The notes under the pieces: model-generated
Told to the model about the DNA's origin: nothing
Databases searched by the model: none
Seen by the model: only the letters and a program-made list of their open reading frames with translations
Shown here: piece after piece, positions 1-64,000 of the stretch
Numbering within the stretch: position 1 is the first letter of the stretch
How the letters are laid out: every line of letters begins with the position of its first letter
Made by a program: the position numbers and the translations under genes
Source of the DNA: Clostridia bacterium
GTDB lineage: Bacteria; Bacillota; Clostridia; CAKSNL01; HGM11501
Direction: 5' to 3'
DNA length: 64,000 nucleotides
Assembly (NCBI GenBank): GCA_017411325.1
Contig: JAFQQJ010000013.1
Location: 15,295 to 79,294 of the forward strand

Positions 1-340
1 CCGCACGGCGTGACTCAACCTTGAAGGTATTAACGCCCATAAGAGCATCACTTAAATACTCGGGAGCGAAGTTCATAATCTTTTCCATATCCTTTTCGAT
101 TATTCCCGCGCGTGAAAGGTTTACAATTCCGAAAACCTTGGAAAGACGGTTTACCATTTCGTCAATATCGTCTTCTCTTTCGGGAAGAACGTAAACCGTT
201 GCCTGCTGGTCGTAAATTTGAAAGTCGCCCACGGCTTTAAGGCTTCGCTTCATATTGCCCTTAAGCATATCCTGAAAACGACGGCGGTTTCCGCCCTTTA
301 ATATAAGTTCGCCGGTTTTGGCAAGTATCATTTCTCTCAT
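1..340 (-). CDS. thiI: tRNA 4-thiouridine sulfurtransferase ThiI, N-terminal part (gene runs off the window start)
   Basis: Not in the ORF track. My translation of the minus strand from ATG at 340 gives MREMILAKTGELILKGGNRRRFQDMLKGNMKRSLKAVGDFQIY..., a ThiI-type N-terminus. ATGA start/stop overlap with the upstream cysteine desulfurase (337-340). The desulfurase-thiI pairing is common in Firmicutes. Confidence 0.7.
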   Translation of the reverse strand, partial: MREMILAKTGELILKGGNRRRFQDMLKGNMKRSLKAVGDFQIYDQQATVYVLPEREDDIDEMVNRLSKVFGIVNLSRAGIIEKDMEKIMNFAPEYLSDALMGVNTFKVESRRA

Positions 341-1476
341 CTTAATATCTCCAGTTTCTTTATTATAGTTTGGTATGTTTCTTCAAGCTCCTCAAAACTT
401 GTGTGCTTTGAAAAGCTGAAACGTATTGCATTGTCGGGGTAGGGAACATTCATGGCAGCGAGCGTTGAGCTTCCCTTTGCTCCCTTGGCGCAGGCTGAGC
501 CTGAGCTTACATAAATTCCTTCTTCGGAAAGGGCATTAAGCATTATCTCCGAGCGGATTCCCTTAAAGGAAACATTTAATATATAGGGGCTTGAATTAAT
601 AAGTCCCCCGTTTAAGTAAACATCGGGGAGGGCGAGCAACTTTTCGGCAAAGTCCTTTTTCAGCTTTGCCATACGTTCATAATGCTCATCCGGATTAATT
701 TCCGCTGCTGCGGCACCAAAGCCTGCAATTCCCACCATATTTTCTGTGCCTGAGCGAATATTTCCCTCCTGACCGCCACCGAAAACGATGGGCTTAAGGC
801 TTGTAACCTTGTCGCTTTTGTATAATGCACCAACGCCTTTTGGACCGTGTACCTTGTGACTGCTTACGGTCATTAAGTCAATGCCCCAACGAGAGGGGTA
901 AAGGTCGATTTTTCCGAAGGACTGCACCGCATCCACATGGAAAAGTGCCCTCGGTGCTTTTCGCTTTATCATGGGTGCAAGCTTTTCTATGGGTAGAATC
1001 GCTCCCGTTTCGTTATTGACGTGCATAACGCTGACAAGTGAGGTTTTGTCGTTAACGGCAGCAAGGATTTTTTCAGCCTTCACGCTTCCGTCTTCTTCGG
1101 GGGCTACAAAAACTACTTCAAAGCCAAGGGCTTCAAGATGCATAAATGCATTTTTCACCGCATCGTGTTCAATTGCCGTGGTGACAATTCTTTTTCCCGC
1201 CTTTATGTTGGCACCACCGATGATGGCAATATTGTCGCTTTCCGTTCCGCCGGAGGTAAATATTATATTTTTCGCATTGGTATGAAGCGATGCGGCAACA
1301 GATGCCCTTGCTTCATTAAGTATACGCTCCGACGAAAGCCCTAAGGTATAGCGGGAGGAGGGGTTTCCGAACTCCTCTTCCATCATAAGGATTGCAGCCT
1401 TAACGGCAGATTCCGATGGCTTTGTCGTAGCACTGTTATCAAGATAAATCAAAGGAAACATCCTTTCTTTTTGCAT
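337..1476 (-). CDS. iscS: cysteine desulfurase (NifS/IscS, class V aminotransferase)
   Basis: 379-aa ORF with the PLP-lysine motif SSHKVHGPKGVGALY and the active-site Cys motif SSGSACA. Followed by thiI. Confidence 0.9.
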   Translation of the reverse strand: MQKERMFPLIYLDNSATTKPSESAVKAAILMMEEEFGNPSSRYTLGLSSERILNEARASVAASLHTNAKNIIFTSGGTESDNIAIIGGANIKAGKRIVTTAIEHDAVKNAFMHLEALGFEVVFVAPEEDGSVKAEKILAAVNDKTSLVSVMHVNNETGAILPIEKLAPMIKRKAPRALFHVDAVQSFGKIDLYPSRWGIDLMTVSSHKVHGPKGVGALYKSDKVTSLKPIVFGGGQEGNIRSGTENMVGIAGFGAAAAEINPDEHYERMAKLKKDFAEKLLALPDVYLNGGLINSSPYILNVSFKGIRSEIMLNALSEEGIYVSSGSACAKGAKGSSTLAAMNVPYPDNAIRFSFSKHTSFEELEETYQTIIKKLEILR

Positions 1477-1536
1477 TACCTTATATTATAACATTAAAAA
1501 GGAAGAATTTCAATAAATAAATGAGATTTATTTAAA

Positions 1537-1657
1537 GCCTTCCCTGTGCAAGGGAAGGTGGTTTTTGTGAAACAAAAATCGGAAGGGTTGGCGGGATATG
1601 GGGAATGAGAAAACAATCCTCCCGTCCTTCGGACACCCTCCTTTACACAAGGAGGGC
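1537..1657. repeat. palindromic intergenic repeat, family 1 (degenerate copy)
   Basis: Terminal hairpins GCCTTCCCTGTGCAAGGGAAGGTGG (1537-1561) and CCCTCCTTTACACAAGGAGGGC (1636-1657). Same architecture as the element at 47060-47201. Confidence 0.55.
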
Positions 1658-1723
1658 TTTGAAGTTATGAGAAAACTTTATTTTTCTGCAAAAACAGAAC
1701 GGCTGAGCCGTTCTGTGTAAATA

Positions 1724-1957
1724 TTATTTTTCAGGATGCGTAAGGTTTTCAGGGAGTCCCAAAAGATAATTTGCGGAAATTTCGAAGAATGTGCATATTG
1801 CTTTAATGTCAGATAAACTTGGCTCATAGGTATTGCTTTCGATATATGAAACCTTTCGCTGTGTTATTCCAAGCTCTTTACCAAGCGCACCTTGCGTTAA
1901 ATCCATATCCTCTCTGAGCTGTCGCACCTTTTCTCCAAGAGTCATATTTATATGCAT
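1724..1957 (-). CDS. XRE-family helix-turn-helix transcriptional regulator
   Basis: 77 aa. Typical Cro/C1 HTH: LGEKVRQLREDMDLTQGALGKELGITQRKVSYIESN. Confidence 0.85.
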   Translation of the reverse strand: MHINMTLGEKVRQLREDMDLTQGALGKELGITQRKVSYIESNTYEPSLSDIKAICTFFEISANYLLGLPENLTHPEK

Positions 1958-1995
1958 AAAACCACCGCCCTTTATATTTTTTCTATAGTATATTA

Positions 1996-2041
1996 TAGAC
2001 GGAAAACATCTATTGACATTTAGACAGAAAACGTCTATAAT
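1996..2041 (+). promoter_or_regulatory. sigmaA-type promoter with two copies of a 17-bp palindromic operator
   Basis: TTGACA (2013-2018), 17-bp spacer, TATAAT (2036-2041). TAGACGGAAAACATCTA (1996-2012) abuts the -35. TAGACAGAAAACGTCTA (2021-2037) fills the spacer and overlaps the -10. Lies between the divergent XRE gene and the 2074 gene. Confidence 0.6.
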
Positions 2042-2073
2042 GTGGGTAGATAATAAAAAAAGGAGTGTAAAAA

Positions 2074-2718
2074 ATGAAAAAGATTATAAGTTTAGTGTGT
2101 GTAATAGTTATGATTTTTAATTGTATAATTATTGCACAGGGAACAGAAGGCGGAGAGAACGCCATTGAATTGACAATTGGCGAAAAGAAAATTGTTAAAA
2201 TTGAAAATGGAGTAAAAACTGCTGTTGAAACTGATGTGGCACCTATTATAAAGGACGGAAGAACATTTGTACCTGTTAGGTTTATTTCTGAAAATTTTGG
2301 TTATGAGGTTGTTTGGAATGGAGAAACTCAAACGGTTATGATAACTAAAGAAAATAAAACAGTTTCTGAAGAAATAGATACAATGAAAAGTGAGATAGAA
2401 GAGGATATTGTAAAAGCGTTTATGCGATGCACAAGAACTACGCCGATAAAACTAAATAATAAGTATATTGCAGTTAAGAATCTAAGTGGTGATGAGTATT
2501 ATTACAGAGATGGGTTCTTTGGTCAAATGAAAAAATTGGGATTTGAGAAAAGTGAAACTGTAGATAAATATAACGAAGGTTTAAGATATACGACTGTCTA
2601 TACATTTAAAAAAGAAGACATAAAACTTACATATTTGATAGAAAAATGTCTTGGTGGAGAAGATGGATATACAGATGCTTATATCTACGTAGAATTTTTT
2701 GTTGAAATAGAAAAATAA
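2074..2718 (+). CDS. secreted protein with copper-amine-oxidase N-terminal-like (stalk) domain
   Basis: 214 aa with an N-terminal signal/anchor (MKKIISLVCVIVMIFNCIIIAQG). Motif DVAPIIKDGRTFVPVRFISENFGYEVVWNGETQTVMI recurs at the C-termini of the proteins at 35-47 kb. The C-terminal half is unassigned. The gene is AT-rich. Confidence 0.6.
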   Translation: MKKIISLVCVIVMIFNCIIIAQGTEGGENAIELTIGEKKIVKIENGVKTAVETDVAPIIKDGRTFVPVRFISENFGYEVVWNGETQTVMITKENKTVSEEIDTMKSEIEEDIVKAFMRCTRTTPIKLNNKYIAVKNLSGDEYYYRDGFFGQMKKLGFEKSETVDKYNEGLRYTTVYTFKKEDIKLTYLIEKCLGGEDGYTDAYIYVEFFVEIEK

Positions 2719-2731
2719 TAATTCCATAAAA

Positions 2732-2756
2732 AGCCACCCGTCGGGTGGCTTTTTTG
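2732..2756 (+). terminator. intrinsic terminator
   Basis: GCCACCC-GTC-GGGTGGC stem followed by a T-run. Confidence 0.7.
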
Positions 2757-2814
2757 CTTGCAAAAATTTCCCTTTCGTGCTATACTTGATAAAAACACAA
2801 AAAGGAATGATTTT

Positions 2815-3624
2815 ATGATATATGAAAAGATAGCACTTTCCGATAAGGATGAAAATATATATCTGGAGGTTTATGCCCCCGAAAAGCTTCAGGGCTTTGT
2901 CCGTGACGGAATACTCGTAATTCCCGGCGGCGGATATGCCTGTGTATGCTATGACAGAGAGGGTGAGCCCATTGCTCTTGACTTTGTGGCAAAGGGACTT
3001 TGCGCCTTTGTGCTTCACTATTCCGTTGGTGAAAAGGCAAAATTTCCCCGTCCGTTAATCGAAGCATCAAAAGCGATGAAATACATAAAGGAACATGCCG
3101 ACCTTTACGGACTTAATCCGGAAAGAGTTTTCGCAACAGGCTTTTCTGCAGGCGGTCACCTCTGTGCTTCCCTCGGAACACTCTGGCATCTGGACGAAAT
3201 CTACAAGGAAGTTGATATGCCCTACGGCTTTAACAAGCCCTGCGGTATTATTCCCGTATACCCGGTAATATCTGCCCTCGTACCGACACACAAGGGCTCT
3301 TTCCAGAACCTTACGGGAAGTTTAGAGCCTACGGAAGCAGAGCTTTTGGAATACTCACTTGAAACAAGAGTTGACGAAAAATCTGCTCCTGCATTTATTG
3401 TGCATACATCAACGGATCAGGCGGTGCCTGTATATAATGCCCTCGCCTTTGCAAAGGCGTATGCCGATGCGAAAATACCATTCGAGCTTCACATTTTCAA
3501 GGAAGCACCCCACGGAATGGCGCTTGCAACAAAAATTACCGAGGTAGGAAATCCGGGATGGGTAAACGAATCCGCAGCAGAGTGGACTCATCTTGCACAT
3601 CTTTGGATGAAGGGAATAAAATAA
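2815..3624 (+). CDS. alpha/beta hydrolase (acetyl-esterase/lipase-like)
   Basis: Nucleophile elbow GFSAGGH and oxyanion-type IPGGGY. ATG at 2815 (MIYEK...) is preferred over the ORF-track TTG at 2758, which lies inside the upstream terminator. Confidence 0.8.
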   Translation: MIYEKIALSDKDENIYLEVYAPEKLQGFVRDGILVIPGGGYACVCYDREGEPIALDFVAKGLCAFVLHYSVGEKAKFPRPLIEASKAMKYIKEHADLYGLNPERVFATGFSAGGHLCASLGTLWHLDEIYKEVDMPYGFNKPCGIIPVYPVISALVPTHKGSFQNLTGSLEPTEAELLEYSLETRVDEKSAPAFIVHTSTDQAVPVYNALAFAKAYADAKIPFELHIFKEAPHGMALATKITEVGNPGWVNESAAEWTHLAHLWMKGIK

Positions 3625-3627
3625 GAT

Positions 3628-3653
3628 AAAGCCTCCCACAGGGAGGCTTTTTA
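3628..3653 (+). terminator. intrinsic terminator
   Basis: AAGCCTCCC-ACA-GGGAGGCTT followed by TTT. Confidence 0.7.
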
Positions 3654-3665
3654 TGTGGGAAAAAT

Positions 3666-3809
3666 AGATTCTTCGCCCTTCGGGCTCAGAATGACGGAGC
3701 GGGAAAGACGGACTCGGAATGACAATATATGAGAGGTGGACTCAGAAGGACAAGGGGTGTTGAACGAATATAGCTGTCATTCTGAGTGAACGTAGTGAGC
3801 GAAGAATCT
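3666..3809. repeat. palindromic intergenic repeat, family 2
   Basis: The left arm AGATTCTTCGCCCTTCGGGCTCAGAATGAC (3666-3695) is the imperfect reverse complement of the right arm GTCATTCTGAGTGAACGTAGTGAGCGAAGAATCT (3776-3809). A second copy lies at 19928-20006. Confidence 0.65.
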
Positions 3810-3822
3810 CTGCTGACAATTT

Positions 3823-4755
3823 TTATCTTATAATTTCAATATCTACGCCTTTATAGTAGTGCTTTAATATTTTCTCATAGCTTTTTCCTTCCTTTGCAAG
3901 GACGTTTGCGCCGTGCTGGCTCATACCGACGCCGTGTCCGAAGCCTTTTACGGAAAAGGTGACAAGACTGTCATCGGCCGTTATGGTAAATGCGGCAGAG
4001 CGCAGGGAAAAAAGGCTTCTTATCTCTGTTCCCTTAAAGCTTTTACCGCCTATTATGATGGATTTTACATAGCCTGCGTCCGAAAGCAGCGGCTTTCCGA
4101 TATCAGAAGGAGAAGAAAGTTTCGCGCCCTCGGAATTCACCTTGTTCATAAATTCGGAAAAGCTTATGGTAATGCTTGTTTCAAATCTGTCGACACTCTC
4201 TTCACCAGAGCTTTCTGCAGACTTTAAGTAGGGAACGGAGTTGCCCCATACATTTTCGGCATCTTCGGTTTTTCCCGCACTCATGGAGTGAAACACGGCT
4301 AAAACAGGCTCATTTTCATAGGTCATTATTTCGCCCTTTGTATCGTCAACGGCAGCCTTGACTTTAAGCAGATTTTCCTCTCCGCCTTCATACAAGGAGG
4401 GGTAGATATATGCCTGACAGCAGGAGGCAGCCATACATATGTCGGCATTTTCGTGGGCGGGGGAATCAAGCTTTCCCTTGGTGTAAGTCCTTGCGGCAAC
4501 ACTTTGCGCCTTTAAGGCTTCTTCTTCAAAGGAAGCGGGCATCTCAGCCAAAACAACGCCAAGAAGATATTCCTCCATCGGCACGGAAAAAACGCTTCCG
4601 TCATAAATGTTGAGAACGGAAACAGACGGCTCTTCATAAATAATATCATAAGCCGGAGAAGGATGTGCTTCTTCGATAGCGGGAACATATGTAAGGCATG
4701 GCATAAAAACCATGGCAGAAAACAGAAGTGATGCACAGATTAGCTCGGTTTTCAT
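3823..4755 (-). CDS. spoIID: SpoIID/LytB-family stage II sporulation protein D
   Basis: 310 aa with a signal peptide. Motifs AQSVAARTY, FHSMSAGKTE, GHGVGMSQHGA. Confidence 0.85.
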   Translation of the reverse strand: MKTELICASLLFSAMVFMPCLTYVPAIEEAHPSPAYDIIYEEPSVSVLNIYDGSVFSVPMEEYLLGVVLAEMPASFEEEALKAQSVAARTYTKGKLDSPAHENADICMAASCCQAYIYPSLYEGGEENLLKVKAAVDDTKGEIMTYENEPVLAVFHSMSAGKTEDAENVWGNSVPYLKSAESSGEESVDRFETSITISFSEFMNKVNSEGAKLSSPSDIGKPLLSDAGYVKSIIIGGKSFKGTEIRSLFSLRSAAFTITADDSLVTFSVKGFGHGVGMSQHGANVLAKEGKSYEKILKHYYKGVDIEIIR

Positions 4756-4911
4756 ATAAAGTCCTCCTTAAGGTTTAGTATATACTATGAAAAACTTGTC
4801 CTTAAAATTACTATTAATACTTTACAAATTTGTATTTTTGTGGTAAACTATGCGAGTATGCAGATTATAATGAGAAAGTATGCAATTTTTTATATATGAA
4901 GGAGGCTCATT

Positions 4912-5907
4912 ATGAGCGAAGAGAGAAAACAGAGAGTATTTTCGGGTATCCAGCCATCGGGTGCGCTGGGACTCGGCGGATATATCGGGGCGGTTAAAAA
5001 CTGGCTTAAAATGCAGGACGAGTATGATTGCTGTTTCTGCGTTGTGGACGAGCATTGTATAACGGTAAGACAGGAGCCCAAGGAGCTTCGTGCGCGCTGT
5101 ATGGAATTTCTGGCGCTTTATCTTGCCTGCGGACTTGATCCGGAGAAAAGTTTAATCTATTTCCAGAGCCACGTTCCTCATCACGCTCAGCTTGCCTGGG
5201 TGCTTAACTGCTACACCTATATGGGTGAGCTTTCAAGAATGACACAGTTCAAGGATAAGTCACAAAAGCACGCCGATAATATAAATGCAGGCCTTTTCAC
5301 ATATCCCGTTCTAATGGCAGCAGACATTTTATTATATCAGACAGACAAGGTGCCGGTAGGAATCGATCAGAAGCAGCATTTGGAGCTTGCCCAGACCATC
5401 GCGGCAAGATTCAACGGCGTATACGGAGAAACATTCCGTGTGCCTGAGGCTGTTATTGCCAAGGTCGGTGCAAAGGTTATGAGCCTGGCTGACCCCACCA
5501 GTAAAATGAGTAAGTCGGATCCCAAGGGCAACATCGGAATTCTGGATGCTCCCGAAGTTATTATGAAAAAATTCAGGAGTGCTGTTACAGACTCTGATGC
5601 GAAAATCGAATATAAAGAAGGCAAGGACGGTATAAACAACCTTCTTTCCATTTATTCAATAGCAACAGGCGAAAGCATTGAAGATGCAGTTAACCGTTTT
5701 TCCGCAACCGGCTACGGGGAATTTAAGGTAAAGACGGCTGAAGCGGTAATTGAGATGCTTCGCCCCGTAAGAGAAAAATACGAAGACATTTCCAAAAATA
5801 AGGACTATATCGAAAGCGTATACAAAAACGGCGCAGAAATTGCGGGTAGGGTTGCTCAGAGAACTCTTGACAAGGTTTATAAAAAGATTGGCTTTGTTGC
5901 AAGATAG
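4912..5907 (+). CDS. trpS: tryptophan--tRNA ligase
   Basis: 331 aa with the KMSKSD motif. N-terminal GIQPSG...GGYIGA and the overall class-I TrpRS pattern. Confidence 0.95.
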   Translation: MSEERKQRVFSGIQPSGALGLGGYIGAVKNWLKMQDEYDCCFCVVDEHCITVRQEPKELRARCMEFLALYLACGLDPEKSLIYFQSHVPHHAQLAWVLNCYTYMGELSRMTQFKDKSQKHADNINAGLFTYPVLMAADILLYQTDKVPVGIDQKQHLELAQTIAARFNGVYGETFRVPEAVIAKVGAKVMSLADPTSKMSKSDPKGNIGILDAPEVIMKKFRSAVTDSDAKIEYKEGKDGINNLLSIYSIATGESIEDAVNRFSATGYGEFKVKTAEAVIEMLRPVREKYEDISKNKDYIESVYKNGAEIAGRVAQRTLDKVYKKIGFVAR

Positions 5908-5918
5908 GGGGTATCGTT

Positions 5919-7010
5919 TTGACAGATACAGTTAAAATAATTCTTTCGTTTGTTGCTTCGTTTGCGGTTGCTTTTCTGACAACCCCTCTGGCAAAGCGTT
6001 TTGCAACAAAAATAGGAGCGATAGATGTTCCGAAGGATAAGAGAAGGGTTCACAAGAAGCCTACGCCCTTGGTTGGGGGACTGGCAATTTTTCTCGGCTT
6101 TCTGGCGGCAACACTCTCTTTCGGAAAGATTGACATAGAATTTGTCGGTATGTTGGCAGGTGCACTTATCATGGTGGTGCTCGGTATATTTGACGATAAG
6201 TACAACCTTCCTGCGAAGTTCAAGTTTGTGATTCAGATTGTGGCGGCATCTATTCCCGTTATTCTCGGAGTGCGGATTGAAAGAATAATTTTCCCCTTTG
6301 CTGAATATACGGGGATTACCGGTATTGAATTCGGATGGCTTTCCTATCCCATTACAATTCTCTGGATTGTGGGACTTACAAATGCGGTTAACTTAATTGA
6401 CGGGCTTGACGGTCTGGCGGCAGGTGTTTCTGCCATTGCATCTTTTTCCGTTTTCTGTGTGGCTCTTATGCAGGGAGAAATCGGAATTGCAATTTTAACT
6501 GCGGCACTTGTGGGCTCCTGCTTTGGATTTTTACCCTACAACTTCAATCCCGCATCCATTTTTATGGGTGATACGGGTTCTACATTTTTGGGCTATGTAA
6601 TGGCGGTAATTTCAGTAATGGGCTTATTTAAGATTCACGCAATCATTTCCTTTGCGGTGCCCTTCATCGCATTCGGAATTCCGATTTTCGATACAAGCTT
6701 TGCTATTTTCCGCAGAATAAAAGAACACCGTCCCATCATGTCACCCGACAGAGGACATCTGCATCACAGACTTATAGACAGCGGTCTTACTCAAAAACAG
6801 GCTGTTTTGGTGATTTATGCAATATGCATTGTGCTTGGCATAGTGGCTGTTATGAGCTTCAAGTCAAAAATATGGGCTCTTGCAATTGCAATGCTTGGAG
6901 TTTTGGGGGCATTGGTTTTCCGTTATTGGGGCAGAGTAGGAAAAGACGGAGAAAATGTTAATCGGGAAAAAGAGGAATCGGACAGCGAAAAGGAAAACAC
7001 AGAAAAATAA
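5919..7010 (+). CDS. tagO: UDP-GlcNAc:undecaprenyl-phosphate GlcNAc-1-phosphate transferase (MraY/WecA/TagO family)
   Basis: 363 aa, polytopic. Motifs DDKYNLPAKFK, NAVNLIDGLDGLA, FMGDTGSTFLGY. TTG start. Confidence 0.8.
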   Translation: MTDTVKIILSFVASFAVAFLTTPLAKRFATKIGAIDVPKDKRRVHKKPTPLVGGLAIFLGFLAATLSFGKIDIEFVGMLAGALIMVVLGIFDDKYNLPAKFKFVIQIVAASIPVILGVRIERIIFPFAEYTGITGIEFGWLSYPITILWIVGLTNAVNLIDGLDGLAAGVSAIASFSVFCVALMQGEIGIAILTAALVGSCFGFLPYNFNPASIFMGDTGSTFLGYVMAVISVMGLFKIHAIISFAVPFIAFGIPIFDTSFAIFRRIKEHRPIMSPDRGHLHHRLIDSGLTQKQAVLVIYAICIVLGIVAVMSFKSKIWALAIAMLGVLGALVFRYWGRVGKDGENVNREKEESDSEKENTEK

Positions 7011-7011
7011 T

Positions 7012-7037
7012 AAAAGGCTGCATCTGCAGCCTTTTTG
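7012..7037 (+). terminator. intrinsic terminator directly abutting the next gene's RBS
   Basis: AGGCTGCA-TC-TGCAGCCT plus TTTT. The next ATG (7051) is only 14 nt downstream. Confidence 0.6.
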
Positions 7038-7050
7038 ACAAGGAGATAAT

Positions 7051-8607
7051 ATGGACAAGCTTCAGAGACTTATAAACAGCTGTAACTATATTGTGTTTTT
7101 CGGCGGAGCGGGTGTAAGCACCGAATCGGGACTTAAGGATTTCAGGAGCAAGGACGGACTTTACAGCGAAGAGAGTGACGTTCCTCCCGAAATGATTTTG
7201 AGTCACGGCTATTTTGAAAAGCACACAGAAGAGTTTTTCTCATTTTACAAAAATAAAATGATAGATCTTTCAATACTTCCCAACAAGGCACATAAAAAGC
7301 TTACAGAGCTTGAAAAATCAGGGAAGCTTAAGGCGATAATCACACAGAACATTGACGGGCTTCACCAGGCAGCAGGAAGCCTTAATGTATTGGAGCTTCA
7401 TGGAAGTGTGCACAGAAACTACTGCACAGCCTGCAATAAATTTTACGATGCAAAATATATCAAGGAAACAAAAGGTGTTCCCAAATGCACCTGCGGCGGT
7501 ATCATAAAGCCCGATGTGGTGCTTTATGACGAGGCACTTTCCGATGATGTGGTGGAAAAGGCCGTTATGCATATTTCAAAGGCGGACTTACTTATAATTG
7601 CGGGAACAAGCCTTATGGTTTATCCCGCGGCAGGATTGCTCAGATATTTCCACGGACAGTATCTGGCACTTATAAATAAAGAAGAAACAAGTGTGGACAG
7701 ACTTGCAAATTATGTGTCACACGAAAAAGTAGGGGAGGTTTTGGGCAGAATGGCAGTACCGGTTACAATTAAAAACGATTTTATTGAAATGAAATTCACA
7801 TCAAAGGGAGCACAGTGCGAAAGCCTTAAATTTAAGGGCGAGGAGCAGCTCTGGCAAGATGAGGGAAGGCTTATATGGGAAGACCATTCACCTGTGCTTT
7901 TCCCCATATGCTCAAGTCTCAGAGACGGTAAATATCATTATGGCGGAAAGTGGTACGAAATGCCTCAGCACGGCTTTTCGAAGGGCTCTGTTTTCGAGGT
8001 TGAAGAGCTTTCCGGTGACAGAGTTGTATTCTGCCTTAAGGAAAATGAGGAAACCCTTAAAAAGTATCCCTTCCTTTTCTCCTTCCGTGTGGAATATAAG
8101 CTTATGGGTAATAAAGTAATCACAACCTACAGTGTAGAAAACAGGGATGAAAAAATTCTTCCCGCATCCTTTGGAAGCCACGAAGCCTATAATCTTCCCG
8201 ACGGAATTGAAAATTATGAAATCGTATTTCCCGAGGATGATTTCCTTATGCATCAGATTATGGACGGAAGACTTGTCAACGGCGAAACTAAAAAGATTGA
8301 GCTTACTGACAGAACACTTCCCCTTACACGCGGAGTTTTCGGAACGGACTCCTACGTAATTAAAGACCACAAGTCAAGAAGCGTTACCTTAAGAAGAAAA
8401 ACAGGCGGAAGAGAAATAAAAATAGACTTCCCCGGAATTGACTATCTTGTTCTCTGGCATAAGGAAGATGCTGACTATGTATGCATAGAGCCCTGGTGCA
8501 GCTTTATTGACCGCACAGACTCCGACGGAGATATCACAAAGCGTGAAGGAATTATCCTTGTTGAGCCGGGAAAAACAGTCGAAAAGACTCATACAATAAC
8601 ATTCTGA
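7051..8607 (+). CDS. fusion protein: NAD-dependent deacylase (Sir2/CobB) N-terminal half + aldose-1-epimerase-like (mutarotase fold) C-terminal half
   Basis: Residues 1-234 carry GAGVSTESGLKDFRS, QNIDGLH and the zinc ribbon CTACN...CTCGG. From about residue 237 the sequence reads VTIKNDFIEMKFTSKGAQCESLKFKGEE...LFPICSSL...HGF, an aldose-epimerase-family pattern. One uninterrupted 518-aa ORF. Confidence 0.8.
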   Translation: MDKLQRLINSCNYIVFFGGAGVSTESGLKDFRSKDGLYSEESDVPPEMILSHGYFEKHTEEFFSFYKNKMIDLSILPNKAHKKLTELEKSGKLKAIITQNIDGLHQAAGSLNVLELHGSVHRNYCTACNKFYDAKYIKETKGVPKCTCGGIIKPDVVLYDEALSDDVVEKAVMHISKADLLIIAGTSLMVYPAAGLLRYFHGQYLALINKEETSVDRLANYVSHEKVGEVLGRMAVPVTIKNDFIEMKFTSKGAQCESLKFKGEEQLWQDEGRLIWEDHSPVLFPICSSLRDGKYHYGGKWYEMPQHGFSKGSVFEVEELSGDRVVFCLKENEETLKKYPFLFSFRVEYKLMGNKVITTYSVENRDEKILPASFGSHEAYNLPDGIENYEIVFPEDDFLMHQIMDGRLVNGETKKIELTDRTLPLTRGVFGTDSYVIKDHKSRSVTLRRKTGGREIKIDFPGIDYLVLWHKEDADYVCIEPWCSFIDRTDSDGDITKREGIILVEPGKTVEKTHTITF

Positions 8608-8615
8608 TTGAATTT

Positions 8616-8657
8616 GCGCAGAGCGAAAAGCTGTTTTCGCTCTGCAGCTTTATTTTT
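8616..8657 (+). terminator. intrinsic terminator
   Basis: GCAGAGCGAAAA-GCTG-TTTTCGCTCTGC followed by a T-rich tail. Confidence 0.7.
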
Positions 8658-8783
8658 ATGCAAGAAAAATAAACAAAAATGTAAGTTTATGCATAAAGAA
8701 ATTGGTAAAATGCATAAATATTAAAAAATAATACAAAAAAACCTTGATTTTTCCTATAGCTGATGCTATAATTATGCAAAATG
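8657..8783 (+). promoter_or_regulatory. arg operon control region: promoter plus four repeated WATGCAWAA boxes (candidate ArgR/AhrC operators)
   Basis: TTGATT (8744-8749), 17-bp spacer, TATAAT (8767-8772). Boxes: TATGCAAGAAA 8657-8667, TATGCATAAAG 8688-8698, AATGCATAAAT 8709-8719, TATGCAAAATG 8773-8783. Confidence 0.45.
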
Positions 8784-8793
8784 ATAAAATGCG

Positions 8794-9732
8794 GTGATAT
8801 TTATGTGTAACAAAACCAAAGTATTTATAGACGGCTCTGCGGGGACTACAGGTCTTCGTATATATGAAAGACTCGGGGCGAGGGAGGATATAGAATTAAT
8901 TCGCCTTCCCGAGGATAAAAGAAAGGATAAAGAGGCAAGACGCGAAGCCATAAACTCCAGTGAAGTAACTTTCCTGTGTCTTCCCGACGATGCGGCAAGA
9001 GAATCTGTTTCTCTGGCGGGAGATGATGTTATTATAATTGATACATCTACGGCACACAGAACAGAGGAGACTTTCGCCTATGGTTTTCCTGAGCTTTCGA
9101 AAGAGCACAGAAGGAAAATTGAAAGCTCCAAAAGAATTGCGGTTCCGGGCTGTCATGCAGGCGGATTTATAGCTCTTATTTATCCTTTGGTGAAAGAGGG
9201 CTTTATTTCTCCCGACTTAAGGCTTACAAGCCATTCCATCACCGGTTATTCCGGAGGAGGAAAGGCGAGAATTGCGGAATATGAAGAAAGCGACAATATT
9301 CTTCTTAAAGCTCCGAGAGATTATGCACTTCATCAGAATCATAAGCATCTCAAAGAAATGATGAAAATATCAGGCATAACAAAAACGCCTATATTCAGCC
9401 CCATAATTTCAAACTTCTACAGCGGAATGTCTCTTACAATTCCTCTGTTTGCGGATGATTTGCTGAAGGGAAGCTTTTCTGAGATAAAGGAGCTTTACAA
9501 TGAATACTACAACACGGAAATCTTAAGATATGAAGAGGATCCGGATGACGGATGCCTTTCTGCACTTAAATATTCCGGCAAGGACTTTATGAGGGTTGCT
9601 GTTTACGGAAATGAAGAGCGTATGACGCTGAATGCCAGATACGATAATCTCGGCAAGGGCGCCTCAGGAGCGGCAATTCAGTGTATGAACATCGCCCTCG
9701 GAAAAGACGAAAAATGCTCACTTGAGTTATAA
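8794..9732 (+). CDS. argC: N-acetyl-gamma-glutamyl-phosphate reductase
   Basis: 312 aa with active-site region IAVPGCHAGGFI. First gene of argCJBD. Start ambiguous (GTG 8794 or ATG 8803). Confidence 0.88.
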   Translation: MIFMCNKTKVFIDGSAGTTGLRIYERLGAREDIELIRLPEDKRKDKEARREAINSSEVTFLCLPDDAARESVSLAGDDVIIIDTSTAHRTEETFAYGFPELSKEHRRKIESSKRIAVPGCHAGGFIALIYPLVKEGFISPDLRLTSHSITGYSGGGKARIAEYEESDNILLKAPRDYALHQNHKHLKEMMKISGITKTPIFSPIISNFYSGMSLTIPLFADDLLKGSFSEIKELYNEYYNTEILRYEEDPDDGCLSALKYSGKDFMRVAVYGNEERMTLNARYDNLGKGASGAAIQCMNIALGKDEKCSLEL

Positions 9733-9743
9733 GGAGAAGAAAA

Positions 9744-10964
9744 ATGAGTGAAATTAAGTTAATTGAAGGCAGCGTTTGTGCGGCAAAGGGCTTTAAGGCT
9801 TCGGGCATTCACTGCGGAATAAGAAAAAATAAAGTGAAAAAAGACCTTGCGTTAATCGTAAGTGAGAAAAGAGCAACTGCTGCGGCTGTTTATACCACCA
9901 ATCTTGTAAAGGGTGCACCTTTGACCGTAACCAAAAAGCATTTGTCAGACGGTTATGCACAGGCGGTTATCTGTAACAGCGGAAACGCCAATACCTGTAA
10001 CGCAGACGGTATCGAAGTTGCAGAAAATATGAGTGCATTAATTGCCGACGAGCTTAAGATAAATAAGGATGATATAATTGTTGCATCCACCGGCGTTATA
10101 GGTCAGAAGCTTGACATAACTCCCATAAAGGAAGGAATTCCTTCTCTTTGTGCCAATCTTAAATGCGACGGAGTTGATGCGGCAGAAGGCATTATGACAA
10201 CAGACACCGTTAAAAAGGAAGTTGCCGTAAGCTTCTGTATAGGCGGAGTAGAGTGCAAAATGGGCGGTATCGCAAAGGGAAGCGGTATGATTCACCCCAA
10301 TATGGCGACAATGCTTGTGTTCATCACAACAGATGCTGCAATAAGCGCAAAAATGCTTCATAAGGCACTTTCCGGTGATATAACGGAAACCTTTAATATG
10401 TTAAGTATTGACGGCGATACATCCACAAACGATATGGTTGCCGTTATGGCAAACGGTATGGCTGGAAATAAGGAAATCACAGAAGAAGGAGAAGACTTTG
10501 CTACCTTCTGTAAGGCGCTTAATACTTTAACCGTACAGCTTTGCAGAATGATTGCAGGTGACGGTGAGGGCGCAACAAAGCTTCTTCAGTGTATCGTAAC
10601 AGGCGCAAAGACCAAGGAGGCTGCAAAGACTGCCGCAAAGAGCGTTATCTGCTCATCCCTTACAAAGGCGGCAATGTTCGGTGCCGATGCAAACTGGGGA
10701 AGAGTGCTTTGTGCTCTGGGCTACAGCGGTGCGGATATTGACGTGAATAAGGTTGATGTTCACTTTTCCTCTCCCAAGGGCAAAATCCTTGTGTGCAAGG
10801 ACGGTGCGGGAGTTGACTTTTCAGAAGAAATCGCAAAGGATATTCTTTTGGAGAAGGAAATCGACATTTTGGTTGACTTAAACGACGGAGAAGCTGATTC
10901 TGTTGCATGGGGATGCGACCTTACATACGATTACGTTAAAATAAACGGCGACTACAGAACCTGA
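9744..10964 (+). CDS. argJ: bifunctional ornithine acetyltransferase / N-acetylglutamate synthase
   Basis: 406 aa with the self-cleavage region HPNMATMLVFITTDA. Confidence 0.95.
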   Translation: MSEIKLIEGSVCAAKGFKASGIHCGIRKNKVKKDLALIVSEKRATAAAVYTTNLVKGAPLTVTKKHLSDGYAQAVICNSGNANTCNADGIEVAENMSALIADELKINKDDIIVASTGVIGQKLDITPIKEGIPSLCANLKCDGVDAAEGIMTTDTVKKEVAVSFCIGGVECKMGGIAKGSGMIHPNMATMLVFITTDAAISAKMLHKALSGDITETFNMLSIDGDTSTNDMVAVMANGMAGNKEITEEGEDFATFCKALNTLTVQLCRMIAGDGEGATKLLQCIVTGAKTKEAAKTAAKSVICSSLTKAAMFGADANWGRVLCALGYSGADIDVNKVDVHFSSPKGKILVCKDGAGVDFSEEIAKDILLEKEIDILVDLNDGEADSVAWGCDLTYDYVKINGDYRT

Positions 10965-10982
10965 TAAAGATAGGGGATTTTT

Positions 10983-11864
10983 ATGGAACTTAAAGTAACA
11001 AACGCACAGAGGGCTGAAATATTAACTCAGGCACTTCCTTATATTCAGCAGTATTACGGCAAAATCGTTGTGGTTAAATACGGCGGAAATGCAATGATAA
11101 ACGAAGAGCTTAAACAGCAGGTTATGGAAGATATCGTTCTTCTTCACTTAATCGGCGTAAAGGTTGTTGTGGTTCACGGCGGCGGCCCCGAAATAAGCGA
11201 TATGCTTAAGAAAATCGGCAAAGAATCTGTATTTCTGGACGGTCTTCGTGTAACAGACAAGGAAACCGTTGACATTGTGCAGATGATTTTAGCCGGAAAA
11301 ATCAACAAAAATCTTGTAAGCCTTATTGAACAGAAGGGCGGCAAGGCTATGGGTATATCCGGTATTGACGGCCATATGATTGAGGCGGAAATGAAGGATG
11401 AGCGCTACGGCTATGTTGGAACAATAACAAAGGTTAATACCGAGCCTGTATGCGATTTAATAGAAAAGGGCTATATTCCCATCGTTTCCACCGTAGGATG
11501 CGATATGGAGGGTAACACCTACAACATAAACGCAGATACAGCGGCGGCATTCATCGCAGGGGCACTTAAGGCTGAACGACTTATCTCAATGACGGATATA
11601 ACAGGCGTTCTCCGCGACAAGGACGATCCTGATTCTGTTATCCACTGTATGGATATAGCGGAGGCGAAAACCTTATTTGCCGACGGAATAATCTGCGGCG
11701 GGATGATTCCCAAAGTTGAATGCTGTATCGAGGCAATCAATATGGGTGTTGAAAGAGTTACTATTCTTGACGGAAGAGTGCCCCACGCACTGCTTCTGGA
11801 AACTCTTACGGACGAAGGTGCGGGAACAATGGTTATCCGCGATAAAAGTGAGGCAGGATTATGA
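10983..11864 (+). CDS. argB: acetylglutamate kinase
   Basis: 293 aa. Motifs VVKYGGNAM and VVVHGGGPEI. Confidence 0.95.
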   Translation: MELKVTNAQRAEILTQALPYIQQYYGKIVVVKYGGNAMINEELKQQVMEDIVLLHLIGVKVVVVHGGGPEISDMLKKIGKESVFLDGLRVTDKETVDIVQMILAGKINKNLVSLIEQKGGKAMGISGIDGHMIEAEMKDERYGYVGTITKVNTEPVCDLIEKGYIPIVSTVGCDMEGNTYNINADTAAAFIAGALKAERLISMTDITGVLRDKDDPDSVIHCMDIAEAKTLFADGIICGGMIPKVECCIEAINMGVERVTILDGRVPHALLLETLTDEGAGTMVIRDKSEAGL

Positions 11865-13015
11865 GTATTATAAATGACGACAGTAAGTATATTGCAAATA
11901 CCTATGCACGTTTCCCTCTTGCGATAGTAAAGGGAAAAGGTGCTTTGGCATACGATGAAGCGGGTAAAGAGTATATAGACCTCGGAAGCGGAATTGCGGT
12001 AAATGCCTTCGGGTATTCCGATGACGAGTGGGTTAAGGCAGTAACGGGCCAGCTTTCAAAGGTTCAGCATACTTCAAATCTTTACTATACCGAGCCTTGC
12101 ACCCGTCTTGCTAAAATGCTCTGCGAAAAAACAGGAGCTAAAAAGGTGTTTTTCGGAAACTCCGGTGCTGAGGCAAATGAATGTGCCATAAAGGTTGCGA
12201 GAAAATATGCCGAGGATAAGGGGATAGAGGGGGCGAAAATCATAACCCTCAACAACAGCTTCCACGGAAGAACTTTAGCGACACTTGCCGCAACAGGACA
12301 GGATGTTTTCCATAAGTCGTTTTTGCCCCTTCCCGACGGCTTCTTACATATAGATGCAGGGGATATTGATGCATTTAAGGCACTTGCCGAAAAGGAAAAT
12401 GTTGCCGCAATTATGATGGAAATGGTACAGGGAGAAGGGGGCGTTATGCCTCTTACCGAGGAATTTGTAAAAGAAGTTTGCCGTATTGCAAAGGAAAAGG
12501 ACATCCTCGTAATGGTTGACGAGGTGCAGACCGGTAACGGAAGATGCGGTTCACTTTATGCATATATGAATTACGGAATCACACCCGATGTTGTAACCAC
12601 CGCAAAGGGACTTGGCGGCGGTCTCCCCATCGGATGCTGTATGATGTTTGAAAAAACCGAAAATGTGTTAAAAAGCGGCGATCACGGCTCAACCTTCGGC
12701 GGAAATCCCATTGCAGCGGCAGGTGCTGTAAGCATAATTGAAAGAATTGACGATAAGCTTTTATCCGAAGTAAAGGAAAAATCCGAAATGATTTTTTCAT
12801 CTCTTACGGGAGCGAAAGGCGTTAAGAGCGTTTCAGGCCAGGGACTTATGATCGGCATAGAAACCGAAAAGGATGCAGGTGAAGTAATTAAAGAGTGTAT
12901 GGGAAAAGGCGTTCTTGTAATAAAGGCAAAAAACAAGGTAAGACTTCTTCCTCCGCTTAACATAAAGAAGGAAGAGCTTAAGAAAGCTCTGGATATAATA
13001 AAGTCCTGTCTTTAA
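11861..13015 (+). CDS. argD: acetylornithine aminotransferase
   Basis: 384 aa, class III aminotransferase. Motifs DEVQTGNGRCG and PDVVTTAKGLGGG. 4-nt overlap with argB. Confidence 0.9.
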   Translation: MSIINDDSKYIANTYARFPLAIVKGKGALAYDEAGKEYIDLGSGIAVNAFGYSDDEWVKAVTGQLSKVQHTSNLYYTEPCTRLAKMLCEKTGAKKVFFGNSGAEANECAIKVARKYAEDKGIEGAKIITLNNSFHGRTLATLAATGQDVFHKSFLPLPDGFLHIDAGDIDAFKALAEKENVAAIMMEMVQGEGGVMPLTEEFVKEVCRIAKEKDILVMVDEVQTGNGRCGSLYAYMNYGITPDVVTTAKGLGGGLPIGCCMMFEKTENVLKSGDHGSTFGGNPIAAAGAVSIIERIDDKLLSEVKEKSEMIFSSLTGAKGVKSVSGQGLMIGIETEKDAGEVIKECMGKGVLVIKAKNKVRLLPPLNIKKEELKKALDIIKSCL

Positions 13016-13022
13016 TCAGAAT

Positions 13023-13066
13023 AAAACAAGACATTTATTTAAATAAATGTCTTGTTTTTATTTTTA
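13023..13066 (+). terminator. intrinsic terminator (perfect 18-bp palindrome)
   Basis: AAAACAAGACATTTATTT/AAATAAATGTCTTGTTTT followed by a T-run. Confidence 0.75.
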
Positions 13067-13114
13067 AGTTGTGCTATAATATCTAAGATTGAGTTATAAA
13101 GTGAGGCAGTTTTT

Positions 13115-14584
13115 ATGAATAGGAAAATTGGCTTTGACAACGAAAAGTACATAAAGATGCAGTCTGAACACATCGGAAAGAGAGTGACGGAGTTCGGCGA
13201 CAAGCTTTACCTGGAGCTTGGAGGCAAGCTTTTTGACGACCATCACGCATCCCGCGTGCTTCCCGGTTTTCAGCCTGACAGTAAAATGAAGATGCTTATG
13301 CACTTATCGGACAAGCTTGAAATTGTTATCGTTATAAGTGCCATCGACATTGTTAAAAATAAGGTGAGAAGCGACTATAACATAACCTATGACCTTGATA
13401 CAATCCGCCTTATCGAAGCCTTCAAAGGCCTCGGTCTTATGGTGGGAAGCGTTGTTATAACTCAGTATAGCGGTCAGGCTGCGTCAGATGTTTTCAAGAA
13501 AAGGCTTGAAAATATGGGAATGAAGGTATTCCTCCACTATCCAATAGAAGGCTATCCTTCTAATGTGGAATTAATCGTGAGCGACGAGGGCTACGGCAAG
13601 AACGATTATATCGAAACCGAGCGGCCCATCGTTGTTGTAACCGCACCGGGCCCCGGAAGCGGAAAGATGGCAACCTGCTTATCTCAGCTCTATCACGAAA
13701 ACAAGAGGGGGGTAAAGGCGGGCTACGCCAAGTTTGAAACCTTCCCCATATGGAACCTTCCCTTAAAGCATCACGTAAATCTGGCGTATGAAGCTGCAAC
13801 GGTGGATTTGAATGACGTCAATATGATTGATCCGTTCCACCTTGAGGCATATGGGGAGACCGCCGTAAACTACAACAGAGACATTGAAATTTTTCCTGTC
13901 TTAAATGCTATGTTTGAAAAGATAATGGGGACAAGTCCCTATAAATCTCCTACGGATATGGGAGTTAATATGGCGGGAAACTGTATAATCGACGACGAGG
14001 TTGTCCGTCAGGCATCAAAGGAAGAAATTGTAAGAAGATACTACCAGGTATTAAAGGATAAAACCAACGGAAAATGCGACATTGACGTGATAAGGAAAAT
14101 GGAGCTTATCATGAAGCAGGCAGAGGTAAGCACCCTCGACCGTAAGGTTGCCGAGGCGGCACTTAAAAAAGCGGAAATTTCCAAAGGCCCTGTGTGTGCA
14201 ATTCAGCTTCCCGACGGCAAGATAGTAACGGGAAAAACCTCCTCGCTTCTTGGAGCATCCAGTGCGGCACTGCTTAATGCACTTAAGGAAATAACGGGAA
14301 TCGAGGATGATGTTCATCTTATATCACCGGAGGTTATTGAGCCTCTTCAGAACCTTAAAATAAATCATCTGGGAAGTAAAAACCCGAGAATACATATGGA
14401 TGAAACATTGGTTGCTCTTTCAATCTGTGCGGCAAGTGATCCTTTAGCTAAAAAGGCACTCGAAGGCATAAGTGAGCTTAAGGGAGCAGAGGCACACTCA
14501 ACCGTAATTTTATCACAGGTAGATGAAAATATGTTCAAAAAGCTTGGTATAAATTTAACATGCGAAGCAACATATAATAAATAA
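13115..14584 (+). CDS. DUF1846 (UPF0371) family protein
   Basis: 489 aa. The N-terminus GFDNEKYIKMQSEHI...YLELGGKLFDDHHASRVLPGF is characteristic of this uncharacterised family. Confidence 0.8.
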   Translation: MNRKIGFDNEKYIKMQSEHIGKRVTEFGDKLYLELGGKLFDDHHASRVLPGFQPDSKMKMLMHLSDKLEIVIVISAIDIVKNKVRSDYNITYDLDTIRLIEAFKGLGLMVGSVVITQYSGQAASDVFKKRLENMGMKVFLHYPIEGYPSNVELIVSDEGYGKNDYIETERPIVVVTAPGPGSGKMATCLSQLYHENKRGVKAGYAKFETFPIWNLPLKHHVNLAYEAATVDLNDVNMIDPFHLEAYGETAVNYNRDIEIFPVLNAMFEKIMGTSPYKSPTDMGVNMAGNCIIDDEVVRQASKEEIVRRYYQVLKDKTNGKCDIDVIRKMELIMKQAEVSTLDRKVAEAALKKAEISKGPVCAIQLPDGKIVTGKTSSLLGASSAALLNALKEITGIEDDVHLISPEVIEPLQNLKINHLGSKNPRIHMDETLVALSICAASDPLAKKALEGISELKGAEAHSTVILSQVDENMFKKLGINLTCEATYNK

Positions 14585-14717
14585 TTGTAAGGCGGCTGTA
14601 AACTTATGTTTACGGCTGTCTTTTATTTTGCACTTGCAATTCTTTACAAAATCTGTAATAATAAATCCGGATGCCGGACAGAATAATACAGCCTTAATAA
14701 AAATAAGGAGGTTTATT

Positions 14718-15548
14718 ATGGATTTTTTATCTGAATTCAGAGAAAGGCTTGTAAATGATGAGAAGGCAAAACTTACTGTGGAAAAATATGTAAGAGACTG
14801 CAGGGCGTTTTTAGCATGGATTTCGGAAAGCGGGAGAACGCTGGATAAAGAGGCGGTGCTTTGCTATAAGGAGCTTATTTCAAAGAAACACAAAACCGCC
14901 GGAGCGAATTCCATACTCTCATCTCTGAATGCATATTTTTCATATATAGGGAGAGATGAGCTTAAGGTAAAAATATTAAAGAGACAAATGACTAACTTCA
15001 GAAACGAAGAGAAAGAACTTACGAGAGACGAGTATGCAAGGCTGCTTAATGCCGCAAAGGAGCGTAAAAACAGAAAGCTTTATTATATTATGATGACTGT
15101 GTGCCGCACAGGGATAAGAATTTCTGAGCTTTCTTATATTACGGTGGAAGCGGCAAGAAAAAAGGAGGCGGTTATAGGAAATAAGGGAAAGATAAGAATT
15201 ATCCTGCTTCCTGAAAAGCTTTGCAGAGAGCTTCTTTGTTATGCTTCTGAAGAAAAAATAAAAAGCGGCCCCCTGTTCGTAACAAAAAACGGGAATCCGC
15301 TTGACCGTTCAAATATATGGAAAATGATGAAATCTCTTTGCGAAAGTGCGAATGTGGAAAAGGAAAAGGTTTTTCCGCATAATTTAAGGCATCTTTTTGC
15401 GGTAACCTTTTACAGTGTTCATAAAGATATTGTGCATCTGGCAGATATTTTAGGACATTCTACGGTTTCCACCACAAGAATTTATACACTGGAAAGCAGC
15501 CGGGCACATAGAAAACAGATGGAACAGCTATCAGGTCTTTTGCTTTAA
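14718..15548 (+). CDS. tyrosine site-specific recombinase (phage-integrase/Xer superfamily)
   Basis: ATG at 14718 behind RBS AAGGAGG; the ORF-track start 14628 is upstream read-in. Catalytic pattern RTGIRISEL, HNLRHLFA, LGHSTVSTTRIYT. Ends 10 bp before the left inverted repeat. Confidence 0.9.
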   Translation: MDFLSEFRERLVNDEKAKLTVEKYVRDCRAFLAWISESGRTLDKEAVLCYKELISKKHKTAGANSILSSLNAYFSYIGRDELKVKILKRQMTNFRNEEKELTRDEYARLLNAAKERKNRKLYYIMMTVCRTGIRISELSYITVEAARKKEAVIGNKGKIRIILLPEKLCRELLCYASEEKIKSGPLFVTKNGNPLDRSNIWKMMKSLCESANVEKEKVFPHNLRHLFAVTFYSVHKDIVHLADILGHSTVSTTRIYTLESSRAHRKQMEQLSGLLL

Positions 15549-15557
15549 AAATAAAAA

Positions 15558-15583
15558 TACCACATAATGCCGATTATGTGGTA
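15558..15583. repeat. left recombinase core site (IRL)
   Basis: TACCACATAAT-GCCG-ATTATGTGGTA: 11-bp inverted arms around an asymmetric 4-bp centre. Exact reverse complement of 15787-15812. Confidence 0.9.
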
Positions 15584-15646
15584 ATCTCTCCTTCTCATCT
15601 GCCATACGGATTTTATAAAAAGAAATTTTTTCCAAAAAATGTGCGC

Positions 15647-15682
15647 AAAAAAAAGACCGATGTAAAATTCTGCCTCATCGGT
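15647..15682 (-). terminator. intrinsic terminator active only on the minus strand in the present orientation
   Basis: Minus-strand sense: ACCGATG-13 nt loop-CATCGGT followed by T8 (the A8 run 15647-15654 on the plus strand). Confidence 0.55.
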
Positions 15683-15737
15683 TGCTTCATTATGTCTGAT
15701 TTTTGCAAAGTTTTATTTTTCCATTGATAAAAAACTA

Positions 15738-15766
15738 TTGACAAACCGCTTCCCTGATGTTATAAT
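15738..15766 (+). promoter_or_regulatory. consensus sigmaA promoter inside the invertible segment
   Basis: TTGACA (15738-15743), 17-bp spacer, TATAAT (15761-15766), pointing at the 15849 CDS. Confidence 0.75.
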
Positions 15767-15786
15767 TTCTATGTATTAATTCTTTT

Positions 15787-15812
15787 TACCACATAATCGG
15801 CATTATGTGGTA
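15787..15812. repeat. right recombinase core site (IRR)
   Basis: TACCACATAAT-CGGC-ATTATGTGGTA. Confidence 0.9.
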
Positions 15813-15848
15813 GAAAATTATGAGTGGTTTTTTGAAAGGAAGGATTTT

Positions 15849-18800
15849 ATGAAAAAGGAGTTTTTGCACATTTTCAGCTTTGTTATGATTGCAATTTTTA
15901 CATTCTCCTGTATCGGGGCTGTAAGTGCGGAAGAAACCTTCGATATTCCCGTAATTGAGGAAGTATCGGAAGAGGAGCTTGCAGAGGTTCTCCCCGAAGA
16001 GGAAGCTGAACTGTACGAGGAAACAGCTGAGGTTACAAAAGAAGAAGCAGAAGCGGCACTTTATGACGGGGAAAACTTCAGTGCTTATTATGCAAGCTTT
16101 GAGGATGCTGTTGCTGCTGTTACAAGCGGCACTTTTGATGGAATGCCTACAATAAAGCTTCTTAAAGACGTGTTATTGGATTCTAACTCTGATACTCGTA
16201 ATTATAAAATTGTTACAGGTAAAGAATTTGTAGTTGACGGTACAAATCCGAACGGAGGCACTTTTAAGATTGAAGACGGAAATCTTGACTGGAATACAGA
16301 CAAAACTACAACTATAAAGACATACAGTATACATATGGATGGGACTGGCACAAAACTTATTGCAAAGAATGTTACTTTTACCAGAAGTTTTCACAAGTCA
16401 TATGCGTTTTTTCATATAGGTGCTCATGCTACTCTTGAACTTTCCGACAATGCCAAAATCGGAGGAACAGCTGAAAGCTATCTCTCAGGCGGTAACGGAA
16501 GTGCTGTATTCATAGAAGCTTATGGTGATAGTCAAGTAGTCCCTGGATTTATAATGAACTCCGATACAGCAGTAATTGAGTACTGCAAAGGTTCAGGTTA
16601 CGGTACGGTAGGTGTATTCGCCGGTAAAAACGTTCCTGAATTCAGAAAAGGTACAATCAGGAACTGTCAGGATTCCGGCGGTGCGATCGGTATAAGCGGT
16701 TCAAAGGATATCATAATAGAAGAAACTTTCAGAATTGAAAACTGTGCTGTCGGCATAGGTGGAAAAGCAGATTCTGTAGTAAAGATCAATACACCTTTCA
16801 CTATTACAGGATGCACAAAAGGCATTACACTTGAATCCGGAGCAACTCTTGACATTAACGCAAATGTCAAGATATCCGGAGGTACTTACTGCATATATGC
16901 TGCAGACAAATCTATAATAAACTTAAACAGCCCGATAACAATGAGCGGAGCTGCAACCACAGGCTTTGCCCTTGCGGGAGAGGATATTATAACATTTGGT
17001 GCAAATTTTTCCGGAGATATTTATGCGATGGTAGGGTATACATCAGGCGGCAAAACATATGATGGTATATGGATCGGCCATCTTGCAGACGGAGTTGAAA
17101 ACTTAAACGGAAATGTATATTACGGGAAGAGCAAAAGCGGTCATAAAGGCGTATTCCACGAAAGCCTTATGGGAAGCGGAAAAATAACGGTTGGCGAAAA
17201 AGAGTATTCTCTTAAAAAATCGTTTGCCGATACTGACAACTATGACATTCCGGCTAAGGGTGTTGTGTTTGACTATCCGTTATATATAAGAACGGGAACA
17301 GAGGATACCGGGTTTAAGAGAGTGGCGTTTGAAACTTTCAAAGAGGCATACAATCTGGGAAGTACAGGGGAAACTATATATCTTCTTAAGGATTTGAATG
17401 ATAATGACGGTATTTCCTTGAATGCTACAACAACTCCTACGGGTGGAGAAGCTGTACTTTCGCATTTTAATTTTTTCAAAAGCTTAAATATTAATGGTAA
17501 CGGTCATAAAATCACCAAGGAAAACAGCGTTGCAAAATATCTTTTTGCGGTGTATTCAAATGCACATTTTAATGTGAAAAATATTGTTTACGATGGTAGT
17601 GGATTGGGAGCGTTTGCTTATATTAACGCACACGGTGGTGGTGGAACAATAAGCGTTGACAACTGCCTTGTATATAATGGTTTAGGTGGAAACGCAGGAG
17701 CATTTTATACTCTTATAACAGATTCTGCAAGCACATCTGCAGCTGTGATAAATATTAAAGATACAACCATTGCATCCTGTAGTGCACCGAACGGAGGAGC
17801 GATATATGCGTATTATAGATCTACGATAAATCTCGAAAACGTAGAAATTACTGACTGCTCGACTGTAAGTGCAACTACAGGCAATGGAGGAGCTGTATAT
17901 ATTGCAAGCGGCTCCAAGCTTAACCTAAAAGGCAGAATCAATATTTCAGACAACAAGAAAGGAACATCAGAAAATAATATTTATCTTCCGGGAACCAATC
18001 AGATAACAATTACCGGAGATATTTCAGAAGGCTCTTTAATTGGTCTTTCGATGGCACAGTCCGGAGCAACATTTGGAACAGTAGCAGATGGTGTTGATGT
18101 TGATAAAACGATGTTCTTTGCCGACGGGGCAGTTATAAGAAATTATACAAGTGTCGGGGTATATACAGAAAGAAAAATTAATGCAGCTTTCTATCCCGAG
18201 ACAGTGGGTGATGGTAAGCTTAATGAGACAGTCGTTATTGATGTGAATGATATTAACGAAAAAAAGAACTCCAGAACAAATGAGCTTGTTCTTCACTGGC
18301 CCTGGCTTCTTGAAAGAGGTGGCAAGTTATACGGCTATGCAGATTTTCTTACAGCTTATTCATGGGCAAATGCTTCAGATGCGGTCTTATACTGTCAAAA
18401 GGATATTACAATTGAACATTTGTGGGGAAAAGCAATAGATGATAAGAATGATTTTTCAAGCATCTCAAAAATGACTGAGTTTACTATGTACGGAGAAACA
18501 TCGAACTATGCTCACACCGATATGCTGCAATATCTTACACTTGACGGAAATGGTCATATTATTGATGTGGATAAAAAGGATGGTAATGCTGTATTTTCTC
18601 TTCAGTGGGGGAATAGAAATCTCACGCTTAATAACTTTATCTATGACGGACAGAAGCCCTTTGCAGTGGTTCATAAATCAGCAGCAGTAGGAACAGAAAC
18701 TATAACTGTGAATAACAGCTATATGACGACTGTTGACGACTATCCGCTGTTTACTGTAGGTAAGGGCGGTACAATTAATATTATTGACAGCACACTTGAA

Positions 18801-19514
18801 GGGAAGATTCAGATGGAGGGCGTTGCTGAAGATACGGCAAACTCAAAACCTGAATACAGAAGCAAATTTAATCTTTACGGCAACGCCTCTGTTAAAGGCC
18901 TAGGAATTAACATCGGCAATACTTATGTTGATGGCTGCATCGATAAAACTTACACGGGAAATTCTGTTGTGGGCGGAGATGTTTCGCAACTTAAAGCAGG
19001 CGAAGGCTTTACTTCCTTAGAGTCTGTAAGTAGCATTACTAAAGCAGGTTCAAACGGCGAAACATTTGCATATTATGACGAAGCAAATAAAAAGTTTGCG
19101 TGGACTATGGCACCTGAACTTACACTTACGACAGATTCCGGTAAGTATAGTGACGAACTAGGAACAATAAGATTTCTGACAACATTTAATTCTGTTGACT
19201 CTGATGCTGTAGCAAGCTATGGAACCTATGCGGTGGGAGCAAGCAGCTTTGATGAAAATGCACAGTGGCAGTCAAATCAGTTCAGAGAATTTGACAAGAC
19301 ACCGGGAGCTGATAAGGTATATTATGTCGATGCTGTAAAAATTCCCGCGGAGCATTTTGACACAGAAATTGCGGCACTCAGCTTTGTAAGGATTAAAGGA
19401 ATTAAAACACCGATTTATTACGATTTCAATTTGGCAAGTGTAAATAAAAATGACACAGAAACAGGCGATGGAGTATTAAAGAACTTAGGCGATCCTGCAT
19501 ATACCGAAGCATGA
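15849..19514 (+). CDS. large secreted right-handed beta-helix / Pmp-repeat-like surface protein (putative adhesin)
   Basis: ATG 15849 behind RBS AAGGAAGG, with signal peptide MKKEFLHIFSFVMIAIFTFSCIGAVSA. Glu-rich linker. GGAI(Y)-type repeats (NGGAIYAYY, GNGGAVYIASG). Three about 400-aa modules each open with F-x-x-A...LLKD. No LPXTG or other anchor recognised. Confidence 0.8.
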   Translation: MKKEFLHIFSFVMIAIFTFSCIGAVSAEETFDIPVIEEVSEEELAEVLPEEEAELYEETAEVTKEEAEAALYDGENFSAYYASFEDAVAAVTSGTFDGMPTIKLLKDVLLDSNSDTRNYKIVTGKEFVVDGTNPNGGTFKIEDGNLDWNTDKTTTIKTYSIHMDGTGTKLIAKNVTFTRSFHKSYAFFHIGAHATLELSDNAKIGGTAESYLSGGNGSAVFIEAYGDSQVVPGFIMNSDTAVIEYCKGSGYGTVGVFAGKNVPEFRKGTIRNCQDSGGAIGISGSKDIIIEETFRIENCAVGIGGKADSVVKINTPFTITGCTKGITLESGATLDINANVKISGGTYCIYAADKSIINLNSPITMSGAATTGFALAGEDIITFGANFSGDIYAMVGYTSGGKTYDGIWIGHLADGVENLNGNVYYGKSKSGHKGVFHESLMGSGKITVGEKEYSLKKSFADTDNYDIPAKGVVFDYPLYIRTGTEDTGFKRVAFETFKEAYNLGSTGETIYLLKDLNDNDGISLNATTTPTGGEAVLSHFNFFKSLNINGNGHKITKENSVAKYLFAVYSNAHFNVKNIVYDGSGLGAFAYINAHGGGGTISVDNCLVYNGLGGNAGAFYTLITDSASTSAAVINIKDTTIASCSAPNGGAIYAYYRSTINLENVEITDCSTVSATTGNGGAVYIASGSKLNLKGRINISDNKKGTSENNIYLPGTNQITITGDISEGSLIGLSMAQSGATFGTVADGVDVDKTMFFADGAVIRNYTSVGVYTERKINAAFYPETVGDGKLNETVVIDVNDINEKKNSRTNELVLHWPWLLERGGKLYGYADFLTAYSWANASDAVLYCQKDITIEHLWGKAIDDKNDFSSISKMTEFTMYGETSNYAHTDMLQYLTLDGNGHIIDVDKKDGNAVFSLQWGNRNLTLNNFIYDGQKPFAVVHKSAAVGTETITVNNSYMTTVDDYPLFTVGKGGTINIIDSTLEGKIQMEGVAEDTANSKPEYRSKFNLYGNASVKGLGINIGNTYVDGCIDKTYTGNSVVGGDVSQLKAGEGFTSLESVSSITKAGSNGETFAYYDEANKKFAWTMAPELTLTTDSGKYSDELGTIRFLTTFNSVDSDAVASYGTYAVGASSFDENAQWQSNQFREFDKTPGADKVYYVDAVKIPAEHFDTEIAALSFVRIKGIKTPIYYDFNLASVNKNDTETGDGVLKNLGDPAYTEA

Positions 19515-19523
19515 GGAGGGATA

Positions 19524-19739
19524 ATGATGAACGAGAAAATAAATATTACGCAGGAAAATCCCTTTTCCGAGAACGAGAAAGTAAACAAGGAAAAAAAGAA
19601 AAAGGTGTATGAAAGTCCCGAAATTACGGTGATAGAAATCGAAACAAAGGATGTAATAAACGCCAGCACTTTAATAGGCTTCGATGCTACAGGCGAAAAT
19701 CTTCTGGGCTACGGTCAGATAGAGATTGACTTGAAATAA
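19524..19739 (+). CDS. small hypothetical protein (71 aa)
   Basis: Strong RBS GAGGAGGG overlaps the stop of the upstream gene, and the ATG is 9 nt after that stop. Lys/Glu-rich N-half, no Cys, no TM. No family recognised. Confidence 0.5.
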   Translation: MMNEKINITQENPFSENEKVNKEKKKKVYESPEITVIEIETKDVINASTLIGFDATGENLLGYGQIEIDLK

Positions 19740-19853
19740 TTAATAATCGCGGAAATCGGACCGCATAAAATATGTCTGAAATGCAGAAACGGTGCAACAG
19801 ACAATGTTGTAAACACAACTGCTTTCTGCTTTTTAGAGAACCACTTCTTAGCG

Positions 19854-19879
19854 AAAAGACGGCTAGTGCCGTCTTTTTG
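19854..19879 (+). terminator. intrinsic terminator
   Basis: AGACGGC-TAGT-GCCGTCT followed by TTTT. Confidence 0.7.
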
Positions 19880-19927
19880 CATTTTAAATTTTTGCAGCCG
19901 GAAATCTGAACTCATCCGCCTTTTGGT

Positions 19928-20006
19928 GTCATTCTGAGTCCGAAGGACGAAGAATCCCGTGCAAAAAAGATTCTTCACTCCGCCTGACGGCTCTGCTCAG
20001 AATGAC
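19928..20006. repeat. palindromic intergenic repeat, family 2 (compact hairpin copy)
   Basis: GTCATTCTGAGTCCGAAGGACGAAGAATC (19928-19956) pairs with GATTCTTCACTCCGCCTGACGGCTCTGCTCAGAATGAC (19969-20006). Confidence 0.65.
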
Positions 20007-20145
20007 AGGTGGAAATATAAATAAAACAGAAAGTTTTAGAAAAATAACAATTTCCCCTTGTTTTAATTTCTTTTTAGTGATATAATATTTAATTAATAAT
20101 ATAATCGGAGAAATTGTGTCTTTTTGTGAAAGGAAAGAGCAAATT

Positions 20146-20679
20146 ATGAAGATAAAAGTTGATAAGCTCACATATAAAGAGTTTACTGAATATGCTGATT
20201 CCACCGTGGCAAAGCCCATAAAAATGACTCTGGCGTTTTTCATCGGCGTGGCAATAATTTTAATCATTATCGCAATGAGCAAGCCTTCATTTGAAGGTGC
20301 TGTTACACCGCTTTTCTGGTGCGTGGGAATTCTTGCATTCCTTTTAATTGTATCAAATGCAAGCATAAATACTGCATTTAAAAAATCGGGGCTTGCATCA
20401 ACCAATTGCAGCTACACCTTTATGGAAGACGGTATGAAAATCGCAATGGGAAAATTAAAGGGCGACCTTGAGTGGAAGTATGTCAAATACGTAAAAGAAA
20501 CCAAAAATCTCTGGATTATGAGAGTGCCCAACAGCCAGTTTATAATCCCAAAAAGATGTATGAACGAAGATGAATGGGAAAGCTTTATAAACACATATAT
20601 TCCCGAAGATAAAATAAAGCGGATGAAGTATAAGAGAAGTACCCCTGAAAGGACGAAGGACGATGACAGTGAAGACTGA
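20146..20679 (+). CDS. YcxB-like membrane protein
   Basis: ATG 20146 behind AAAGGAAAGAG. Two TM helices, then a C-terminal region ...NLWIMRVPNSQFIIPKRCMNEDEWESF typical of the YcxB-like domain. Confidence 0.5.
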   Translation: MKIKVDKLTYKEFTEYADSTVAKPIKMTLAFFIGVAIILIIIAMSKPSFEGAVTPLFWCVGILAFLLIVSNASINTAFKKSGLASTNCSYTFMEDGMKIAMGKLKGDLEWKYVKYVKETKNLWIMRVPNSQFIIPKRCMNEDEWESFINTYIPEDKIKRMKYKRSTPERTKDDDSED

Positions 20680-22045
20680 TGAAAAAGAAATTTTAAGACA
20701 GAAGGGCTTTGCCGAAAAGGTTAAAAATATAATCGGTGAAGGAAAAAAATATCTTTTAATAACACTTGGCTGTCAGCAAAACGAGAGCGACTCTGAAAAG
20801 CTTCACGGGATGCTTAGTGAAATGGGCTACACCGAAACAGAGCTGATAGATGAAGCCGACCTTATTTTATACAACACCTGTGCGGTAAGGGAAAATGCGG
20901 AGAAAAAGCTTTTCGGAAGAATCGGTGCATTAAAGCCCTATAAAGAAAAAAATCCCGACCTTATAATAGGCGTGTGCGGTTGTATGACACAGCAAAAGGG
21001 GATGGACGAGCGTTTCCGTCGCTACTATAAATATGTTGATATGGTTTTCGGAACCTACAGCTTATATGCCCTTCCCGAAATTTTATATAAGGTAATAGAA
21101 GACAGAGCCCAGATACGCGATATAAGAGATATTGACGGCGAGGTTACGGAGGGAATCCCGATTAAAAGACAGAGCAATGTAAAGGCGTACCTTTCCGTTA
21201 TGTACGGCTGCAACAACTTCTGCAGCTACTGCGTTGTCCCATATGTAAGGGGAAGGGAGCGAAGCCGTGAGTATAAGGATGTATTGGATGAAGCGAAGTC
21301 AATTGCGTCCTCCGGCATAAAGGAAATTATGCTTCTGGGACAGAATGTAAACTCCTACAACGGCGGCTTAAGCTTTGCCGAGCTTGTAGCGAAGGTCAGC
21401 GAAATTGACGGGATTGAGCGAATCCGCTTTATGTCATCTCACCCCAAGGACATCAGTAGCGAGCTTATCGACGTTATGGCAGAGCGTAAAAATGTGTGCA
21501 ATCAGCTCCATCTTCCCGTACAGTCAGGAAGCAACCGTATACTAAAGATTATGAACCGTCGCTATACGGTTGAAAAATATATGGGGATAATTGACGAGGT
21601 TAAACGTAAAATTCCCGATGTTACCCTTACAACGGACATAATCGTTGGCTTCCCCGGCGAAACCAACGAGGATTTTTATAAGACTATGGAGCTTTTGAAA
21701 GCTGTGCGCTATGACAGCATTTTCTCATTTATATACTCAAAGCGAAAAGGCACGCCTGCCGCAGTTATGGAGGATTGCCTGACAGAGGAAGAAAAACACA
21801 TTAATTTTGATAAGATGTTAAAGCTTCAGAACGATATTTCTCTTGAAAAGAATAAGGCTATGATTGGCTCTGTTCAGTCTGTTTTGGTGGAAGGCGAAAG
21901 CAAAACGGACAAGCTGCGTCAGTGCGGAAGGTCGGAAGGCGGAAAATTAGTGCATTTTGCTTCCGATAAGGATTTGACCGGAGAAATAGTTAAAGTGAAA
22001 ATTACGGATGTCAACACCTGGACGCTTTCAGGTGATATGATATAA
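20663..22045 (+). CDS. miaB: tRNA-2-methylthio-N6-dimethylallyladenosine synthase
   Basis: 460 aa with the radical-SAM motif CNNFCSYCVVPYVRG. UPF0004 N-domain and TRAM C-domain pattern. Confidence 0.93.
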   Translation: MTVKTDEKEILRQKGFAEKVKNIIGEGKKYLLITLGCQQNESDSEKLHGMLSEMGYTETELIDEADLILYNTCAVRENAEKKLFGRIGALKPYKEKNPDLIIGVCGCMTQQKGMDERFRRYYKYVDMVFGTYSLYALPEILYKVIEDRAQIRDIRDIDGEVTEGIPIKRQSNVKAYLSVMYGCNNFCSYCVVPYVRGRERSREYKDVLDEAKSIASSGIKEIMLLGQNVNSYNGGLSFAELVAKVSEIDGIERIRFMSSHPKDISSELIDVMAERKNVCNQLHLPVQSGSNRILKIMNRRYTVEKYMGIIDEVKRKIPDVTLTTDIIVGFPGETNEDFYKTMELLKAVRYDSIFSFIYSKRKGTPAAVMEDCLTEEEKHINFDKMLKLQNDISLEKNKAMIGSVQSVLVEGESKTDKLRQCGRSEGGKLVHFASDKDLTGEIVKVKITDVNTWTLSGDMI

Positions 22046-22060
22046 GAAAGGCTTGATTAA

Positions 22061-24667
22061 ATGATCGAGGACAGAAGCAAATTATCTGCCATGATGAGGC
22101 AGTATCTTGCTACAAAGGACGAATATCCCGATGCGATACTTATGTACCGTGTGGGAGACTTTTATGAAATGTTTTTTGACGATGCGAAAACCGCGTCCGC
22201 GGCACTTGACCTGGTTTTAACAGGGAAGGACTGCGGTCTTAGTGAGCGTGCACCCATGTGCGGTGTGCCCTTTCATGCGGCTGATAACTATATTTCCCGT
22301 CTTGTTTCAAAGGGCTTCAAGGTTGCCATCTGTGAGCAGGTTGAAGACCCGAAAGAGGCAAAAGGACTTGTTAAGCGTGACGTAATAAGGGTGGTAACAC
22401 CGGGAACCATAACAGACGAAGCGGTTTTAGACTCCCGACCCACAAACTATATGTGTGCCATAAATAAGTCGGAGGAAGTAACTGCTCTTGCCATTGCCGA
22501 TGTTTCAACCGGTGAGGTTTTGGTAACGGAATTTACAAAGGATGAATATAATTCTGAGCTTATAAGCGAGCTTGACCGTTTTTCGCCCGTTGAAATATTG
22601 CTGGGGCAGGGTGCAGTTTCCGATTCGGAATTAGTTTCCTACATAAACGATAAGACAAAGGCACTTTGCTTCTCCTGCGACGAAAGCTATTTCGACTACG
22701 ACAATGCCCTTGCAATAATCGGTGAGCAGTTCGGAAAAGAAGGGGACAAGCTTAAGGGTAAAAAGGAACTTTCCGGTGCTCTTTCTGCACTTTTATCCTA
22801 CATTATGGAAACCCAGAAGGTTGAGCTTTCCCATATGAAAGAAATTGAATTTTTCACCACCAACCGCTATATGGAAGTGGGAAGTGTGGCTCAGAAAAAT
22901 TTGGAGCTTGTTGAAAATATGCAGGACAAGACAAAGCGAGGCACACTTTTGAGCATCCTTGATAAAACCTGCACTACAATGGGAAGAAGAACCGTTAAAA
23001 GCTGGATTTTAAGACCTTTAATTGATACGGTGAAAATTAAAAACAGACTTGATGCCGTTGGTGAAGCATCAGAAAAGCTTCAGGTAAGAACCAACCTTCG
23101 TGATTTAATGGCATCGGTAAACGACATTGAAAGAATTGTAAGCCGTGTTTCCCTTGGAACGGTTAACCCAAGAGACTTGGTTGCACTTAAAACATCCCTT
23201 ATGATGCTTCCTGCCATAAAGGAAGAAAGCGGAAAATTCACTTCCGACTTTATGAAGAAGCAGTGCACGGATATTGAAATCTTAAATGATTTGACCATGC
23301 TCATCGATATGGCGATAGTAGACAAGGATACCCCCATAACAGTAAGAGAAGGAAAAATCATAAAGGAAGGCTTTTCAGAGGAAATAGACTACTTGAATAA
23401 GCTTATGTCTGACAGCAAGGGAATCCTTGCGGGCATCGAGGCAAGGGAAAGGGAAAGAACGGGAATTCCCAAGCTTAAGGTGGGCTATAACAAGGTGTTC
23501 GGATACTACATCGAGGTTTCAAACGTACATAAGGACAAGGTTCCCGAAGACTATATAAGAAAGCAGACTCTTACAAACGGAGAAAGATATATAACAGAAG
23601 AGCTTAAAGAGGTCGAAAAGGATGTTTTAAGTGCTTCTGAAAAGGTTATCCGCCTTGAATACGAGGCATTTATGAAGGTGGTTTCGGCCGTAAAGGAAAA
23701 AATCGGAAGCATACAGAAAACCTCCCACGCCATCGGCGTAATGGACGTTATATGCTCCTTTGCCCACGTGGCGGTTAAAAATTCCTACTGTATGCCGATA
23801 GTTGATGCGTCGGACAATCTGGAAATAAAGGACGGCCGCCATCCCGTGGTTGAGCAGATAAACGATAAGGAGCTTTTTGTTCCCAACGATACAAATCTTT
23901 CGGGCAAGGGCGATTCAATGGCAATAATCACAGGGCCCAATATGGCAGGTAAATCCACATATATGCGCCAGGTGGCATTAATCTCGCTTATGGCGCAGAT
24001 TGGCTCTTTCGTTCCCGCAACATTCTGCCACGTCGGTGTGGTAGACAAGATATTTACCCGTGTCGGTGCTTCCGATGATTTATCCTCGGGAAGAAGTACC
24101 TATATGGTTGAAATGAGCGAGGTTGCTGAAATCGTAAACAATGCAACGAAAAAGAGCCTTATTATCTTAGACGAAATAGGCAGAGGCACAAGCACCTTTG
24201 ACGGACTTTCAATGGCATGGTCAATTGTTGAATACTGTGCGGAAAAAATAAAGGCAAGAACACTTTTCGCCACCCATTATCACGAGCTTACGGAGCTTGA
24301 AAGCACGCTTCCCGGTGTAAAGAACTACTGCATTGCAGTTAAAAAGAGGGGAGACGACATCATTTTCCTCCGCAAGATAATAAGAGGCGGAGCGGACGAA
24401 AGCTACGGTATTGAGGTTGCCCGTCTTGCAGGCATAAAGGAAAGTATAATAAAACGTGCAAAGGAAATTCTTGCCAAGGTGGAAAACGAAAACCCCAGAG
24501 AAAGAAAAACGGCTATAAAGGCGGAAGCGGACACTCAGCTTGATATGTCAGGAATGGTTAAGGACACCATCGTTGACCGCCTTCGTATGATTGATATAAC
24601 AACAATTTCGCCCCTGGAGGCACTTAACATATTAAACGAACTTAAAAACAAGGCTGACGAAGCATAA
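22061..24667 (+). CDS. mutS: DNA mismatch repair protein MutS
   Basis: 868 aa. Motifs MMRQYL, GDFYE, and Walker A GPNMAGKSTYMRQ. Confidence 0.97.
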   Translation: MIEDRSKLSAMMRQYLATKDEYPDAILMYRVGDFYEMFFDDAKTASAALDLVLTGKDCGLSERAPMCGVPFHAADNYISRLVSKGFKVAICEQVEDPKEAKGLVKRDVIRVVTPGTITDEAVLDSRPTNYMCAINKSEEVTALAIADVSTGEVLVTEFTKDEYNSELISELDRFSPVEILLGQGAVSDSELVSYINDKTKALCFSCDESYFDYDNALAIIGEQFGKEGDKLKGKKELSGALSALLSYIMETQKVELSHMKEIEFFTTNRYMEVGSVAQKNLELVENMQDKTKRGTLLSILDKTCTTMGRRTVKSWILRPLIDTVKIKNRLDAVGEASEKLQVRTNLRDLMASVNDIERIVSRVSLGTVNPRDLVALKTSLMMLPAIKEESGKFTSDFMKKQCTDIEILNDLTMLIDMAIVDKDTPITVREGKIIKEGFSEEIDYLNKLMSDSKGILAGIEARERERTGIPKLKVGYNKVFGYYIEVSNVHKDKVPEDYIRKQTLTNGERYITEELKEVEKDVLSASEKVIRLEYEAFMKVVSAVKEKIGSIQKTSHAIGVMDVICSFAHVAVKNSYCMPIVDASDNLEIKDGRHPVVEQINDKELFVPNDTNLSGKGDSMAIITGPNMAGKSTYMRQVALISLMAQIGSFVPATFCHVGVVDKIFTRVGASDDLSSGRSTYMVEMSEVAEIVNNATKKSLIILDEIGRGTSTFDGLSMAWSIVEYCAEKIKARTLFATHYHELTELESTLPGVKNYCIAVKKRGDDIIFLRKIIRGGADESYGIEVARLAGIKESIIKRAKEILAKVENENPRERKTAIKAEADTQLDMSGMVKDTIVDRLRMIDITTISPLEALNILNELKNKADEA

Positions 24668-24691
24668 TTTTTCGGAAAGGATGGATTTTTC

Positions 24692-26572
24692 ATGGGAAAA
24701 ATTCATGTACTTGATAAATCGGTATCCAATAAAATTGCGGCAGGCGAGGTTGTATCACGCCCTGCTTCGGCTGTAAAGGAACTAATTGAAAACTCCCTTG
24801 ATGCCGGAGCAAAATCCATTACCGTTGAAATTAAAAACGGCGGTATCGGATATATAAGGGTTACGGATGACGGATCGGGAATCGAAGAGGATGATATTTT
24901 AACCGCCTTTTTGCCCCACGCCACAAGCAAAATCCATACGGCGGAGGATCTTTATGCCATCGGCACCTACGGCTTTCGCGGTGAGGCACTTGCATCAATT
25001 GCTTCGGTTTCCAAGCTTGAGCTTATAACAAAAACCGCCGATGCCGAAATGGGCGTTAAAATTTCCGTTGAAGGCGGCGAATACGGCGAAAGCGAATGCA
25101 TCGGCGCCAAAACTGGTACAACCATCACGGTAAAGGAGCTTTTTTACAACACTCCCGCAAGATTCAAGTTTTTGAAGAAAGACAGCGCGGAAACCGCCGC
25201 TGTGACGGACGTATGCCAGAAGGCGGCACTTTCCCGTCCCGATGTTTCATTTAAGTACATAGCTTCGGGAAAAGAGGTTTTCTTCACCCCCGGGGACGGA
25301 GTTCTTTTAAATGCAATTTTTGCGGTGTTCGGCAAGGATTTTGCGAAAAATATGATGCCGCTGAGTTATGAAAATGAAGGCGTAAAGGTGGAAGGTTTTA
25401 TCGGAAGTGCGGCGGTAGCCCGTCCCAACCGTAATATGCAGATTTTCTTTGTAAACGGCAGAAGCGTAGTAAGCCGCATAATGTCTTTTGCACTTTCCGA
25501 AAGCTATAAAAATCAGCTTACCGTAGGAAAGTTTCCCGCGACAGTATTAAATGTGGAAATTGCAAATGACAAGGTGGATGTAAATGTTCATCCTTCAAAG
25601 ACTGAAGTTAAATTTATTGACGAAAAGGAAATTTACGACGGCATTTACTGGGGCTGTAAAAATACGCTTTACGAAAAGCCTTATGTTCCTTCGGTTACGG
25701 CATCGAATGAAAGAACACCTGATGTTAAAATTGCTCCCGAAAAGGTTGAGAGTGTTAAAGAAAGAGTGTTTATTCCTTCGGTTAAGCCTGAAACTCCTTT
25801 TAAACCGGTCATAAAGGAAGAGGTAAAGGCTGAAGAAAAGAAGACGGGATTTACAAAAATAGAGCCGGTAAAAGCAACGGATGAAAAAATCACCTATGCG
25901 GCAGAGCCTTCTGTTAAATATGACCTTACGCCGAAGACCGAAGTAAAGGAAGAAACGGGAAAAGAAGAGCTTCAGCAGGAAATGGAAATTCCGAAGGAAG
26001 CTGACGTAAGGGTAATAGGACAGGTATTTGAAACCTATATACTTGCCGAATCGGAAGGCGAAATGCTGATAATTGACCAGCACGCAGCTCACGAGCGCTT
26101 GAATTATGAAGAGCTCAAGAAAAGAAGGGAGAAAAACGAGGCGGAAAGCCAGATGCTTATGATTCCCGAAATGGTTTCCTTAAGTCCTTCGGAGATGGCT
26201 GTGTGGGAAGATAATAAAGAATTTTTCGAATCCATCGGTTTTGAAACAGAAGCTATGGGTGAAAAGGACATAATGGTAAGATGTGTTCCCACAGGAACAG
26301 AGGACGGAGACATAAAGGATACGGTAATCGAAATGCTTGATATCCTTTCTGATTCAAGGCACGATAAAAGAACATTTTTAGAGGAGCGGGCAATGTATTC
26401 CGTTTCCTGTAAATCAGCCATAAAGGCAAACAGAAGCTTAAGTGTGCAGGAACAAAAGGACTTGGTTGTGAGAGTGTTGGCGCTTCCCGGTATCAATACC
26501 TGCCCTCACGGCAGACCTCTTTGCATCAAGCTTACAAAGGATAAAATAGAAAAGGAATTCAGACGTATATGA
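24692..26572 (+). CDS. mutL: DNA mismatch repair protein MutL
   Basis: 626 aa with GHKL ATPase motifs AAGEVV, ENSLDAG, GFRGEAL. Confidence 0.95.
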   Translation: MGKIHVLDKSVSNKIAAGEVVSRPASAVKELIENSLDAGAKSITVEIKNGGIGYIRVTDDGSGIEEDDILTAFLPHATSKIHTAEDLYAIGTYGFRGEALASIASVSKLELITKTADAEMGVKISVEGGEYGESECIGAKTGTTITVKELFYNTPARFKFLKKDSAETAAVTDVCQKAALSRPDVSFKYIASGKEVFFTPGDGVLLNAIFAVFGKDFAKNMMPLSYENEGVKVEGFIGSAAVARPNRNMQIFFVNGRSVVSRIMSFALSESYKNQLTVGKFPATVLNVEIANDKVDVNVHPSKTEVKFIDEKEIYDGIYWGCKNTLYEKPYVPSVTASNERTPDVKIAPEKVESVKERVFIPSVKPETPFKPVIKEEVKAEEKKTGFTKIEPVKATDEKITYAAEPSVKYDLTPKTEVKEETGKEELQQEMEIPKEADVRVIGQVFETYILAESEGEMLIIDQHAAHERLNYEELKKRREKNEAESQMLMIPEMVSLSPSEMAVWEDNKEFFESIGFETEAMGEKDIMVRCVPTGTEDGDIKDTVIEMLDILSDSRHDKRTFLEERAMYSVSCKSAIKANRSLSVQEQKDLVVRVLALPGINTCPHGRPLCIKLTKDKIEKEFRRI

Positions 26573-27504
26573 AAATCCCTCTTATAGTGGTGGCAGGGCC
26601 GACGGCATCCGGTAAAACGGCTATGGCGATTCACCTTGCAAAAAAGTTCGGCGGTGAAATAGTATCTGCCGACTCCATGCAGATTTATAAAAAGCTTAAT
26701 ACAGGAACGGCAAAGCCCACAAAAGAGGAGCTTTCAGCAGCACCGCACCATATGATTGATATTCTGGATATCAACGAAAATTTTTCCGTGGTGGACTACT
26801 GCGCTATGGCACACGGAGTAATTTCTGAAATTTATAAAAGAGGACATCTTCCCATAGTCGCGGGCGGTACGGGGCTTTATATTGATTCTTTGGTCAATGA
26901 TGAAGCTTTCAGCTCTGTGGGAGAAGATGAAGCTCTCCGCAAGGAGCTTTTGTCCCTTGCCGAAAAAGAAGGAAACGAAGCGGTTTACAGTATTCTTAAA
27001 GAGCTTGATTCAGCTGCGGCAAAAAACCTTCACCCCAATAACTTAAAGAGAGTAATAAGAGCAATTGAGATTATAAAAACCACAGGTAAAAGCCTGGAGG
27101 AATCCATAAAGAGGGAAAAGGCGGAATCAAGATACGATGTTTTATATCTGGTGCTTTCCCACGACCGTGAGGTTTTGTATGACCGTATAGAAAAAAGAGT
27201 TGACATAATGATGGAGGAAGGCCTTTTGGACGAGGCAAAATGGCTTTTTGATACGATTGAAAACGAAAGTGCCACATGCCTTCAGGCGATAGGCTATAAA
27301 GAATTCAAGGAATATTTTGAAGGTAAAAAGACTCTGGAAGAGGCAACTGAAGAACTTAAAAAAGACACCAGGCATTATGCGAAGAGGCAGATGACCTGGT
27401 TTCGGCGGAATAAAGATGCGAAAATGATTGATTGCGGAAGCGAACCCTTTGCAGAGGCGGATAAGCTGGTGGAGAATTTTCTGAAAGACAGGAGTTTTGT
27501 ATGA
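26569..27504 (+). CDS. miaA: tRNA dimethylallyltransferase
   Basis: 311 aa. P-loop GPTASGKT and SADSMQIYK. Confidence 0.95.
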   Translation: MKIPLIVVAGPTASGKTAMAIHLAKKFGGEIVSADSMQIYKKLNTGTAKPTKEELSAAPHHMIDILDINENFSVVDYCAMAHGVISEIYKRGHLPIVAGGTGLYIDSLVNDEAFSSVGEDEALRKELLSLAEKEGNEAVYSILKELDSAAAKNLHPNNLKRVIRAIEIIKTTGKSLEESIKREKAESRYDVLYLVLSHDREVLYDRIEKRVDIMMEEGLLDEAKWLFDTIENESATCLQAIGYKEFKEYFEGKKTLEEATEELKKDTRHYAKRQMTWFRRNKDAKMIDCGSEPFAEADKLVENFLKDRSFV

Positions 27505-28670
27505 AAAGAAAGGTATTGCTTGGCGTGGCGATAATGATATTGGTTACGATAATTTTTGCCTGTACTTATCTTTACGTCAATTTGGGCTCTGATAAGTATG
27601 TAACTGTGACGGTGCACACCCTTGCCGACTCGGAAACAGTTACGGGATATATTGTTAAAAACGAAGCGGTTATAGATTTGTCCGGCGGAAACTTTGTCAG
27701 ATTTTATTATGATGAGGGAAACCGCGTACCGGCAAAAAGCTATGTGGCCTCCGTTTATGACAGGGAGTCTGATGGAAATATTCTGGCGGAAATTGATGCT
27801 ATTGATGAAAAAATAGAAAATTTAAGCGATGAGTATGTGAACCTGACAATGAAGGATGTCTTGAAAATAGAATCATATATAGATGAAGATATAGATGCAT
27901 ATTTTGATGCAGTATATAAAGGAGATGCAGCAGAATCTTCCGTTAAAGCAGGAAGACTTAACGGTCTTTTTAATATAAAGCATTCGGGAAAGAGCAGCAG
28001 TGAAAATGCTGAAAAGGAATTGCTTAAGGAAAGAACCGCCCTGGAAGCAAGGCTGTCCGCTGCGAAATATGATATAAAAACTCCTATGGGAGGAATATTT
28101 GTAAGCGAAACAGACGGATTCGAAGGTGCGGCGGACTTTGAAAAAGCAATGAGGATTACAGTCGGAGAGTTTGATGAGCTTATGAATATGAAACCTGAAG
28201 TGAAAGACAGCACATGCAAGGTTGTGGATAATTACAGGTGGCTTTTTATGTGTAAGCTTTCCTCGGACTATGCTTCGCTTTCGGCAGTTGGAAGAAAGGT
28301 AGAAATGATAACAGATATGGGGGAAAATATTTCCGGTACGGTGGAATATATTTCTCAGCCGGAAAATGGCGAATGCATAATGACAATTTCCTCCGACAGG
28401 GATTTTTCCGGAATAGGAAGAAAGAGAACGGCAGAAGCTGCACTTACGTTTAATAAGTACACGGGATATGTTATTCCTACAGAGGCGTTTCATATGTATG
28501 AGAATAAGTACGGCGTGTTTGTGGAAGCGGGAAACAGACTTAAATTCAAAGAGACGGAGATTCTTTATTCTGACGAGGAGAATACGGTGGTAAAAACCTC
28601 GGGAAGAACAGAACTTAAGCTCTACGACAACGTTTTGGTGGAAGGTGATTTAAGTGAACTCTACGATTGA
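27501..28670 (+). CDS. membrane-anchored HlyD-like (barrel-sandwich/coiled-coil) protein, function unknown
   Basis: 389 aa. N-terminal TM, a coiled-coil stretch and hairpin-flanking beta motifs (VTGYIVKNEAVI, IKTPMGGIFV). The assignment is weak. Confidence 0.4.
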   Translation: MKRKVLLGVAIMILVTIIFACTYLYVNLGSDKYVTVTVHTLADSETVTGYIVKNEAVIDLSGGNFVRFYYDEGNRVPAKSYVASVYDRESDGNILAEIDAIDEKIENLSDEYVNLTMKDVLKIESYIDEDIDAYFDAVYKGDAAESSVKAGRLNGLFNIKHSGKSSSENAEKELLKERTALEARLSAAKYDIKTPMGGIFVSETDGFEGAADFEKAMRITVGEFDELMNMKPEVKDSTCKVVDNYRWLFMCKLSSDYASLSAVGRKVEMITDMGENISGTVEYISQPENGECIMTISSDRDFSGIGRKRTAEAALTFNKYTGYVIPTEAFHMYENKYGVFVEAGNRLKFKETEILYSDEENTVVKTSGRTELKLYDNVLVEGDLSELYD

Positions 28671-29349
28671 GGAGAATATCAGGAAAATAAAAGAAAAAAT
28701 AGCAGAAGCTGCATTGAGGGCGGGAAGAAGGCCTGAGGATATCAATCTTATGGCGGTATCTAAAACAAAGCCTCTTGAGGAGGCAATAAAGGCGGCATCT
28801 TGCGGCGTGTTGCTGGGAGAAAATTACGTTCAGGAATTTAAGGATAAATTTGATGCGGCACCGGATTTGCCCTGGCATTTTATAGGGCATCTTCAGAAAA
28901 ATAAAGTAAAATATGTTGTGCCGAGAGCTTCGATGATACATTCTGTTGACAGCTATGAACTGGCAGAAGTAATAAGCCGTGAAGCGGTAAAAAAGGAAAA
29001 GGAAGTATCGTGCCTTGTGGAAATTAATTCCGGGGATGAGGAAAACAAATTTGGTTTGACAATTGGAGATTCAGCATATATAATAGATATGATAAAGAGA
29101 ATTACTCTGCTTCCGAATATAAAAGTACGTGGACTTATGACCGTGGCGCCTTTTGTGGAAAACGGCGAAGAAAACAGGGAAATTTTCAGAAAGATGAAAT
29201 ACTGCTTTGAGGAAGTCAGGGCGGTTTTGCCTGATGCGGATACTCTGTCCATGGGAATGAGCGGGGACTTTGAGGTTGCGGCAGAAGAAGGGGCAACAAT
29301 TGTCCGTGTAGGTACAAAAATATTCGGAGAAAGAAATTACAATAAATAG
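28654..29349 (+). CDS. yggS: YggS/YlmE-family pyridoxal-phosphate homeostasis protein
   Basis: 231 aa. Motifs LMAVSKTKP, WHFIGHLQKNKVKY, SMGMSGDFEVA. Confidence 0.9.
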   Translation: MNSTIEENIRKIKEKIAEAALRAGRRPEDINLMAVSKTKPLEEAIKAASCGVLLGENYVQEFKDKFDAAPDLPWHFIGHLQKNKVKYVVPRASMIHSVDSYELAEVISREAVKKEKEVSCLVEINSGDEENKFGLTIGDSAYIIDMIKRITLLPNIKVRGLMTVAPFVENGEENREIFRKMKYCFEEVRAVLPDADTLSMGMSGDFEVAAEEGATIVRVGTKIFGERNYNK

Positions 29350-29363
29350 AAAGGGTGTTGGTT

Positions 29364-29861
29364 ATGGGAATACTTAATAAAATAGGAGATATGATATTCG
29401 GGCCTGAAGAATATGAGGATGAAACAGCGGCAGAAGAAATTGCAGAGGCGAAGGAGGAAGCTCCCCGTGCTGAAAGAAGAGACTTTACATCTCATCGCGA
29501 TGAAGTAAAGAGAGATGATGACAGGGAATTTTTAAGGGGAAGCAGAAAGAGTAAGGTTGTGAATATAACCTCCACAACACAGTTCAAGGTAGTTGTTATT
29601 CAGCCTGAAAGCTTTGAAGAGGCAAGGGAAATTGCAGAAAACTTAAAAGCTAACAAGCCTGTTATAGTAAATCTTGAAAAGATAGAAAAGGAACAGGCAA
29701 GACGTATGGTGGATTTTGTATCAGGTGCTTCCTATGCTCTTGGGGGAGACATACAGAAAATTTCCAATATGATTTTCCTTGTAACTCCCTACAATGTGGG
29801 AATTCTGGGTGACTTTAAGGACGAACTTAAAAATAAGGGAATATTCCCCTGGAGCTATTAA
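29364..29861 (+). CDS. sepF: cell division protein SepF
   Basis: MGILNKIGDMIFG... N-terminus and conserved C-domain VVVIQPESFEEAREIAENLKANKPVIVNLE. ATG 29364 preferred over GTG 29355. Confidence 0.9.
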   Translation: MGILNKIGDMIFGPEEYEDETAAEEIAEAKEEAPRAERRDFTSHRDEVKRDDDREFLRGSRKSKVVNITSTTQFKVVVIQPESFEEAREIAENLKANKPVIVNLEKIEKEQARRMVDFVSGASYALGGDIQKISNMIFLVTPYNVGILGDFKDELKNKGIFPWSY

Positions 29862-30127
29862 TGATGGATTTTTTGATATACGCACTTGTAAGGCTTCTTG
29901 AAATATATGAGTTTATAATACTGATAAGATGTATTTTATCCTTTTTCGGATACAGTAAGATTTATGAAATCCTCTGTGCCGTTACAGAGCCTGTATTGAA
30001 ACCTATAAGAGAAATTCTTGTGAAAACACCTCTTGGCAATATGCCGCTTGACTTTTCGGCTGTATTTGCTATGATTTTGATAGGAGTGGCTGAACGGTGT
30101 CTGGTATATTTAAGCAGGATGTTATAA
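29861..30127 (+). CDS. yggT: YggT/YlmG-family membrane protein
   Basis: 88 aa with two TM helices. Position after sepF. Confidence 0.8.
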   Translation: MMDFLIYALVRLLEIYEFIILIRCILSFFGYSKIYEILCAVTEPVLKPIREILVKTPLGNMPLDFSAVFAMILIGVAERCLVYLSRML

Positions 30128-30861
30128 TTCATGGCAGAACAGAAGAGGACAAGCTGATGCTTGCAAAGGCATACGATGCCTATACCTTTTCTGAAAAGCG
30201 GAATATGCCTTATTTTACTGCTTTCTTATCTCCTGCAGACAGAGCACTTTCGTCAGTTGCATTTAAGGAGACGGAGGCTGAGTTTTACGGCGGGTTTCCG
30301 GATGCGGAAAGATGTGTGCTTGGCTTTAAGGCGGAAGCAAAGGAAGATTTTCCCATCTGCATAATAAAATCCGAAGGTGATTTTTCCGATGTTTCCCACA
30401 GGGACTTTTTAGGAAGTCTGATGGGGCTTGGAATAACCAGGGAAAATCTGGGAGATATAGTGAAGAAGGATGACTGCTGCTATATATTTGTTCTTCGCAA
30501 AATGGCGGACTATATCAAAGAAAACTTTATTCAGGTGAAAAAAAGTACTGTCAAAAACGAAATAATGGAATGCGGTGAGGTTACAGTAGTAAGGGAGTTT
30601 GAAACCGTTAAAAAGAGTGTGGCTTCCTTAAGGGCAGATGCGGTGATTGCAGCAGCCTTTAATCTTTCCCGCTCCGATGCGACAGAGGCAATCAGGCGGG
30701 GAATGGTAACGGTTAACTACCGCATTCTGGAATCAACGGATAAAAGACTTTCTGAAGGTGATACGCTTTCGCTTCGCGGAAAGGGAAAAACCGTTCTGGA
30801 AAAGCTTGGAGACTTAAGCAAAAAAGGAAGACTTTTTATAGAAATAAAAAAATATAAGTAG
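30097..30861 (+). CDS. ylmH: YlmH-like RNA-binding (S4 domain) protein
   Basis: C-terminal S4-like segment LRADAVIAAAFNLSRSDATEAIRRGMVTVNY. Conserved position between yggT and divIVA. Start uncertain (GTG 30097 or ATG 30157). Confidence 0.75.
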   Translation: MSGIFKQDVIIHGRTEEDKLMLAKAYDAYTFSEKRNMPYFTAFLSPADRALSSVAFKETEAEFYGGFPDAERCVLGFKAEAKEDFPICIIKSEGDFSDVSHRDFLGSLMGLGITRENLGDIVKKDDCCYIFVLRKMADYIKENFIQVKKSTVKNEIMECGEVTVVREFETVKKSVASLRADAVIAAAFNLSRSDATEAIRRGMVTVNYRILESTDKRLSEGDTLSLRGKGKTVLEKLGDLSKKGRLFIEIKKYK

Positions 30862-30875
30862 AGAGGGATGTTTTT

Positions 30876-31319
30876 ATGTATTCGCCTTTGGAACTTGAAC
30901 AGATAGAATTTGAAAGAAAAACCTTCGGGGGTTACAGTGTAGATGAGGTAGATAAGACCTTTGAAACACTTAAAAAGGATTACAGTACTCTTTATATAGA
31001 AAACGCAGACATGAAAAAAAGAATAAAGGAGCTTTCTGCAAAGCTTTCTGAAAGTGAAGAAATGACAGAAACCCTGAAAACTGTTTTGGTATCTGCACAG
31101 AAAACAGGTGAAGAGATAAAAGAACACGCTCTTTGTGAGGCTGAACTTATTAAAAAAACTGCAGAGGCAGAGGCAAGAGAAACTCTTCGTAAGGCGGAGC
31201 TTGAAGTGGAAAATCTTACACGCAGAAAAGAAGAGCTTAAAAATGAAGTAGATGTTTTTATAACCAAAATGAGTGCGCTTTTTGAGGCACAGGTAAAATA
31301 TCTCAATAAGGCAGAATAA
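30876..31319 (+). CDS. divIVA: DivIVA-family cell division/septum-site protein
   Basis: N-terminus SPLELEQIEFERKTFGGYSVDEVD followed by coiled coil. Confidence 0.85.
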   Translation: MYSPLELEQIEFERKTFGGYSVDEVDKTFETLKKDYSTLYIENADMKKRIKELSAKLSESEEMTETLKTVLVSAQKTGEEIKEHALCEAELIKKTAEAEARETLRKAELEVENLTRRKEELKNEVDVFITKMSALFEAQVKYLNKAE

Positions 31320-31365
31320 AGATAAGCAGAATCCTTAAAACGGATTCTGTTATCATTTTGAAAGG

Positions 31366-31869
31366 ATGAAAAGAATGTATCTTATACCCTGGGGAATTCT
31401 CAGCCTGCTTATTATCGGGATTGATGCTTTGAGTAAATATGTTGTTTCGGAGAATATGAACCTCCATCAGTCAATTCCTTTGATAGAAGGAGTGTTTTCC
31501 ATAACCTTTGTGAAAAACACCGGGGCCTCCTTTGGAATGCTTCCCGGCGGAAGATGGCTTTTTATAATAATCACCCTTGTTATGATGGGAATTATTATAG
31601 GATACACCGTAAAGAAGCAGGAAAAGGATAAGCTGTATCTTCTTTCGGCATCCTTTATTGTCGGCGGAGGAATCGGAAATTTGATAGACAGAATTTTAAC
31701 CGGAGAGGTTGTGGACTTTTTCGATTTCTGTCTTATAAATTTTGCAATATTCAATGTGGCTGACTGCTTTATAGTGGTTGGGGTTATATTGATGCTTGTA
31801 TATTATTTTGTTGCTGAAATAAAGGAAAAAAAGGCTGAAAACGGCGGTGATACCGATGGAAACATATGA
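31366..31869 (+). CDS. lspA: lipoprotein signal peptidase II
   Basis: Motifs FVKNTGASFGM, GNLIDR, VDFFDF...FNVAD. Confidence 0.9.
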   Translation: MKRMYLIPWGILSLLIIGIDALSKYVVSENMNLHQSIPLIEGVFSITFVKNTGASFGMLPGGRWLFIIITLVMMGIIIGYTVKKQEKDKLYLLSASFIVGGGIGNLIDRILTGEVVDFFDFCLINFAIFNVADCFIVVGVILMLVYYFVAEIKEKKAENGGDTDGNI

Positions 31870-32773
31870 GTTTACCGCAAAGGAAAAAAAGAGAATAGAT
31901 GTCCTGGTATCGGAAGAGTGCAGCGCCATTTCCCGCTCATATGCCAAAAGGCTTATTGAGGAAGGTAATATCTTAGTAAACGGAAACGAAGTAAAGAGTA
32001 ACTATAAGACAAAAGAGGGCGATGTGATATCGGTCACCGAAGAAGAGCCTTCTCCCATTGAAGCGGAGCCTGAGGATATTCCGCTTGATATTGTCTACGA
32101 GGATGAGTCGGTTCTTGTTGTAAACAAGCCCCGCGGTATGGTTGTTCACCCCGCCGCAGGAAATGAAAGAGGGACGCTTGTAAATGCGGCGCTCTTTCAC
32201 TGTATGGGCTCACTTTCGGGGATAAACGGAAAATTCCGACCGGGGATAGTACACCGGATAGATAAGGACACCACAGGACTTTTGGTAATAGCCAAGGACG
32301 ACGAAGCCCATAAGAGCCTGACGGAGCAGCTTGCCGACAGGTCTCTTTCAAGAATTTACTACTGCCTTGTAAACGGCAATATAAAAGAGGATGAGGGGAA
32401 AATTGATGCCCCCATCGGAAGAAACCCGAAAGACAGAAAGCAGATGGCAATTGTAAAGGACGGCCGTCACGCCGTAACCCACTTTTGGGTAGAGGAACGG
32501 TTTTCGGGATATACCCTTGTTAAATGCAAGCTTGAAACCGGCAGAACCCATCAGATAAGAGTTCATATGAAGCATATCGGTCACAGTATAGTGGGGGATA
32601 AAACCTACGGAATCAAAAACGAAAAGTTTACCCTTGACGGACAGCTTCTCCACGCAAAGGAAATAATGTTCATCCATCCCGTAACAAGCGAAAAATCATC
32701 CTTTTCCTGCCCGATTCCCGATGACTTTTTACATGTGCTTGAAATTTTAAGAAAGCAGAGTGGTAATTTGTGA
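31847..32773 (+). CDS. rluD: 23S rRNA pseudouridine synthase, RluA/RluD family
   Basis: N-terminal S4 domain. Catalytic HRIDKDTTGLLV and THQIRVH. Confidence 0.9.
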   Translation: MIPMETYEFTAKEKKRIDVLVSEECSAISRSYAKRLIEEGNILVNGNEVKSNYKTKEGDVISVTEEEPSPIEAEPEDIPLDIVYEDESVLVVNKPRGMVVHPAAGNERGTLVNAALFHCMGSLSGINGKFRPGIVHRIDKDTTGLLVIAKDDEAHKSLTEQLADRSLSRIYYCLVNGNIKEDEGKIDAPIGRNPKDRKQMAIVKDGRHAVTHFWVEERFSGYTLVKCKLETGRTHQIRVHMKHIGHSIVGDKTYGIKNEKFTLDGQLLHAKEIMFIHPVTSEKSSFSCPIPDDFLHVLEILRKQSGNL

Positions 32774-33015
32774 TATATCTTGCTTTATGGAATGCGTTGG
32801 TTTTCTTGATATACGGATGGGATAAGCTTATGGCAATAAGAAAGGGGAGAAGAGTTCCTGAATTCTGGCTTCTTAGTGTATCATTGCTTGCGGGCGGTCT
32901 CGGCGGCATTTTTGGAATGGTGATATTCCGCCACAAGACGAATAAATGGAGATTCCGCTTAATTGTTCCGCTTTCGCTTTTACTTACGGTATTTATTTTA
33001 ATATATGTAATATAA
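32770..33015 (+). CDS. DUF1294 membrane protein
   Basis: 81 aa. Motif WDKLMAIRKGRRVPE...GGLGGIFGMVIFRHKTNK. Confidence 0.8.
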   Translation: MIYLALWNALVFLIYGWDKLMAIRKGRRVPEFWLLSVSLLAGGLGGIFGMVIFRHKTNKWRFRLIVPLSLLLTVFILIYVI

Positions 33016-33041
33016 AACTCCGAAGATTTCGGAGTTTTTTC
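33014..33041 (+). terminator. intrinsic terminator
   Basis: AACTCCGAA-GAT-TTCGGAGTT followed by TTTT. Confidence 0.75.
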
Positions 33042-33129
33042 TTTAGTAGAAAAAGTCAATTTTTCAGTAGTAAAAGCTATTTACAAAAAAGGGTATTTGA
33101 TGTATCATAAAGTAAAAGGAGGCGTTTTT

Positions 33130-34860
33130 ATGAATATACCGAGAAATGAATACCCCAGACCGCAGATGGTGAGAGACAGTTTTATCTGCTTGAACGGTGA
33201 ATGGGATTTTGAAATTGATAACGCCAAGGTCGGCGAAGAAAAGAAGTTCTTTTTAAGAGAGTCGTTAAATGATAAAATAATAGTGCCCTTCTGCCCCGAA
33301 AGTGAGCTTTCGGGAATAGGCAATAAAGACTTTATGAATGCTGTTTGGTACAGAAAAGATTTCACCCTTCCCGAAAATCACAAGGAAAGAGTGCTTCTCC
33401 ATTTCGGTGCGGTTGACTACCGTGCAATAGTTTATGTAAACGGAATCAGAGTGGGAGAGCATAAGGGCGGATATTCTTCCTTTTACTTTGATATAACAAA
33501 GGTTCTTAAGGAAGAAGGAAACTACATAACGGTTCTTGCCTATGACGATGTCAGAAGCGGAAAGCAGTGCGCTGGAAAGCAGTCTGACAGGCTTGAATCC
33601 TACGGATGTATGTATACAAGAACAACGGGAATATGGCAGACTGTGTGGATTGAGTGCGTGGATGAGTGCCATATTAAAAACATAAGAACAGTGACCGATA
33701 TTGAAACTCCCTCGGTTAATTTCACCCTTAAGACGGAAAACGGAATCGGGGCAGAAATTTTGGCAGTTGTTACCTACGAAGGAAAAGAAGTGGGAAGGGG
33801 CAGCGTCAAGTCAACGGGAGACGTTGCAACACTAAACATCAATCTTTCCGAAAAGCATTTGTGGGAGCTTGGAGAAGGAAGACTTTACGATGTTTCCTTT
33901 ACCGTGACAAAGGACGGAAAAACTACTGACGAGGTAAAAAGCTATTTCGGACTTCGGAGTGTGGCACTTTCAGGAAAGAAATTTTTGTTAAACGGAAAAA
34001 GTGTATTCGGCCGCTGGGTGCTTGACCAGGGCTTTTATCCCGACGGAATTTACACCGCCCCCACGGATGAAGCACTTAAAAACGATATAATATACGGGCT
34101 TCAGCTTGGCTTCAACGGAGCAAGACTTCACGAGAAAATGTTTGAAGAGCGCTTTTTGTACTGGGCAGACCGCCTTGGCTATATGGTATGGGGTGAGCAC
34201 GCCAACTGGGGGCTTGACATAACGGAAATGGAAGCTATAGATAACTTCCTTCCCGAATGGATGGAAACACTGGAACGTGATTTTTCCCATCCTTCAATAA
34301 TCGGCTGGTGCCCCTTTAACGAAACCTGGGACCGTAAGGGAAGAAAGCAGTGCGACGGCGTTATAAGAATGGTTTATGGGGTGACAAAGGCAATAGATCC
34401 GACACGTCCCTGCATAGACACAAGCGGAAACTTCCACGTTGTGACAGATATTTTTGATGTTCACGACTATGAGCAGAACGTGGAAGCTTTCAGGGAAAAC
34501 TATAAGGACGGAAAGCTTAACTGTCAGGTGCAGAGAAACCCTGCCCAGAAATTCCGCCAGACATATGACGGAGTGCTTCCGGCATTCGTAAGCGAATACG
34601 GCGGAGCAAGATGGGCGCTTAATGATGAAAATTGTTGGGGTTATGGCAAGGCACCCGAAAATGCCGAGGAATTTGTGGAAAGATATAAGGGCCTTACTGA
34701 AGCTATTTTGGGAAGTGAACACATTATGGGCTTTTGCTACACTCAGCTTTACGATGTGGAGCAGGAGGTAAACGGTCTTATGACCTATGACCGTAAATTC
34801 AAGTTCGATCCCGAGATATTTAAGAAAATCAATATGCAGAAGGCGGCAATTGAAGACTGA
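33130..34860 (+). CDS. glycoside hydrolase family 2-like enzyme
   Basis: ATG 33130 behind AAAGGAGG. Sugar-binding-domain pattern NGEWDFEID...VNGIRVGEHKGGYSSFYFDIT. Candidate acid/base WCPFNETW and nucleophile VSEYGG. Specificity not inferable. Confidence 0.75.
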   Translation: MNIPRNEYPRPQMVRDSFICLNGEWDFEIDNAKVGEEKKFFLRESLNDKIIVPFCPESELSGIGNKDFMNAVWYRKDFTLPENHKERVLLHFGAVDYRAIVYVNGIRVGEHKGGYSSFYFDITKVLKEEGNYITVLAYDDVRSGKQCAGKQSDRLESYGCMYTRTTGIWQTVWIECVDECHIKNIRTVTDIETPSVNFTLKTENGIGAEILAVVTYEGKEVGRGSVKSTGDVATLNINLSEKHLWELGEGRLYDVSFTVTKDGKTTDEVKSYFGLRSVALSGKKFLLNGKSVFGRWVLDQGFYPDGIYTAPTDEALKNDIIYGLQLGFNGARLHEKMFEERFLYWADRLGYMVWGEHANWGLDITEMEAIDNFLPEWMETLERDFSHPSIIGWCPFNETWDRKGRKQCDGVIRMVYGVTKAIDPTRPCIDTSGNFHVVTDIFDVHDYEQNVEAFRENYKDGKLNCQVQRNPAQKFRQTYDGVLPAFVSEYGGARWALNDENCWGYGKAPENAEEFVERYKGLTEAILGSEHIMGFCYTQLYDVEQEVNGLMTYDRKFKFDPEIFKKINMQKAAIED

Positions 34861-34897
34861 TATCAATAAAAGTCAATTAATTCTAAATATTTGCATT

Positions 34898-34930
34898 AAA
34901 GAGTCATTGAAAGTCAATGACTCTTTTGTT
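34898..34930 (+). terminator. perfect 13-bp-stem hairpin after the GH2 gene
   Basis: AAAGAGTCATTGA-AAG-TCAATGACTCTTT then TGTT. Overlaps a possible TTGAAA-17-TATAAT promoter. Confidence 0.55.
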
Positions 34931-34991
34931 ATAATGGAAGTAGAGAGGCGAGAGAGTCGCTTTTGTGCAAGAAAAAAGTCGCTTCGGTGTA

Positions 34992-35020
34992 TTGAAGAAG
35001 CGAAGGCGAAATGGTATAAT
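34992..35020 (+). promoter_or_regulatory. sigmaA-type promoter for the 35049 operon
   Basis: TTGAAG (34992-34997), 17-bp spacer ending in TGG, TATAAT (35015-35020). Confidence 0.55.
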
Positions 35021-35048
35021 AAAATTATCAAACTAAGGGGGAATAAAA

Positions 35049-37796
35049 ATGAAAAGAGTATTGGCATTTTTTATCATGCTCAGCTTGCTTATGTCACTCT
35101 TTGCCATATGTGTTTCGGCAAATGAAACGGTTTTAACCGTAAGTGACATTGATGTGAAGTCCGAAACCGGTGTTGCTGTAACATCGGGCAAAGCAGGTAA
35201 ATGGGCAGAGGGAGGATACATCGGCTTTAAGGATGTGGATTTTACAGGCATTAAATCCGTAAGAATTTCCGTAAGCAACATCCTTATGTACGGGGAAAAC
35301 GGAGAAACCTTCCGCGTATATATTGACGATCCCTTAAAGGGTAAGTGCATCGGTTACATCGTAACAAACGATGAGACAAGTGAGCCCATCCTTTACGGAA
35401 CGAATATCGAGCCGATATCGGGTAAGCACGACTTATACATAAAGCATAACTATTCAAGGTCAGACCATATCTACCTTCACGATGTGAGATTGTCAACGGA
35501 AGAATGGGTTGATCCAAAGGCTGTTACCCCCGTTCCCGACTCCCGTATTATTGACGTTTATGCAGATACCTGGGTGGCGACCGATGCGGCAGGACACAAG
35601 GTGGCTGACTATGAAGAAGCGGGCGATGTGAAAGAGGGCAAGCACGAGGTTGTTATGTTCTATCATGACTGGCATATTCATGATACAAAGGCTTATATCG
35701 CAAGCGAGGTTATAGCAAAGCACCCGGAAGCGAAGGACGATTTCTATCACTCCGCATGGCCTTCAAACGGCCCTGCATTCTGGGGTGAATCTGTTTACGG
35801 CTTCTATACGGGTACCGATTACTGGCATTACAGAAAAGCTGCGGAGCTTATGGCTGCAAGCGGTGTTGATGCGGTATTTTTAGACTACACCAACGGAGAT
35901 GCCGCATATGTAAAGGCTCTTACCGTAATGCTTTGTGCATACCACGATGCGAGAGCCGACGGCGTTGATGTTCCGAAGGTTACCTGCTATATGCAGATGG
36001 GCTCAACTCCCGAAATGAGATGGAATCTCTTAGAAGCCATATATTTCAATCTTTGCCACAACGAATACTATAAGGATTTGTGGTATTATCTTGACGGAAA
36101 GCCTATGCTTGTCTGCTCAGAGCCAAACAGCTTCATTAAGGCGGTAAATCCCGAAGATACCGAGGAAGTGGCACTGGCAAAGGAGCTTACCGACTTTTTC
36201 ACCTTCCGTGAAACGGGAAGCAGAGAAACAGGACCCTACAACGAAAACGGTAAATACTGGCACTGGCTCGTAAACTATCCTCAGCACGAATGGGGAATTA
36301 CGGCGTCTGGCAGAGTTGAAATGGTAAACTTAGGTATGGCGATAAACCACTCCTATGTATATAACTATGCGGGCACCGGCGTATTTTCGGATAAATACAC
36401 CAAGGGCAAAAACTACACAGAGGCATTTGGCGAGGACTATCGCCCCGAGGCATTGCTTGAAGGCTACTTCCTTCGTGAGCAGGCATCAAAGGTGCTTTCT
36501 GTCGATCCCGAGATTGTGTTCGTTGACGGATGGAATGAAATGAACACCGCAAGAGGCAAGGATTACTACGGCTTCCCCAACGCGTTTATCGACCTTTTCG
36601 ACGATGAAAACAGCCGTGATTTTGAGCCTTATAAGGGCGCACTCAAGGATACCTATTATATGCTTCTTACTGACTTTGTCAGAAAATATAAGGGCGTAAG
36701 ACCTGCTCCCATAGCAAGTGCTCCTGTATCCGGCGATATGATGACAGCCGATGCGTGGGCAGGTGTTGAGCCCACATTCTACAACTATTTCGGCGACTAT
36801 GAGCGTGATGCCATTGGCTACAGAAACTACGAAACGAACGAGCACTACGTTTATAAAACAGAGGTTGTAAATTCAATTAAAGAATCCAAGGTTGCAAGAG
36901 ACGGCGAAAGCTTCTATTTCTATGTAAAGTGCGAAAAGGCTATTGATGATACAAAGATAGGCTTTATGAACATTTATATCAATGCAGACAGAAACTATGC
37001 TACAGGCTGGGAAGGCTATGACTATGCCGTAAACGTGTCAGGCAAGGGTAAGGTTTCTCTATTTAACGGAAAAGACTATACACTTTCAGACATAGGCGAT
37101 GCTGAAATAAAAATCCTCGAAGATACAGTTATCATAAAGGTTTCAAAAGCATTAATCGGTGAAACTGATGTAGCCGACTTTGAATTTAAAATTACCGACA
37201 ACATAGTATCGGGCGGCGATTTACTTCTTTTCTACACAGAAGGAAACTCCGCCCCCGTGGGAAGATTCAACTATCTATATACCGAAATTCCCGCCAAAGC
37301 TTTAACTAAGGAAGAAAGAGCGGCTCTTTCCGATACCACCGTACTTAAGGCGGGAAGCTCCAAAATGATAGTTGACGGTGCCAAGATGAATGTTTATGAA
37401 AAGGATACAAGAGTAAAAGCATTTTCGGAAAACGGCACATTGTATGTTCCTCTTATAGCTCTTGATGACATTATGGGATGGGGCGAAACAAAGGCGACCT
37501 ATGACTATAAAAAGAATGTAATTTACATAAAGACCCACGAGCTTACAAATAACGAGATAACAGATTATCAGTGGATTTACAGCTATCTCGGAACATATAC
37601 GGCATCAATTGACGGAGAGGATAAAGCGCTTACAAATCCCACCAAGGCGGTTTCCGGCGTGGTTTATGTTCCTCTTACAATTCTTTCTGAATGCTTCGGA
37701 TGGAGTGTAAATGACATCGGTGACGGCGCCTTTGCCATAAGTCAGAGAACGACAAACGTTGATGCGGCAAATGCCGTATTAAGCCATTTTAATTAA
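35049..37796 (+). CDS. secreted multidomain carbohydrate-active protein A1
   Basis: Three regions: a CBM6/35-like N-domain, an unassigned TIM-barrel-like core, and a copper-amine-oxidase-like C-domain. 915 aa with a signal peptide. The N-domain pattern GYIGFKDVDFTGIKSVRISV...GKHDLYI is typical of CBM6/35. The core has VVMFYHDWH..., VDGWNEMNTARG, FDDENSRDFEP. The C-terminus has LKAGSSKMIVDGAKM...GTLYVPL...VVYVPLTILSECFGWSV. Catalytic family not recognised. Confidence 0.65.
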   Translation: MKRVLAFFIMLSLLMSLFAICVSANETVLTVSDIDVKSETGVAVTSGKAGKWAEGGYIGFKDVDFTGIKSVRISVSNILMYGENGETFRVYIDDPLKGKCIGYIVTNDETSEPILYGTNIEPISGKHDLYIKHNYSRSDHIYLHDVRLSTEEWVDPKAVTPVPDSRIIDVYADTWVATDAAGHKVADYEEAGDVKEGKHEVVMFYHDWHIHDTKAYIASEVIAKHPEAKDDFYHSAWPSNGPAFWGESVYGFYTGTDYWHYRKAAELMAASGVDAVFLDYTNGDAAYVKALTVMLCAYHDARADGVDVPKVTCYMQMGSTPEMRWNLLEAIYFNLCHNEYYKDLWYYLDGKPMLVCSEPNSFIKAVNPEDTEEVALAKELTDFFTFRETGSRETGPYNENGKYWHWLVNYPQHEWGITASGRVEMVNLGMAINHSYVYNYAGTGVFSDKYTKGKNYTEAFGEDYRPEALLEGYFLREQASKVLSVDPEIVFVDGWNEMNTARGKDYYGFPNAFIDLFDDENSRDFEPYKGALKDTYYMLLTDFVRKYKGVRPAPIASAPVSGDMMTADAWAGVEPTFYNYFGDYERDAIGYRNYETNEHYVYKTEVVNSIKESKVARDGESFYFYVKCEKAIDDTKIGFMNIYINADRNYATGWEGYDYAVNVSGKGKVSLFNGKDYTLSDIGDAEIKILEDTVIIKVSKALIGETDVADFEFKITDNIVSGGDLLLFYTEGNSAPVGRFNYLYTEIPAKALTKEERAALSDTTVLKAGSSKMIVDGAKMNVYEKDTRVKAFSENGTLYVPLIALDDIMGWGETKATYDYKKNVIYIKTHELTNNEITDYQWIYSYLGTYTASIDGEDKALTNPTKAVSGVVYVPLTILSECFGWSVNDIGDGAFAISQRTTNVDAANAVLSHFN

Positions 37797-37805
37797 GGAG
37801 GGGTA

Positions 37806-40733
37806 ATGATGAAGAAAATATTAACACTTGTACTTGCCCTTTTAATGGCATTTTCTGTTACTTCCTTTGCAGAAGAGTTTATAAATAAAGAGGGGATGAC
37901 TGCTTCTGCATCAAGCGTATGGAGAGACCTTAATGCGGCCTCTAAGGCGGTTGACGGAAAGCTGGATGCCTCCTGGCACTCTCATCCCGATGACAAGAAT
38001 AAGTTCCCTGTTACGTTGGATGTCAATTTCGGAAGCGAAAAAGCGGTATCCGGAATCCGCTATTATGCGAGAGTAGATGCTGAAGGAAGCATCAACGGCG
38101 TATGGACAAATTTTGATGTTGAAATAAGCAATGACGGAGTAAACTTTGAAAAAGCAGTAACTGGCCTTTCCGTTAATGCAGTGAAGGAGCCTCAGGATGT
38201 TCCCTTCGGTAAAAGCGTAAGCGCAAAATATATGCGCTTTACCATAAACGAGGGAAGCAAGGGCTATGCAACCTGTATGGAGCTTGAATTTATGAAGGGC
38301 GACGAAGCAGGTGCGCAGACGGCAGCACCCGGAAACACATCAGGTTCAGTCAATAAAGAAGCGATTAAGGCTTCTGCATCAAGCGTATGGAGAGATATAA
38401 ACGCGGCAAAGCTTGCTGTTGACGGAAAGACGGATACCTCCTGGCACTCTCATCCCGATGATAAGGATAAGTTTCCCGTTAACTTTGACCTGGACTTCGG
38501 AAACGACGTGACCTTAAGCGGAATAGTTTATCATACGAGAGTGGATGCAGAAGGAAACATCAACGGCGTATGGTCAGATTTCGACGTTGAGATAAGTAAG
38601 GACGGAGTTAATTACGAAAAGGCGGTAACGGGCCTTTCGGCAAATGTACAAAAAGAGCCCCAGGAGATTTTGTTCGGCAAAAATATTACTGCAAGATATG
38701 TCCGCTTTGCCATAAATGAAGGAAGTAAAGGCTATGCAACCTGCATGGAGCTTGACTTTATTATGGGTGAAGGAGAGGGTGAAAAGCCTTCGGGAAATAT
38801 ACCTTCTGCGCCCGCAGCATCAGAATATGTCAGCAAAAAGGACTGGAAGGTTTATTGCTCCAGCACCTTCAAGGGTAAAAATGCAGAATATATGATTGAT
38901 AACAATATCACTACATTCTGGCATTCAAATTATTATACTGCGGACAACAAAACTATTGACGGTAAGGACGAGCCTCCTTATTACATAAGCTTTGTTCTTC
39001 CTTCGGAAACAGTAATCTCGGGCTTTTCCTACGTTCCGAGGCAGGATGCGATTGATACAGGAAAGGTTAAGGTGTATGAAATTTATGCCGCTTCGGGAAA
39101 AGAAGGCACTGCACTTAAAATAAACGAAGGCGAATTAAGTGTAGGAAAGGAAGAAATAAAGGTTGACTTCGGCTTTTCCGTAAAGGCGCAGAGTATAATC
39201 TTCGTAATTAAGGAAAGTGTATCATCCTTTGGTACCTGCGCGGAATTTAATCTTATTACGGGAAATACTGCATCAGCCAAAGCACCCGCTGATGTAAAAA
39301 CAGGAGATTCCACCCTTAAGGTTGGCTACGGCACAGCTTACGGTATGGAAGAGGTAAAAAAGGAAAGCGAATATTATGAGGATAAAAATCTCTGGAAGAT
39401 AGAAGCCTCCTCACAGAGACTTCCTCACTATCCTGCAACCAAGGCGATTGACGGAAATACAGCAACCTACTGGCATTCTGACTTCACCGATGACGGCGGA
39501 GCAAAGGTGGTAAGTATGGTTAAAGGCCCTCACACCCTTGATATAACCTTCCCCGATTTAAGAGCGGTTTCGGGCGTTACCTACACACCCAGAAAGGGAA
39601 ACAGCGCAGGTATCATAACGGGCTATGAAATTTATGCGGCGGAAAGCGATGATTCCGAATGGATAAAAATCGAAGAAGGAAGCTTCAAAAACGATTCTTC
39701 AGTAAAGGAAGTTCATTTTTCTGCAAACGTAAAAATGAAAAAGCTCCGATTCAGGTCCGTAACATCCGTAAGCGATTACGGCGTATGCGCCGAGCTTGAT
39801 GTAAGACCTGAAAATGTAAACCTTAAGACAATGGAAAGCATAAATGAGTTTGTTTCCTACAACAAGGAAAACAAGCTTATCAAAATTCCCGAAACGGCAA
39901 TTATAAGTGCCGATGCATCGAGCATATGGAACGAGAATAACGGCACCAACTTCCTTTTTGACGGTGCGCCCTCCCGTGCGTGGCACTCAGATCCCGGAGA
40001 TAAAGGAAAATTCCCCATAACGCTTTATCTGGAGCTTGACAACGTGTATGAAATTCCCGCAATGGACTATTATGCCCGCGTTGACGGTGAAGGAAACATC
40101 AACGGCGTATGGCTTTCCTACAGTATCTGGACAAGTGAGGACGGGGAGGAATATATCCCTGCGGCTGAAAACTTAAGCTTTGAAGTAACCGACAAGGTTC
40201 AGCGGGTTAACTTTGATGTGCCCTTAAAGGCAAAGTTTATTGAAATTGAGATAAACAACGGAAGCAAGGGCTATGCAACCTGCGGAGAGCTTGTTCTTTA
40301 CGAAAAGTCAGGAGCTATGGAAGATAGAAAGAGCGGTAACTATTATACTCTCAGGATTGGAAATAAAACCGTTACAAGTGTAAAAAACAATGAGGAGACA
40401 GCGAAGGAAATAGACGTTGCACCCTTCATTGATGACGGAAGAACAATGATTCCTTTAAGAGGATTATTAGAGGAAATGGGCGCCGGAATCACCTGGGACG
40501 GTACAAAGAAAAAAATAGGCATAACCACAGACAAGGTGAAAATTGAGCTTCAGATAATGAACGACCTTTGCTATGTTACCGATGCAAAATACGGCCGCGT
40601 TCGTTACACTCTGGATGTTCCGCCCATCATAAAGGATTCAAGAACCTTTATTCCCGTAAGATTTATAACGGAACAGCTTGGCTACAGTGTTACCTGGGAC
40701 GGAGCGACACAGACGGTAAAAATTTCAGAATAA
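37806..40733 (+). CDS. secreted protein B1: five F5/8-type-C (discoidin/CBM32-like) repeats + copper-amine-oxidase-like C-domain
   Basis: 975 aa. Recurrent unit ...ASASSVWRD.NAA..AVDGK.D.SWHSHPDDK.KFPV...SGI.Y..RVDAEG.INGVW..FDVEIS.DGVN.EKAV... The C-terminus DVAPFIDDGRTMIPLRGLLEEMG...FIPVRFITEQLGYSVTWDG. Confidence 0.8.
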   Translation: MMKKILTLVLALLMAFSVTSFAEEFINKEGMTASASSVWRDLNAASKAVDGKLDASWHSHPDDKNKFPVTLDVNFGSEKAVSGIRYYARVDAEGSINGVWTNFDVEISNDGVNFEKAVTGLSVNAVKEPQDVPFGKSVSAKYMRFTINEGSKGYATCMELEFMKGDEAGAQTAAPGNTSGSVNKEAIKASASSVWRDINAAKLAVDGKTDTSWHSHPDDKDKFPVNFDLDFGNDVTLSGIVYHTRVDAEGNINGVWSDFDVEISKDGVNYEKAVTGLSANVQKEPQEILFGKNITARYVRFAINEGSKGYATCMELDFIMGEGEGEKPSGNIPSAPAASEYVSKKDWKVYCSSTFKGKNAEYMIDNNITTFWHSNYYTADNKTIDGKDEPPYYISFVLPSETVISGFSYVPRQDAIDTGKVKVYEIYAASGKEGTALKINEGELSVGKEEIKVDFGFSVKAQSIIFVIKESVSSFGTCAEFNLITGNTASAKAPADVKTGDSTLKVGYGTAYGMEEVKKESEYYEDKNLWKIEASSQRLPHYPATKAIDGNTATYWHSDFTDDGGAKVVSMVKGPHTLDITFPDLRAVSGVTYTPRKGNSAGIITGYEIYAAESDDSEWIKIEEGSFKNDSSVKEVHFSANVKMKKLRFRSVTSVSDYGVCAELDVRPENVNLKTMESINEFVSYNKENKLIKIPETAIISADASSIWNENNGTNFLFDGAPSRAWHSDPGDKGKFPITLYLELDNVYEIPAMDYYARVDGEGNINGVWLSYSIWTSEDGEEYIPAAENLSFEVTDKVQRVNFDVPLKAKFIEIEINNGSKGYATCGELVLYEKSGAMEDRKSGNYYTLRIGNKTVTSVKNNEETAKEIDVAPFIDDGRTMIPLRGLLEEMGAGITWDGTKKKIGITTDKVKIELQIMNDLCYVTDAKYGRVRYTLDVPPIIKDSRTFIPVRFITEQLGYSVTWDGATQTVKISE

Positions 40734-40738
40734 AAAAA

Positions 40739-40771
40739 GTGATGCAAACCAAAGGTTTGCATCACTTTTTT
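40739..40771. terminator. bidirectional intrinsic terminator between convergent genes
   Basis: A-run, GTGATGCAAACC-AAA-GGTTTGCATCAC, T-run. The right arm overlaps the last codons of the AraC gene. Confidence 0.7.
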
Positions 40772-41559
40772 ATGGCTTTTCTGTAGTCCTTGGGAGAAAG
40801 GTTAAAATGCTTCTTAAAAAGACGGTTAAAGTAGGTTACGTTGTTAAAGCCGGACTTTGATGAAATTTCCGTGATGGGGATTTTAGTGTTTCTTAAAAGC
40901 TTTTCTGCATTGTCAAGCCTTCGTTTGTTTAAGTATTCCTTTACGGTAAACCCGGTCTGAGATTTAAAAAGCTTTCCGATATATTTTTCATTATAGTTAA
41001 AAAGGGAGGCGATTTCGTTAACGGAGACATCGGAATATAAGCTTTCTTCAATAAAGTTTATTATGTTTCTGACCAGGGGGGAATAGCTTGTACCCACCTT
41101 GGCATATTCGGAAAGCAAAAGCTTTATGTGATTGTCTACCGTGTATGCGATTTTTTCTGTTATTTCATCCGGCACATCGAAAATAAAGGTACCGGAAAAA
41201 GCTTCTGTTTCTCCTTCGCATTTTCCTTTAATGATGTTTCCGAGAAAAATGACGGCGACAACCTCATTTTCATAAATTACGGGATGGCAGTATTCGTAAA
41301 CGCCGTTTATGCAAAATCTGCCGAAGGGCTTTCTTTCGGAAACCGCTTGGTTTAGGGCTTCGTTTCTGCACACAAAACATTTTTCGTATCCTTCGGGAGT
41401 TTTTTTCATATGGGCGCAAAACGGCTTTGAGTGACAGGAAAAAATATCGGAAAGCTCCGTTTTGATGTTGCCTGAATTTCTTAAAAAAACCACTGCGATG
41501 TGTATCTTGCTGTCAAAAGTAAGGCAAGTAAGTAAATCGTTTAAGCCGGTATGTTCCAT
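40762..41559 (-). CDS. AraC-family transcriptional regulator with N-terminal PocR sensor domain
   Basis: 265 aa. PocR-like Cys/His region FSCHSKPFCAHMKKTPEGYEKCFVCRNEAL. C-terminal double HTH ...ITEISSKSGFNNVTYFNRLFKKHFNLSPKDYRK. Confidence 0.88.
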   Translation of the reverse strand: MEHTGLNDLLTCLTFDSKIHIAVVFLRNSGNIKTELSDIFSCHSKPFCAHMKKTPEGYEKCFVCRNEALNQAVSERKPFGRFCINGVYEYCHPVIYENEVVAVIFLGNIIKGKCEGETEAFSGTFIFDVPDEITEKIAYTVDNHIKLLLSEYAKVGTSYSPLVRNIINFIEESLYSDVSVNEIASLFNYNEKYIGKLFKSQTGFTVKEYLNKRRLDNAEKLLRNTKIPITEISSKSGFNNVTYFNRLFKKHFNLSPKDYRKAIKK

Positions 41560-41699
41560 AAATTCACCTCCGAAACTGAAACAATTATAACATAAATGTT
41601 TCTTTTGTTCAAGTATTATGCAGTAATTTTTGTAGATAATTTCAGGAAGGTGCTGTATAATGTAATTATACTCATCTGTAATTAAAGGAGGATGAAAAC

Positions 41700-44456
41700 A
41701 TGAAGAAAATCACGGCTCTTATTCTGGCACTGTTAATGATGCTTTGCTCAATCAATTTAAGCTTTGCCGAAACAGATGTAAAGCTTGATTTGAACACGGC
41801 AAAGCTAAAAGGTCTCACCTTAAGCGGAGGGGAGATAATAAGCATTGAAAGAAAGGATTATTTGTATTTTCCTTCTGTTGACCTTACGGGAATCAATTCC
41901 GTAACGGTAAGGGCGTATAATAAAATTTCAGGTAATGTAAACGGAGAAACACTCCTTATATTGCTTGACAGTCCAGAAAACGGAGAGCTTATCGGAAACA
42001 TTACCCTTTCAGAGGTTGGAGAGGATATTTCTGTGACTTCGGGAATTAAGAGTGTGACCGGCAAGCACGACCTTTATTTTTACTGCCTTTACGGAAGTCA
42101 GACACAAAACGAATGCAGTATAAAAGAGATAACTCTTTCAAAAAATGCATATACCCACGATAATAAGAGTAAAAAGGTTTCCGATTCAGCGGTTATTGAC
42201 AACTTTTCCGATACATGGGTAGCTGTTGACGATATGGGCAGAGCCGTTGCAACCTATGAAGAACTTGGCGGCATAAAAACCGACGGCCGGGAGGTTGGTC
42301 TGCTTTACTGGAACTGGTTCCACGATGCCAAAAACACAAAGCGCGCCAATGTAATAAGCGAAGTGATAGCTGAAAAACCGGAGGCAAAGGCAGTATTTAC
42401 CGATCCCGTATGGGATGTCCGCGGCAGATTTTACTGGGCAGAGCCCATCTTCGGCTTTTACAATTCCTATGATTACTGGGTATATAAAAAGCACGCAGAA
42501 ATGCTTTCAATCGCGGGGGTTGATGTAATATTCTTTGACTATTCCAACGGCGGAAGAGTGTTTGTTCCCACAATGAATGTGCTTGCAGAAGCATTCCGCG
42601 ATGCAAAAGCACACGGCATAAAGGTTCCGAAAATCAGCGCAATGATGACCTTAAGCGGCGATAAGTCCGATGCATTCCGTGGTCTTAGTGCAATATACTA
42701 TAACTGCTTTAAGTTAAACGACTATTCCGACATATGGTATATGAAAGATAATAAGCCCTTCCTTTATGCAAATGCGAACTACGAAAATGCAATAAAGGAT
42801 GTGGCGGAAGAAAACATAGTGGAAGCGAAGCTTATAAAGGAAATATCCGATTATTTCACCATAACACCCCACGGCTCAAGAGATGTGGATAATAATGACA
42901 ATTCCTGGATGTGGCTTGAAAACTATCCTCAGGTGCTCCGTGATGTTGATAAGGAAACGGGCAGAGTCGGCTATGTTGCGGTCGGCTGTGCAATAAACGA
43001 ATCCACAGTATTTGGCGGAAGCGTAACGGGCGTATTCTCCGATCCCTACAACAAGGGCAGAGGTTATTCCGAAGCCTTCGGAGAAGATTATTCCGAGAAC
43101 GGCAAACGTATGGCGTACTTCTTCCGTGAGCAGAGCGCCCTTGCCCTTAAGGCAGAGCCTGAATTTTTAATGATTGACGGATGGAACGAATGGACAGCAG
43201 AGCGTAATGCAACCTGGGGTACCTTTACCAACGCTTTCTGCGACTGCTTCGACGAAGAAAACAGCCGTGACTTTGAGCCCACCAAAGGAAGCTTAAAGGA
43301 CGATTATTACCTTCTTATGTGCGACCTTATAAGAAAGTATAAGGGTGTAAGACCTGCTCCCACGGCATCGGGTATGAAGACGATTGACATAGAAGGCGGC
43401 ATAAATGAGTGGGACGGCGTACTTCCTTACTTTGTAAATTCCTATCAGGATTATGAGCGTGACGCCGACGGCTACGGCAAGGCGAAAACCGACGAAACCT
43501 GGCATTATACCACAAAGGTTGTAAATTCCGTAAAGGGCGCAAAGGTTTCCTTTGACGAAGAAAAGCTTTACTTTATGGTTGAGTGCGAAAAGGAAATAGT
43601 AAAGGATAGCGAAAACTTCTTAACCCTCTACATAAATTCCGACCGTAACGCGGTAACAGGCTGGGAGGGCTATGACTACGCCGTGAATTTAGACGGTATC
43701 GGAAAAGTATCAAAGTTTGCCGACGGTGTATGGGAAAAAACTACCGTTGGCGATGCGGCATATTCCGTTGACGGAAGGTATTTGAAAATCGCCCTTGAAA
43801 GAAGCTTTATAGGGGAGACGGGTGTGGTTGACCTTGAATTTAAGTGGACAGATTCGGTTAAAGCAGACGGCGATATTATGATGTGGTATCAGGACGGCTC
43901 GGTTGCTCCCTACGGACGCTTTAACTATCTCTACACCGAAATTGCACAGACAACACTTTCCGCAAGCGAAAGAGCGACTCTTTCAGAAACCTCCGTACTT
44001 AAGGCGGGAAGCAGTAAAATGATTGCAAACGGTGCAAAGATGTACGTTTACGAGGACGATATAAGAGTTACGCCCTTTGAGGAAAACGGCACACTCTACA
44101 TACCCGAGCAGGCGTATAACGAGGTTATGGGCTACGGCTTTTCAAAGACGAGATATGTAAGTGCGGACAACAACTTCTTTACCTATCACTTTGAATTGAA
44201 TGACGAGCTTACCGAAATTATAAACTACACCTGGACATATTCAGCTCTTGACAGCCTGGATGCAAGGGTAAACGGAAGGGTTACAAAGCTTTCGGCTCCG
44301 GTTAAATATGTAAACGGAATATTCTATATCCCCGTATCATTAATAGCTGAATGCTACGGATATGAGGTTAAGGCGCTTGGTAACGGTGTTTACACGGTAA
44401 GCTTTGATAAGACTCCGACAGATACGGTTAATGCCGTAATAAATCATCTTAATTAA
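41700..44456 (+). CDS. secreted multidomain carbohydrate-active protein A2 (paralog of A1)
   Basis: 918 aa, collinear with A1. Shared blocks include GKHDLYF, DGWNEWTAERN, FDEENSRDFEP, RKYKGVRPAP, GRFNYLYTEI, LKAGSSKMIANGAKM. Confidence 0.65.
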   Translation: MKKITALILALLMMLCSINLSFAETDVKLDLNTAKLKGLTLSGGEIISIERKDYLYFPSVDLTGINSVTVRAYNKISGNVNGETLLILLDSPENGELIGNITLSEVGEDISVTSGIKSVTGKHDLYFYCLYGSQTQNECSIKEITLSKNAYTHDNKSKKVSDSAVIDNFSDTWVAVDDMGRAVATYEELGGIKTDGREVGLLYWNWFHDAKNTKRANVISEVIAEKPEAKAVFTDPVWDVRGRFYWAEPIFGFYNSYDYWVYKKHAEMLSIAGVDVIFFDYSNGGRVFVPTMNVLAEAFRDAKAHGIKVPKISAMMTLSGDKSDAFRGLSAIYYNCFKLNDYSDIWYMKDNKPFLYANANYENAIKDVAEENIVEAKLIKEISDYFTITPHGSRDVDNNDNSWMWLENYPQVLRDVDKETGRVGYVAVGCAINESTVFGGSVTGVFSDPYNKGRGYSEAFGEDYSENGKRMAYFFREQSALALKAEPEFLMIDGWNEWTAERNATWGTFTNAFCDCFDEENSRDFEPTKGSLKDDYYLLMCDLIRKYKGVRPAPTASGMKTIDIEGGINEWDGVLPYFVNSYQDYERDADGYGKAKTDETWHYTTKVVNSVKGAKVSFDEEKLYFMVECEKEIVKDSENFLTLYINSDRNAVTGWEGYDYAVNLDGIGKVSKFADGVWEKTTVGDAAYSVDGRYLKIALERSFIGETGVVDLEFKWTDSVKADGDIMMWYQDGSVAPYGRFNYLYTEIAQTTLSASERATLSETSVLKAGSSKMIANGAKMYVYEDDIRVTPFEENGTLYIPEQAYNEVMGYGFSKTRYVSADNNFFTYHFELNDELTEIINYTWTYSALDSLDARVNGRVTKLSAPVKYVNGIFYIPVSLIAECYGYEVKALGNGVYTVSFDKTPTDTVNAVINHLN

Positions 44457-44468
44457 GGAGGCACCGGT

Positions 44469-46913
44469 ATGAAAAAAATATTATCTTTAATTATCGCAAT
44501 ATTAACTCTTTTCTCCCTGTGCCTCAGCATATCGGCGGAAAACACCATTACGCCCGATGGCTCCTGGAAGATAAAGGTGTCAAGTCAGCTTGGCACATCG
44601 GGAAATAACCTTTTTGACGGAAATACGGGTACAAACTGGCACTCAGCATATACCGTTGAAAACGGAAATATCGCAACTTCCGACAGTGCACCTTTCATAA
44701 TCAGTGTTGAATTCGGAAAGGAAATGGAAGTGTCGGGCTTTATCTACACTCCCAGAACCAATGACAGAACCGGCGCAATAAAGACCTTTAACGTATATGC
44801 AACAACCGGCGACGGTTATAAAAAGATTTACGAGGGCGAGTTTTACTACGAAGACGGGCTTTCGGGCTTAGTTCCTCAGACTGCAAGCTGGGGCAACGTT
44901 AAAATGAACGGCATAAAAATTGAAATAACAGAAGGTATCGGCGGTTTTGGCGCAGGCTCTGAAATTACATTCATCGAAGGCTCAAAGGGCACAGCCATAA
45001 AGGATGGTGAAGCCTTTAAGGGAGAAGAAGAGGAGACAGAGGAAGCAGAGGATACATCCGCGCTAGGAACAAAGCTTCAAAAGACGGACGGTTGGATAAT
45101 CACCGCATCCTCACAGCAGAACGATACAGGCTATTCTGTTTTAAGTGCCTTTGACGGAAACGAAAAGACCATCTGGCACACTGCATATAAGGCAGAAGAC
45201 GGGGTTGTGGTAAGCCACGATGAATGCCCCCACATAATCACCGTAACCTTCCCCGAAAAGACAAAGGTATCGGGCTGGCGTTATGTCCCGAGAAGCGACA
45301 ATGCTTCGGGAACGGTGCTTGAATACAACATTTATGCATCAGCCGACGGCACATCTTTTGAGAAAATTTACCAAGGCAGCTTTTCTTACATCGCAGGGGA
45401 TGCCGCACTCTATAAACCCTCCGGTGCAACCTGGGGCGATAAGGAAGCAAAGGCGATAAAAATTGAGATAACAAAGTCATTAGGCGGCTTTGGCACAGCC
45501 AAGGAAATTGAATTTTATACCGGCGGGAATGCGGCAGCGGAAGAAAAAGAAGAAAGCAAGGTGCAGGATAACAAGGCAACAAATTCCAAAGGCTGGAAGA
45601 TATCAGTAAATTCCGAAATGTGGAGCTCGGGCGCAAAGCTTATTGACGGAGACAGAAAAACAAACTGGCATTCTTACTATAAGGCAGAAGGCTCTGCCAT
45701 AGTGGATCAGGATGTGCCGCCCTACGAAATTGAAGTGATTCTTCCCGCCGTTACGGAAATTTCAGGCGTTACCTTGGTTCCGAGAACGGAGCTTACGGGA
45801 TTGTTCCTTGAGGTTGACCTTTATGTTTCAGATTCGGATGAGGGAGAATATTTCCTCATCAAAGAAGACATGGCTTTCGAAAACAGAATATATGACAGAG
45901 AAATTCCCTTAACCGCAAATATCGGCGTAAAGAAAATTAAAATTGTCGCAACCTCAACAGTTGGTGGCTTTGGTACACTTTCTGAAATTGAGCTTATGGA
46001 AAAGGATTCTGCAAAGGAGTCTGTAAGCTTTTCAGAATATGCGGCAAACGAAGAAGCCAACAGAATGTACAAGGTTGACACCGCTGATGCAGAGGTGATT
46101 TACGAAGGCGAAAACTGGTTTTCCCACACTCCCGACCATGCGATAGACGGAGCATCCTCCACCTTCTGGCAGACGGAAGAGCTTCCCAAAGGCTTTGCGG
46201 CGCTGATTGATATCGACCTTCAGAAAACCTACAGAATAAAGGAAATCGACTATACACCAAGACAGTCTGAAGACCTTCACGGTCACTGGCTGGGCTTTGG
46301 AATTTACACAAGTGAAGACGGGGTAAACTGGACACACGTCAAGGATGTAAGCTTTGAAAAGGACCTTTCCGTTAAGAAAATTGTGTTTGACGAGGAAATA
46401 GAAGCAAGATATTTTGAGTTTGAAATTTATGAGTATTTCGCGTCCCGTGTTTCTGCGGCGGAAATCACCTTCCTTCAGACAAAGGAAGGAAAGGAAGCTT
46501 CCCTTGCCGCCAACACGAAAAAATACACCCTTAAGATAGGCTCAAAGGAAATTGCCTATGAAAAGGGAGCGGACAAGGGTTCAAAGGAAATTGATGTTGC
46601 CCCCTTTATCACCAACGGCTCCACAATGATTCCTTTAAGAGGATTAATTGAAGAAATGGGCGGAAAAATCACCTGGGACGGTGAAACGCAGACAATCGGT
46701 GTTGATAACGGAAAGTATGAAATCACACTTCAGATATGTAATCACCTTGTATATGTTAAAGACCCCGTATACGGAAACATCCGCTATACACTTCTTAACT
46801 ACCCGATTATTTCCGAAAGCCGCACCTTTATCCCGGTAAGATTCGTATCAGAACAGCTCGGATACAGCGTTTCCTGGGACGGAACGACAGGCACGGTTAC
46901 AATAAGCAAATAA
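44469..46913 (+). CDS. secreted protein B2: four F5/8-type-C-like repeats + copper-amine-oxidase-like C-domain (paralog of B1)
   Basis: 814 aa. Repeats ...DGN..T.WH(S/T)AY......P..I.V.F......SG..Y.PR.....G.....N.YA...G..... The C-terminus DVAPFITNGSTMIPLRGLIEEMG...FIPVRFVSEQLGYSVSWDG. Confidence 0.8.
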   Translation: MKKILSLIIAILTLFSLCLSISAENTITPDGSWKIKVSSQLGTSGNNLFDGNTGTNWHSAYTVENGNIATSDSAPFIISVEFGKEMEVSGFIYTPRTNDRTGAIKTFNVYATTGDGYKKIYEGEFYYEDGLSGLVPQTASWGNVKMNGIKIEITEGIGGFGAGSEITFIEGSKGTAIKDGEAFKGEEEETEEAEDTSALGTKLQKTDGWIITASSQQNDTGYSVLSAFDGNEKTIWHTAYKAEDGVVVSHDECPHIITVTFPEKTKVSGWRYVPRSDNASGTVLEYNIYASADGTSFEKIYQGSFSYIAGDAALYKPSGATWGDKEAKAIKIEITKSLGGFGTAKEIEFYTGGNAAAEEKEESKVQDNKATNSKGWKISVNSEMWSSGAKLIDGDRKTNWHSYYKAEGSAIVDQDVPPYEIEVILPAVTEISGVTLVPRTELTGLFLEVDLYVSDSDEGEYFLIKEDMAFENRIYDREIPLTANIGVKKIKIVATSTVGGFGTLSEIELMEKDSAKESVSFSEYAANEEANRMYKVDTADAEVIYEGENWFSHTPDHAIDGASSTFWQTEELPKGFAALIDIDLQKTYRIKEIDYTPRQSEDLHGHWLGFGIYTSEDGVNWTHVKDVSFEKDLSVKKIVFDEEIEARYFEFEIYEYFASRVSAAEITFLQTKEGKEASLAANTKKYTLKIGSKEIAYEKGADKGSKEIDVAPFITNGSTMIPLRGLIEEMGGKITWDGETQTIGVDNGKYEITLQICNHLVYVKDPVYGNIRYTLLNYPIISESRTFIPVRFVSEQLGYSVSWDGTTGTVTISK

Positions 46914-46915
46914 AT

Positions 46916-46942
46916 AAAAAGCGGAGAAATCTCCGCTTTTTA
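46916..46942 (+). terminator. intrinsic terminator
   Basis: GCGGAG-AAAT-CTCCGC followed by TTTTT. Confidence 0.8.
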
Positions 46943-46963
46943 TTTGTTTGAAGGCGCTTTTGA

Positions 46964-46992
46964 TTGACTTTAGGTTCTTGGTGTAATATAAT
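46964..46992 (+). promoter_or_regulatory. sigmaA-type promoter at the head of the cassette array
   Basis: TTGACT (46964-46969), 17-bp spacer, TATAAT (46987-46992). Confidence 0.6.
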
Positions 46993-47059
46993 AAAAGAGA
47001 TTAGATGCGTATGTGTATTATACAGTCTTTATAAAGTTTGATATACAAGGGACAAAAAA

Positions 47060-47201
47060 GCCTTCCCCTTGAGGGGAAGGTGGGTGTAGGCAAAATCAGG
47101 CGGATTTTGCTGAAACTCGGATGAGGTGGAAATGAATAACGATTGCTTTGCAATCTACACCTCATCAGTCACTTCGTGACAGCTTCCCCTCAAGGGGAAG
47201 C
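47060..47201. repeat. palindromic intergenic repeat, family 1 (well-preserved copy)
   Basis: Terminal hairpins GCCTTCCCCTTGAGGGGAAGGTGGG (47060-47084) and GCTTCCCCTCAAGGGGAAGC (47182-47201). Internal pair CGGATGAGGTG (47118-47128) / CACCTCATC (47158-47166). Two small inner hairpins (GCAAAATC/GATTTTGC and GATTGC/GCAATC). Confidence 0.7.
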
Positions 47202-47221
47202 CTTTGAAAGGAAGTGCAAAT

Positions 47222-47707
47222 TTGAAGAGAAAAATAATTATCCTTTTGTGTGTAATGATTGGAATTGTTATGCTTGTTTCGTTAATAGACGAAATTAGGT
47301 ATCCAATTTCCCTTAAAATTAAATCAAATGATGTGGCAACTGCGAAAATAATATTTTATGGTGACGGAATAGACAAAGAGATAACCGAACAAAAAGATGT
47401 GAAAAAATTAGTTAGAGCATTAAATAAGCTTCGCTTTAAAGAAAGCGAAGATATGAGCCATTTGTCTCCACGTTCTGGCATTAGAATTGTAGAATTGTAT
47501 AACGAAAAAGGTGAGTGTACAGAATGTGTACAATTTTATGATTGGGCATACAGGGGTGGCGAGTATAAAGGCGAAGAAAGAAAAGATGGAGATTATTTAT
47601 CTGTAAAAAAAGGGTTGCGATTGGGTAATTTTTATATTTTATGCGACAAGTTGTGTGATGATCCCTTTGATATGGGTATATACAAAATATTTTATTACTT
47701 GCAATAA
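47222..47707 (+). CDS. cassette ORF 1: small membrane-anchored hypothetical protein
   Basis: TTG 47222 sits 7 nt after AAAGGAAG and gives MKRKIIILLCVMIGIVMLVSL... (signal-anchor). The ORF track starts it at TTG 47204. No family recognised. AT-rich. Confidence 0.55.
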   Translation: MKRKIIILLCVMIGIVMLVSLIDEIRYPISLKIKSNDVATAKIIFYGDGIDKEITEQKDVKKLVRALNKLRFKESEDMSHLSPRSGIRIVELYNEKGECTECVQFYDWAYRGGEYKGEERKDGDYLSVKKGLRLGNFYILCDKLCDDPFDMGIYKIFYYLQ

Positions 47708-47815
47708 TTTTTTTGTTTTAACCAAACACGAACAACCATTAAAAACCAGTTGCATCTAAAACTTATGCCTTGCAATTACTAAAAAATCTTGTCGAAATAA
47801 GAGGAGTAAAAAGAT
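47708..47815 (+). repeat. cassette junction J1 (motifs A, B, C)
   Basis: A: TTTTAACCAAACACGAAC 47716-47733. B: TTGCATCTAAAACTTATGCCTTGCAAT 47750-47776. C: TGTCGAA 47790-47796. Then RBS GAGGAG. Confidence 0.7.
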
Positions 47816-48295
47816 ATGTGGAAAAATTGTATTGAAGATGCACAAGGGTACATAACTTTACATGATTGCGTTGTCAATAGAGCAGAAGCTTTTGACGATG
47901 TATTGTCTTTAACTTTTGATGATGGTTTTTGGATGTTGGCAGATACAAAATATAATTCTTGCGGAGAAACAGTTAGAACAGATAAATCAAAAATAAATTT
48001 TACTGAATTTGATGAACAGCTATCCGTGTTCTATTTATTCAAAAGACACTATATATTTGGTAAACGTTTATGTACGACAAGAAAAAAAGTAGAATTGAAA
48101 GAAGTATATAAAAAAATAAATAAAGGCGAGTGGGAAATAGAGTTTAATGAGAAATATAATGGGGTTCATCAAGTTTTATTTTTTGGCGGAGTAACAACAA
48201 AGAAGAAAATTTGGGCATATGAATTTCAAATGGTTATTGATTGCGATAAAATCAAGTATTATTGGAATAATATTCGCCCGGATAGAAAATGGTGA
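47816..48295 (+). CDS. cassette ORF 2: hypothetical cytoplasmic protein (159 aa)
   Basis: ATG behind GAGGAG. No family recognised. AT-rich. Confidence 0.6.
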   Translation: MWKNCIEDAQGYITLHDCVVNRAEAFDDVLSLTFDDGFWMLADTKYNSCGETVRTDKSKINFTEFDEQLSVFYLFKRHYIFGKRLCTTRKKVELKEVYKKINKGEWEIEFNEKYNGVHQVLFFGGVTTKKKIWAYEFQMVIDCDKIKYYWNNIRPDRKW

Positions 48296-48403
48296 ATTTT
48301 TAGATCTAACCTTATATGAACTTTCACTAAATAATCTTGGCATCCAGATTATACAGTCTTTATATAAAAAATGTCGAATATTGTTGAAAAAGAGGAATTG
48401 GAT
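48296..48403 (+). repeat. cassette junction J2 (degenerate motifs A and B, motif C)
   Basis: A with a 5-nt insertion: TTTTTAGATCTAACCTTATATGAAC 48297-48321. Degenerate B: TTGGCATCCAGATTATACAG 48337-48356. C: TGTCGAA 48372-48378 and TGTTGAA 48382-48388. The 17-mer ATTATACAGTCTTTATA (48348-48364) is also at 47017-47033. Confidence 0.55.
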
Positions 48404-49081
48404 ATGAGTATAATGTATCCCAGAATACTATTATCTGCCAACACGAATAAGGAATTTTACATAGACGCTGTTGAAAAATGCGGTGGCATTGCCGTTGCAC
48501 AATACTGTCCTGAGTTTTCTTCGGAATATGACGGACTTCTTCTGTGTGGCGGAAACGATATCAATCCCAAGTATTATAACGAGAATATAAATGGTTCTGT
48601 TAATGTTGATGATTTGCGGGATGCAGCAGAATTTGAACTGTTCAGAAAATTCGTTGAAGCAAAAAAGCCGATATTTGGCGTGTGCAGAGGTTGTCAACTT
48701 ATAAATGTTGCCTTGGGCGGTAGTTTGCATCAGGATATTCCAAATGCTGATGAACACCGTTTTTCACTTGAACACTATCTGGTGCATGATATAAGAGCGA
48801 AGGAGGGCAGCTTCCTTTCAGAAATCTATGGTACTGAATTTTCTGTAAACAGTCATCATCACCAGGCGATAAAAGACCTCGGAGAAGGTGTTGAAATTGT
48901 CGCAACCGCTTTTGACGGAATTACTGTAGAGGCGATAAAGCATAGAGAATTACCTATTTATGCATTGCAATGGCATCCTGAAAAGATGTGTTTTAGCGAA
49001 AAAAGAGACGATGCGGTTGATGGAGCAAGGATTTTTGAATTTTTTATTGATTTGTGTAAAAAACTTTCTGAAAACGGGTGA
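48404..49081 (+). CDS. cassette ORF 3: class-I glutamine amidotransferase-like / peptidase C26 (gamma-glutamyl hydrolase family)
   Basis: Motifs GVCRGCQLINVALGGSLHQDI, HHHQAI, ALQWHPE. ATG 48404 behind AAAGAGGAA. The ORF-track start 48371 lies inside junction motif C. Confidence 0.8.
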   Translation: MSIMYPRILLSANTNKEFYIDAVEKCGGIAVAQYCPEFSSEYDGLLLCGGNDINPKYYNENINGSVNVDDLRDAAEFELFRKFVEAKKPIFGVCRGCQLINVALGGSLHQDIPNADEHRFSLEHYLVHDIRAKEGSFLSEIYGTEFSVNSHHHQAIKDLGEGVEIVATAFDGITVEAIKHRELPIYALQWHPEKMCFSEKRDDAVDGARIFEFFIDLCKKLSENG

Positions 49082-49370
49082 TAATTTTCTGTTTTAACCT
49101 GATACGAACTATTGCGTTGCATAGCAGCGCAGCGATATAAATTCCTAACGGAATTTACGATATATCCTTGCGGATGCGATATGTCCCTTTGGGACGAGAA
49201 TAAGGAATTTATATTATATCGCAACGGAGCAAAGCGGAGTTATATCGCATTTAAGTATGACGAAAATATATCGCACGAACGAAGTGAGTATATCGCTATA
49301 AGGGTTTGCATCTAAACCTTATGCCTCGCAATATGGATATGTCGAATGTTGTCGAAAAGTAATTTAAAGG
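49082..49370 (+). repeat. cassette junction J3 (motif A, inserted CGATAT-rich element, motifs B and C)
   Basis: A: TTTTAACCTGATACGAAC 49092-49109. Element: 49112-49305. B: TTGCATCTAAACCTTATGCCTCGCAAT 49306-49332. C: TGTCGAA 49340-49346 and 49350-49356. Confidence 0.7.
49112..49305. mobile_element. CGATAT-rich palindromic MITE-like element, copy A
   Basis: Starts TTGCGTTGCATAGCAGCGCAGCGATATAAATTCC and ends TATATCGCTATAAGGGT. Built of alternating GCGATAT / ATATCGC units. Near-identical to 50401-50610. Confidence 0.55.
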
Positions 49371-49652
49371 GTGGTAGTGTTGGTACAAACATTTCATTTT
49401 TTATTTTCAGTTTGGGAAAACAAGGAGTTAAAGAAAGAAATTTTTGACGCTTTAGAGTGTGACGATAAAAAACGAATAATAATTAGAAAGTATATTTTAA
49501 CTTTTGAACCACAACAAAGAATTGTGCTCATAGAATATGACGGAGAAAATCCAAAGTTTTTGGATGCAAAAATTTCATTTGATGCTTTAATAAATTTGCT
49601 CAATAAAAATTTTGATGATTTAACAGAAGGGTCAATCACATATTTATATTGA
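49371..49652 (+). CDS. cassette ORF 4: small hypothetical protein (about 90 aa)
   Basis: Only GTG/TTG starts are available (49371/49377/49380) and the RBS is weak. Kept because it occupies a junction-bounded slot on the same strand. Confidence 0.4.
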   Translation: MVVLVQTFHFLFSVWENKELKKEIFDALECDDKKRIIIRKYILTFEPQQRIVLIEYDGENPKFLDAKISFDALINLLNKNFDDLTEGSITYLY

Positions 49653-49766
49653 AATGTTCTTTAGTCTTAACTTAACACGAACTTGACATCAAAAAAGGTT
49701 TGCATCTAAACCTTATGCCTCGCAATACAAAGATGTCGAAAGGTGTCGAAAGGAGAAATTTATGAT
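49653..49766 (+). repeat. cassette junction J4 (motifs A, B, C)
   Basis: A: TCTTAACTTAACACGAAC 49665-49682. B: TTGCATCTAAACCTTATGCCTCGCAAT 49700-49726. C: TGTCGAA 49734-49740 and 49744-49750. RBS AGGAG. Confidence 0.7.
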
Positions 49767-50321
49767 ATGAGTGTTTTAACATCTATAGTAATGTTTATTA
49801 TTGTTATAACATTAAGTTTTGTTGTTTTAAGAAGTTTACATAAAAAATCACATGACATAAATATAAAAAGTGGAGTAATGAGTGGATTAACAACTGGAAT
49901 AATTCATATTATTTTTTCTTGTGTGGTTTGTGCATTGAGCGAAGGAGAAGGATTTATTACATATTGGGAAACGCATGAAGTTATAAATGGAATCTCGTTT
50001 AATACTATTAAAATTGTAGGAGTATGTTTAGCATCACTTGTACCAATATTATTATGTAGAGGAAAAGATTTTAAAGGATATTTGAAGTACATAATTTCAT
50101 CTTCTTTGGTCTTTGTTGCGGTATGTGTATTTGAGTGGATTAGCATATTTATTGTATTTTACATAAGCCAAATAGCAAATGTAGATATCATATTTCCGTT
50201 GAATACCTATGATTCACTTTTTTTCGCTTTTATGTATTTTCCTATTGGTGGTTTTTTAGGAACTTTGATTTCGATAATTGCAAATGCTATTTTAAGTATA
50301 TTGAAGAAGAAAGTGTATTGA
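49767..50321 (+). CDS. cassette ORF 5: polytopic membrane protein (about 5 TM), unknown function
   Basis: ATG 49767 (MSVLTSIVMFIIVITLSFVVL...). The ORF-track GTG 49743 lies inside motif C. Confidence 0.6.
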   Translation: MSVLTSIVMFIIVITLSFVVLRSLHKKSHDINIKSGVMSGLTTGIIHIIFSCVVCALSEGEGFITYWETHEVINGISFNTIKIVGVCLASLVPILLCRGKDFKGYLKYIISSSLVFVAVCVFEWISIFIVFYISQIANVDIIFPLNTYDSLFFAFMYFPIGGFLGTLISIIANAILSILKKKVY

Positions 50322-50637
50322 GAAAGTCTATGATTTTTAATCCTTACTTGCTATGAATTAGTATCAAAAAGAATTGCATCTAAACCTTATGCATCGCAAT
50401 TGCGTTGCATAGCAACGCGGCGATATAAATTCCTAACGGAATTTACGATATATCCTTGCGGATGCGATATACCTAAAGGTGCGATATGTCCCTTTGGGAC
50501 GAGATTAAGGAATTTATATTATATCGCAACGGAGCAAAGCGGAGTTATATCGCATTTGAGTGTGACGAAAATATATCGCACGAACGAAGTGAGTATATCG
50601 CTATAAGGGCTTGCATCTAAACCTTATGTGTAGCAAT
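50322..50637 (+). repeat. cassette junction J5 / array end (degenerate A, B, inserted element, second B)
   Basis: A-like: TTTTAATCCTTACTTGC 50335-50351. B: TTGCATCTAAACCTTATGCATCGCAAT 50374-50400. Element: 50401-50610. B': TTGCATCTAAACCTTATGTGTAGCAAT 50611-50637. No motif C or ORF follows. Confidence 0.65.
50401..50610. mobile_element. CGATAT-rich palindromic MITE-like element, copy B
   Basis: Same ends as copy A. Differs by a few substitutions and one extra 17-nt internal unit (ACCTAAAGGTGCGATAT). Confidence 0.55.
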
Positions 50638-50647
50638 TATTAAAAAT

Positions 50648-50674
50648 ACCGGTATCCGGATTATCCGGTTTTTA
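50648..50674 (+). terminator. intrinsic terminator closing the cassette array
   Basis: CCGGA-TTA-TCCGG (alternative outer pairing ACCGG/CCGGT) followed by TTTTT. Confidence 0.65.
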
Positions 50675-50731
50675 TATGCAGTTCAACGCAGTATGGCAAG
50701 ATAAATATCGCTGCGGTAAAGGAGTTATTAT

Positions 50732-51745
50732 ATGAATCTTACATTAAATCAAATTGAAAAAATAACAAATGGTGCTGAGAGAGTTAAAGAAAATGACAAT
50801 CTTATAAGATTTTACAGATTTACCGAAGAACAGGAAGAGTTATACAAAAGAAGAAATGCTGATTTTTATAAGAAAACCTTTTCGACAGCAGGCATCAGGC
50901 TGGCATTTAAGACAGACAGTGAAAAGCTTTATTTAAGCGGCAGCATTTTTTCCGGCTCTTCCCGCAGTTACTATTCCGTGGATGTTTTTGTGAATAAAAA
51001 AATGATAGGGTGCATTGATAACTTTAATGAATCCGAAATGAAGGGCAACTACAGCGCAAAGGCTTGCCCGGAGGATGACTTCTCAAAAGAATTTATGCTT
51101 GGTAAAGGCGAAAAAGAAGTTGAGGTTTACTTTCCCTGGTCTGTCGGCATAGGATTGAAGAATATCGCTATTGATGATAATTCTTTTATAGAGCCGGTTA
51201 AGCGATCCAAAAAGCTCCTTGCTTTCGGGGACTCCATTACGCAGGGGTATGATGCTTTAAGGCCGTCAAGAAGATATGTTTCGCTTCTTTCGGAGAAATT
51301 AGGCGCAGAAGAAATCAATAAGGCGATAGGCGGAGAGGTGTTTTTCCCCGGTCTTGCAGAAAGCGAAGAAGCATATATACCCGATTATATAATCGTTGCT
51401 TACGGAACAAATGACTGGAGCAGGCTGGGAAAAGACGAATTTGATAAAAACTGCAAAGCCTTTTATGAGGCACTAAGTAAAAAATATTTATCGTCAAAAA
51501 TTTTTGCTATTACTCCCATCTGGAGAAAGGATTTGCACGAGGAAAGCAAGGTGGGAGCTTTCAGCTATATAGAAGAATACATAAAAGAGGTTACATCAAA
51601 GCTTGAAAATGTCACATTCATCTCAGGATACGATTTTGTTCCCGAGGATGAAGCTTTCTATGGAGACTTAAGACTTCATCCCAACGATATGGGCTTTTCT
51701 AAGCATTATGAAAACTTATATAGCAGGATAAAAAAATACTTATAA
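50732..51745 (+). CDS. SGNH/GDSL-family hydrolase (esterase)
   Basis: 337 aa. Block I LLAFGDSITQGY, block III AYGTNDW, block V-like LHPNDMG. Confidence 0.8.
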   Translation: MNLTLNQIEKITNGAERVKENDNLIRFYRFTEEQEELYKRRNADFYKKTFSTAGIRLAFKTDSEKLYLSGSIFSGSSRSYYSVDVFVNKKMIGCIDNFNESEMKGNYSAKACPEDDFSKEFMLGKGEKEVEVYFPWSVGIGLKNIAIDDNSFIEPVKRSKKLLAFGDSITQGYDALRPSRRYVSLLSEKLGAEEINKAIGGEVFFPGLAESEEAYIPDYIIVAYGTNDWSRLGKDEFDKNCKAFYEALSKKYLSSKIFAITPIWRKDLHEESKVGAFSYIEEYIKEVTSKLENVTFISGYDFVPEDEAFYGDLRLHPNDMGFSKHYENLYSRIKKYL

Positions 51746-51836
51746 TTTTAATACATCTCGGTGCTGTTTCACGATCCTGATATTTTAAAGGATATCGGAT
51801 TTAAGATATTGTACGAAGATTAAAGGAGGAATTCTT

Positions 51837-53981
51837 ATGGATATAAAATTGAGAGAAAGAATTGACAGTATAATTTCCAAAATGACGCTTAAGGAAAAAA
51901 TCGGTCAGCTTAATCAGGAGGCGGTAAGCCCGAAAGACCTTGAAAAAATAAAAGAGCGTGTAAGAAACGGGGAGCTTGGCTCAATCATTCTGGCAAGCAC
52001 CGCAACAGCGGGAAACGATGCACAGGAAAAGGTTTATTATGAAGTAATTGATGAGATACAGAAAACAGCGGTGGAAGAAAGCAGAATGGGAATTCCGCTT
52101 CTTTTCGGAAGGGATATTATCCACGGCTATACAACGGTTTTCCCCGTGCCCTTGGCACTTTCTGCAATGTTTAATCCCGACCTTGTTAAAACGGCGTACA
52201 GCCATATTGCAAAGGAAACAAAAAACAACGGCGTTAACTGGACCTTTGCGCCCATGATTGATATATCGAGAGATTCAAGATGGGGAAGGTGTATTGAAGG
52301 CATCGGCGAGGATCCTTATGTGGGCGGTGTTATGGCAGAAGCAATCGTAAAGGGCTTTCAGGGCGAAGAGCTTTCACCTTCATCCGTTGCGGCAACGGCA
52401 AAGCACTTCATAGGCTACGGAGCCGCTGAAGGCGGAAGAGACTATGACAAGACGGAAATTTCCGATTATACCTTAAGAAACTTCTACCTTCCTCCATTTA
52501 AAAAGGCGATAGATGCAGGCTGTGCAACGGTAATGAATTCCTTTAACGAAATTAACGGAACGTCAACTGCGGCAAGCAAAAAGCTTTTAAGAAAAATGCT
52601 TAAGGGCGAGCTTTCCTTTGAAGGCTTTGTTATAAGCGACTGGGGCTCTGTCGAAAAGCTTGTATTTTTCGGTCAGGCATCAGATAAGAAAGAGGCGGCA
52701 AAAATTGCAATAAATGCCGGAATGGATATGGATATGGTGTGCCGTGCCTTCTTCGATAACCTCGAAGCGCTTGTTTCGGAGGGCAAGGTTTCGGAAGCAA
52801 CCATTGACGAAGCCGTATCAAGAATTCTTGGCGTAAAGCTTAAGCTTGGTCTTTTCGAAAATCCCTATGTGGTAAGGCAGGATATTAATATAGAGGAAAC
52901 AGAAGATTGTGCGGAAAAATGTGCAGACGAAGCAATGGTGCTTCTTAAAAACAACGAAAACATCCTTCCTCTTAAAAAGGAAGCGGCCGTTTTATTTGCA
53001 GGCCCTATGCTTTCTGAAAAGCATTCTCTTATGGGCTCCTGGAGTGCAGACGGTGATGTTACAAGGGTGAAAAGCATTAAAGAGGTGCTGAAAGAGAGCA
53101 AAGTAAATGCATTTTTCGCAGAGAGCGACTATCTCTGGGACGGAATTTTACCCTTTGTGAGAATGGCGGATGCCGTGGTATTAACCTTAGGTGAAAGCAG
53201 AAAGGTAACGGGCGAGGCTAACAGCTTAACTAAAGTGGAGCTTCCGGCAGAGCAGATGGAGTTTATAAAGAGAGTGCACGCTCTGGGCGTAAAAATAATC
53301 GGTGTTATGGCATTCGGCCGTCCCATCGCACTTTTCGATGCGGAGCCTTATCTTGATGCAATTCTTTATATATGGCACTCGGGAACAAGAAGTGCACAAA
53401 GCGCAGTTTCCGCTCTTTACGGTGACGTTAATCCTTCGGGACGACTGCCTATGAGCTTCCCCAGATATACAGGGCAGATTCCAATATACTATAACCGTGA
53501 AAAGGGCGCGATACCTCTTAATTCCTACTATGGCGAAACCAATAAAAGAGTGCATTCCTATCACGATTCCCTTGCAACGCCCATGTATCCCTTTGGCTAC
53601 GGACTTTCGTATACTGAATTTTCCTACGGAGAAATTACCTCGGATAAAACAAAAATCAGCTTAAAGGACTTAGAAGCGGGGGACGGTTTCTCCTTAAGCA
53701 TCACCGTTAAGAATACGGGAGAGCGTGAAGGCGCTGAGGTAACTCAGGTCTACATAACCGACAAGGTATCATCTATGGTACGCCCGATTAAGGAGCTTAA
53801 GGCTTTCTCAAAGAATGTCTTAAAGCCGGGTGAAGAGGTAAAGCTTAACTTCTTTATTGACTTTGAAAAGCTCGGCTATTACAACGATGAAGGCGAATTT
53901 ACGGTTGAAGAAGGCGAATTTGACATCTGGATAGGCAAAGACGCCTATGTAACAGATAAGATAACAGTTACGGTAGAATAA
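51837..53981 (+). CDS. glycoside hydrolase family 3 beta-glucosidase-like enzyme
   Basis: 714 aa. Motifs KHFIGYGAAEGGRDY and GFVISDWGS (nucleophile Asp). C-terminal FnIII-like domain. Confidence 0.9.
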   Translation: MDIKLRERIDSIISKMTLKEKIGQLNQEAVSPKDLEKIKERVRNGELGSIILASTATAGNDAQEKVYYEVIDEIQKTAVEESRMGIPLLFGRDIIHGYTTVFPVPLALSAMFNPDLVKTAYSHIAKETKNNGVNWTFAPMIDISRDSRWGRCIEGIGEDPYVGGVMAEAIVKGFQGEELSPSSVAATAKHFIGYGAAEGGRDYDKTEISDYTLRNFYLPPFKKAIDAGCATVMNSFNEINGTSTAASKKLLRKMLKGELSFEGFVISDWGSVEKLVFFGQASDKKEAAKIAINAGMDMDMVCRAFFDNLEALVSEGKVSEATIDEAVSRILGVKLKLGLFENPYVVRQDINIEETEDCAEKCADEAMVLLKNNENILPLKKEAAVLFAGPMLSEKHSLMGSWSADGDVTRVKSIKEVLKESKVNAFFAESDYLWDGILPFVRMADAVVLTLGESRKVTGEANSLTKVELPAEQMEFIKRVHALGVKIIGVMAFGRPIALFDAEPYLDAILYIWHSGTRSAQSAVSALYGDVNPSGRLPMSFPRYTGQIPIYYNREKGAIPLNSYYGETNKRVHSYHDSLATPMYPFGYGLSYTEFSYGEITSDKTKISLKDLEAGDGFSLSITVKNTGEREGAEVTQVYITDKVSSMVRPIKELKAFSKNVLKPGEEVKLNFFIDFEKLGYYNDEGEFTVEEGEFDIWIGKDAYVTDKITVTVE

Positions 53982-53983
53982 AA

Positions 53984-54005
53984 AATAAGTACCGCCCGTT
54001 CGGCG
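53984..54005. repeat. left arm of an inverted repeat bounding the GH3/permease intergenic region
   Basis: AATAAGTACCGCCCGTTCGGCG. The reverse complement of 54276-54296 is AATAAGTACCGCCCAACGGCG (14 bp perfect, then 5 of the next 7). Confidence 0.7.
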
Positions 54006-54060
54006 CCCTCACTTAGGGATTATTCGTTTCAAAAGCATAATTTTGGCACATAACTGTGTT

Positions 54061-54100
54061 AAAAATCCCCCATATCCGCCAGGATAATGGGGGATTTTTG
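54061..54100. terminator. bidirectional terminator-like hairpin
   Basis: AAAAATCCCCCAT...ATGGGGGATTTTT. Confidence 0.6.
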
Positions 54101-54182
54101 CCTTGTTCTGCACTTAAAATAATGTTTTTGAAATGCTTCGCAGTTTTGGGTTAGAGATTTTTTTCGATTTAAGACAAAGCAT

Positions 54183-54221
54183 AAAAAATCCCGATATACT
54201 TGCGTATTTCGGGATTTTTTT
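54183..54221. terminator. bidirectional terminator-like hairpin
   Basis: AAAAAATCCCGA...TCGGGATTTTTTT. Confidence 0.6.
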
Positions 54222-54275
54222 GCGCCTTATTAACGGAAAATATCAAGCCAAAACCGATTCATCCCCAAGAGAGGT

Positions 54276-54296
54276 CGCCGTTGGGCGGTACTTATT
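54276..54296. repeat. right arm of the inverted repeat bounding the intergenic region
   Basis: CGCCGTTGGGCGGTACTTATT, ending 2 nt before the stop codon of the minus-strand permease. Confidence 0.7.
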
Positions 54297-54297
54297 T

Positions 54298-55407
54298 TTA
54301 TGTAAACATCATTATGCCCAGCATTGCAAATGTGAGAATAAATACAAAGCCGAAATTGAAAATGGAGAAAAGCCCGATATACCTCCAGGATTTTCCGGGG
54401 TTATGTTTTATGTACTCGCGGAATGTGATTAAGCTTGCGAGAGATGCAATTAATGTCCCCGCACCGCCTATGTTAACACCAAGCAACAATTCGGGATAGT
54501 TGGTTGTAAATTGCGAAAGCAAAATTGCGGATGGCACATTGCTTATAAACTGGCAGGAAAGAATGGAAAACACCAAAGTATTTTTGGAAAGTAAAAATGA
54601 GAAAAATTCTCTCACCGCATCAATTCTTGCCATATTTCCCGAAAAGATAAAGAAAAAGCAAAAGGTAAGTAAAAGGGGATAGTCAACGTCCTTCAGCGCT
54701 TTTCTGTCAAGGAATAAAAGGGCAAAGGGGATAACTATAAGACCAATCCAGTAGGGGATGCTCCTGAAAACTATTGCGATTGAAAGGGCGAAAAGCAAAA
54801 GGTAAATAAACGCCCTTCTTTTGTCGATTGTAACGGTGTCCTCCTCAAGTATAAGGGGCTCGGATTTTACAAAGAGACAGCACAGAGTAATTATAATAAT
54901 TGAAATTATAAAGGGCGGCGCCATAATTTTTATAAATTCACCGTTCGGTATATTGAATTTTGTATAAAGATATAAATTCTGAGGATTACCGAAGGGGGTT
55001 AACATTCCGCCTAAATTTGCCGCAATGTTCTGCATTATAAAGGTAAAAGCCATAAGCTTTTCCTTTTTCGTGACCGTAAGAATAAGAAATCCCAAAGGGA
55101 GAAAGGTTAAAAGAGCCATATCGTTGGCGATAAGCATAGAACCTATAAATGTTATATACACAAGAGCAAGAATTGCAAGCTTTGTTGTTTTGAATAGGGT
55201 GACTATTTTTCTTGCCAGTATATAGAAAAAATCTATATTTTTAAGAGCACACACAACTGCAAGCACCGAAAAGAGGCAGGACAGGGTTTTGACGTCGAAA
55301 TAATGGAGATATTCCTCATCAATGGGAACGAAAAAGCAGGTTATGATAGCCGCGACAAGGGCAATCAGCATAACCGCGTTTTTTGAAGCAAATTTTTTAA
55401 ATGTCAA
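54298..55407 (-). CDS. ArsB/NhaD-superfamily (citrate-transporter-like) anion permease
   Basis: 369 aa, about 10 TM. Pattern ...NDMALLTFLPL... and ...GVNIGGAGTLIASLASLI... typical of this permease superfamily. Substrate unknown. Confidence 0.7.
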   Translation of the reverse strand: MTFKKFASKNAVMLIALVAAIITCFFVPIDEEYLHYFDVKTLSCLFSVLAVVCALKNIDFFYILARKIVTLFKTTKLAILALVYITFIGSMLIANDMALLTFLPLGFLILTVTKKEKLMAFTFIMQNIAANLGGMLTPFGNPQNLYLYTKFNIPNGEFIKIMAPPFIISIIIITLCCLFVKSEPLILEEDTVTIDKRRAFIYLLLFALSIAIVFRSIPYWIGLIVIPFALLFLDRKALKDVDYPLLLTFCFFFIFSGNMARIDAVREFFSFLLSKNTLVFSILSCQFISNVPSAILLSQFTTNYPELLLGVNIGGAGTLIASLASLITFREYIKHNPGKSWRYIGLFSIFNFGFVFILTFAMLGIMMFT

Positions 55408-55434
55408 AGAAAATCATCTCTTTCAGTAAAGATT

Positions 55435-58011
55435 TTATATATCAATTGTGGATGTTGCACGACCATCTGATGCTTCGGAAATTATACGGCGCATGGCGTT
55501 TTCGGCGTATTCGATATCTTTTTTCAGCTCGTCCGCCGTAATTCTTACGGCACCGTGACCGAAAATAATTACCTGCTCTAAATTATCCGAGGTTGCAACT
55601 TTTACCCTGTAGTCTTTGGAAAGTTCCTTTGAGGTCTTTTCAATATAGGAGTCGGCAGTTTCCGCCTCCTTGGTATAAACGATTTTTATGCCGTTATAGT
55701 CCTCAATTTCGCGGTGCTTTCCCTTAACCTTATAGGCATCAAAAACCAGGATGATATTTATATCCTCCATGGCATTGTAGTTGCAGATTTTGTCTGCCAA
55801 AAGCTGTCTTGCCGCATCAAAGCTGTCGGAGGAGACCGCTTTTAATTCGCTCCAGGAATAAATCACATTATAGCCGTCAATCAAAAGATAGGTGGGAAGA
55901 TTCTTGTAGGGCTTCGCCTTTTGTGGCTTTTCTGATTTTGTATAATCATAAACCCGTTCTTCTTCGCGGCGATACTTGGGGCGCTTTATTTTACCGTAGG
56001 TACGCTCGAAAATTTCAAGTAATTCTGCATCGGAATAATCCTTTTTATCTCTTTTTGGTGCACTTAATGGCTCTAAAACCTCTTTTTTATCTGAAAGAAG
56101 AGGAAGGTGCATATGAGAAAATACCTCGTCCCACTTAACGGTAAATCCGCTTCCGCCGCTGCAGAAAACAGAGTCGGGGCTGTTTCTTAAATCGCTTTCG
56201 GGATCATAGTTTTTCTTTTCGATAACCTCAATGGGATTAAGGCATTCATCATAGCCGCCGTAGGAAAAGGATATGCTTCCGAGACCGTGGGTGTAGGCTG
56301 TCACCGTATCGGGATATTCCGATAAAACGGAAACGGGGCCTCTGCCTTTGATTACGGAGATGGAATCAAGCATTTCCGGCGGAGAAAAGGATGCGCCGAT
56401 TCTGTCAAGGTCTGTCATGGCTCTGCCCGTGGAGCTTGAGGGTACTTTAAGTACAAACTCATAGTAAGGCTCTAAAAGCACGCTTTCTGCCTGCATAAGC
56501 CCCTGTCTTACGGCACGGTAGGTTGCCTGGCGGAAATCACCGCCCTCTGTGTGCTTTAAGTGGGCTTTTCCGTTAACCAGTGTGATTTTCACATCGGTCA
56601 GCGGTGCACCTGTAAGTACGCCACGGTGAGTTTTTTCGGAAAGGTGAGTAAGGATTAACCTCTGCCAGTTTCGGGAAAGTATGTCTTCGCCCACCTTAGT
56701 TCCGAAAACAAGACCGCTTCCGCGTTTACCGGGCTCAATTAAAAGGTGAACCTCCGCATAGTGGCGAAGCGGCTCAAAATGGCCCACGCCCTCTACGGTA
56801 CTTTTAACGGTTTCCTTGTAGTAAATGGAGCAGCTTTCGAAATTCACATCAATGGAAAAACGTTCCGATAACTGTCTTTTCAATATTTCAAGCTGAATTT
56901 TACCCATTACGCTGACACTTATTTTTCTTGAGTCCTCGTTGAAGCTTACGGAAAGCTTGGTTTCCTCCGACTCCAGCTTTTTAAATGCGGATAAGGCATA
57001 GCTTATGTCGCATGACGGGGGAAGGGCGGCGGTATAGGTAAATACAGGCTCCGATAAAAGGGAGGAGGAATCCTCTTCAAATCCAAGTCCGCTTCCGGAG
57101 GAAAGAGATGTTATGCCGGTTGCGGCAACAATCTGTCCGGAAAAGGCTTCGGGGATTGCTTTATAGCCCGCTCCGCTATAGAGGCGAAGCTCGTTTATTT
57201 TTTCTGACGGGTTATCCTCGGAAATTACAGTTTTAACCTTTAAGGAACCGCCGGTTATCTTCATATGGGTAAGCCTTTGTCCTTTGTCATCCTCTGTAAT
57301 TTTATAAACCCTTGCACCAAAGACTTCGGGGTATATGGGCTCCTTTGTATAGGTTGAAATAGCCCCGGCAAGCTTGTCCACACCGTCATTTTTGAGGGCG
57401 GAACCGAAAAAGCAAGGGAAAAGCCTGCGTTCTTTTATGGCATCGGCCAGGGAGGAATCGGAAATTTTGCCTGACTTTATATATTCATCAAAGAGGCAGT
57501 CGGTGTTTGTTGCAACTTCCTCATAAAATTCGTCGGTAAATTCGGAAAAGTCCGCACAAAGGGGTGTTAAGCTTTCGCGTATATCGGAAAGAATGGCGTT
57601 CTTTCCTTCATTTTCAAGGTCAAGCTTGTTTATGAAAATGAATGTGGGTACAGAGTAGTGGGAAAGCAAATCCCAGAGGGTTTTGGTATGGCTTTGCACC
57701 TTTTCGGGGGCGCTTATGAGCAAAACGGCATAGTCAAGCACCGAGAGGGTGCGCTCCGCCTCGGCTGAAAAGTCAACGTGACCGGGAGTATCAAGCAAGG
57801 TTATTTCTGCATCAGAAAGCTTGAAATGAGCCTGATGGGAAAAGATAGTTATTCCGCGGTCCTTTTCCATATAGTTCGTATCAAGATGGGTATTTTTGTG
57901 GTCGACTCTTCCAAGGCTTCTTATTTCACCTGCGTTATATAAAAGCGCCTCGGACAAGGTGGTTTTACCGGAGTCAACGTGGGCAAGGATGCCCAGAGTG
58001 ATTTTTTTCAT
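55435..58011 (-). CDS. fusion protein: EF-G/Tet(M)-like translational GTPase (aa 1 to about 640) + linker + Rae1/YacP-type NYN ribonuclease domain (aa about 707-858)
   Basis: G1 AHVDSGKTT, G3 DTPGH, G4 NKLD. Tet(M)-like LSVLDYAVLLISAPEKVQSHTKTLW. EF-G domain IV/V-like LLEPYYEFVLKVP. C-terminus LLIDGYNVIYSW...ILVFDAYKVKG...YTKEAETADSYIE...VATSDNLEQVIIFGHGAVR aligns by eye with B. subtilis YacP/Rae1. One uninterrupted 858-aa ORF. Confidence 0.85.
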   Translation of the reverse strand: MKKITLGILAHVDSGKTTLSEALLYNAGEIRSLGRVDHKNTHLDTNYMEKDRGITIFSHQAHFKLSDAEITLLDTPGHVDFSAEAERTLSVLDYAVLLISAPEKVQSHTKTLWDLLSHYSVPTFIFINKLDLENEGKNAILSDIRESLTPLCADFSEFTDEFYEEVATNTDCLFDEYIKSGKISDSSLADAIKERRLFPCFFGSALKNDGVDKLAGAISTYTKEPIYPEVFGARVYKITEDDKGQRLTHMKITGGSLKVKTVISEDNPSEKINELRLYSGAGYKAIPEAFSGQIVAATGITSLSSGSGLGFEEDSSSLLSEPVFTYTAALPPSCDISYALSAFKKLESEETKLSVSFNEDSRKISVSVMGKIQLEILKRQLSERFSIDVNFESCSIYYKETVKSTVEGVGHFEPLRHYAEVHLLIEPGKRGSGLVFGTKVGEDILSRNWQRLILTHLSEKTHRGVLTGAPLTDVKITLVNGKAHLKHTEGGDFRQATYRAVRQGLMQAESVLLEPYYEFVLKVPSSSTGRAMTDLDRIGASFSPPEMLDSISVIKGRGPVSVLSEYPDTVTAYTHGLGSISFSYGGYDECLNPIEVIEKKNYDPESDLRNSPDSVFCSGGSGFTVKWDEVFSHMHLPLLSDKKEVLEPLSAPKRDKKDYSDAELLEIFERTYGKIKRPKYRREEERVYDYTKSEKPQKAKPYKNLPTYLLIDGYNVIYSWSELKAVSSDSFDAARQLLADKICNYNAMEDINIILVFDAYKVKGKHREIEDYNGIKIVYTKEAETADSYIEKTSKELSKDYRVKVATSDNLEQVIIFGHGAVRITADELKKDIEYAENAMRRIISEASDGRATSTIDI

Positions 58012-58021
58012 AGCTTATTCC

Positions 58022-58744
58022 TTATTTTAATCTTAGTGATATTTCGCCGGAATCAAGAATTTCTTCTTCGCCATTGGCTTTTTTTACCAAAAGTGCGCCT
58101 GAATCTAAAATTTTTACGGCTTTGCCTTCATATGTTTCACCGTTTTTTATGTAAGATATATCTTCGCCCGGCACCAGGCTGAATTTTCTGTAATCCTCCA
58201 TAAAGGAATATGAGCCTTCATCGAAATAGCTTTTAAGCCTTGAAGCAATTTCTAATGCAAGTAAGGCGGGGGAAATGTCCTTTTCAAGGCTTGATGCAAT
58301 ATTTTTTATATCGGAAGGAAAATCTGCAGTTGTTAAGTTTATGCCTATGCCGACTATTATGAAAGGATTTTCGCCCAAAACGGATTCTGTCAGTATACCG
58401 CAGATTTTTTTCCCGTCTTTATAAATATCGTTTACCCATTTTATTCTGCAAAGCTCTCCGGTGAGAGAATGGATTGATTCAACAACGGAAACCGCGGCGG
58501 CTGATGTCATATAAAGGAAGTCCTTTGAATCTTTGTCTATGGGAAAGCCGACGGTCATATAAAGCCCTGTATCTTTAGGAGAAAAGAAGGTTTTGCCCTG
58601 TCTTCCTCTTCCGGCGGTCTGTTCCTTTGCGATTATAATGAAAGGACTTTTTTCGCCGTCTTTAATTATCCTTTTGGCATCATTGTTGGTGGAGCCGGTA
58701 ATATCCAATGATATTAGCTTGAAATTGTTATTCAAATCAGACAT
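58022..58744 (-). CDS. birA: biotin--[acetyl-CoA-carboxylase] ligase (no N-terminal HTH)
   Basis: 240 aa. Motifs GRGRQGKTFFSP and KWVNDIY. Confidence 0.85.
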   Translation of the reverse strand: MSDLNNNFKLISLDITGSTNNDAKRIIKDGEKSPFIIIAKEQTAGRGRQGKTFFSPKDTGLYMTVGFPIDKDSKDFLYMTSAAAVSVVESIHSLTGELCRIKWVNDIYKDGKKICGILTESVLGENPFIIVGIGINLTTADFPSDIKNIASSLEKDISPALLALEIASRLKSYFDEGSYSFMEDYRKFSLVPGEDISYIKNGETYEGKAVKILDSGALLVKKANGEEEILDSGEISLRLK

Positions 58745-60188
58745 TTTGCTTCTCCCTTTTCTTTCGCAATAATGATATTAAAATGGAGACAATGGAATAG
58801 ATTAAAACAGGTATATCTCCCCACATAGTATATGGGGTTATTTCATCTGTCAGCAGTAATTCGCCTTTGATTGTACCTGAATCATTTAATGGGATGGAAG
58901 AGATGATATTTCCCTTTGTATCAATGAAGGCGGAGATGCCGGTGCAGGCACTTCTTGCAACATAACGGCCGTTTTCAACAGAACGGTAAACGCTGTGATA
59001 AAGATGAAGACGTGCGGCATTACCCTTTGAAAACCAGGAGTCGTTGGTGGATACGCATAAAAGACGGGCGCCTTCTTTTACCGCTTCCCTTGAATAGGAG
59101 GGAAACATAGAGTCAAAGCATATTACGGGGCCTAAGCTGTAATCGCTTAAAAGCTTTGGCACCTTTCCTTTTGAAAGTCCCGCTTCCCGCGCTTCGGATG
59201 AAAAAATGTCAAAAATCGGATAATACTCTCCGTAGGGTACGGGGTGTCTTTTGTGATAAATCTCGCCATCAACATAAGGCAGGAGATAAACGGAAGTGTA
59301 TCTTTTTCCGTCACTGTCAGAAAAAAGGGAACCCAAAAGAACTGTTACATTGTTTTCCTTTGCGGCATCAGACAATGTTTCAAGTGCGGTGTTTTTGTTA
59401 AGATGAAGAGGGATTGCGCTTTCTGCGAAAAGCACAATTTCAGCATCTGAAATTTCATTTATTGAATCCTCGACTATTATGTTCGGAGGTGTAAGCCACT
59501 TGTCATACCCCCCGTATCCGTTCTGCACCACCTTTACCGTGACAGCTTCTCCTTCTTCGGGTATGGTGTACAGATAAGCCGAAACAAATGTATTTGCCAT
59601 AAGAAGGATTAATGGGAAAAGCATCGGCCTGATGGATTTTCTCAAAAAGCACATTGAAAAGGAAGATGCAAAATATATTACAATAAAGGAAATGAACAAT
59701 GAACCGAAAAGTGAAGCGCTTTGTATAAAGTAAGGACAGGCAGCAAAGGGAATTGAAATCCTTCCGAAAGGATATCCTGTAAAAAAGTCGGGAAGGGCAA
59801 TTAAATATTCATATATCACCCAGAGCGAAGAAAAAAGGAGCGGGTGAAATCCGGAAAAAGTCTTTTTCTTGGCCATAACGAAGAGCTTTGCAAAAAGTGC
59901 GGTGAAGAGCCCTTCTGCGGCGGAAAGAAGCAGATATGCAAGGAAAGGAAAAAGCTTCTGATAAAACAGATTTGGTGTTATAAATGAAATGTCGAAGCTG
60001 GATAAATATACGGAATTAAACATATAAAAAAATGTGCCGAAAACGAAGCCCTTAAAGAAAGGCCGCTTTTCGTCATAAAGCGAAAAATAAAAAAGCCCCG
60101 GAGCAAATAAAAGCAACGGCCAGGCATTTTCGGTTATGAAAGCGAGACCTGAAAGCACTCCTGAAAGTATTGAAAAAATAATTGCCAT
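58737..60188 (-). CDS. lnt: apolipoprotein N-acyltransferase-like protein (polytopic N-domain + CN-hydrolase domain)
   Basis: About 7-8 TM, then a nitrilase-fold domain with candidate E-K-C triad (LFAESAIP, YHKRHPVPYGEY, PVICFDSMF). ATG 60188 behind AAGGAG preferred over GTG 60227. 8-nt overlap with birA. Confidence 0.7.
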   Translation of the reverse strand: MAIIFSILSGVLSGLAFITENAWPLLLFAPGLFYFSLYDEKRPFFKGFVFGTFFYMFNSVYLSSFDISFITPNLFYQKLFPFLAYLLLSAAEGLFTALFAKLFVMAKKKTFSGFHPLLFSSLWVIYEYLIALPDFFTGYPFGRISIPFAACPYFIQSASLFGSLFISFIVIYFASSFSMCFLRKSIRPMLFPLILLMANTFVSAYLYTIPEEGEAVTVKVVQNGYGGYDKWLTPPNIIVEDSINEISDAEIVLFAESAIPLHLNKNTALETLSDAAKENNVTVLLGSLFSDSDGKRYTSVYLLPYVDGEIYHKRHPVPYGEYYPIFDIFSSEAREAGLSKGKVPKLLSDYSLGPVICFDSMFPSYSREAVKEGARLLCVSTNDSWFSKGNAARLHLYHSVYRSVENGRYVARSACTGISAFIDTKGNIISSIPLNDSGTIKGELLLTDEITPYTMWGDIPVLIYSIVSILISLLRKKREKQNV

Positions 60189-60256
60189 AAAAAGCTCCTT
60201 TTCCTTAAATATAGTATATTTTAGCACAAAATAAGAAATATATCAATAAAAAAATC

Positions 60257-60285
60257 TTGATAAAGAAAAGAAAGTGTATTATAAT
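60257..60285 (+). promoter_or_regulatory. sigmaA-type promoter for murT-gatD
   Basis: TTGATA (60257-60262), 17-bp spacer, TATAAT (60280-60285). Confidence 0.55.
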
Positions 60286-60320
60286 ATTAGAATAAGCTAC
60301 TAAGGCAGGATGTGTTTGAA

Positions 60321-61634
60321 ATGGATAAGTTTATTATATATTTATTTAAGTTTGTTTCTGCGGTTCTTAAAGCACTTGGAGGAGGAAGCTCACTGCCGGG
60401 GAAAATGGCTCTGAAAATACGCCCCGGTATACTGAAAAGTGCCGCAGAGGGCTATAAAGTTATAATGGTGACCGGAACCAACGGAAAAACGACTACAAGT
60501 TCTATGATAACGGGGATTTTGGGGAATGCGGGCTATAAGGTTATAAGCAATTCATCCGGAGCCAATATGATAGACGGAATTGTAACCTGCTTTATAAACA
60601 ACTATAAAAAGGGTGAGTGGGCTGTTATTGAGTGTGATGAGGCATATACAAGAATTGTAAACCGCTACATAAAGCCTGAGTATATGGTACTTACGAATGT
60701 ATTCAGAGATCAGCTGGACAGATTCGGTGAGGTATCAAATACCTGGGGAAAAATTAAGGATGCCATAGAGCTTTCGCCCAGGACAAAGCTTGTGGTAAAC
60801 GGAGATTTGCCTCTTTTTTCAAAAATAGAAGGAGATAATCCTAAGCATTATTTCGGTTTTTCGGAGTTTTTCGGTAAAATGAGTGACGATTTGGAGCCGA
60901 CCTTTTGTCCCGAATGCGGAGAAAAATTCAGATATAAAAATATCACGGTTAAAAATCTGGGAGATTATTACTGTCCCGGATGCGGATTTAAAAGAGCTGA
61001 ATGCGAATATATGGTTGAATCTTTTGAAAAATTAACATCAGAAAGCTCGGAGGTTACAATTTCGGGAGAAAACATAAAGCTTTCGGTTGCGGGTATTTAC
61101 AATGTATATAATGCTCTTGCGGCCTTTACCGTTACGCATCTTATGGGGGTTCCGAAAAGTCTTATAAAGGCGGGAATAGAAAAGCAGCAAAGCTGCTTCG
61201 GCCGTGATGAGATAATTAATGTCGGGGACAATAAGCTTCAGATTTCGCTTATAAAAAATCCTACAGGCTGTGATTTATGTATTGAAACTATTGCACTTTG
61301 CACGGAAAAATGTAATCTTTTGGTTGTACTTAACGACAACTGGGGAGACGGCACTGATGTTTCGTGGGTGTGGGATGCACACTTTGAAAAGCTTTTATCC
61401 ATGGATTATGACAAGGTTATAATAAGCGGTAAAAGACGATATGATATGGCTGTAAGGCTTGAGGCGGCAGGTTTTTCCGGGGAGAATTTTATTCTTTGCG
61501 AATCGGATGATGAAATAATTGAAACTGTAAAGGGCTTAAAGGACAGAACCTTCGCCCTTTGTACCTATACCGGAATGATGAATTTGCGAAAAGCACTTTA
61601 TGTGAAGGGCTATGCAAAAGAAATGTGGAAATAA
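60321..61634 (+). CDS. murT: lipid II isoglutaminyl synthase, Mur-ligase-like subunit MurT
   Basis: Motif VTGTNGKTTT. Zinc ribbon CPECG...CPGCG. DUF1727-like C-terminus. Followed by gatD. Confidence 0.85.
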   Translation: MDKFIIYLFKFVSAVLKALGGGSSLPGKMALKIRPGILKSAAEGYKVIMVTGTNGKTTTSSMITGILGNAGYKVISNSSGANMIDGIVTCFINNYKKGEWAVIECDEAYTRIVNRYIKPEYMVLTNVFRDQLDRFGEVSNTWGKIKDAIELSPRTKLVVNGDLPLFSKIEGDNPKHYFGFSEFFGKMSDDLEPTFCPECGEKFRYKNITVKNLGDYYCPGCGFKRAECEYMVESFEKLTSESSEVTISGENIKLSVAGIYNVYNALAAFTVTHLMGVPKSLIKAGIEKQQSCFGRDEIINVGDNKLQISLIKNPTGCDLCIETIALCTEKCNLLVVLNDNWGDGTDVSWVWDAHFEKLLSMDYDKVIISGKRRYDMAVRLEAAGFSGENFILCESDDEIIETVKGLKDRTFALCTYTGMMNLRKALYVKGYAKEMWK

Positions 61635-61646
61635 GAGGGCGTATTT

Positions 61647-62372
61647 ATGGAACTTGAAATAGTACATCTTTATCAGGATCTTTTGAACACCTACGGAGAT
61701 AACGGAAATATATTACTTATCAAAAGGCGCGCTGAAAAGCGGGGGATAAGTGTAAAAATAAAAAATGTTTCCGTGGGAGATTCGATTAATTCAGCCGATA
61801 TCTTATTCCTTGGCGGAGGGCAGGAATATGAACAGAGCCTTGTGTGTGATGATATAATAAAAAACAGAGCGGATTTTCTCAAAGGATATACCGAGGACGG
61901 AGGAGTGGGACTCTTTGTCTGCGGAGGTTATCAGCTTATGGGAGAATATTTTGCCGACGCATCCGGAAAAAAGGTCAGGGGAGCATCGGTTCTTCCTGTG
62001 AGGACGGAAGGCTCTGACGGCAGATTTACCGGAAATATCATAGTAAACAGCAGCCTTGAAACGCTTGTAGGCTTTGAAAATCACACGGGAAAAACCTATC
62101 TTGAGGGCGGAGAGTCCCTTGGAGAGGTAATGTTCGGAAACGGAAACAACGGAAAGGATAAAACCGAGGGAATAAGATATAAAAATGCGGTGGGAACATA
62201 TATGCATGGACCGCTTTTTTCTAAAAATCCTGCACTTTGCGATGATTTGATCCGCCGTGCAATGATAAGAAAATACGGCTCGTGTGTGCTGGAGCCTCTC
62301 AGCGATACCTATGAGCTTTTAGCAAAGCAGGATATGATTAAGAAATTGCTGAAAGAAGACGGCGCAAAATAA
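61647..62372 (+). CDS. gatD: lipid II isoglutaminyl synthase, glutaminase subunit GatD (CobQ-type amidotransferase)
   Basis: 241 aa. Nucleophile region FVCGGYQLMG and His region YMHGPLF. Confidence 0.85.
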   Translation: MELEIVHLYQDLLNTYGDNGNILLIKRRAEKRGISVKIKNVSVGDSINSADILFLGGGQEYEQSLVCDDIIKNRADFLKGYTEDGGVGLFVCGGYQLMGEYFADASGKKVRGASVLPVRTEGSDGRFTGNIIVNSSLETLVGFENHTGKTYLEGGESLGEVMFGNGNNGKDKTEGIRYKNAVGTYMHGPLFSKNPALCDDLIRRAMIRKYGSCVLEPLSDTYELLAKQDMIKKLLKEDGAK

Positions 62373-63297
62373 TCTTTATTGAAGCAAGCACCGGGATTCC
62401 GAAAATAACACCGGGAAAACCGAAAAATGCGGCACCTAAATAAACTGCGATGAAAGCCGAAGCGGGTGAAATATCTACGCTGTCGGCTTTTATTTTGGGC
62501 GAGAGGAAGGTGTTTTCTACAAATTGTGTTAAAAGTACGGCTGCAAGGGATAAAAGTGCCGATAAGGGAGAGGAAAGATATGCGATTAAAACTATGGGAA
62601 CTCCGCCTAAAAAGGGGCCGATGGTGGGAATAAAGCAAAAAATACCGTATATCAGTGAAAGGACAAGTGCATGCTTTACGCCCAGAATAAGAAGAAGGAT
62701 AAATGTTATTCCGGTTAAAAAGGCAGAGACTAAAACCTGACCTCTGAAAAAGCCCTTGAACACAGCGTCTATTTCCCGCACTACGGGGATGAATTTATCT
62801 GTTATCCTTTCGGGAAAGAGGGCGTAAATCCCCTTTTTGAAGGAAGAAGTATCCATAAGAAAAAAACAGGACAGCACCAAAGCGAAGGCTGAAGAGACAA
62901 GAAAGGAAAAGGCATCCTTTATGAAAAGAGAAACATTGTCTGCTTTAATGCTTAAATAGGAAATTATTTCCGAAAAGACGGAAGAAGGGATAAACGAAGA
63001 TATTTTATCATAAAGAGCCGGCAGATATGCAATAAAGCTTTCGATGGCAGATAAAAATGTGGGCATAATGAAAGCTACAAGCGAAACGAGAAGGCCTGTT
63101 ATCAGCGCATAAAAAAGAATGGCAGCCACTATTTTCGGCATTCTTTCAGACATAAAGTTTACGAAGGGTGATGCGATATAAGTTAAAATAAGGGCTGCGA
63201 GTATAGGAGAAAAAACGGTCAGAATTTTTTGACCGAAAAAGAAAAGCAGAAAAAAAGCGATTAAAAATGCAGGCAGAATGTAGTGTCTTTTTGTCAT
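62338..63297 (-). CDS. AI-2E (PerM/YhhT) family transporter
   Basis: 319 aa, multi-TM. C-terminal pattern FLGGVPIVLIA...SPKIKADSVDISPASAFIAVYLGAAFFGFPGVIFGIPV. Confidence 0.8.
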   Translation of the reverse strand: MTKRHYILPAFLIAFFLLFFFGQKILTVFSPILAALILTYIASPFVNFMSERMPKIVAAILFYALITGLLVSLVAFIMPTFLSAIESFIAYLPALYDKISSFIPSSVFSEIISYLSIKADNVSLFIKDAFSFLVSSAFALVLSCFFLMDTSSFKKGIYALFPERITDKFIPVVREIDAVFKGFFRGQVLVSAFLTGITFILLLILGVKHALVLSLIYGIFCFIPTIGPFLGGVPIVLIAYLSSPLSALLSLAAVLLTQFVENTFLSPKIKADSVDISPASAFIAVYLGAAFFGFPGVIFGIPVLASIKIILRRLLSAIS

Positions 63298-63333
63298 TTG
63301 ATATCCCCCTTATGTAGGCAGGACGAGCCTGCC

Positions 63334-63510
63334 TCAAAACATATCCGCAAAGCTATCTAAGGTGTGCTCGATGGATTTGCATATTTTATTTCCCTTCTTG
63401 CGGATACATTTTTTGTGTTTCTTGTCAACGGGTTCTGTGAGAGCACCTACGGCCATGCCGATTAAGGCTCCGGATAAAAGGCCCATTGAAAAATTAACTA
63501 TTTTTGTCAT
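63334..63510 (-). CDS. small membrane protein (58 aa), unknown function
   Basis: ATG 63510 behind AAGGAG gives MTKIVNFSMGLLSGALIGMAVGAL... followed by a basic tail. Confidence 0.45.
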   Translation of the reverse strand: MTKIVNFSMGLLSGALIGMAVGALTEPVDKKHKKCIRKKGNKICKSIEHTLDSFADMF

Positions 63511-64000
63511 AACTGCTCCTTGCACCAAGTGCCTTGAGTCCTTTGCCGTTTGATAATAAAGCCGGATTTTCTGCTTTTATCAAGCCGTGCTCCTCTGTTA
63601 TGGAATCGGCTCTTAAAAGTTTGCGCCCGTTTATAATATCGTCGGCAATGCTTTTGCCTATTAAAAGCTCGGTGAGGCTGCCTGCTTCCATATCGAAAAA
63701 TCCGTCTTTTACGGTTCCTATGCTGACGCTGCTTCCCGCCGGCACTGTTTTAAGACCGATAATATGGCGGAAGCTTAAAAATTTTTCCTTCGGGGCTTTT
63801 ATAAATTTAACTCCGGGGCCGAAAACTGAAACCTCGTGAGTGCCGGTATAAATTATATCCCCGGGAGCATAAAGGCGGTTCTGATAAATAAGGCTTCTGT
63901 TTGTGGCAACAATGCCGAAAATTTCGGTGGAATTTTCCTTTAAAAAAATATCCGAAACCGTTCCTATTTTCCGTCCTGACGGATACTGGATTACAGGTGT
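63494..64000 (-). CDS. PRC-barrel domain protein (YlmC/YmxH-like), C-terminal part; gene runs off the window end
   Basis: My translation of the minus strand is open from 64000 to the stop at 63494: ...GRKIGTVSDIFLKENSTEIFGIVAT...SIGTVKDGFFDMEAGSLTELLIG... (two PRC-barrel-like units). The ORF track shows only the last 83 aa from an internal GTG. Confidence 0.6.
   Translation of the reverse strand, partial: TPVIQYPSGRKIGTVSDIFLKENSTEIFGIVATNRSLIYQNRLYAPGDIIYTGTHEVSVFGPGVKFIKAPKEKFLSFRHIIGLKTVPAGSSVSIGTVKDGFFDMEAGSLTELLIGKSIADDIINGRKLLRADSITEEHGLIKAENPALLSNGKGLKALGARSSYDKNS

Follow-up and report, generated by a model that had tools for sequence, protein, structure and literature searches.

A probable promoter inverton in a Clostridia bacterium, one member of a large and barely described group of switches from gut Clostridia

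Promoter inversion is, as a kind of regulation, already known. Phase variation by this route is well worked out in Bacteroides, Escherichia coli and Clostridioides difficile but hardly in commensal Clostridia, which dominate the gut. In E. coli, the inverted repeats (IRs) of fim are 9 bp long and are accompanied by flanking half-sites, and both IHF and Lrp are required. In C. difficile, the cwpV and flagellar switches (RecV) comprise approximately 150-230 bp and lie upstream of surface or cell-wall genes, with a terminator in the cwpV OFF state (PMC2784873, PMC5903667). Recently, an article on hCom2 described, in the part of its text available, an 'inverton group 139' that is tied to the tyrosine 'invertase group 35' and shows read-supported flipping in culture; an example is Clostridium sp. 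D5 3525576-3525601-3525807-3525832 (PMC11892184, Microbiome 2025). The attributes reported there, i.e., occurrence in Clostridia, an intergenic position, IRs of about 26 bp with approximately 205-230 bp between them, and a tyrosine recombinase nearly always adjoining, are shared by the family considered here. The two are probably the same, matched by geometry, taxon and neighbourhood because the available text does not give the IR sequence; within that text, the account of group 139 does not extend to the anatomy of the sites, covariation of their centres, terminators or the range of cargo (PMC11892184).

Here, a locus within a 64-kb window (the whole stretch of Clostridia DNA that was analysed) is compared with these systems (Table 1). 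It is read as a phase-variation switch of the promoter-inverton type, with a probability of roughly 85%, and it is not a one-off but one member of a very large, barely described family of switches from gut Clostridia.

Table 1. Features of the locus, in positions of the window.
Feature	Positions	Strand	Basis and remarks
DUF1846 gene terminator	14589-14622		candidate recombinase promoter lies just downstream
Candidate recombinase promoter	14634-14662	+	TTGCAA-17-AATAAT, TG-extended; consensus scan only, 9/12; weak
Tyrosine recombinase gene, Xer-like, 276 aa	14718-15548	+	Pfam PF00589 (Phage_integrase), E = 2.4e-24; active-site alignment
Terminator-like element: left-IR hairpin (11-bp stem, 4-nt loop), then TTTTTATTTT	15548-15583	-	terminator scan, folding
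Left (recombinase-side) recombination site	15558-15584	none	TACCACATAAT-GCCG-ATTATGTGGTA; IR detection, pattern search
Invertible segment	15585-15785	none	promoter toward cargo here (ON); reversed in L127, 98% identity
Internal dyad GACCGATG..CATCGGTT, A8 on + strand (T8 on minus)	15647-15683	-	folding, covariation
Sigma-70 promoter TTGACA-17-TATAAT, TG extension	15738-15766	+	12/12 consensus match
Right (cargo-side) recombination site	15786-15812	none	TACCACATAAT-CGGC-ATTATGTGGTA; IR detection, folding
Cargo gene, 1221 aa	15849-19514	+	RBS AGGAAGG at 15837-15843
Intrinsic terminator, 13-bp stem and T-run, probable end of cargo transcript	19851-19880	+	terminator scan

The two recombination sites form an inverted repeat of 27 nt each, 100% complementary and 201 nt apart. 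A preliminary description had reported 26-bp reverse-complementary sites with 11-bp arms, and this pair was recovered and extended by one nucleotide; its other sequence features were likewise found at the coordinates given there. Each arm of the repeat is itself a palindrome (11+4+11) with the centre GCCG on the left and CGGC on the right. As the centres are oppositely oriented, strand exchange would invert the approximately 230 bp between the sites without excision. The lox/FRT-type layout proposed earlier is upheld by the asymmetric centre, which covaries throughout the family: the partners are reverse-complementary in all 88 loci with at least two sites, and the centres fall into 47 classes, none of them palindromic. 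When further copies were sought, ACCACATAAT-N4-ATTATGTGGT with up to three mismatches occurred nowhere in the 64 kb beyond these two sites (0 of 100 shuffles), and the motif was found in more than 120 species-representative genomes.

The recombinase gene stands directly before the left site, as had been noted, its stop codon 9 nt upstream. Alignment to XerA and XerD showed conservation of all catalytic residues (R134, K158, H221, R224, H247 and Y256), and the enzyme is presumably the catalyst of the inversion. Assignment to known classes was also attempted. An identity as a FimB/FimE-type invertase was rejected, with scores of 33.7 bits for NCBIfam NF007370 (cut-off 221) and 24.5 for NF007371 (cut-off 222). 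The same applies to the Xer chromosome-dimer resolvases (XerA/C/D/S/H), for which the best scores were 134.7 bits for XerA (cut-off 220) and 123.1 for XerD (cut-off 329.6). The inverted site pairs, the several loci per genome and the adjoining promoters also differ from the Xer/dif arrangement, in which a replicon has a single dif-type site.

Inversion between the two repeats, predicted in the preliminary description, was observed as a natural difference between the window and a relative (L127; NCBI GCA_045545475.1). The two align in the forward direction over 11001-15584 (93.7%), in reverse over the 255 bp of 15558-15812 (98.0%) and again forward over 15786-16002 (97.7%). The relative has identical IRs, and its promoter is reversed into the OFF orientation. 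In another instance, the loci L049 and L072 carry opposite orientations at the same position.

The promoter within the segment, described earlier as aimed at the cargo gene, stands as a sequence match and is the only 12/12 match in a consensus scan of 14400-20000. The end of its -10 element lies 19 nt from the right IR arm and 21 nt from the 24-nt site core. It would drive the cargo gene in one orientation only. Across the family, promoters were scored by hexamer matches out of 12, with 0.5 added for a 17-nt spacer and 0.5 for a TG extension. A near-consensus promoter (score at least 11) was found inside 61 of 78 segments, facing the recombinase in 46 and the cargo in 15. The end of the -10 element is mostly about 20-38 nt from the faced site, a distance that is equal in both orientations.

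The preliminary description also placed a terminator on the opposite strand. The hairpin and its T8 are present, and in the flipped relative they are co-directional with the cargo gene: between the recombinase and cargo genes, the plus strand of L127 reads GACCGATG..CATCGGTC and then T8, with a perfect 8-bp stem. In the window, the minus-strand hairpin is weak (7-bp stem, 13-nt loop, -10.4 kcal/mol, z = -1.46), and a standard terminator scan did not report it at 15647-15683 because its loop exceeds the limit of the scan. The dyad is conserved in the family as GACCAATG-N13-25-CATTGGTC, and it covaries: the paired fraction of cells is 66%, compared with 34-45% for slid controls, and none of 500 shuffles attained the observed values. 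Of 35 loci, however, 14 have the T-run on the promoter strand and 7 on the strand opposite, and 2 have one on each; thus, the proposed dual promoter-plus-terminator logic, which would insulate the OFF state and holds at this locus in the OFF sequence of L127, is not a family constant. An element missed previously is a predicted minus-strand terminator formed by the recombinase-side IR and an A-tract. Here, the hairpin folds at -16 kcal/mol (z = -5.4), and an A-tract lies outside the recombinase-side site in 57 of 78 loci, compared with 8-20 of the 78 for each of the remaining three junctions. Such a terminator would halt antisense transcripts that run from the flipped promoter into the recombinase gene. 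Judged from sequence and folding, both the internal and the left-IR terminators are putatively active.

In the proposed mechanism, the Xer-like recombinase would bind the two lox-like core sites as dimers, on arms of 10-11 bp around the asymmetric 4-nt centre, and strand exchange at the opposed centres would invert the intervening DNA. In the sequenced ON state, transcription from the promoter would pass through the right site, whose transcript is predicted to form a 5'-UTR hairpin with no U-run behind it, and enter the cargo gene. In the OFF state, as in L127, the promoter would point toward the recombinase gene, where the left-site hairpin and its U-run should terminate the transcripts. The internal dyad and T8 would then be co-directional between the recombinase and cargo genes and should stop read-through.

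The cargo itself is a large, hypervariable, near-orphan secreted protein. Its N-terminus resembles a signal peptide, and it further contains an acidic linker, blocks resembling a beta-helix and, at the C-terminus, a conserved module of approximately 170 aa. It had been called a giant beta-helix surface protein and adhesin. The beta-helix fold has moderate support: the model of the central block reached a pTM of 0.72, and its top 50 Foldseek matches are all beta-helix proteins, none with E at or below 0.001, the best having a probability of 0.99 and a TM of 0.61. A Pfam search of the protein itself gave no match, and one relative (P0126) lies above the Pfam Beta_helix cut-off. The surface or adhesin part is conjectural; an anchor motif was looked for in the protein and not found. 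A hypervariable, secreted, beta-helix-like protein would be in keeping with pressure exerted on the cell surface by immunity or phages.

A family site consensus was built from 216 sites, and the 20 positions of the arms hardly vary between bacterial families. The median site spacing is 227 bp. In approximately 95 of 120 loci, a homologous recombinase ends 0-50 bp from a site and nearly always lies outside the repeats. The reverse test gave the same picture, as four recombinases picked by protein similarity alone (P0002, P0013, P0090 and P0112) all have a site pair and a promoter immediately downstream. This architecture flips as a unit. The cargo classes, namely surface repeat proteins, collagen-like proteins, Wzy, CpsB, NusG, GGDEF and EAL, are typical of phase-variable functions. 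In eight genomes with two loci, the centres differ in six and are the same in two. A broader and more tentative proposal, which we regard as possible but doubtful, is that promoters in gut Clostridia are flipped mainly by this family, acting as a self-contained cassette. On this proposal, the 4-nt centre may be a free address that renders switches within one genome heterospecific, like engineered lox variants; the one-way recombinase-side IR terminator and the internal dyad terminator may serve as the cassette's own insulators; and whole units may be acquired by, or disappear from, positions ahead of pre-existing genes.

Other explanations of the locus were also weighed. It is unlikely that the inversion is only an occasional rearrangement on the evolutionary scale, in which case recombinase and sites would be a relic, or would switch very slowly, and each lineage would have effectively fixed expression, even though several observations lean that way. 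The remaining four assemblies of the window's organism are all ON, and the switch of the P0090 homolog is OFF in all four samples that carry it, so switching may be slow or strongly biased. In addition, two relatives (L125 and L126) do without the switch, which is therefore dispensable, and a fixed promoter suffices in its place. Against this, in both locus pairs whose flanks are at least 97% identical, the two members have opposite orientations, and the recombinase active site and perfect 27-nt repeats have been kept across hundreds of species. Contigs also break at the sites, an indirect sign that both orientations may coexist in one population: 14 of 120 end within 60 bp of one, a contig of the window's organism (L124) terminates exactly at the distal IR, and in the isolate C. 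symbiosum ATCC 14940 a scaffold begins inside one site and an N-gap falls at another. Furthermore, group 139, which is probably identical, flips at read level in culture according to the text available (PMC11892184). For the promoter inverton, switching is presumably frequent enough for phase variation.

A mobile or integrative element with attachment-type sites, whose recombinase mainly moves or excises DNA, would account for the integrase- or Xer-like enzyme and for the presence of the recombinase-plus-switch unit in the window and L127 and its absence from L125 and L126 at the same syntenic slot. It is nevertheless very improbable, given that the sites are always inverted, which yields inversion and no excision, that the recombinase gene is almost never enclosed by the repeats, that the promoter keeps a fixed distance from one site, and that the site was absent from 2.9 million viral contigs searched. 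Scarcely credible is the notion that the palindromes are mere hairpin terminators or REP-like elements beside a coincidental recombinase. Each site does yield a stable hairpin, and one scores as a terminator, but a hairpin function would not require mutually reverse-complementary loops, which are nonetheless present in all 88 loci, and neither the near-invariant arms nor a recombinase association that holds from both sites and proteins agrees with such a role. The inter-site segment has been seen inverted, and the notion is contradicted by the present data.

The promoter-inverton reading offers several perspectives. The site definition, together with a recombinase family of thousands of members and a conserved layout, would permit annotation of invertons from sequence only in Clostridia genomes and metagenomes. 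Cultured carriers include C. symbiosum ATCC 14940, Lacrimispora sp. DFI.3.58, Faecalicatena faecalis AGMB00832 and Clostridium sp. MCC353. If the system is a simple, Cre-like one, the compact recombinase-site pair is also a possible genetic tool for Gram-positive anaerobes.

Compared with known systems, the locus resembles E. coli fimS (FimB/FimE) in its short promoter-bearing segment, the adjacent upstream recombinase gene and the ON/OFF control, here putative, of a surface structure, whereas its recombinase is a single gene not of the Fim type and its sites are lox-like palindromes of 24-26 bp. It shares with the C. difficile switches the class Clostridia, a tyrosine recombinase, a similar switch size and presumed type of target gene, and, as in cwpV, a terminator in the OFF state, predicted in the present case. 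However, the cwpV promoter lies outside the switch, and RecV is encoded at a distance and serves several unrelated IRs. At the present locus, the promoter belongs to the invertible segment, the recombinase gene adjoins the switch and the site is strongly conserved; the distinction drawn from RecV-type switches is one of architecture. The promoter invertons of Bacteroides (Tsr; Mpi) are likewise found in gut commensals, many per genome, at capsule and surface genes and NusG/UpxY-led loci, with family-specific IR motifs. They differ in phylum, in IR motifs and in having a Bacteroides-type promoter instead of TTGACA/TATAAT, and Mpi belongs to the serine recombinases. Cre/loxP and FLP/FRT offer the parallel of palindromic arms, a short asymmetric centre that sets direction, and a small recombinase that lacks an arm-binding domain. 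Unlike the 8-bp spacer of loxP, the centre here has only four freely variable positions, and the natural role of the system would be promoter inversion.

The window switch is a promoter inverton with a tyrosine recombinase, a well-known kind of element, and all of the elements listed in the preliminary description were confirmed in the window sequence. The inverted core sites form a perfect inverted repeat (IR), each arm being itself a palindrome around a 4-nt centre, and 201 nt separate the two. Within the 64 kb, the site pattern with up to three mismatches occurs only at these two positions, and it did not occur in 100 dinucleotide-preserving shuffles. The promoter said to be aimed at the gene behind the switch (the cargo) is indeed present between the IR arms, as the sole 12/12 sigma-70 match in 14400-20000. 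The recombinase gene beside the left site encodes a complete set of catalytic residues (R134, K158, H221, R224, H247 and Y256), all of which align with those of XerD and XerA. No Rfam matches were obtained in the window.

Features of the switch locus and of a second inverted-repeat pair (window coordinates)
Feature	Position	Strand or direction	Details
Tyrosine recombinase gene	14718-15548		276 aa; ends 9 nt upstream of left site; PF00589 E = 2.4e-24
Left IR arm	15558-15584		27 nt, perfectly complementary to right arm; 11+4+11 palindrome TACCACATAAT-GCCG-ATTATGTGGTA
Left junction expected in flipped orientation			Left IR joined to reverse complement of promoter end, ...ATTATGTGGTAAAAAGAATTAATACATAG...
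Hairpin + T8	15647-15683	minus	-10.4 kcal/mol, z = -1.46
Sigma-70 promoter	15738-15766	toward ORF starting 15849	TTGACA-17-TATAAT with TG extension; 12/12 match
Right IR arm	15786-15812		27 nt, perfect; 11+4+11 palindrome TACCACATAAT-CGGC-ATTATGTGGTA
Cargo gene	15849-19514		1221 aa
C-terminal module of cargo	18999-19511		~170 aa
Small ORF	19524-19739		71 aa; directly after cargo gene
Second IR pair	47057-47082 and 47180-47205		26 nt, 92% complementary, 97 nt between; arms likewise palindromes, GCCTTCCCCTTGAGGGGAAGG and GCTTCCCCTCAAGGGGAAGC
ORF downstream of second IR pair	47204-47707

Evidence that the segment inverts was obtained by comparing related loci. L127, a relative's locus in the same syntenic slot (NCBI GCA_045545475.1), aligns forward with window 11001-15584 (93.7% identity), reversed with 15558-15812 (98.0%), and forward again with 15786-16002 (97.7%) and 18991-24000 (93.7%). 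Because the central segment is reversed between forward flanks, the window represents the ON state, with the promoter toward the cargo, and L127 the OFF state, with the promoter toward the recombinase. Likewise, L049 and L072, two further loci of the family, have flanks that are 99.7% and 100% identical, whereas their 249-bp inner segments share 25% identity when compared in the same sense and 99.6% once one of them is reverse-complemented. Both of the two locus pairs with flanks at least 97% identical are mutually flipped. When all family loci were oriented on the recombinase gene before promoter direction was counted, a near-consensus promoter was found inside 61 of 78 segments, 46 toward the recombinase and 15 away from it. 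In either orientation, the end of the -10 element mostly lies about 20-38 nt from the faced site; thus, the cassette flips as a unit.

Assembly breaks at the sites were also observed. Among the matches listed, 14 of 120 contigs stop no more than 60 bp from a site, and in the window's own organism one contig stops precisely at the distal IR. The isolate assembly of the type strain [Clostridium] symbiosum ATCC 14940 (L063 1-303 and 6401-6473) breaks at the IRs as well: the scaffold begins within one site, and at another, on the recombinase side, the sequence gives way to a run of Ns. Breaks of this kind arise when a sample holds both orientations. For the window's organism, the other four assemblies all show the ON state, and the four samples carrying the homologous recombinase P0090 all show OFF; the switching rate may therefore be low or biased. 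Taken together, the finding is real, and the mechanism first proposed is essentially right for the window locus.

The same site is widespread. A scan for ACCACATAAT-N4-ATTATGTGGT against one genome per bacterial species returned at least 120 contigs, with a median site spacing in the family of 227 bp. Among the matches listed, gut Clostridia make up nearly all site-bearing genomes; they comprise Lachnospiraceae, Oscillospiraceae and unclassified Clostridia, and their hosts are ruminants, rabbit, chicken, mouse and human. Gastranaerophilales account for a few. With two mismatches allowed per arm, 88 loci among the matches listed carry two or more sites, and in all 88 the partner centres are exact reverse complements. 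Between loci the centre varies freely (47 centre classes, none palindromic), and essentially no variation is seen at the inner arm positions CACATAAT/ATTATGTG. This combination of covariation and asymmetry is what genuine partner sites should show, since their crossover regions have to match each other and have to be asymmetric. A reading of the sites as phage att sites is argued against by their absence from the 2.9 million viral contigs scanned. A locus-specific 28-mer was not found in a JGI metagenome scan.

Several departures from the basic arrangement were noted. Three or four sites per locus occur in L039 (6606-6981), L047, L050, L052, L058, L068, L084, L092, L106, L112, L115, L129 and L130-L133; the additional sites stand in tandem with a partner site at a distance of 30-55 bp, with the centre unchanged, and could give rise to alternative, nested inversions or to short deletions. 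Eight genomes carry two switch loci each, whose 4-nt centres differ in six and are the same in two (L003/L056 and L086/L109, one pair resembling a recent duplication); such sharing bears on whether centres stop switches within a genome from recombining with one another. The exact site is also present in gut MAGs of Gastranaerophilales, non-photosynthetic Cyanobacteriota (L020, L066 and L073), in one of which it adjoins a 56% identical recombinase, suggesting either cross-phylum transfer or mis-binned contigs. Within the window, 15608-15634, at the invertible segment's far end, is similar to the RBS/start region of the cargo at 15842-15868 (21 of 27 positions identical); in AT-rich DNA such a likeness may be accidental, or it may reflect the origin of the cassette. 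The second IR pair lies in the leader upstream of an ORF, with no Rfam match and no recombinase nearby, and could represent paired hairpins of a regulatory leader rather than a switch.

The recombinase belongs to a protein family of at least 8000 clusters at roughly 55-60% identity, and its closest solved structures are archaeal XerA proteins and XerD. Assignment as a Fim-type invertase was ruled out (33.7 bits vs a cut-off of 221), as was equivalence to every Xer family (XerA, 134.7 bits vs a cut-off of 220). At about 95 of 120 loci among the matches listed, a homolog 42-69% identical ends 0-50 bp from one site. The association also held in reverse: P0002, P0013, P0090 and P0112 were chosen on protein similarity alone, and directly downstream of each lie a consensus promoter and two sites whose centres are reverse complements. 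In L079 (508-1578), the recombinase gene lies between both sites, spaced 1023 bp apart, so the gene itself would invert. Four further loci (L037, L070, L093 and L105) have site pairs with reverse-complementary centres and no nearby recombinase gene; these are orphan switches, which presumably depend on a recombinase acting in trans from another place in the genome.

The insulation of the switch requires a more qualified account. The opposite-strand hairpin described as a terminator is present with its T8, but its fold is energetically weak. In the window it represents a dyad conserved across the family, GACCAATG-N13-25-CATTGGTC, found in about 35 of 61 segments, with flanks that often lengthen the stem and compensatory variants such as GACCGATG/CATCGGTC and GACTAATG/CATTAGTC. 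In an alignment of 33 copies, 66% of cells are paired vs 34-45% with slid partners, each of the 23 pairs shows a two-sided change in one sequence or more, and the observed values were not attained in any shuffle; for this test, the 8-bp core had been pre-selected for complementarity and the flanks had not. A terminator between the recombinase gene and the cargo had been predicted for the OFF state, and in L127, which is OFF, the dyad on the + strand forms a perfect 8-bp stem followed by T8 at that position. Across 35 loci, however, the position of the T-run is not constant: the promoter strand carries it in 14, the opposite strand in 7 and both strands in 2. Judging from sequence, the dyad resembles an insulator of general or bidirectional action, or possibly a site for protein binding, more than it does a terminator dedicated to the OFF state.

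An additional element, absent from the preliminary description, is the A-tract AAAAATAAAAA on the outer side of the recombinase-side site. On the minus strand, the left IR and this tract form an 11-bp hairpin followed by UUUUUAUUUU, which was reported by a terminator scan. The outer A-tract is found on the recombinase side in 57 of 78 loci vs 8-20 of 78 at the other three junctions. Such a terminator would keep the flipped promoter from driving antisense transcription through the recombinase gene. In the window no U-run follows the cargo-side site, so that transcription in the ON state should continue beyond it.

The N-terminus of the cargo product is signal-peptide-like, and the protein includes an acidic linker; no anchor motifs (LPXTG, SLH or other) were found, and its sequence had no match in Pfam, NCBIfam or the PDB. 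A word-seeded search of 5.8 billion proteins yielded three homologs, and an exhaustive phmmer search of 1.84 billion representatives with the single cargo sequence as query yielded 44, most of which align only to the last ~170 residues. This module, common to about 30 otherwise different proteins of 500-1350 aa, always at the C-terminus, belongs to no Pfam family and may be an anchoring or secretion domain; one of its relatives exceeds the Pfam Beta_helix cut-off. An AlphaFold model of residues 71-1221 was poor overall (pLDDT 58.9), with three blocks of short regular strands, and gave no significant Foldseek matches. When the central block (residues 480-800) was modelled alone (pTM 0.72), all of the top 50 Foldseek matches were right-handed beta-helix proteins, the best being a PL3 pectate lyase (probability 0.99, TM 0.61), with no E-value at or below 0.001. 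Thus, of the proposed beta-helix surface adhesin, the fold has moderate support, and the adhesin role is a guess. The small ORF after the cargo gene has no family match; ORFs of similar size (50-70 aa) occupy the same position in L127 and in two other relatives' loci, L125 and L126.

All cargo homologs share one syntenic slot, argJ-argB-argD-DUF1846-[switch]-cargo-YcxB-MiaB-MutS. Although the flanks of the window and L127 are ~94% identical, their cargoes are mosaic: identity is 100% over residues 1-50, which carry the signal peptide, 18-56% over 51-1050 (window 16002-18991 vs L127 5238-8389) and 72-94% over 1051-1221. This pattern, typical of surface proteins under diversifying selection, suggests allelic replacement or such selection. 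In the more distant L125 and L126 (flank identity about 80-82%), the recombinase and IRs are both absent. Here, L125 4815-5000 and L126 4904-5000 occupy the slot of window 14585-15848, with a fixed TTGACA-17-TATAAT promoter equivalent to the ON-oriented one and an unrelated small hairpin at the expected position of the distal IR. These are either naturally switch-less (locked-ON) versions or the state predating switch insertion; since the switch is absent from the same slot, the module appears to come and go as a whole. Elsewhere in the family, cargoes include Listeria-Bacteroides repeat proteins, BspA-LRR proteins, collagen-like proteins, Wzy, CpsB, NusG, GGDEF/EAL proteins, TetR regulators and ResIII helicases.

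Among known systems, Cdi7 of C. difficile likewise adjoins a recombinase gene, but an ORF lies within it, and the element is of another kind. A full-text search for the site string returned only unrelated primers and no printed site sequence, and concept searches found no literature characterising the switch family beyond a 2025 survey of the defined gut community hCom2 (PMC11892184). The closest published description is that survey's inverton group 139 / invertase group 35. Group 139 is reported to comprise 33 invertons, 32 of them in Clostridia, from 17 strains, with an IR motif termed previously unpublished, a tyrosine recombinase adjoining nearly every member, and read-supported flipping (PMC11892184). 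For its example in Clostridium sp. D5 (3525576-3525832), the coordinates imply 26-bp IRs about 205 bp apart (PMC11892184). The text of the survey's supplement contains no IR sequence; from likeness in geometry, taxon and neighbourhood, we infer that the window family is probably inverton group 139. The window switch is part of a very large Clostridia family that has been little described and in which the site anatomy, with its free asymmetric 4-nt centre, an IR doubling as a terminator and an internal dyad, appears to be previously undescribed.

Follow-up and report, generated by a model that had tools for sequence, protein, structure and literature searches.

The closest known analogue of the gene array described here is rAID-1 of the Bacteroidales; in contrast to integrons, the present array has neither attC-type sites nor a neighbouring recombinase. 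For one of its parts there is a well-studied counterpart: TGTCGAA is the 7-bp core of the 0A box for Spo0A of both Bacillus and C. difficile (PMC3485338), and a footprinted Spo0A site consists of two boxes 3 bp apart (PMC2731898). This kind of gene array has apparently not been described so far. We observe it in a 64-kb stretch of DNA from a Clostridia bacterium (the window). Five co-oriented, unrelated and AT-rich ORFs at 47222-50321 have between them a modular junction of about 100 bases, which comprises a 27-base boundary motif, a tandem Spo0A-type operator and a ribosome-binding site.

Layout of the array

The array has a GC content of 27-32% against 42-47% in its flanks; an initial annotation had recognized the AT-richness and put the flanks slightly higher, at 45-50%. 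Its view of five unrelated units bounded by a conserved site holds: pairwise identity among the ORFs is 14-17%, and matches of an HMM of the whole junction to the 64-kb window are confined to 47705-50638 on the plus strand, with none in front of the other approximately 45 genes. The promoter-like site at the head and the terminators at both ends were recovered, the left terminator being the limit of the variable region. The array was thought to be free of internal promoters; it contains a promoter-like site on the minus strand (48377 to 48348, TCGACA-18-TATAAT, 11/12 matches), which overlaps junction 2. The features are as follows; A, B and D denote junction motifs described below.

46907-46950, plus strand: terminator-like site of the upstream 814-aa gene, hairpin and T-run (inverted repeat 21 nt, 95%)
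46964-46992, plus strand: sigma-70-like candidate promoter, TTGACT-17-TATAAT, 11/12 matches
47017-47033, plus strand: partial D module ATTATACAGTCTTTATA, then a decayed 0A-box region; 17-mer identical to 48348-48364, full D elsewhere
47057-47205, no strand assigned: decayed, ORF-less remnant of a DUF559-endonuclease mini-element (terminal inverted repeats 26 nt, 92%)
47222-47707, plus strand: ORF1, membrane-anchored protein, no known family
47708-47815, plus strand: junction 1, with T-run and motif A 47709-47733, B 47750-47776, single 0A box 47790-47796, Shine-Dalgarno
47816-48295, plus strand: ORF2, 159 aa, no known family
48296-48403, plus strand: junction 2, with motif A 48297-48321, D in place of B 48337-48366, tandem 0A boxes 48372-48388, Shine-Dalgarno
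48404-49081, plus strand: ORF3, class-I glutamine amidotransferase / peptidase C26-like enzyme, 225 aa (Pfam PF07722, E = 1.6e-48)
49085-49110, plus strand: motif A of ORF3, 3' end ACGAACTAT
49111-49305, plus strand: CGATAT element, copy 1, direct repeats
49306-49370, plus strand: B 49306-49332, perfect tandem 0A boxes 49340-49356, ribosome-binding site of ORF4
49371-49652, plus strand: ORF4, about 90 aa, possible starts 49371, 49377 and 49380, no known family
49653-49766, plus strand: junction 4, with A 49658-49682, B 49700-49726, tandem 0A boxes 49734-49750, GGAG
49767-50321, plus strand: ORF5, 184-aa multi-pass membrane protein, no known family
50331-50400, plus strand: junction 5, degenerate A, then B 50374-50400
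50399-50610, plus strand: CGATAT element, copy 2, direct repeats, adjoining the preceding B
50611-50637, plus strand: terminal B, variant TGTGTAGCAAT
50648-50674, plus strand: array-closing terminator upstream of the SGNH hydrolase gene, hairpin and T-run at 50656-50668
50732-51745: SGNH hydrolase gene, after the closing terminator

Among the five ORFs, ORF3 alone matches a Pfam family (Peptidase_C26/GATase), and every one of its NCBIfam matches is under the cut-off. ORF1 probably starts with TTG at 47222, the longest ORF beginning at 47204; another array (L167) has a copy with 90% DNA identity in the standard A-B-C ... A-B setting. The ORF2 family is tiny (22 clusters among 5.8 billion proteins), and its homologues in L033 and L017, with 81% and 67% aa identity, have different neighbours. 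The suggestion of an immunity-gene array finds slight encouragement in related arrays, where the 74 cassette proteins include two WapI-like proteins, two Phd antitoxins and one DUF4279 protein, but none of the five ORFs here matches an immunity or defence family.

Parts of the junction

The 27-mer B (TTGCATCTAAACCTTATGCCTCGCAAT) occurs five times with 0-3 mismatches, always on the plus strand (47750, 49306, 49700, 50374 and 50611), where shuffled sequence gives no copy. An asymmetric, strictly directional sequence, it keeps about 25 positions unchanged in many species; the variable ones have no confident linkage to either flank (2 of 13 pairs vs 5 of 10). Motif A (CTAACTTGACACGAAC) follows stop codons in four copies, and a fifth, degenerate one at approximately 50331 is detected by the junction HMM. 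These motifs, the TGTCGAA boxes and the repeated 17-mer lie where they had been annotated. The supposed degenerate 27-mer at 48337-48356 proved to be something else, a distinct recurrent module D (TTGGCATCCAGATTATACAGTCTTTATATAA), which is present in many other genomes and has a hexamer geometry in common with B (TTGCAT-N17-CAATAT in B, TTGGCA-N18-TATATA in D). The terminal B lies directly upstream of the terminator, with no gene for it to serve.

Six of the nine perfect TGTCGAA copies in the whole window fall within the array. By sequence, two copies phased 10 bp apart form a perfect tandem Spo0A box adjoining the Shine-Dalgarno sequence, as at 49340 and 49734; in junction 2 the second box reads TGTTGAA. 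The tandem arrangement is kept across an alignment of 45 junctions, and junction 4 is the best full-length example (nhmmer, 96.5 bits, E = 3e-29). The position of the boxes next to the Shine-Dalgarno sequence suggests that the junction is also a shared regulatory leader, an alternative that had been raised for the whole junction and applies to its 3' part. A Spo0A gene was not found in the 64-kb window plus fragments; a related contig carries the sporulation genes Spore_YtfJ and YmdB.

Embedded elements

The long junction at 49092-49332 contains copy 1 of the CGATAT element; both copies and the DUF559 remnant had been overlooked. As an insertion, the remnant separates the ORF1 ribosome-binding site from the 0A-box region. 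In the sister strain L001, an intact 121-aa DUF559 gene is found between the same arms, and L167 carries the same insertion upstream of its ORF1 homologue. The CGATAT element (195-212 bp) is structured, with hairpins spaced by CGATAT in the first half and by ATATCG in the second, and an alignment of 21 sequences has compensatory changes in 14 of 24 predicted pairs. Its match to Rfam Gut-1 is weak (28.5 bits vs a gathering score of 50). The joint of B and copy 2 is a 24-nt palindrome, TATGCATCGCAA/TTGCGTTGCATA.

Distribution across genomes

The array family is widespread in gut Clostridia. B was found in more than 100 MAG assemblies of this group, with at least 116 stretches in genome contigs and 67 in metagenomes; one match in Nostoc is a chance hit. 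The junction has 214 matches in genome contigs and 102 in metagenomes, and no locus has matches on both strands. Arrays are AT-richer than their own flanks in 47 of 51 cases, and three others (L086, L112, L113) likewise end in B and then a terminator. Short junctions, in which A is fused straight to AATATGGATATGTCGAA, occur in at least 10 loci, and homologues of cassette genes are also found with short or decayed junctions without B. At array ends, D or B precedes ordinary genes such as tsaD, mutS2 and the SGNH gene.

Exchange between strains and species

Comparison of the orthologous locus in sister strains reveals junction-bounded gain, loss and replacement. Three alleles share the terminal B, the terminator and the SGNH gene, with flanks 95-97% identical, and differ in what precedes these: a first CGATAT element, then ORF4, ORF5, B and another CGATAT element in the window and L001, one 87-aa membrane ORF in L026, and one 295-aa ORF in L128. 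Their common right breakpoint is the left edge of the terminal B; on the left, the window equals L026 up to the ACGAACTAT of the ORF3 motif A and is unrelated beyond. A cassette in the array of another species (L022) matches the L026 ORF at 90-94% identity. In segments shared at 88% identity or more between species-level genomes, the junctions account for 2.9% of the sequence but for 44 of 78 internal ends (approximately 19-fold enrichment). Several segments have a junction at each end in both loci (99%, 96.5%, 93% and 91% identity), and 105 HSP ends lie at B positions +24 to +27. At an orthologous chromosomal site with 74% identical flanks, two species carry different cassettes. Three strain contents at one terminal B, together with units recurring across species, mean that cassette-like exchange occurs. 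The sequences compared are mostly metagenome assemblies, where repeats may give chimeric joins; against this, the final assembly k-mers exceed the identical core in length, and independent projects show the pattern again. The junction-bounded exchange predicted in the annotation is borne out, but the junction is not only a boundary, given its 3' operator and Shine-Dalgarno sequence.

As the annotation had stated, the junctions are not attC-like: they have no attC-type features and no conserved fold as RNA or ssDNA. Recombinases are not enriched within 3-10 kb of approximately 180 arrays. An Xer-like gene in the window lies 32 kb away and is without a homologue near any related array. Since no dedicated recombination machinery was found, the proposed integron logic remains an analogy.

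Possible mechanisms

We give about even chances to the explanation that the array consists of horizontally exchanged expression cassettes, whose junction is both a Spo0A-controlled leader and a recombination breakpoint. Each unit comprises, in this order, B, a spacer of about 8 nt, TGTCGAA-N3-TGTCGAA, Shine-Dalgarno, ORF, stop codon with T-run, motif A and an A-rich spacer. The tandem 0A boxes would put every cassette under the sporulation and stationary-phase regulator Spo0A~P; because the predicted boxes lie downstream of any possible promoter, the effect would most likely be repression or a roadblock. The promoter at 46964-46992, weak promoters of the B/D type, or both may drive transcription. 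Cassettes would be gained, lost and replaced at linear, unstructured junctions; as these are near-identical, directly oriented and clade-wide, incoming DNA could replace resident cassettes by recombination there. An attC-type fold or a cis-encoded recombinase has no part in this; the host general recombination machinery would be the default enzyme, and a dedicated trans-acting recombinase for B the main alternative. Homologous recombination on 27-100 bp is inefficient, which favours a dedicated enzyme. Further points count against the cassette-and-leader explanation: B holds far more conserved information than a promoter or operator needs, the terminal B with its terminator serves no gene, and the window plus fragments yielded no Spo0A gene.

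A true integron analogue is possible but rather doubtful. Here, a dedicated site-specific recombinase, with its gene elsewhere in the genome, would use B as attachment site and motif A as a weaker secondary site; circles with one B would excise and integrate at A or B, and the Spo0A boxes and Shine-Dalgarno sequence would merely travel along. The asymmetry, direction and invariance of B resemble a recombinase or nuclease site rather than an operator, and the extra B at array ends fits as well. Either B (CGCAAT) or motif A (CGAACTAT) stands before the start of cassettes and of the CGATAT element, short junctions are the expected product of A x B recombination, and breakpoints are sharply concentrated at B. 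This clustering is also expected, however, simply from B being the sole invariant stretch, and cassette-gene homologues do occur without B. The consensus contains a 7-6-7 core-like palindrome (AAGGTTT-GCATCT-AAACCTT), but conservation of its left arm is poor, and the two arms do not covary; the lack of recombinases near the arrays also speaks against this explanation. Improbable, in our judgement, is a pure regulon, in which accessory genes merely have a conserved promoter, operator and leader as their junction (Spo0A boxes together with a factor that binds B, or a signal for anti-termination or pausing) and strain differences are ordinary indels and horizontal transfer that have nothing to do with the junction. 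The perfect tandem 0A boxes fused to the Shine-Dalgarno sequence, the hexamer geometry of B and D, and their place upstream of tsaD, mutS2 and the SGNH gene would suit it. It is at odds with the enrichment of segment ends in junctions and the exact junction-to-junction units, the single right breakpoint of three alleles, the B copies directly before terminators, and the absence of the junction from other window genes. In addition, B has no canonical -10 hexamer and no copy passes the promoter scan, so that its expression role is putative in the cassette-and-leader explanation, too.

Very unlikely is a MITE-like family with the CGATAT element as complete form and B as its right end, solitary B copies between ORFs being decayed or one-ended insertions that prefer an intergenic context. 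CGATAT sub-families do keep both ends (left ATTGCGTTGCATA, right B) while the interior varies, the left end is an inverted copy of the right arm of B (10-11/13), and TA stands on either side of copy 1. This resemblance may stem from a covarying hairpin, one half of which is the left end; moreover, most B copies miss a left-end partner, inverted B pairs and a transposase are absent in approximately 1 Mb of loci, and in the L026 and L128 alleles ORF cassettes and B copies were gained together. Hardly credible is a paralogue array, in which a single gene was duplicated in tandem along with its upstream region and the copies then diverged, or an assembly artefact, as only the repeated upstream regions recall either. 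The ORFs are not recognizable as diverged paralogues, an option the annotation had mentioned, given their low identity and differing lengths and fold classes (enzyme, soluble and membrane proteins). The same array was independently assembled in L001/L119, and the motif occurs in hundreds of independent assemblies.

Anatomy of the array and its junctions

The five cassette ORFs (ORF1-ORF5, 47222-50321) lie on the same strand and show no mutual relationship; only ORF3 could be assigned to a family, Peptidase_C26/GATase. The AT-richness claimed in the initial annotation is evident from a GC content of 27-32% inside the array versus 42-47% outside. The 27-mer, motif B, occurs in five copies, on the plus strand only and all inside 47750-50637, and shuffled sequence contains none. 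Motif A does follow four of the stop codons directly, and the TGTCGAA boxes, which form motif C when arranged in tandem, lie where they had been placed; the array holds six of the nine perfect TGTCGAA copies of the 64-kb window. What had been taken for a degenerate 27-mer at 48337 is a real site, but the label is wrong: it represents a distinct recurring variant, D (TTGGCATCCAGATTATACAGTCTTTATATAA), which replaces B. Two further features had been overlooked. The stretches 49111-49305 and 50399-50610 are two copies of one structured repeat, in the following called the CGATAT element, and 47057-47205 is the remnant of a gutted DUF559-endonuclease mini-element, of which a near-identical strain carries an intact version.

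A consensus of the junction, i.e., the stretch between neighbouring cassette ORFs, was derived from an alignment of 45 junctions from many genomes. The stop codon and a T-run are followed by A (CTAACTTGACACGAAC), by a second ACTTGACAT with an A-run (AAAAAGGTT), and by B (TGCATCTAAACCTTATGNNTCGCAAT). Next come TATGGATA and motif C (TGTCGAA-N3-TGTCGAA), which runs into AGGAG, about 7 nt and the start codon. B is nearly invariant across the aligned junctions while the flanks of the same sequences are 60-70% conserved; this near-invariance is in part due to B itself having been the search query. In at least 10 loci we observe a short junction, in which A is joined straight to AATATGGATATGTCGAA and B is missing. 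A third boundary variant, B' (TTGCATCTAAAYYGTMTRTCCCKTATAA), found in the comparison loci L009, L015, L040 and L083, stands midway between B and D; its end is formed by a TATAA-like hexamer that follows TTGCAT at a distance of 17 nt. Judged by sequence, B, B' and D seem to make up a single family of modules shaped like promoters. A further repeat, ending in ...GGTGATGGTTCTTATTATTCACTGTTC, lies directly 5' of motif A in L129 (9782-9956) and in L003, L077, L081, L112 and L118. The L129 copy is part of a stretch with hairpin-like sequence, whose RAGATH-22 score of 22 bits versus 120 is meaningless.

A junction HMM trained on the junctions of other genomes gives seven matches in the window, all on the plus strand and all in 47705-50638. 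The junction is thus not a general promoter of ordinary genes in this window, an alternative that the initial annotation had left open.

The junction is conserved in sequence and not in structure, unlike attC sites, which are imperfect palindromes of variable sequence with a conserved ssDNA fold. RNAalifold predicts -0.35 kcal/mol for the 45 aligned junctions, with three invariant and no covarying pairs, and ssDNA folds of three junctions of the window, calculated for both strands, are no better than those of shuffled sequences (z-scores -0.7 to +1.2). This is an explicit negative for attC-like sites as well as for a riboswitch-like leader, in good agreement with the earlier statement that the junctions are not attC sites, and on these grounds a riboswitch, a leader RNA and an attC fold were all rejected. 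B itself is asymmetric; a 7-6-7 palindrome of the consensus has a variable left arm, and covariation between its arms is unsupported in the 45-junction alignment.

Spo0A boxes and promoter-like signals

TGTCGAA is the 7-bp core of the 0A box, which is recognised by Spo0A of B. subtilis and C. difficile alike (PMC3485338), and footprinting has shown a pair of 0A boxes with 3-bp spacing to be a Spo0A~P site of 25-30 bp (PMC2731898). Motif C consists of exactly two direct TGTCGAA boxes 3 bp apart and hence has the sequence of a 0A operator.

0A boxes and the antisense promoter-like site in the array
47790: single 0A box
48348-48377, minus strand: antisense promoter-like site, TCGACA-18-TATAAT with TG before it, 11/12 matches
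48372-48388: tandem 0A boxes, one mismatch
49340-49356: perfect tandem 0A boxes
49734-49750: perfect tandem 0A boxes

The second box of motif C leads into the Shine-Dalgarno sequence. As the distance from the boxes to the start codon is too short to hold a promoter, bound Spo0A~P would act on transcription coming from upstream, and the predicted effect is repression or a roadblock, similar to that at the promoter of abrB and at the early promoters of phi29. The head-to-tail arrangement with 3-bp spacing is that of Spo0A-repressed promoters such as abrB of B. subtilis and A2c of the phages phi29 and Nf. In promoters of the abrB/A2c type, the 0A boxes lie in the transcription start region or shortly after it; here, in contrast, the putative operator is repeated before every ORF of the array and fused to the Shine-Dalgarno sequence, with no canonical promoter identified. 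Phage phi29 provides a case of mobile DNA whose 0A boxes couple its expression to the sporulation state of the host (PMC2731898). The spo0A gene was found neither in the 64-kb window nor in the comparison loci; a related contig carries sporulation genes. A derivation of the junction from an abrB promoter was discarded, as the sole AbrB-like gene in the loci (L080) has neither B nor C upstream.

The cassettes of an integron are promoterless and are expressed from a single Pc promoter. In the window, the putative head promoter of the initial annotation scores 11/12, and the promoter scan returns no plus-strand site of at least 10/12 inside the array. The geometry of B (TTGCAT-N17-CAATAT) and D (TTGGCA-N18-TATATA) is reminiscent of a promoter. 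No copy of B passes the scan as a sigma-70 promoter, a canonical -10 being absent, and the segment from B to C lacks a TAnnnT hexamer. Compared by eye with consensus sequences, B shows no apparent fit to a sigma-54, ECF, sigma-H or sigma-E/F/G/K site, nor to RAT, a Cheo (LexA) box or dif.

On its opposite strand, D contains a near-consensus extended -10 promoter, TTCGACA-N17/18-TGTATAAT, whose -35 element is the first 0A box read in reverse. The core ATTATACAG is kept in the D modules of other genomes, and an antisense or divergent transcript under the control of Spo0A is therefore possible.

Distribution and cassette content

An exact scan for TGCATCTAAANCTTATGNNNNGCAA covered one genome per species, the JGI metagenomes, IMG/VR, and plasmid and phage databases. 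It returned more than 116 stretches from the genomes and 67 from the JGI metagenomes. Among the genome matches listed, nearly all are MAGs of gut or rumen Clostridia (labelled Congzhengia, Ructibacterium, Aphodoplasma, Ornithomonoglobus, Oscillospiraceae and Acutalibacteraceae), and the single outlier, in Nostoc, is a chance match within a gene. IMG/VR contains just two matches, each at a contig end, and the plasmid and phage databases none, so that the junction is not phage- or plasmid-borne in those collections. A literature search found the 16-nt core of B in none of the papers covered, and one for integron-like arrays in Clostridia gave nothing relevant.

The junction HMM detects 214 junctions in the genome loci and 102 in the metagenome loci, with one to eight per locus. 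No locus has matches on both strands; sites within a locus are always in direct orientation. The arrays are short, with several per genome, and in 47 of 51 of them the AT content between junctions exceeds that of the flanks.

A great diversity of ORFs is found downstream of B; their median length is 159 aa, and roughly one in four has an N-terminal hydrophobic segment. The few Pfam families behind B include DUF559, WapI-like immunity, Phd antitoxin, DUF4279, 23S-rRNA-IVP, Macro and small hydrolases. Among 74 cassette proteins of related arrays, two are WapI-like and one belongs to DUF4279, and the majority has no family. ORF1-ORF5 gave no match against defence and immunity libraries. The families most often adjoining arrays are SGNH, MBL, GDPD and HAD hydrolases. 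An SGNH orthologue in L126 has its own B and 0A box upstream; a metagenome scan with the SGNH protein as query returned no match.

Apparent exchange of units between strains and species

As far as sequence comparison can show, units are exchanged between arrays. In line with the cassette reading of the initial annotation, the versions of this locus in sister strains (L001, L026 and L128) differ in cassette content, with breakpoints at junctions. Three alleles were found. All have the same terminal B variant (TGTGTAGCAAT), together with the terminator and, on the right flank, the SGNH hydrolase gene, at 95-97% identity. Upstream of the terminal B, the window and L001 carry a CGATAT element, B, ORF4, ORF5, B and a second CGATAT element. 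L026 has one 87-aa membrane ORF with its own A, the left breakpoint falling exactly after ACGAACTAT of ORF3, and L128 has a 295-aa ORF whose stop codon touches the terminal B.

The same units recur in other surroundings. The ORF of L026 is 90-94% identical to a cassette in L022, an array of another species. The ORF1 cassette, together with the DUF559 remnant, is found in L167 in a canonical A-B-C ... A-B setting behind a transporter gene, and the homologues of ORF2 in L033 and L017 have neighbours that differ from those in the window. Where species-level genomes share segments of at least 88% identity, junctions hold 44 of the 78 internal end points and account for 2.9% of the sequence. Of the shared segments, five run from one junction to another in both loci and are 91-99% identical; for comparison, the housekeeping flanks of genomes sharing such segments are 66-75% identical. 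In two species with orthologous flanks (74% identity), an array lies upstream of the same HAD gene in both and the cassettes differ. Discrete cassettes found in different arrays are a hallmark of integrons and are thus seen here. Most comparators are metagenome assemblies, where any single contig may be a repeat-induced chimera; the pattern recurs across independent projects. Linkage between the variable positions of B and the upstream or downstream cassette, analysed to place the crossover, was 2/13 versus 5/10, numbers too small for this purpose.

Two single observations concern the vicinity of these sites. L128 (2175-2840, corresponding to 51745-51837 of the window) has an extra 221-aa gene of the metallo-beta-lactamase fold, with a weak match to Anti-Pycsar Apyc1, between the SGNH and GH3 genes, so the flank of the array is variable, too. 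In one metagenome contig, L122 (1-125, corresponding to 48075-48200), a different 5' sequence is joined to the last 100 nt of ORF2, which may be either a recombinant inside ORF2 or an assembly chimera.

Search for a recombinase

No recombinase or transposase is associated with the arrays. A recombinase is missing from the vicinity of the present array and of about 180 related ones. When 861 ORFs from 116 loci were clustered by BLAST, no recombinase cluster emerged, the largest family being DUF559. In Pfam scans of 148 plus 59 ORFs within 3-6 kb of junctions, the top 25 families are ordinary metabolic ones with no recombinase among them, and three further contexts of ORF2 homologues have no recombinase within 10 kb. 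The initial annotation had seen no integrase next to the array, and indeed the sole Phage_integrase ORF of the window is 32 kb away:

14628-15548: tyrosine recombinase, 306 aa, adjoining a DUF1846 gene

The protein is Xer-like and stays under the NCBIfam cut-offs for XerC, XerD, XerA and the integron integrase (best score 134 versus 220 bits). A homologue is absent from 883 kb around related arrays, and no link between this gene and the array was found. An adjacent intI gene with attI, as expected of an integron, is thus absent.

Comparison with known systems

The closest described system is rAID-1, the recombinase-associated acquired interbacterial defence clusters of Bacteroidales (bioRxiv 10.1101/471110, Ross et al.), which are defined by a conserved XerD-family recombinase heading the array and whose content is dominated by orphan immunity genes. 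Both systems are found in gut bacteria and line up numerous small accessory genes, unrelated but in the same orientation, with signs of horizontal acquisition. They also share a GC content skewed against the genome, repetitive intergenic sequences "reminiscent of integrons", and some immunity-type genes, here WapI-like and DUF4279 in related arrays. The head recombinase, however, is missing here and near the related arrays. Moreover, our arrays occur in Clostridia instead of Bacteroidales, have a different junction sequence with Spo0A boxes, are short, with several in each genome, and most of their cassette proteins lack an immunity annotation.

Integrons and CALINs, i.e., clusters of attC sites without an integrase, resemble the array in several respects: discrete, unrelated and co-oriented ORFs are tightly packed between conserved boundary sites behind an outward, here putative, head promoter, the same cassette occurs in different arrays and species, and the boundary sites number one more than the cassettes. 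The content is likewise AT-rich, mostly of unknown function, and includes toxin-antitoxin modules. Neither of the defining features, IntI or attC, is present, however, and the junction carries the Shine-Dalgarno sequence and putative operator upstream of each ORF, whereas the attC of integrons lies 3' of the ORF. Integrons are not known from Firmicutes.

The Xer-dependent pdif modules of Acinetobacter are small units with toxin-antitoxin and accessory genes among their content; they are flanked by conserved sites of about 28 bp and moved by a recombinase whose gene lies elsewhere in the cell. Their sites are plasmid-borne XerC-6-XerD imperfect palindromes, with two 11-bp inverted arms around a 6-bp centre, in alternating orientation. 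B, in contrast, is asymmetric, always in direct orientation, chromosomal, and without resemblance to dif, and hence is not a pdif site.

Interpretation of the junction

The reading we favour, giving it about an even chance, is that the array consists of exchangeable expression cassettes and that the junction serves both as a Spo0A-controlled leader and as an exchange site, with no machinery encoded in cis. The enzymatic part could be homology-driven replacement, the junction being a portable piece of homology. No novel component is required for this, but with 27-100 bp of homology such replacement is inefficient, and it leaves unexplained why B is conserved far beyond the needs of a regulatory site. 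A dedicated trans-acting recombinase for B would account for this conservation, for the extra terminal B, for the short junctions, which would result from A x B recombination, and for A and B being equivalent entry points. It has no candidate protein, and we rate it as rather doubtful. Equally tentative is the proposal that the 27-mer is the attachment site of a new trans-acting cassette-capture system of Clostridia, which supplies each gene with a Spo0A-controlled translation-initiation module. Such a system would be a functional counterpart of the integron with a linear, sequence-defined 27-bp site in place of the folded attC, and its recombinase or nuclease gene would be located away from the arrays.

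A purely regulatory junction, to which the indels are unrelated, conflicts with the clustering of breakpoints in junctions, and we consider it unlikely. It is less probable still that B originated as the end of a MITE, as inverted pairs of B are never found. The diverged paralogues envisaged in the initial annotation, or an artefact, deserve hardly any weight, for the proteins are unrelated and the array was assembled independently elsewhere.

Junction-delimited arrays of accessory genes are a kind of system already known; a B-specific recombination system, if demonstrated, would make the finding categorically new. If exchangeable cassettes are the correct reading, many uncultured gut and rumen Clostridia would hold several small hot spots at which standard units are swapped across species. 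The swapped genes would encode membrane and secreted proteins, toxin-antitoxin and immunity-like proteins, and small hydrolases, and every unit would bring its own ribosome-binding site and Spo0A operator, tying the expression of acquired genes to the sporulation/stationary-phase switch. Current tools would miss this route of gene flow in Firmicutes, because IntegronFinder needs attC and IntI and island finders need integrases. From a practical point of view, the 27-mer would be a simple tag for mining the flexible gene pool of these organisms, and a defined 27-bp site would provide a bait for a new recombinase or DNA-binding protein.

Elements embedded in the array

Both elements inserted in the array look, by their sequence, like small mobile elements that favour this junction. 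Copies of the DUF559 (Vsr-like endonuclease) mini-element lie at the following places:

47057-47205 of the window
L001, 1-440
L167, 600-740, minus strand

Both of its 26-nt inverted ends are hairpins in their own right, and the mini-element occurs either with an intact gene of 121 aa or as MITE-like remnants without an ORF. The insertion is framed by the second 0A box on one side and by GAAAGG on the other, the latter representing either the ribosome-binding site or the left edge of B; the putative target is CGAAA|GAAAGG. The right end of the mini-element lies directly 5' of 21 of 150 B copies. No protein cluster near the arrays is larger than that of DUF559, with 11 genes in 10 loci. The element looks like an undescribed small mobile element or a free-standing homing endonuclease targeting junctions.

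In addition to the two copies in the window, about 20 CGATAT elements were found in the loci. The element begins with a conserved hairpin, ATTGCGTTGC-ATA-GCAACGCA, and ends with B, and these ends are constant while the interior varies. The interior is a series of hairpins, which are separated by the linker CGATAT in the left half and by ATATCG in the right half. Compensatory changes support 14 of 24 predicted pairs in an alignment of 21 sequences, and sub-families replace the linker in both halves together (CGATAT to CTAAAT to TGAATT). The left end is an inverted copy of the right arm of B, matching in 10-11 of 13 positions, so that B followed by the element forms a 24-nt palindrome; covariation does not support pairing between the left end and B. 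Of the terminal inverted repeats and target-site duplication that mark a MITE or transposon, the CGATAT element shows 13-nt inverted ends and, in copy 1 only, TA flanks, and the DUF559 mini-element shows its 26-nt inverted ends; the ORF cassettes lack such features, B never occurring in inverted pairs.

Rfam gave no match at the gathering threshold for the whole window. For the array region at E-values up to 10, only sub-threshold matches were obtained, the sole suggestive one being Gut-1 (RF01706) on the CGATAT element at 49130-49207, whose 28.5 bits versus the gathering cut-off of 50 place it outside the family. Both motifs come from a gut setting and consist of short hairpins separated by a repeated 6-7-nt linker, which is GUGAAAU in Gut-1 and CGAUAU, CUAAAU or UGAAUU in the CGATAT element. 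Unlike Gut-1, the latter is about three times longer, has a second half with the reverse-complement linker that pairs with the first, and is bounded by the conserved left hairpin and by B on the right. A true Gut-1 RNA (74 bits) was found between two tRNA genes in L089 (6957-7032), a MAG which also contains 27-mer arrays. The Gut-1 motif had, to our knowledge, been known from metagenomes only, and is now placed in a Clostridia genome.

Follow-up and report, generated by a model that had tools for sequence, protein, structure and literature searches.

Rae1 (YacP) of Bacillus subtilis is a 170-aa, single-domain endoribonuclease whose gene lies beside rlmB and sigH, and it was just identified as the nuclease that initiates collision rescue in Gram-positive bacteria (PMC13622287, a 2026 preprint). 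Its cuts on collided ribosomes yield substrates for tmRNA; its association with the ribosome is transient, and there is no ribosome-bound structure (PMC13622287). On stalled ribosomes, the cut falls ∼12 nt upstream of the A site (PMC12407103). Cleavage in the A site itself, which the earlier note on this DNA still assumed, was a docking-based idea that its own authors have replaced; the work of 2025-26 places cleavage upstream of stalled, collided ribosomes. SmrB of E. coli and Cue2/NONU-1 of eukaryotes are also recruited to stalled or collided ribosomes, where upstream cleavage feeds rescue (PMC13622287). Their SMR fold is unrelated to the NYN fold of the protein described here, and the likeness to it is mechanistic only. 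In Hbs1-Dom34, a translational GTPase is paired with an A-site rescue factor; neither this pair nor SmrB or Cue2/NONU-1 is a covalent GTPase-nuclease fusion.

The fusion architecture itself is already known. 'Tet-NYN_YacP' proteins of Clostridia were placed in the Tet subfamily by Atkinson 2015 (BMC Genomics, Additional file 8; PMC4342817) and were also noted by Matelska 2017 (NAR; PMC5499597). Tetracycline resistance or a new resistance mechanism was suggested in the former, and rRNA or tRNA processing in both, because stand-alone yacP lies in an rRNA-processing operon (mini-RNase III, rlmB). Both papers predate the discovery of the role of Rae1 and noted the architecture only; whether the proteins are true Tet proteins was not tested there. 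These were the only two mentions in the literature searched, in which no functional study of the fusion or of its unfused GTPase was found, as the earlier note had supposed. Published members comprise those of Ruminococcus albus 7, [Eubacterium] eligens ATCC 27750, E. rectale, Butyrivibrio proteoclasticus B316, C. cellulolyticum, C. lentocellum DSM 5427, L. phytofermentans, C. thermocellum and D. hafniense (PMC4342817). They share the motifs HFEPLRHYAEVH, KHT(E/Q/D)GGDFR, SVFC and LLVDGYN with the protein described here and are its own family, with no structural difference. New here are the failure of the fusion in tests for a Tet protein, an unfused GTPase in Lactobacillaceae, and three genomes in which rae1 is missing beside rlmB.

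In the 64-kb stretch of DNA analysed (the window), positions 55435..58011 of the minus strand hold a single uninterrupted ORF of 858 aa (ORF list; coordinates include the stop codon), with a ribosome-binding site, AAGGA, 8 nt upstream of its ATG. Its parts and the genes upstream of it are as follows.

55435..58011, minus strand: whole gene, GTPase-NYN fusion, 858 aa (ORF list and Pfam architecture)
57346..58002, minus strand: G domain, aa 4-222 (Pfam GTP_EFTU PF00009, E 3e-46)
57100..57315, minus strand: domain II, aa 233-304 (EF-G_D2 PF22042, weak match)
56836..57054, minus strand: domain III, aa 320-392 (EFG_III PF14492, E 1e-7, above gathering score)
56488..56826, minus strand: domain IV, aa 396-508 (EFG_IV PF03764, E 2e-18)
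56242..56481, minus strand: domain V, aa 511-590 (EFG_C PF00679, E 8e-12)
56092..56241, minus strand: family-specific mini-domain after domain V, aa 591-640 (helix, beta-hairpin, helix)
55894..56091, minus strand: flexible basic tether, aa 641-706 (pLDDT <50 flanking a short helix)
55450..55893, minus strand: Rae1/YacP-type NYN endoribonuclease domain, aa 707-854 (NYN_YacP PF05991)
58022-58744, minus strand: birA-like ligase gene, upstream and co-oriented (Pfam)
58737-60227, minus strand: lnt, upstream and co-oriented (Pfam)

The earlier note had read this gene as one ORF joining a five-domain GTPase to a YacP/Rae1 nuclease, and the Pfam architecture bears out this assignment. Three observations had been named that would have spoken against the fusion, and each turned out the other way: neither a stop nor a frameshift separates the halves, the C-terminus is NYN_YacP by profile, and its acidic residues are conserved in orthologues. 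Among the homologues listed, 120/120 were full length and carried both halves (835-879 aa, 55-94% identity), which excludes a frameshift or assembly artefact. Production of a separate Rae1 from an internal start was considered and rejected, as neither Met nor an alternative start occurs in the translation around the NYN boundary.

The GTPase half carries G1 (AHVDSGKTT, 10-18), G2 (RGITI), G3 (DTPGH, 74-78), G4 (NKLD, 128-131) and G5 (SAL), including the three motifs quoted beforehand, and His78 of DTPGH is the catalytic histidine (DxxGH); G1-G5 together with this histidine are what EF2-family proteins such as EF-G, Tet, RF3, LepA and BipA are recognised by. Domains II-V follow in EF-G order. 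The Pfam matches to III, IV and V exceeded the gathering score and that to II was weak; the beta-barrel segment of domain II was modelled with a pLDDT of ∼80-88, and LLEPYYEF (512-519) marks the beginning of domain V. The AlphaFold model matched EF-G structures with an E value of 4.5e-48. Conservation was read from an alignment of 151 rows (the query and 150 cluster representatives at 50% identity), in which K16, T55, D74-G77, K129 and D131 were each present in 151/151 and H78 in 150/151. The domain IV tip loops, EGVGHFEPLRHYAEVH (407-422) and GKAHLKHTEGGDFRQATYRA (481-500), are family-specific and almost invariant over the 150 representatives. Since neither EF-G nor TetM has similar tip loops, the ribosomal state that is recognised cannot be read from homology.

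Domain V is followed by the mini-domain, with the motif DSVFCxxGxGFxVxWxxVxxxMHLP and invariant C590, C617 and W627. It was structured in the full-length model (pLDDT ∼80) and conserved both in a 21-sequence alignment and across the 150 representatives; no match to it was found among PDB sequences. By eye, its WDEVxxYMH resembles IDKVRYMF, which we take to be the C-terminal helix of TetM/TetO. Homology to that helix was rejected: the family profile alignment ends at domain V, and phmmer with the consensus against the PDB returned no Tet protein.

For the C-terminal half, assignment to YacP/Rae1 held by profile, sequence and fold. NYN_YacP matched aa 709-848 (E 1.4e-46; 159 bits against a cut-off of 24.6; profile positions 1-142 of 166). 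B. subtilis Rae1 (PDB 5MQ8/5MQ9) was matched by sequence with an E value of 2.4e-27 and 41% identity over 135 aligned positions, and by Foldseek with a TM-score, normalised to the target, of 0.72-0.77 for the modelled C-terminus (pLDDT >90; for 5MQ9_A, E 1.2e-12 and 0.77). The Rae1 chain extends ∼25-30 residues past the aligned region, whereas the fusion stops ∼10 aa past it. NCBIfam holds no Rae1 model, and the C-terminal 268 aa matched no NCBIfam family. The catalytic aspartates D712, D758, D787 and D809 align to D7, D53, D81 and D104 of B. subtilis Rae1, whose published catalytic mutant D7N/D81N is inactive in vivo (PMC10351889). Each is present in 145-148 of the 151 alignment rows; the six rows that do not have all four are four short or truncated sequences (616-803 aa) and two of full length (873 and 914 aa). 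Both active sites, that of the GTPase and that of the nuclease, are intact and under strong purifying selection. Family, fold and all four aspartates are shared with B. subtilis Rae1, and chemistry and job, the cutting of mRNA on stalled or collided ribosomes, are probably the same. The two differ in that Rae1 binds the ribosome transiently by itself, whereas the fused domain ends a GTPase of 858 aa whose gene lies elsewhere and through which it is presumably targeted.

The tether between the halves has 66 aa in the query (19 K/R and 14 D/E); the family median, for which the anchor points differ slightly, is 86 aa (interquartile range 72-105). Its helix, ELLEIFERTYGKI (663-675), is conserved and the motif occurs only in fused forms; the segment beyond it is 26% Lys/Arg across the family. 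The full-length model reached a pTM of 0.52, at which the relative placement of the NYN domain is not meaningful.

The fusion is present in at least 600 GTDB species and forms more than 150 clusters at 50% identity. All of 80 GTDB loci carried the architecture (Oscillospiraceae, Lachnospiraceae and other Clostridia), and the listed homologues whose source was named were from Clostridia, Oscillospiraceae/Ruminococcaceae or Firmicutes MAGs. The family is common in gut Clostridia, including the genera Faecalibacterium, Ruminococcus, Blautia, Dorea and Agathobacter, and in Clostridia it is chromosomal and vertically inherited. Its occurrence in dominant human gut genera makes it relevant to the gut microbiome.

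Each locus yielded one NYN match (the 64-kb window and, in the 80 loci, up to 10 kb either side of the gene). No additional, stand-alone NYN gene turned up close to the fusion in the 1.37 Mb of window plus loci, and none of the loci examined included the rplK region. The canonical place of rae1, beside rlmB/yacO and sigH as in C. difficile and L. curvatus, is not that of the fusion gene, which is flanked by a birA-like gene and a permease gene. In other Firmicutes and Collinsella, a stand-alone NYN gene adjoined rlmB in 22/22 rlmB-bearing records (chromosome pieces mis-filed in PLSDB, from 11 species, with 12 of the records from C. difficile). In Monoglobus, Vescimonas and Subdoligranulum (also PLSDB), rlmB was present without an adjoining stand-alone rae1 (0/3), and the sole NYN match to Monoglobus within PLSDB was the fusion. 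These three are Oscillospirales/Monoglobales genomes. In A. rectalis and Monoglobus, the rpmG-secE-nusG-rplK cluster is without its usual upstream synteny, which is uninformative by itself. Carriers in Clostridium, Acetivibrio and Desulfitobacterium may have both the fusion and a stand-alone rae1.

In Lactobacillaceae, GTPase and Rae1 are separate genes. Proteins of 640-665 aa named 'elongation factor G / translation factor GTPase family', chromosomally encoded in many members of the family, are orthologous to query aa 1-635 (47% identity for LSL_RS10690 of L. salivarius pMP118) and have neither tether nor NYN domain. They share the first domain IV loop with the fusion, identically (HFEPLRHY), as well as the SVFC mini-domain; the second loop reads G[KR]AS[NI]VH[ST]VGGDFR in unfused as opposed to G[KR]AHxKHTEGGDFR in fused forms. 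A stand-alone Rae1 of 175 aa occurs in genera with the unfused GTPase, with Levilactobacillus zymae matched by species name.

The account that we favour, at somewhat better than an even chance, is that the fusion is a GTPase-docked form of Rae1, the mRNA nuclease acting on stalled and collided ribosomes. Binding to the ribosome, mRNA as the substrate, a stall or collision as the trigger, and the link to trans-translation are what we infer for it. The EF-G-type five-domain module in its GTP form would dock at the factor-binding site, like every EF2-family GTPase, and would probably pick ribosomes whose site is accessible for abnormally long, that is, stalled or collided ones. The NYN domain on its flexible basic tether would then cut nearby mRNA, the most plausible place being where mRNA enters the bound ribosome, where it leaves the one ahead, or in between; the cleaved mRNA would leave non-stop complexes that tmRNA/SmpB could rescue, and the factor would be released after GTP hydrolysis (His78). 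Since the association of Rae1 with the ribosome is transient and no ribosome-bound structure exists (PMC13622287), a built-in docking module is a sensible evolutionary solution. Geometry is easy only for a neighbouring collided ribosome or for a cut on the entry side, because the factor-binding site is far from the mRNA exit of the same ribosome. Of the earlier suggestion that the GTPase guides the nuclease, delivery for surveillance of stalled ribosomes stands as the best explanation; A-site delivery by domain IV does not, that geometry being no longer obvious now that the docking-based idea of A-site cleavage has been replaced. The unfused GTPase and separate Rae1 of Lactobacillaceae would count for a GTPase-docked Rae1 as Rosetta-stone evidence, and the missing rae1 beside rlmB in three genomes as replacement evidence. 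The gene also behaves as a housekeeping gene: wide distribution, synteny among close relatives, one NYN match per locus and a GC content that is not anomalous.

A natural and widespread fusion of this kind, to a factor-site GTPase, provides a hypothesis for where Rae1 works on the ribosome and a stable complex for imaging (for example, with D712N and either GDPNP or an H78 mutation as the lock). The unfused GTPase of Lactobacillaceae is an unexpected candidate partner of Rae1. We know of no orthologue of this GTPase in B. subtilis, though B. subtilis Rae1 works; if there is none, the GTPase is no general requirement for Rae1 action. A more specific and rather unlikely version is that the EF-G-like module senses failed translocation, bound at the factor site of the trailing ribosome of a collision, which is unable to move; that, by Rosetta-stone logic, stand-alone Rae1 of Lactobacillaceae works with the unfused GTPase; and that Rae1 generally acts from the side of the factor site or of the entry channel of the collided ribosome. 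Were this true, the natural fusion would be the reagent to allow a ribosome-bound Rae1 structure at last; as a side corollary, mobile Tet(M)/(O) proteins could descend from a housekeeping lineage of rescue GTPases.

That the protein is instead a tetracycline ribosomal protection protein of the Tet(M)/Tet(O) type with an acquired RNase, and resistance its function, is very improbable, despite its public name ('TetM/TetW/TetO/TetS family' at NCBI) and its placement in the Tet subfamily (PMC4342817). The five-domain EF2-family architecture and a GDFR/ADFR segment in domain IV are common to both, TetM and TetO were the top PDB matches by sequence (E 1e-69, the nearest solved relatives), and tet_protect (NF012153) was the top NCBIfam match. 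Yet this match reached only 401 of the 775 bits that its cut-off demands, and the specific Tet models all remained far below their own cut-offs (NF033148, 269 against 1100; NF012155, 228 against 1420), so that 'close Tet(M)-like' overstates the case. The EF-G models also remained below theirs (equivalog TIGR00484, 248 bits against 659). With the family profile, EF-G came nearly level (334 against 358 bits), and by fold it ranked above TetM. Y506-Y507-S508-P509 in loop III of TetM domain IV reportedly contact and displace tetracycline (Donhofer 2012, Arenz 2015). The TetM loop GLYYSPVSTPADFR aligns to GKAHLKHTEGGDFR of the query, a version nearly invariant in the family: YSPVSTP, which leads into ADFR in TetM, is replaced by AHLKHTEGG, and the drug-displacing residues are absent. 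Nor was a match to the TetM tail detectable in the C-terminal extension. Tet genes are mobile and near-identical across taxa, whereas the fusion is chromosomal, with lineage-level synteny and graded divergence; it also conserves a nuclease active site that resistance by drug displacement would not need. By sequence criteria, the fusion is not a Tet resistance protein, and the tetracycline-resistance label of the family is very likely wrong, as judged from these alignments and scores. The mislabel can inflate counts of resistance genes in microbiome surveys.

The nuclease could also cut rRNA, with the GTPase docking on immature, damaged or idle ribosomes for a last step of maturation or proofreading, or for inactivation and turnover, a reading that we consider distinctly unlikely. 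It has an analogue in eIF5B, which stimulates Nob1, a PIN nuclease, to cut pre-18S rRNA. A factor-site GTPase would bring a tethered nuclease near rRNA elements; the basic tether would suit this, as would the operon context of stand-alone yacP. However, all experiments on Rae1 show translation-dependent cleavage of mRNA (PMC12407103, PMC13622287, PMC10351889), the 41% identity to B. subtilis Rae1 is consistent with retained specificity, and the fusion gene was not linked to rRNA-processing genes in the loci examined. Hardly credible, and less probable than even the resistance function, is an anti-phage or stress-related 'suicide' effector whose GTPase senses abnormal translation (e.g. of phage mRNA) and whose nuclease shuts translation down globally. 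NYN and PIN nucleases do occur in defence systems (e.g. a CRISPR-associated NYN ribonuclease), and action of Rae1 against phage mRNA has been speculated on in a preprint (PMC13622287), but the gene is core-like and single-copy, occurs in at least 600 species and has housekeeping neighbours, which differ only at deep divergence, and no defence-island context, all of which argues against it.

The neighbourhood was rejected as a clue to function, as clustering of ORFs from the 80 GTDB loci returned no recurrent neighbour at any position; the neighbours of the unfused GTPase gene in Lactobacillaceae were likewise uninformative. Pfam matches confirmed the order already described for the minus strand (Lnt, BirA-like ligase, fusion gene, CitMHS permease). 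Synteny of lnt, birA and fusion gene was kept at 87% and 66% identity and gone at ∼50%; the string is lineage-specific, with no conserved functional context. A promoter-like site lies at 60246..60218, lnt and the birA-like gene overlap, and 10 nt separate the birA stop from the fusion gene; in the lineage of the window only, the three genes probably form one transcript.

The gene at window positions 55435..58011 (−) is a single uninterrupted ORF of 858 aa, which bears out the claim of the earlier note that a translational GTPase and a Rae1/YacP-type NYN nuclease are joined in one reading frame. The ATG is preceded at 8 nt by a plausible RBS (AAGGA) and at 10 nt by the stop codon of the birA-like upstream gene. 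Pfam matches divided the protein as follows:

aa 4-222, G domain, EF-Tu type
aa 233-590, EF-G domains II (weak), III, IV and V
aa 709-848, YacP-like NYN domain, full-length (159 bits vs a gathering score of 24.6)

Every motif the earlier note had quoted was present. Besides the Pfam score, its assignment of the C-terminus was confirmed by a match to the crystal-structure sequence of Bacillus subtilis Rae1/YacP (5MQ8/5MQ9; E 2.4e-27, 41% identity). None of the three observations it had named as speaking against the fusion (an interruption between the halves, a C-terminus other than NYN/YacP, loss of the acidic NYN residues in orthologs) was made. In the full-length AlphaFold model (pLDDT 75.7), the five EF-G domains are followed by a further structured element (aa 593-634), and a disordered region that includes a single short helix leads to the NYN domain. 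When the C-terminus was modeled separately, the NYN domain reached a pLDDT above 90, and superposition of this model on 5MQ9 gave a TM-score of 0.77 (normalized to the target). A structure search with the whole model returned EF-G structures first (E 4.5e-48) and TetM only at rank 44.

The fusion is real and widespread. Among the matches listed, all 120 homologues (55-94% identity, 835-879 aa) contained both EF-G domains and PF05991. The family exceeds 150 clusters at 50% identity, because at least 150 cluster representatives were matched by HMMER (638-872 bits), nearly all of them long proteins (most 830-1000 aa, among the matches listed). When GTDB (one genome per species) was scanned with two family-specific peptide patterns, at least 600 stretches matched, and 600/600 were confirmed as relatives. 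The 80 loci kept for closer inspection came from Oscillospiraceae, Ruminococcus, Faecalibacterium, Flavonifractor, Intestinimonas, Herbinix, Clostridium punense and many Lachnospiraceae (Blautia, Dorea, Lachnospira, Marvinbryantia and others); each contained exactly one NYN match, always the fused copy. In an alignment of the query with 150 cluster representatives (151 rows), G1-G5 were essentially invariant (K16, 151/151; H78, 150/151; D131, 151/151), and the four NYN aspartates were kept in 145-148 rows. At least one aspartate was absent in six rows, four of them short or truncated (616-803 aa) and two full length (873 and 914 aa). D712 and D787 of the fusion are the counterparts of D7 and D81 in B. 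subtilis Rae1, for which the D7N, D81N catalytic mutant has been published (PMC10351889).

As an observation, the architecture is not novel, having been published twice. Additional file 8 of Atkinson 2015 includes members from R. albus 7, [E.] eligens ATCC 27750, E. rectale, B. proteoclasticus B316, C. cellulolyticum, C. lentocellum DSM 5427, L. phytofermentans, C. thermocellum and D. hafniense (PMC4342817); the signature motifs of the family were also found in these sequences. The second publication is that of Matelska et al, 2017 (PMC5499597). A functional study of the fusion was not found in the literature searched, and part of its interest lies in this lack of prior characterization.

Outside the two known domains, the family has features of its own. 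The tip loops of domain IV are family-specific and nearly invariant in the alignments (EGVGH(F/Y)EPLRHY(A/S)EVH and G(K/R)AHxKHTEGGDFRQATYRA). Domain V is followed by a 50-aa mini-domain with the motif DSVFCxxGxGFxVxWxxVxxxMHLP, in which C590, C617 and W627 are invariant. This element was modeled with confidence only in the full-length context, as opposed to the C-terminal model, and for this reason it is probably packed on domain V or IV. The tether that follows is 66 aa long in the query and variable across the family (median 86 aa, interquartile range 72-105, the median being taken between slightly different anchor points). Midway it contains a conserved helix (ELLxIFERTYGKI), after which Lys/Arg make up 26% of the residues.

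A tblastn search of PLSDB with the C-terminal 268 aa of the fusion matched, unexpectedly, 33 Ligilactobacillus salivarius megaplasmids, over the mini-domain only. The corresponding gene is:

L. salivarius pMP118 (locus L090), 3228-5162, LSL_RS10690, unfused GTPase of 644 aa

LSL_RS10690 and aa 1-635 of the query share 47% identity and the same first loop of domain IV; the mini-domain is present as well, and the protein terminates immediately after it. A paralogue of rpsN (S14) adjoins it divergently on pMP118. All full-length matches to LSL_RS10690 (117/117) were chromosomal Lactobacillaceae genes for proteins of 640-665 aa (Companilactobacillus, Levilactobacillus, Paucilactobacillus, Lactiplantibacillus, Limosilactobacillus and Pediococcus), annotated variously as EF-G, TetM or 'GTP-binding protein'. 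None of the 117 lacked the HFEPLRHY loop or the SVFC motif; the tether helix was present in 0/117 and PF05991, by precomputed domains, likewise in 0/117, with one lone match to the short pattern [LIV]DGYN. The unfused GTPases (P0296-P0415) thus form a widespread family of orthologues of the fusion's GTPase half. A stand-alone NYN_YacP protein of 175 aa occurs in the same genera (Levilactobacillus zymae being matched by species name), so that Lactobacillaceae encode the halves separately and Clostridia encode them in one gene, which is the classic Rosetta-stone pattern for functional linkage. The unfused partner family is newly noticed here.

Stand-alone rae1 usually lies beside rlmB, and this neighborhood was compared in PLSDB, which includes chromosome pieces misfiled as plasmids. 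In other Firmicutes and Collinsella (11 species), an NYN gene of ∼170 aa directly adjoined rlmB in 22/22 rlmB-bearing records (12 of them from Clostridioides difficile, the others from three Bacillus, three Listeria, Acetoanaerobium, Paenibacillus, S. aureus, Aerococcus, Latilactobacillus and Collinsella). No NYN gene was found beside rlmB, or elsewhere in those PLSDB records, for Monoglobus pectinilyticus, Vescimonas fastidiosa and Subdoligranulum variabile, and the sole Monoglobus NYN match within PLSDB was the fusion. This suggests, on the basis of PLSDB records rather than whole genomes, that in these lineages the fusion has taken the place of stand-alone Rae1. In V. fastidiosa, the position that Rae1 occupies in other Firmicutes is taken by a protein without NYN similarity:

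V. fastidiosa pMP35_01 region (locus L088), 6731-8887, hypothetical protein of 718 aa directly downstream of rlmB

The fusion or core genes (rplK, rlmB, rpoB) also occurred in records filed as 'Bacteriophage sp.' or 'plasmids' (INPHARED MT835563.1 and MT835514.1; PLSDB NZ_OY725736.1, NZ_CP143948.1 and many others). Some of these 'plasmids' are 250 kb to 5 Mb long, and the misfiled records look like chromosome fragments or whole chromosomes.

In public databases the fusion protein is a routine but mislabeled entry, named 'TetM/TetW/TetO/TetS family tetracycline resistance ribosomal protection protein', 'translation factor GTPase family protein', 'GTP-binding protein' or, in one partial record, 'translation elongation factor G'. 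The first name is found on both fusions and unfused relatives (protein records P0010, P0019, P0272 and P0290; PLSDB NZ_CP143948.1). The best NCBIfam model for the fusion is indeed tet_protect, but at 401 bits vs a curated cut-off of 775 (LSL_RS10690, 374 bits), and it is likewise far under the cut-offs of the specific Tet models and of every EF-G model. The family profile scored TetO (358 bits) and EF-G (334 bits) almost equally. The drug-displacing loop of TetM, GLYYSPVSTPADFR, was aligned by phmmer with GKAHLKHTEGGDFR in the fusion. The genomic context also argues against the label. The order SpoVT-like, AI-2E transporter, GatD, MurT, Lnt, BirA-like, fusion, CitMHS is shared with relatives at 87% and 66% identity; those at about 50% have wholly different neighbors. 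The gene's behavior is that of a chromosomal gene inherited vertically, and the remaining window consists of ordinary core chromosome (arg genes, miaB-mutS-mutL-miaA, sepF-ylmH-divIVA, murT/gatD). By sequence criteria, the fusion is not a tetracycline-resistance protein, and a genuine protective role is highly improbable. Tet naming at about half the curated score probably gives rise to false tetracycline-resistance calls in gut metagenomes. That the fusion is a defense effector is the least probable of the readings considered, and it is unlikely that its NYN half cuts rRNA, be it for maturation or inactivation.

GTPases of the EF2 family bind the ribosomal factor site in their GTP form and hydrolyze GTP via a conserved histidine. 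Rae1 cuts mRNA endonucleolytically and in a translation-dependent manner where ribosomes have stalled or collided (PMC12407103, PMC13622287). In the fusion, the GTPase module would provide a defined, nucleotide-controlled docking site for the nuclease on ribosomes still accessible to factors; mRNA would then be cleaved by the NYN domain on its tether, and the truncated complexes would be rescued by tmRNA. We lean slightly towards this docked-nuclease model for the fusion as a whole; its specific version, in which the fusion senses translocation failure on the trailing ribosome, is doubtful. The readings weighed here do not take up all of the probability. A disordered tether of ∼66-86 aa should, by rough estimate, span several tens of angstroms, and on geometric grounds this should bring the entry channel for mRNA within reach from the decoding-center side of the factor site on the same ribosome; the exit side of that ribosome would be harder to reach. 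The core reading of the earlier note, that the GTPase delivers an mRNA nuclease, is reasonable and its finding real, but the premise that Rae1 cuts in the A site is outdated, Deves et al having explicitly given up their own A-site docking model (PMC12407103). According to Tetreault et al (bioRxiv, September 2026), Rae1 makes tmRNA substrates on collided ribosomes, in a pathway named CART, and a ribosome-bound structure is lacking because binding is transient (PMC13622287). Neither study mentions the GTPase fusion (PMC12407103, PMC13622287), which bears directly on how Rae1 engages collided ribosomes. The phylogenetic survey of Tetreault et al used hmmsearch without a length filter (PMC13622287), and fusions would therefore count as Rae1.

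Other features of the window were:

7051-8607 (+), 518-aa ORF with an unusual pairing of SIR2 (aa 19-192) and aldose 1-epimerase (aa 238-511)
14628-15548, tyrosine recombinase gene, directly upstream of the next ORF
15807-19514 (+), 1235-aa ORF without any Pfam match
30097-30861 (+), YlmH-type protein (PF17774) within a ylmE-sepF-ylmH-divIVA-lspA-rluD cluster
35049-40733 and 41700-46913 (+), large surface-type proteins of 814-975 aa, in two tandem pairs

In B. subtilis, YlmH is referred to as an accessory factor of RQC (PMC13622287), so the organism has other ribosome-rescue parts. The surface-type pairs carry Cu_amine_oxidN1 domains, one member of each pair also F5/8 type C domains, and an AraC/PocR regulator lies between the two pairs on the opposite strand.
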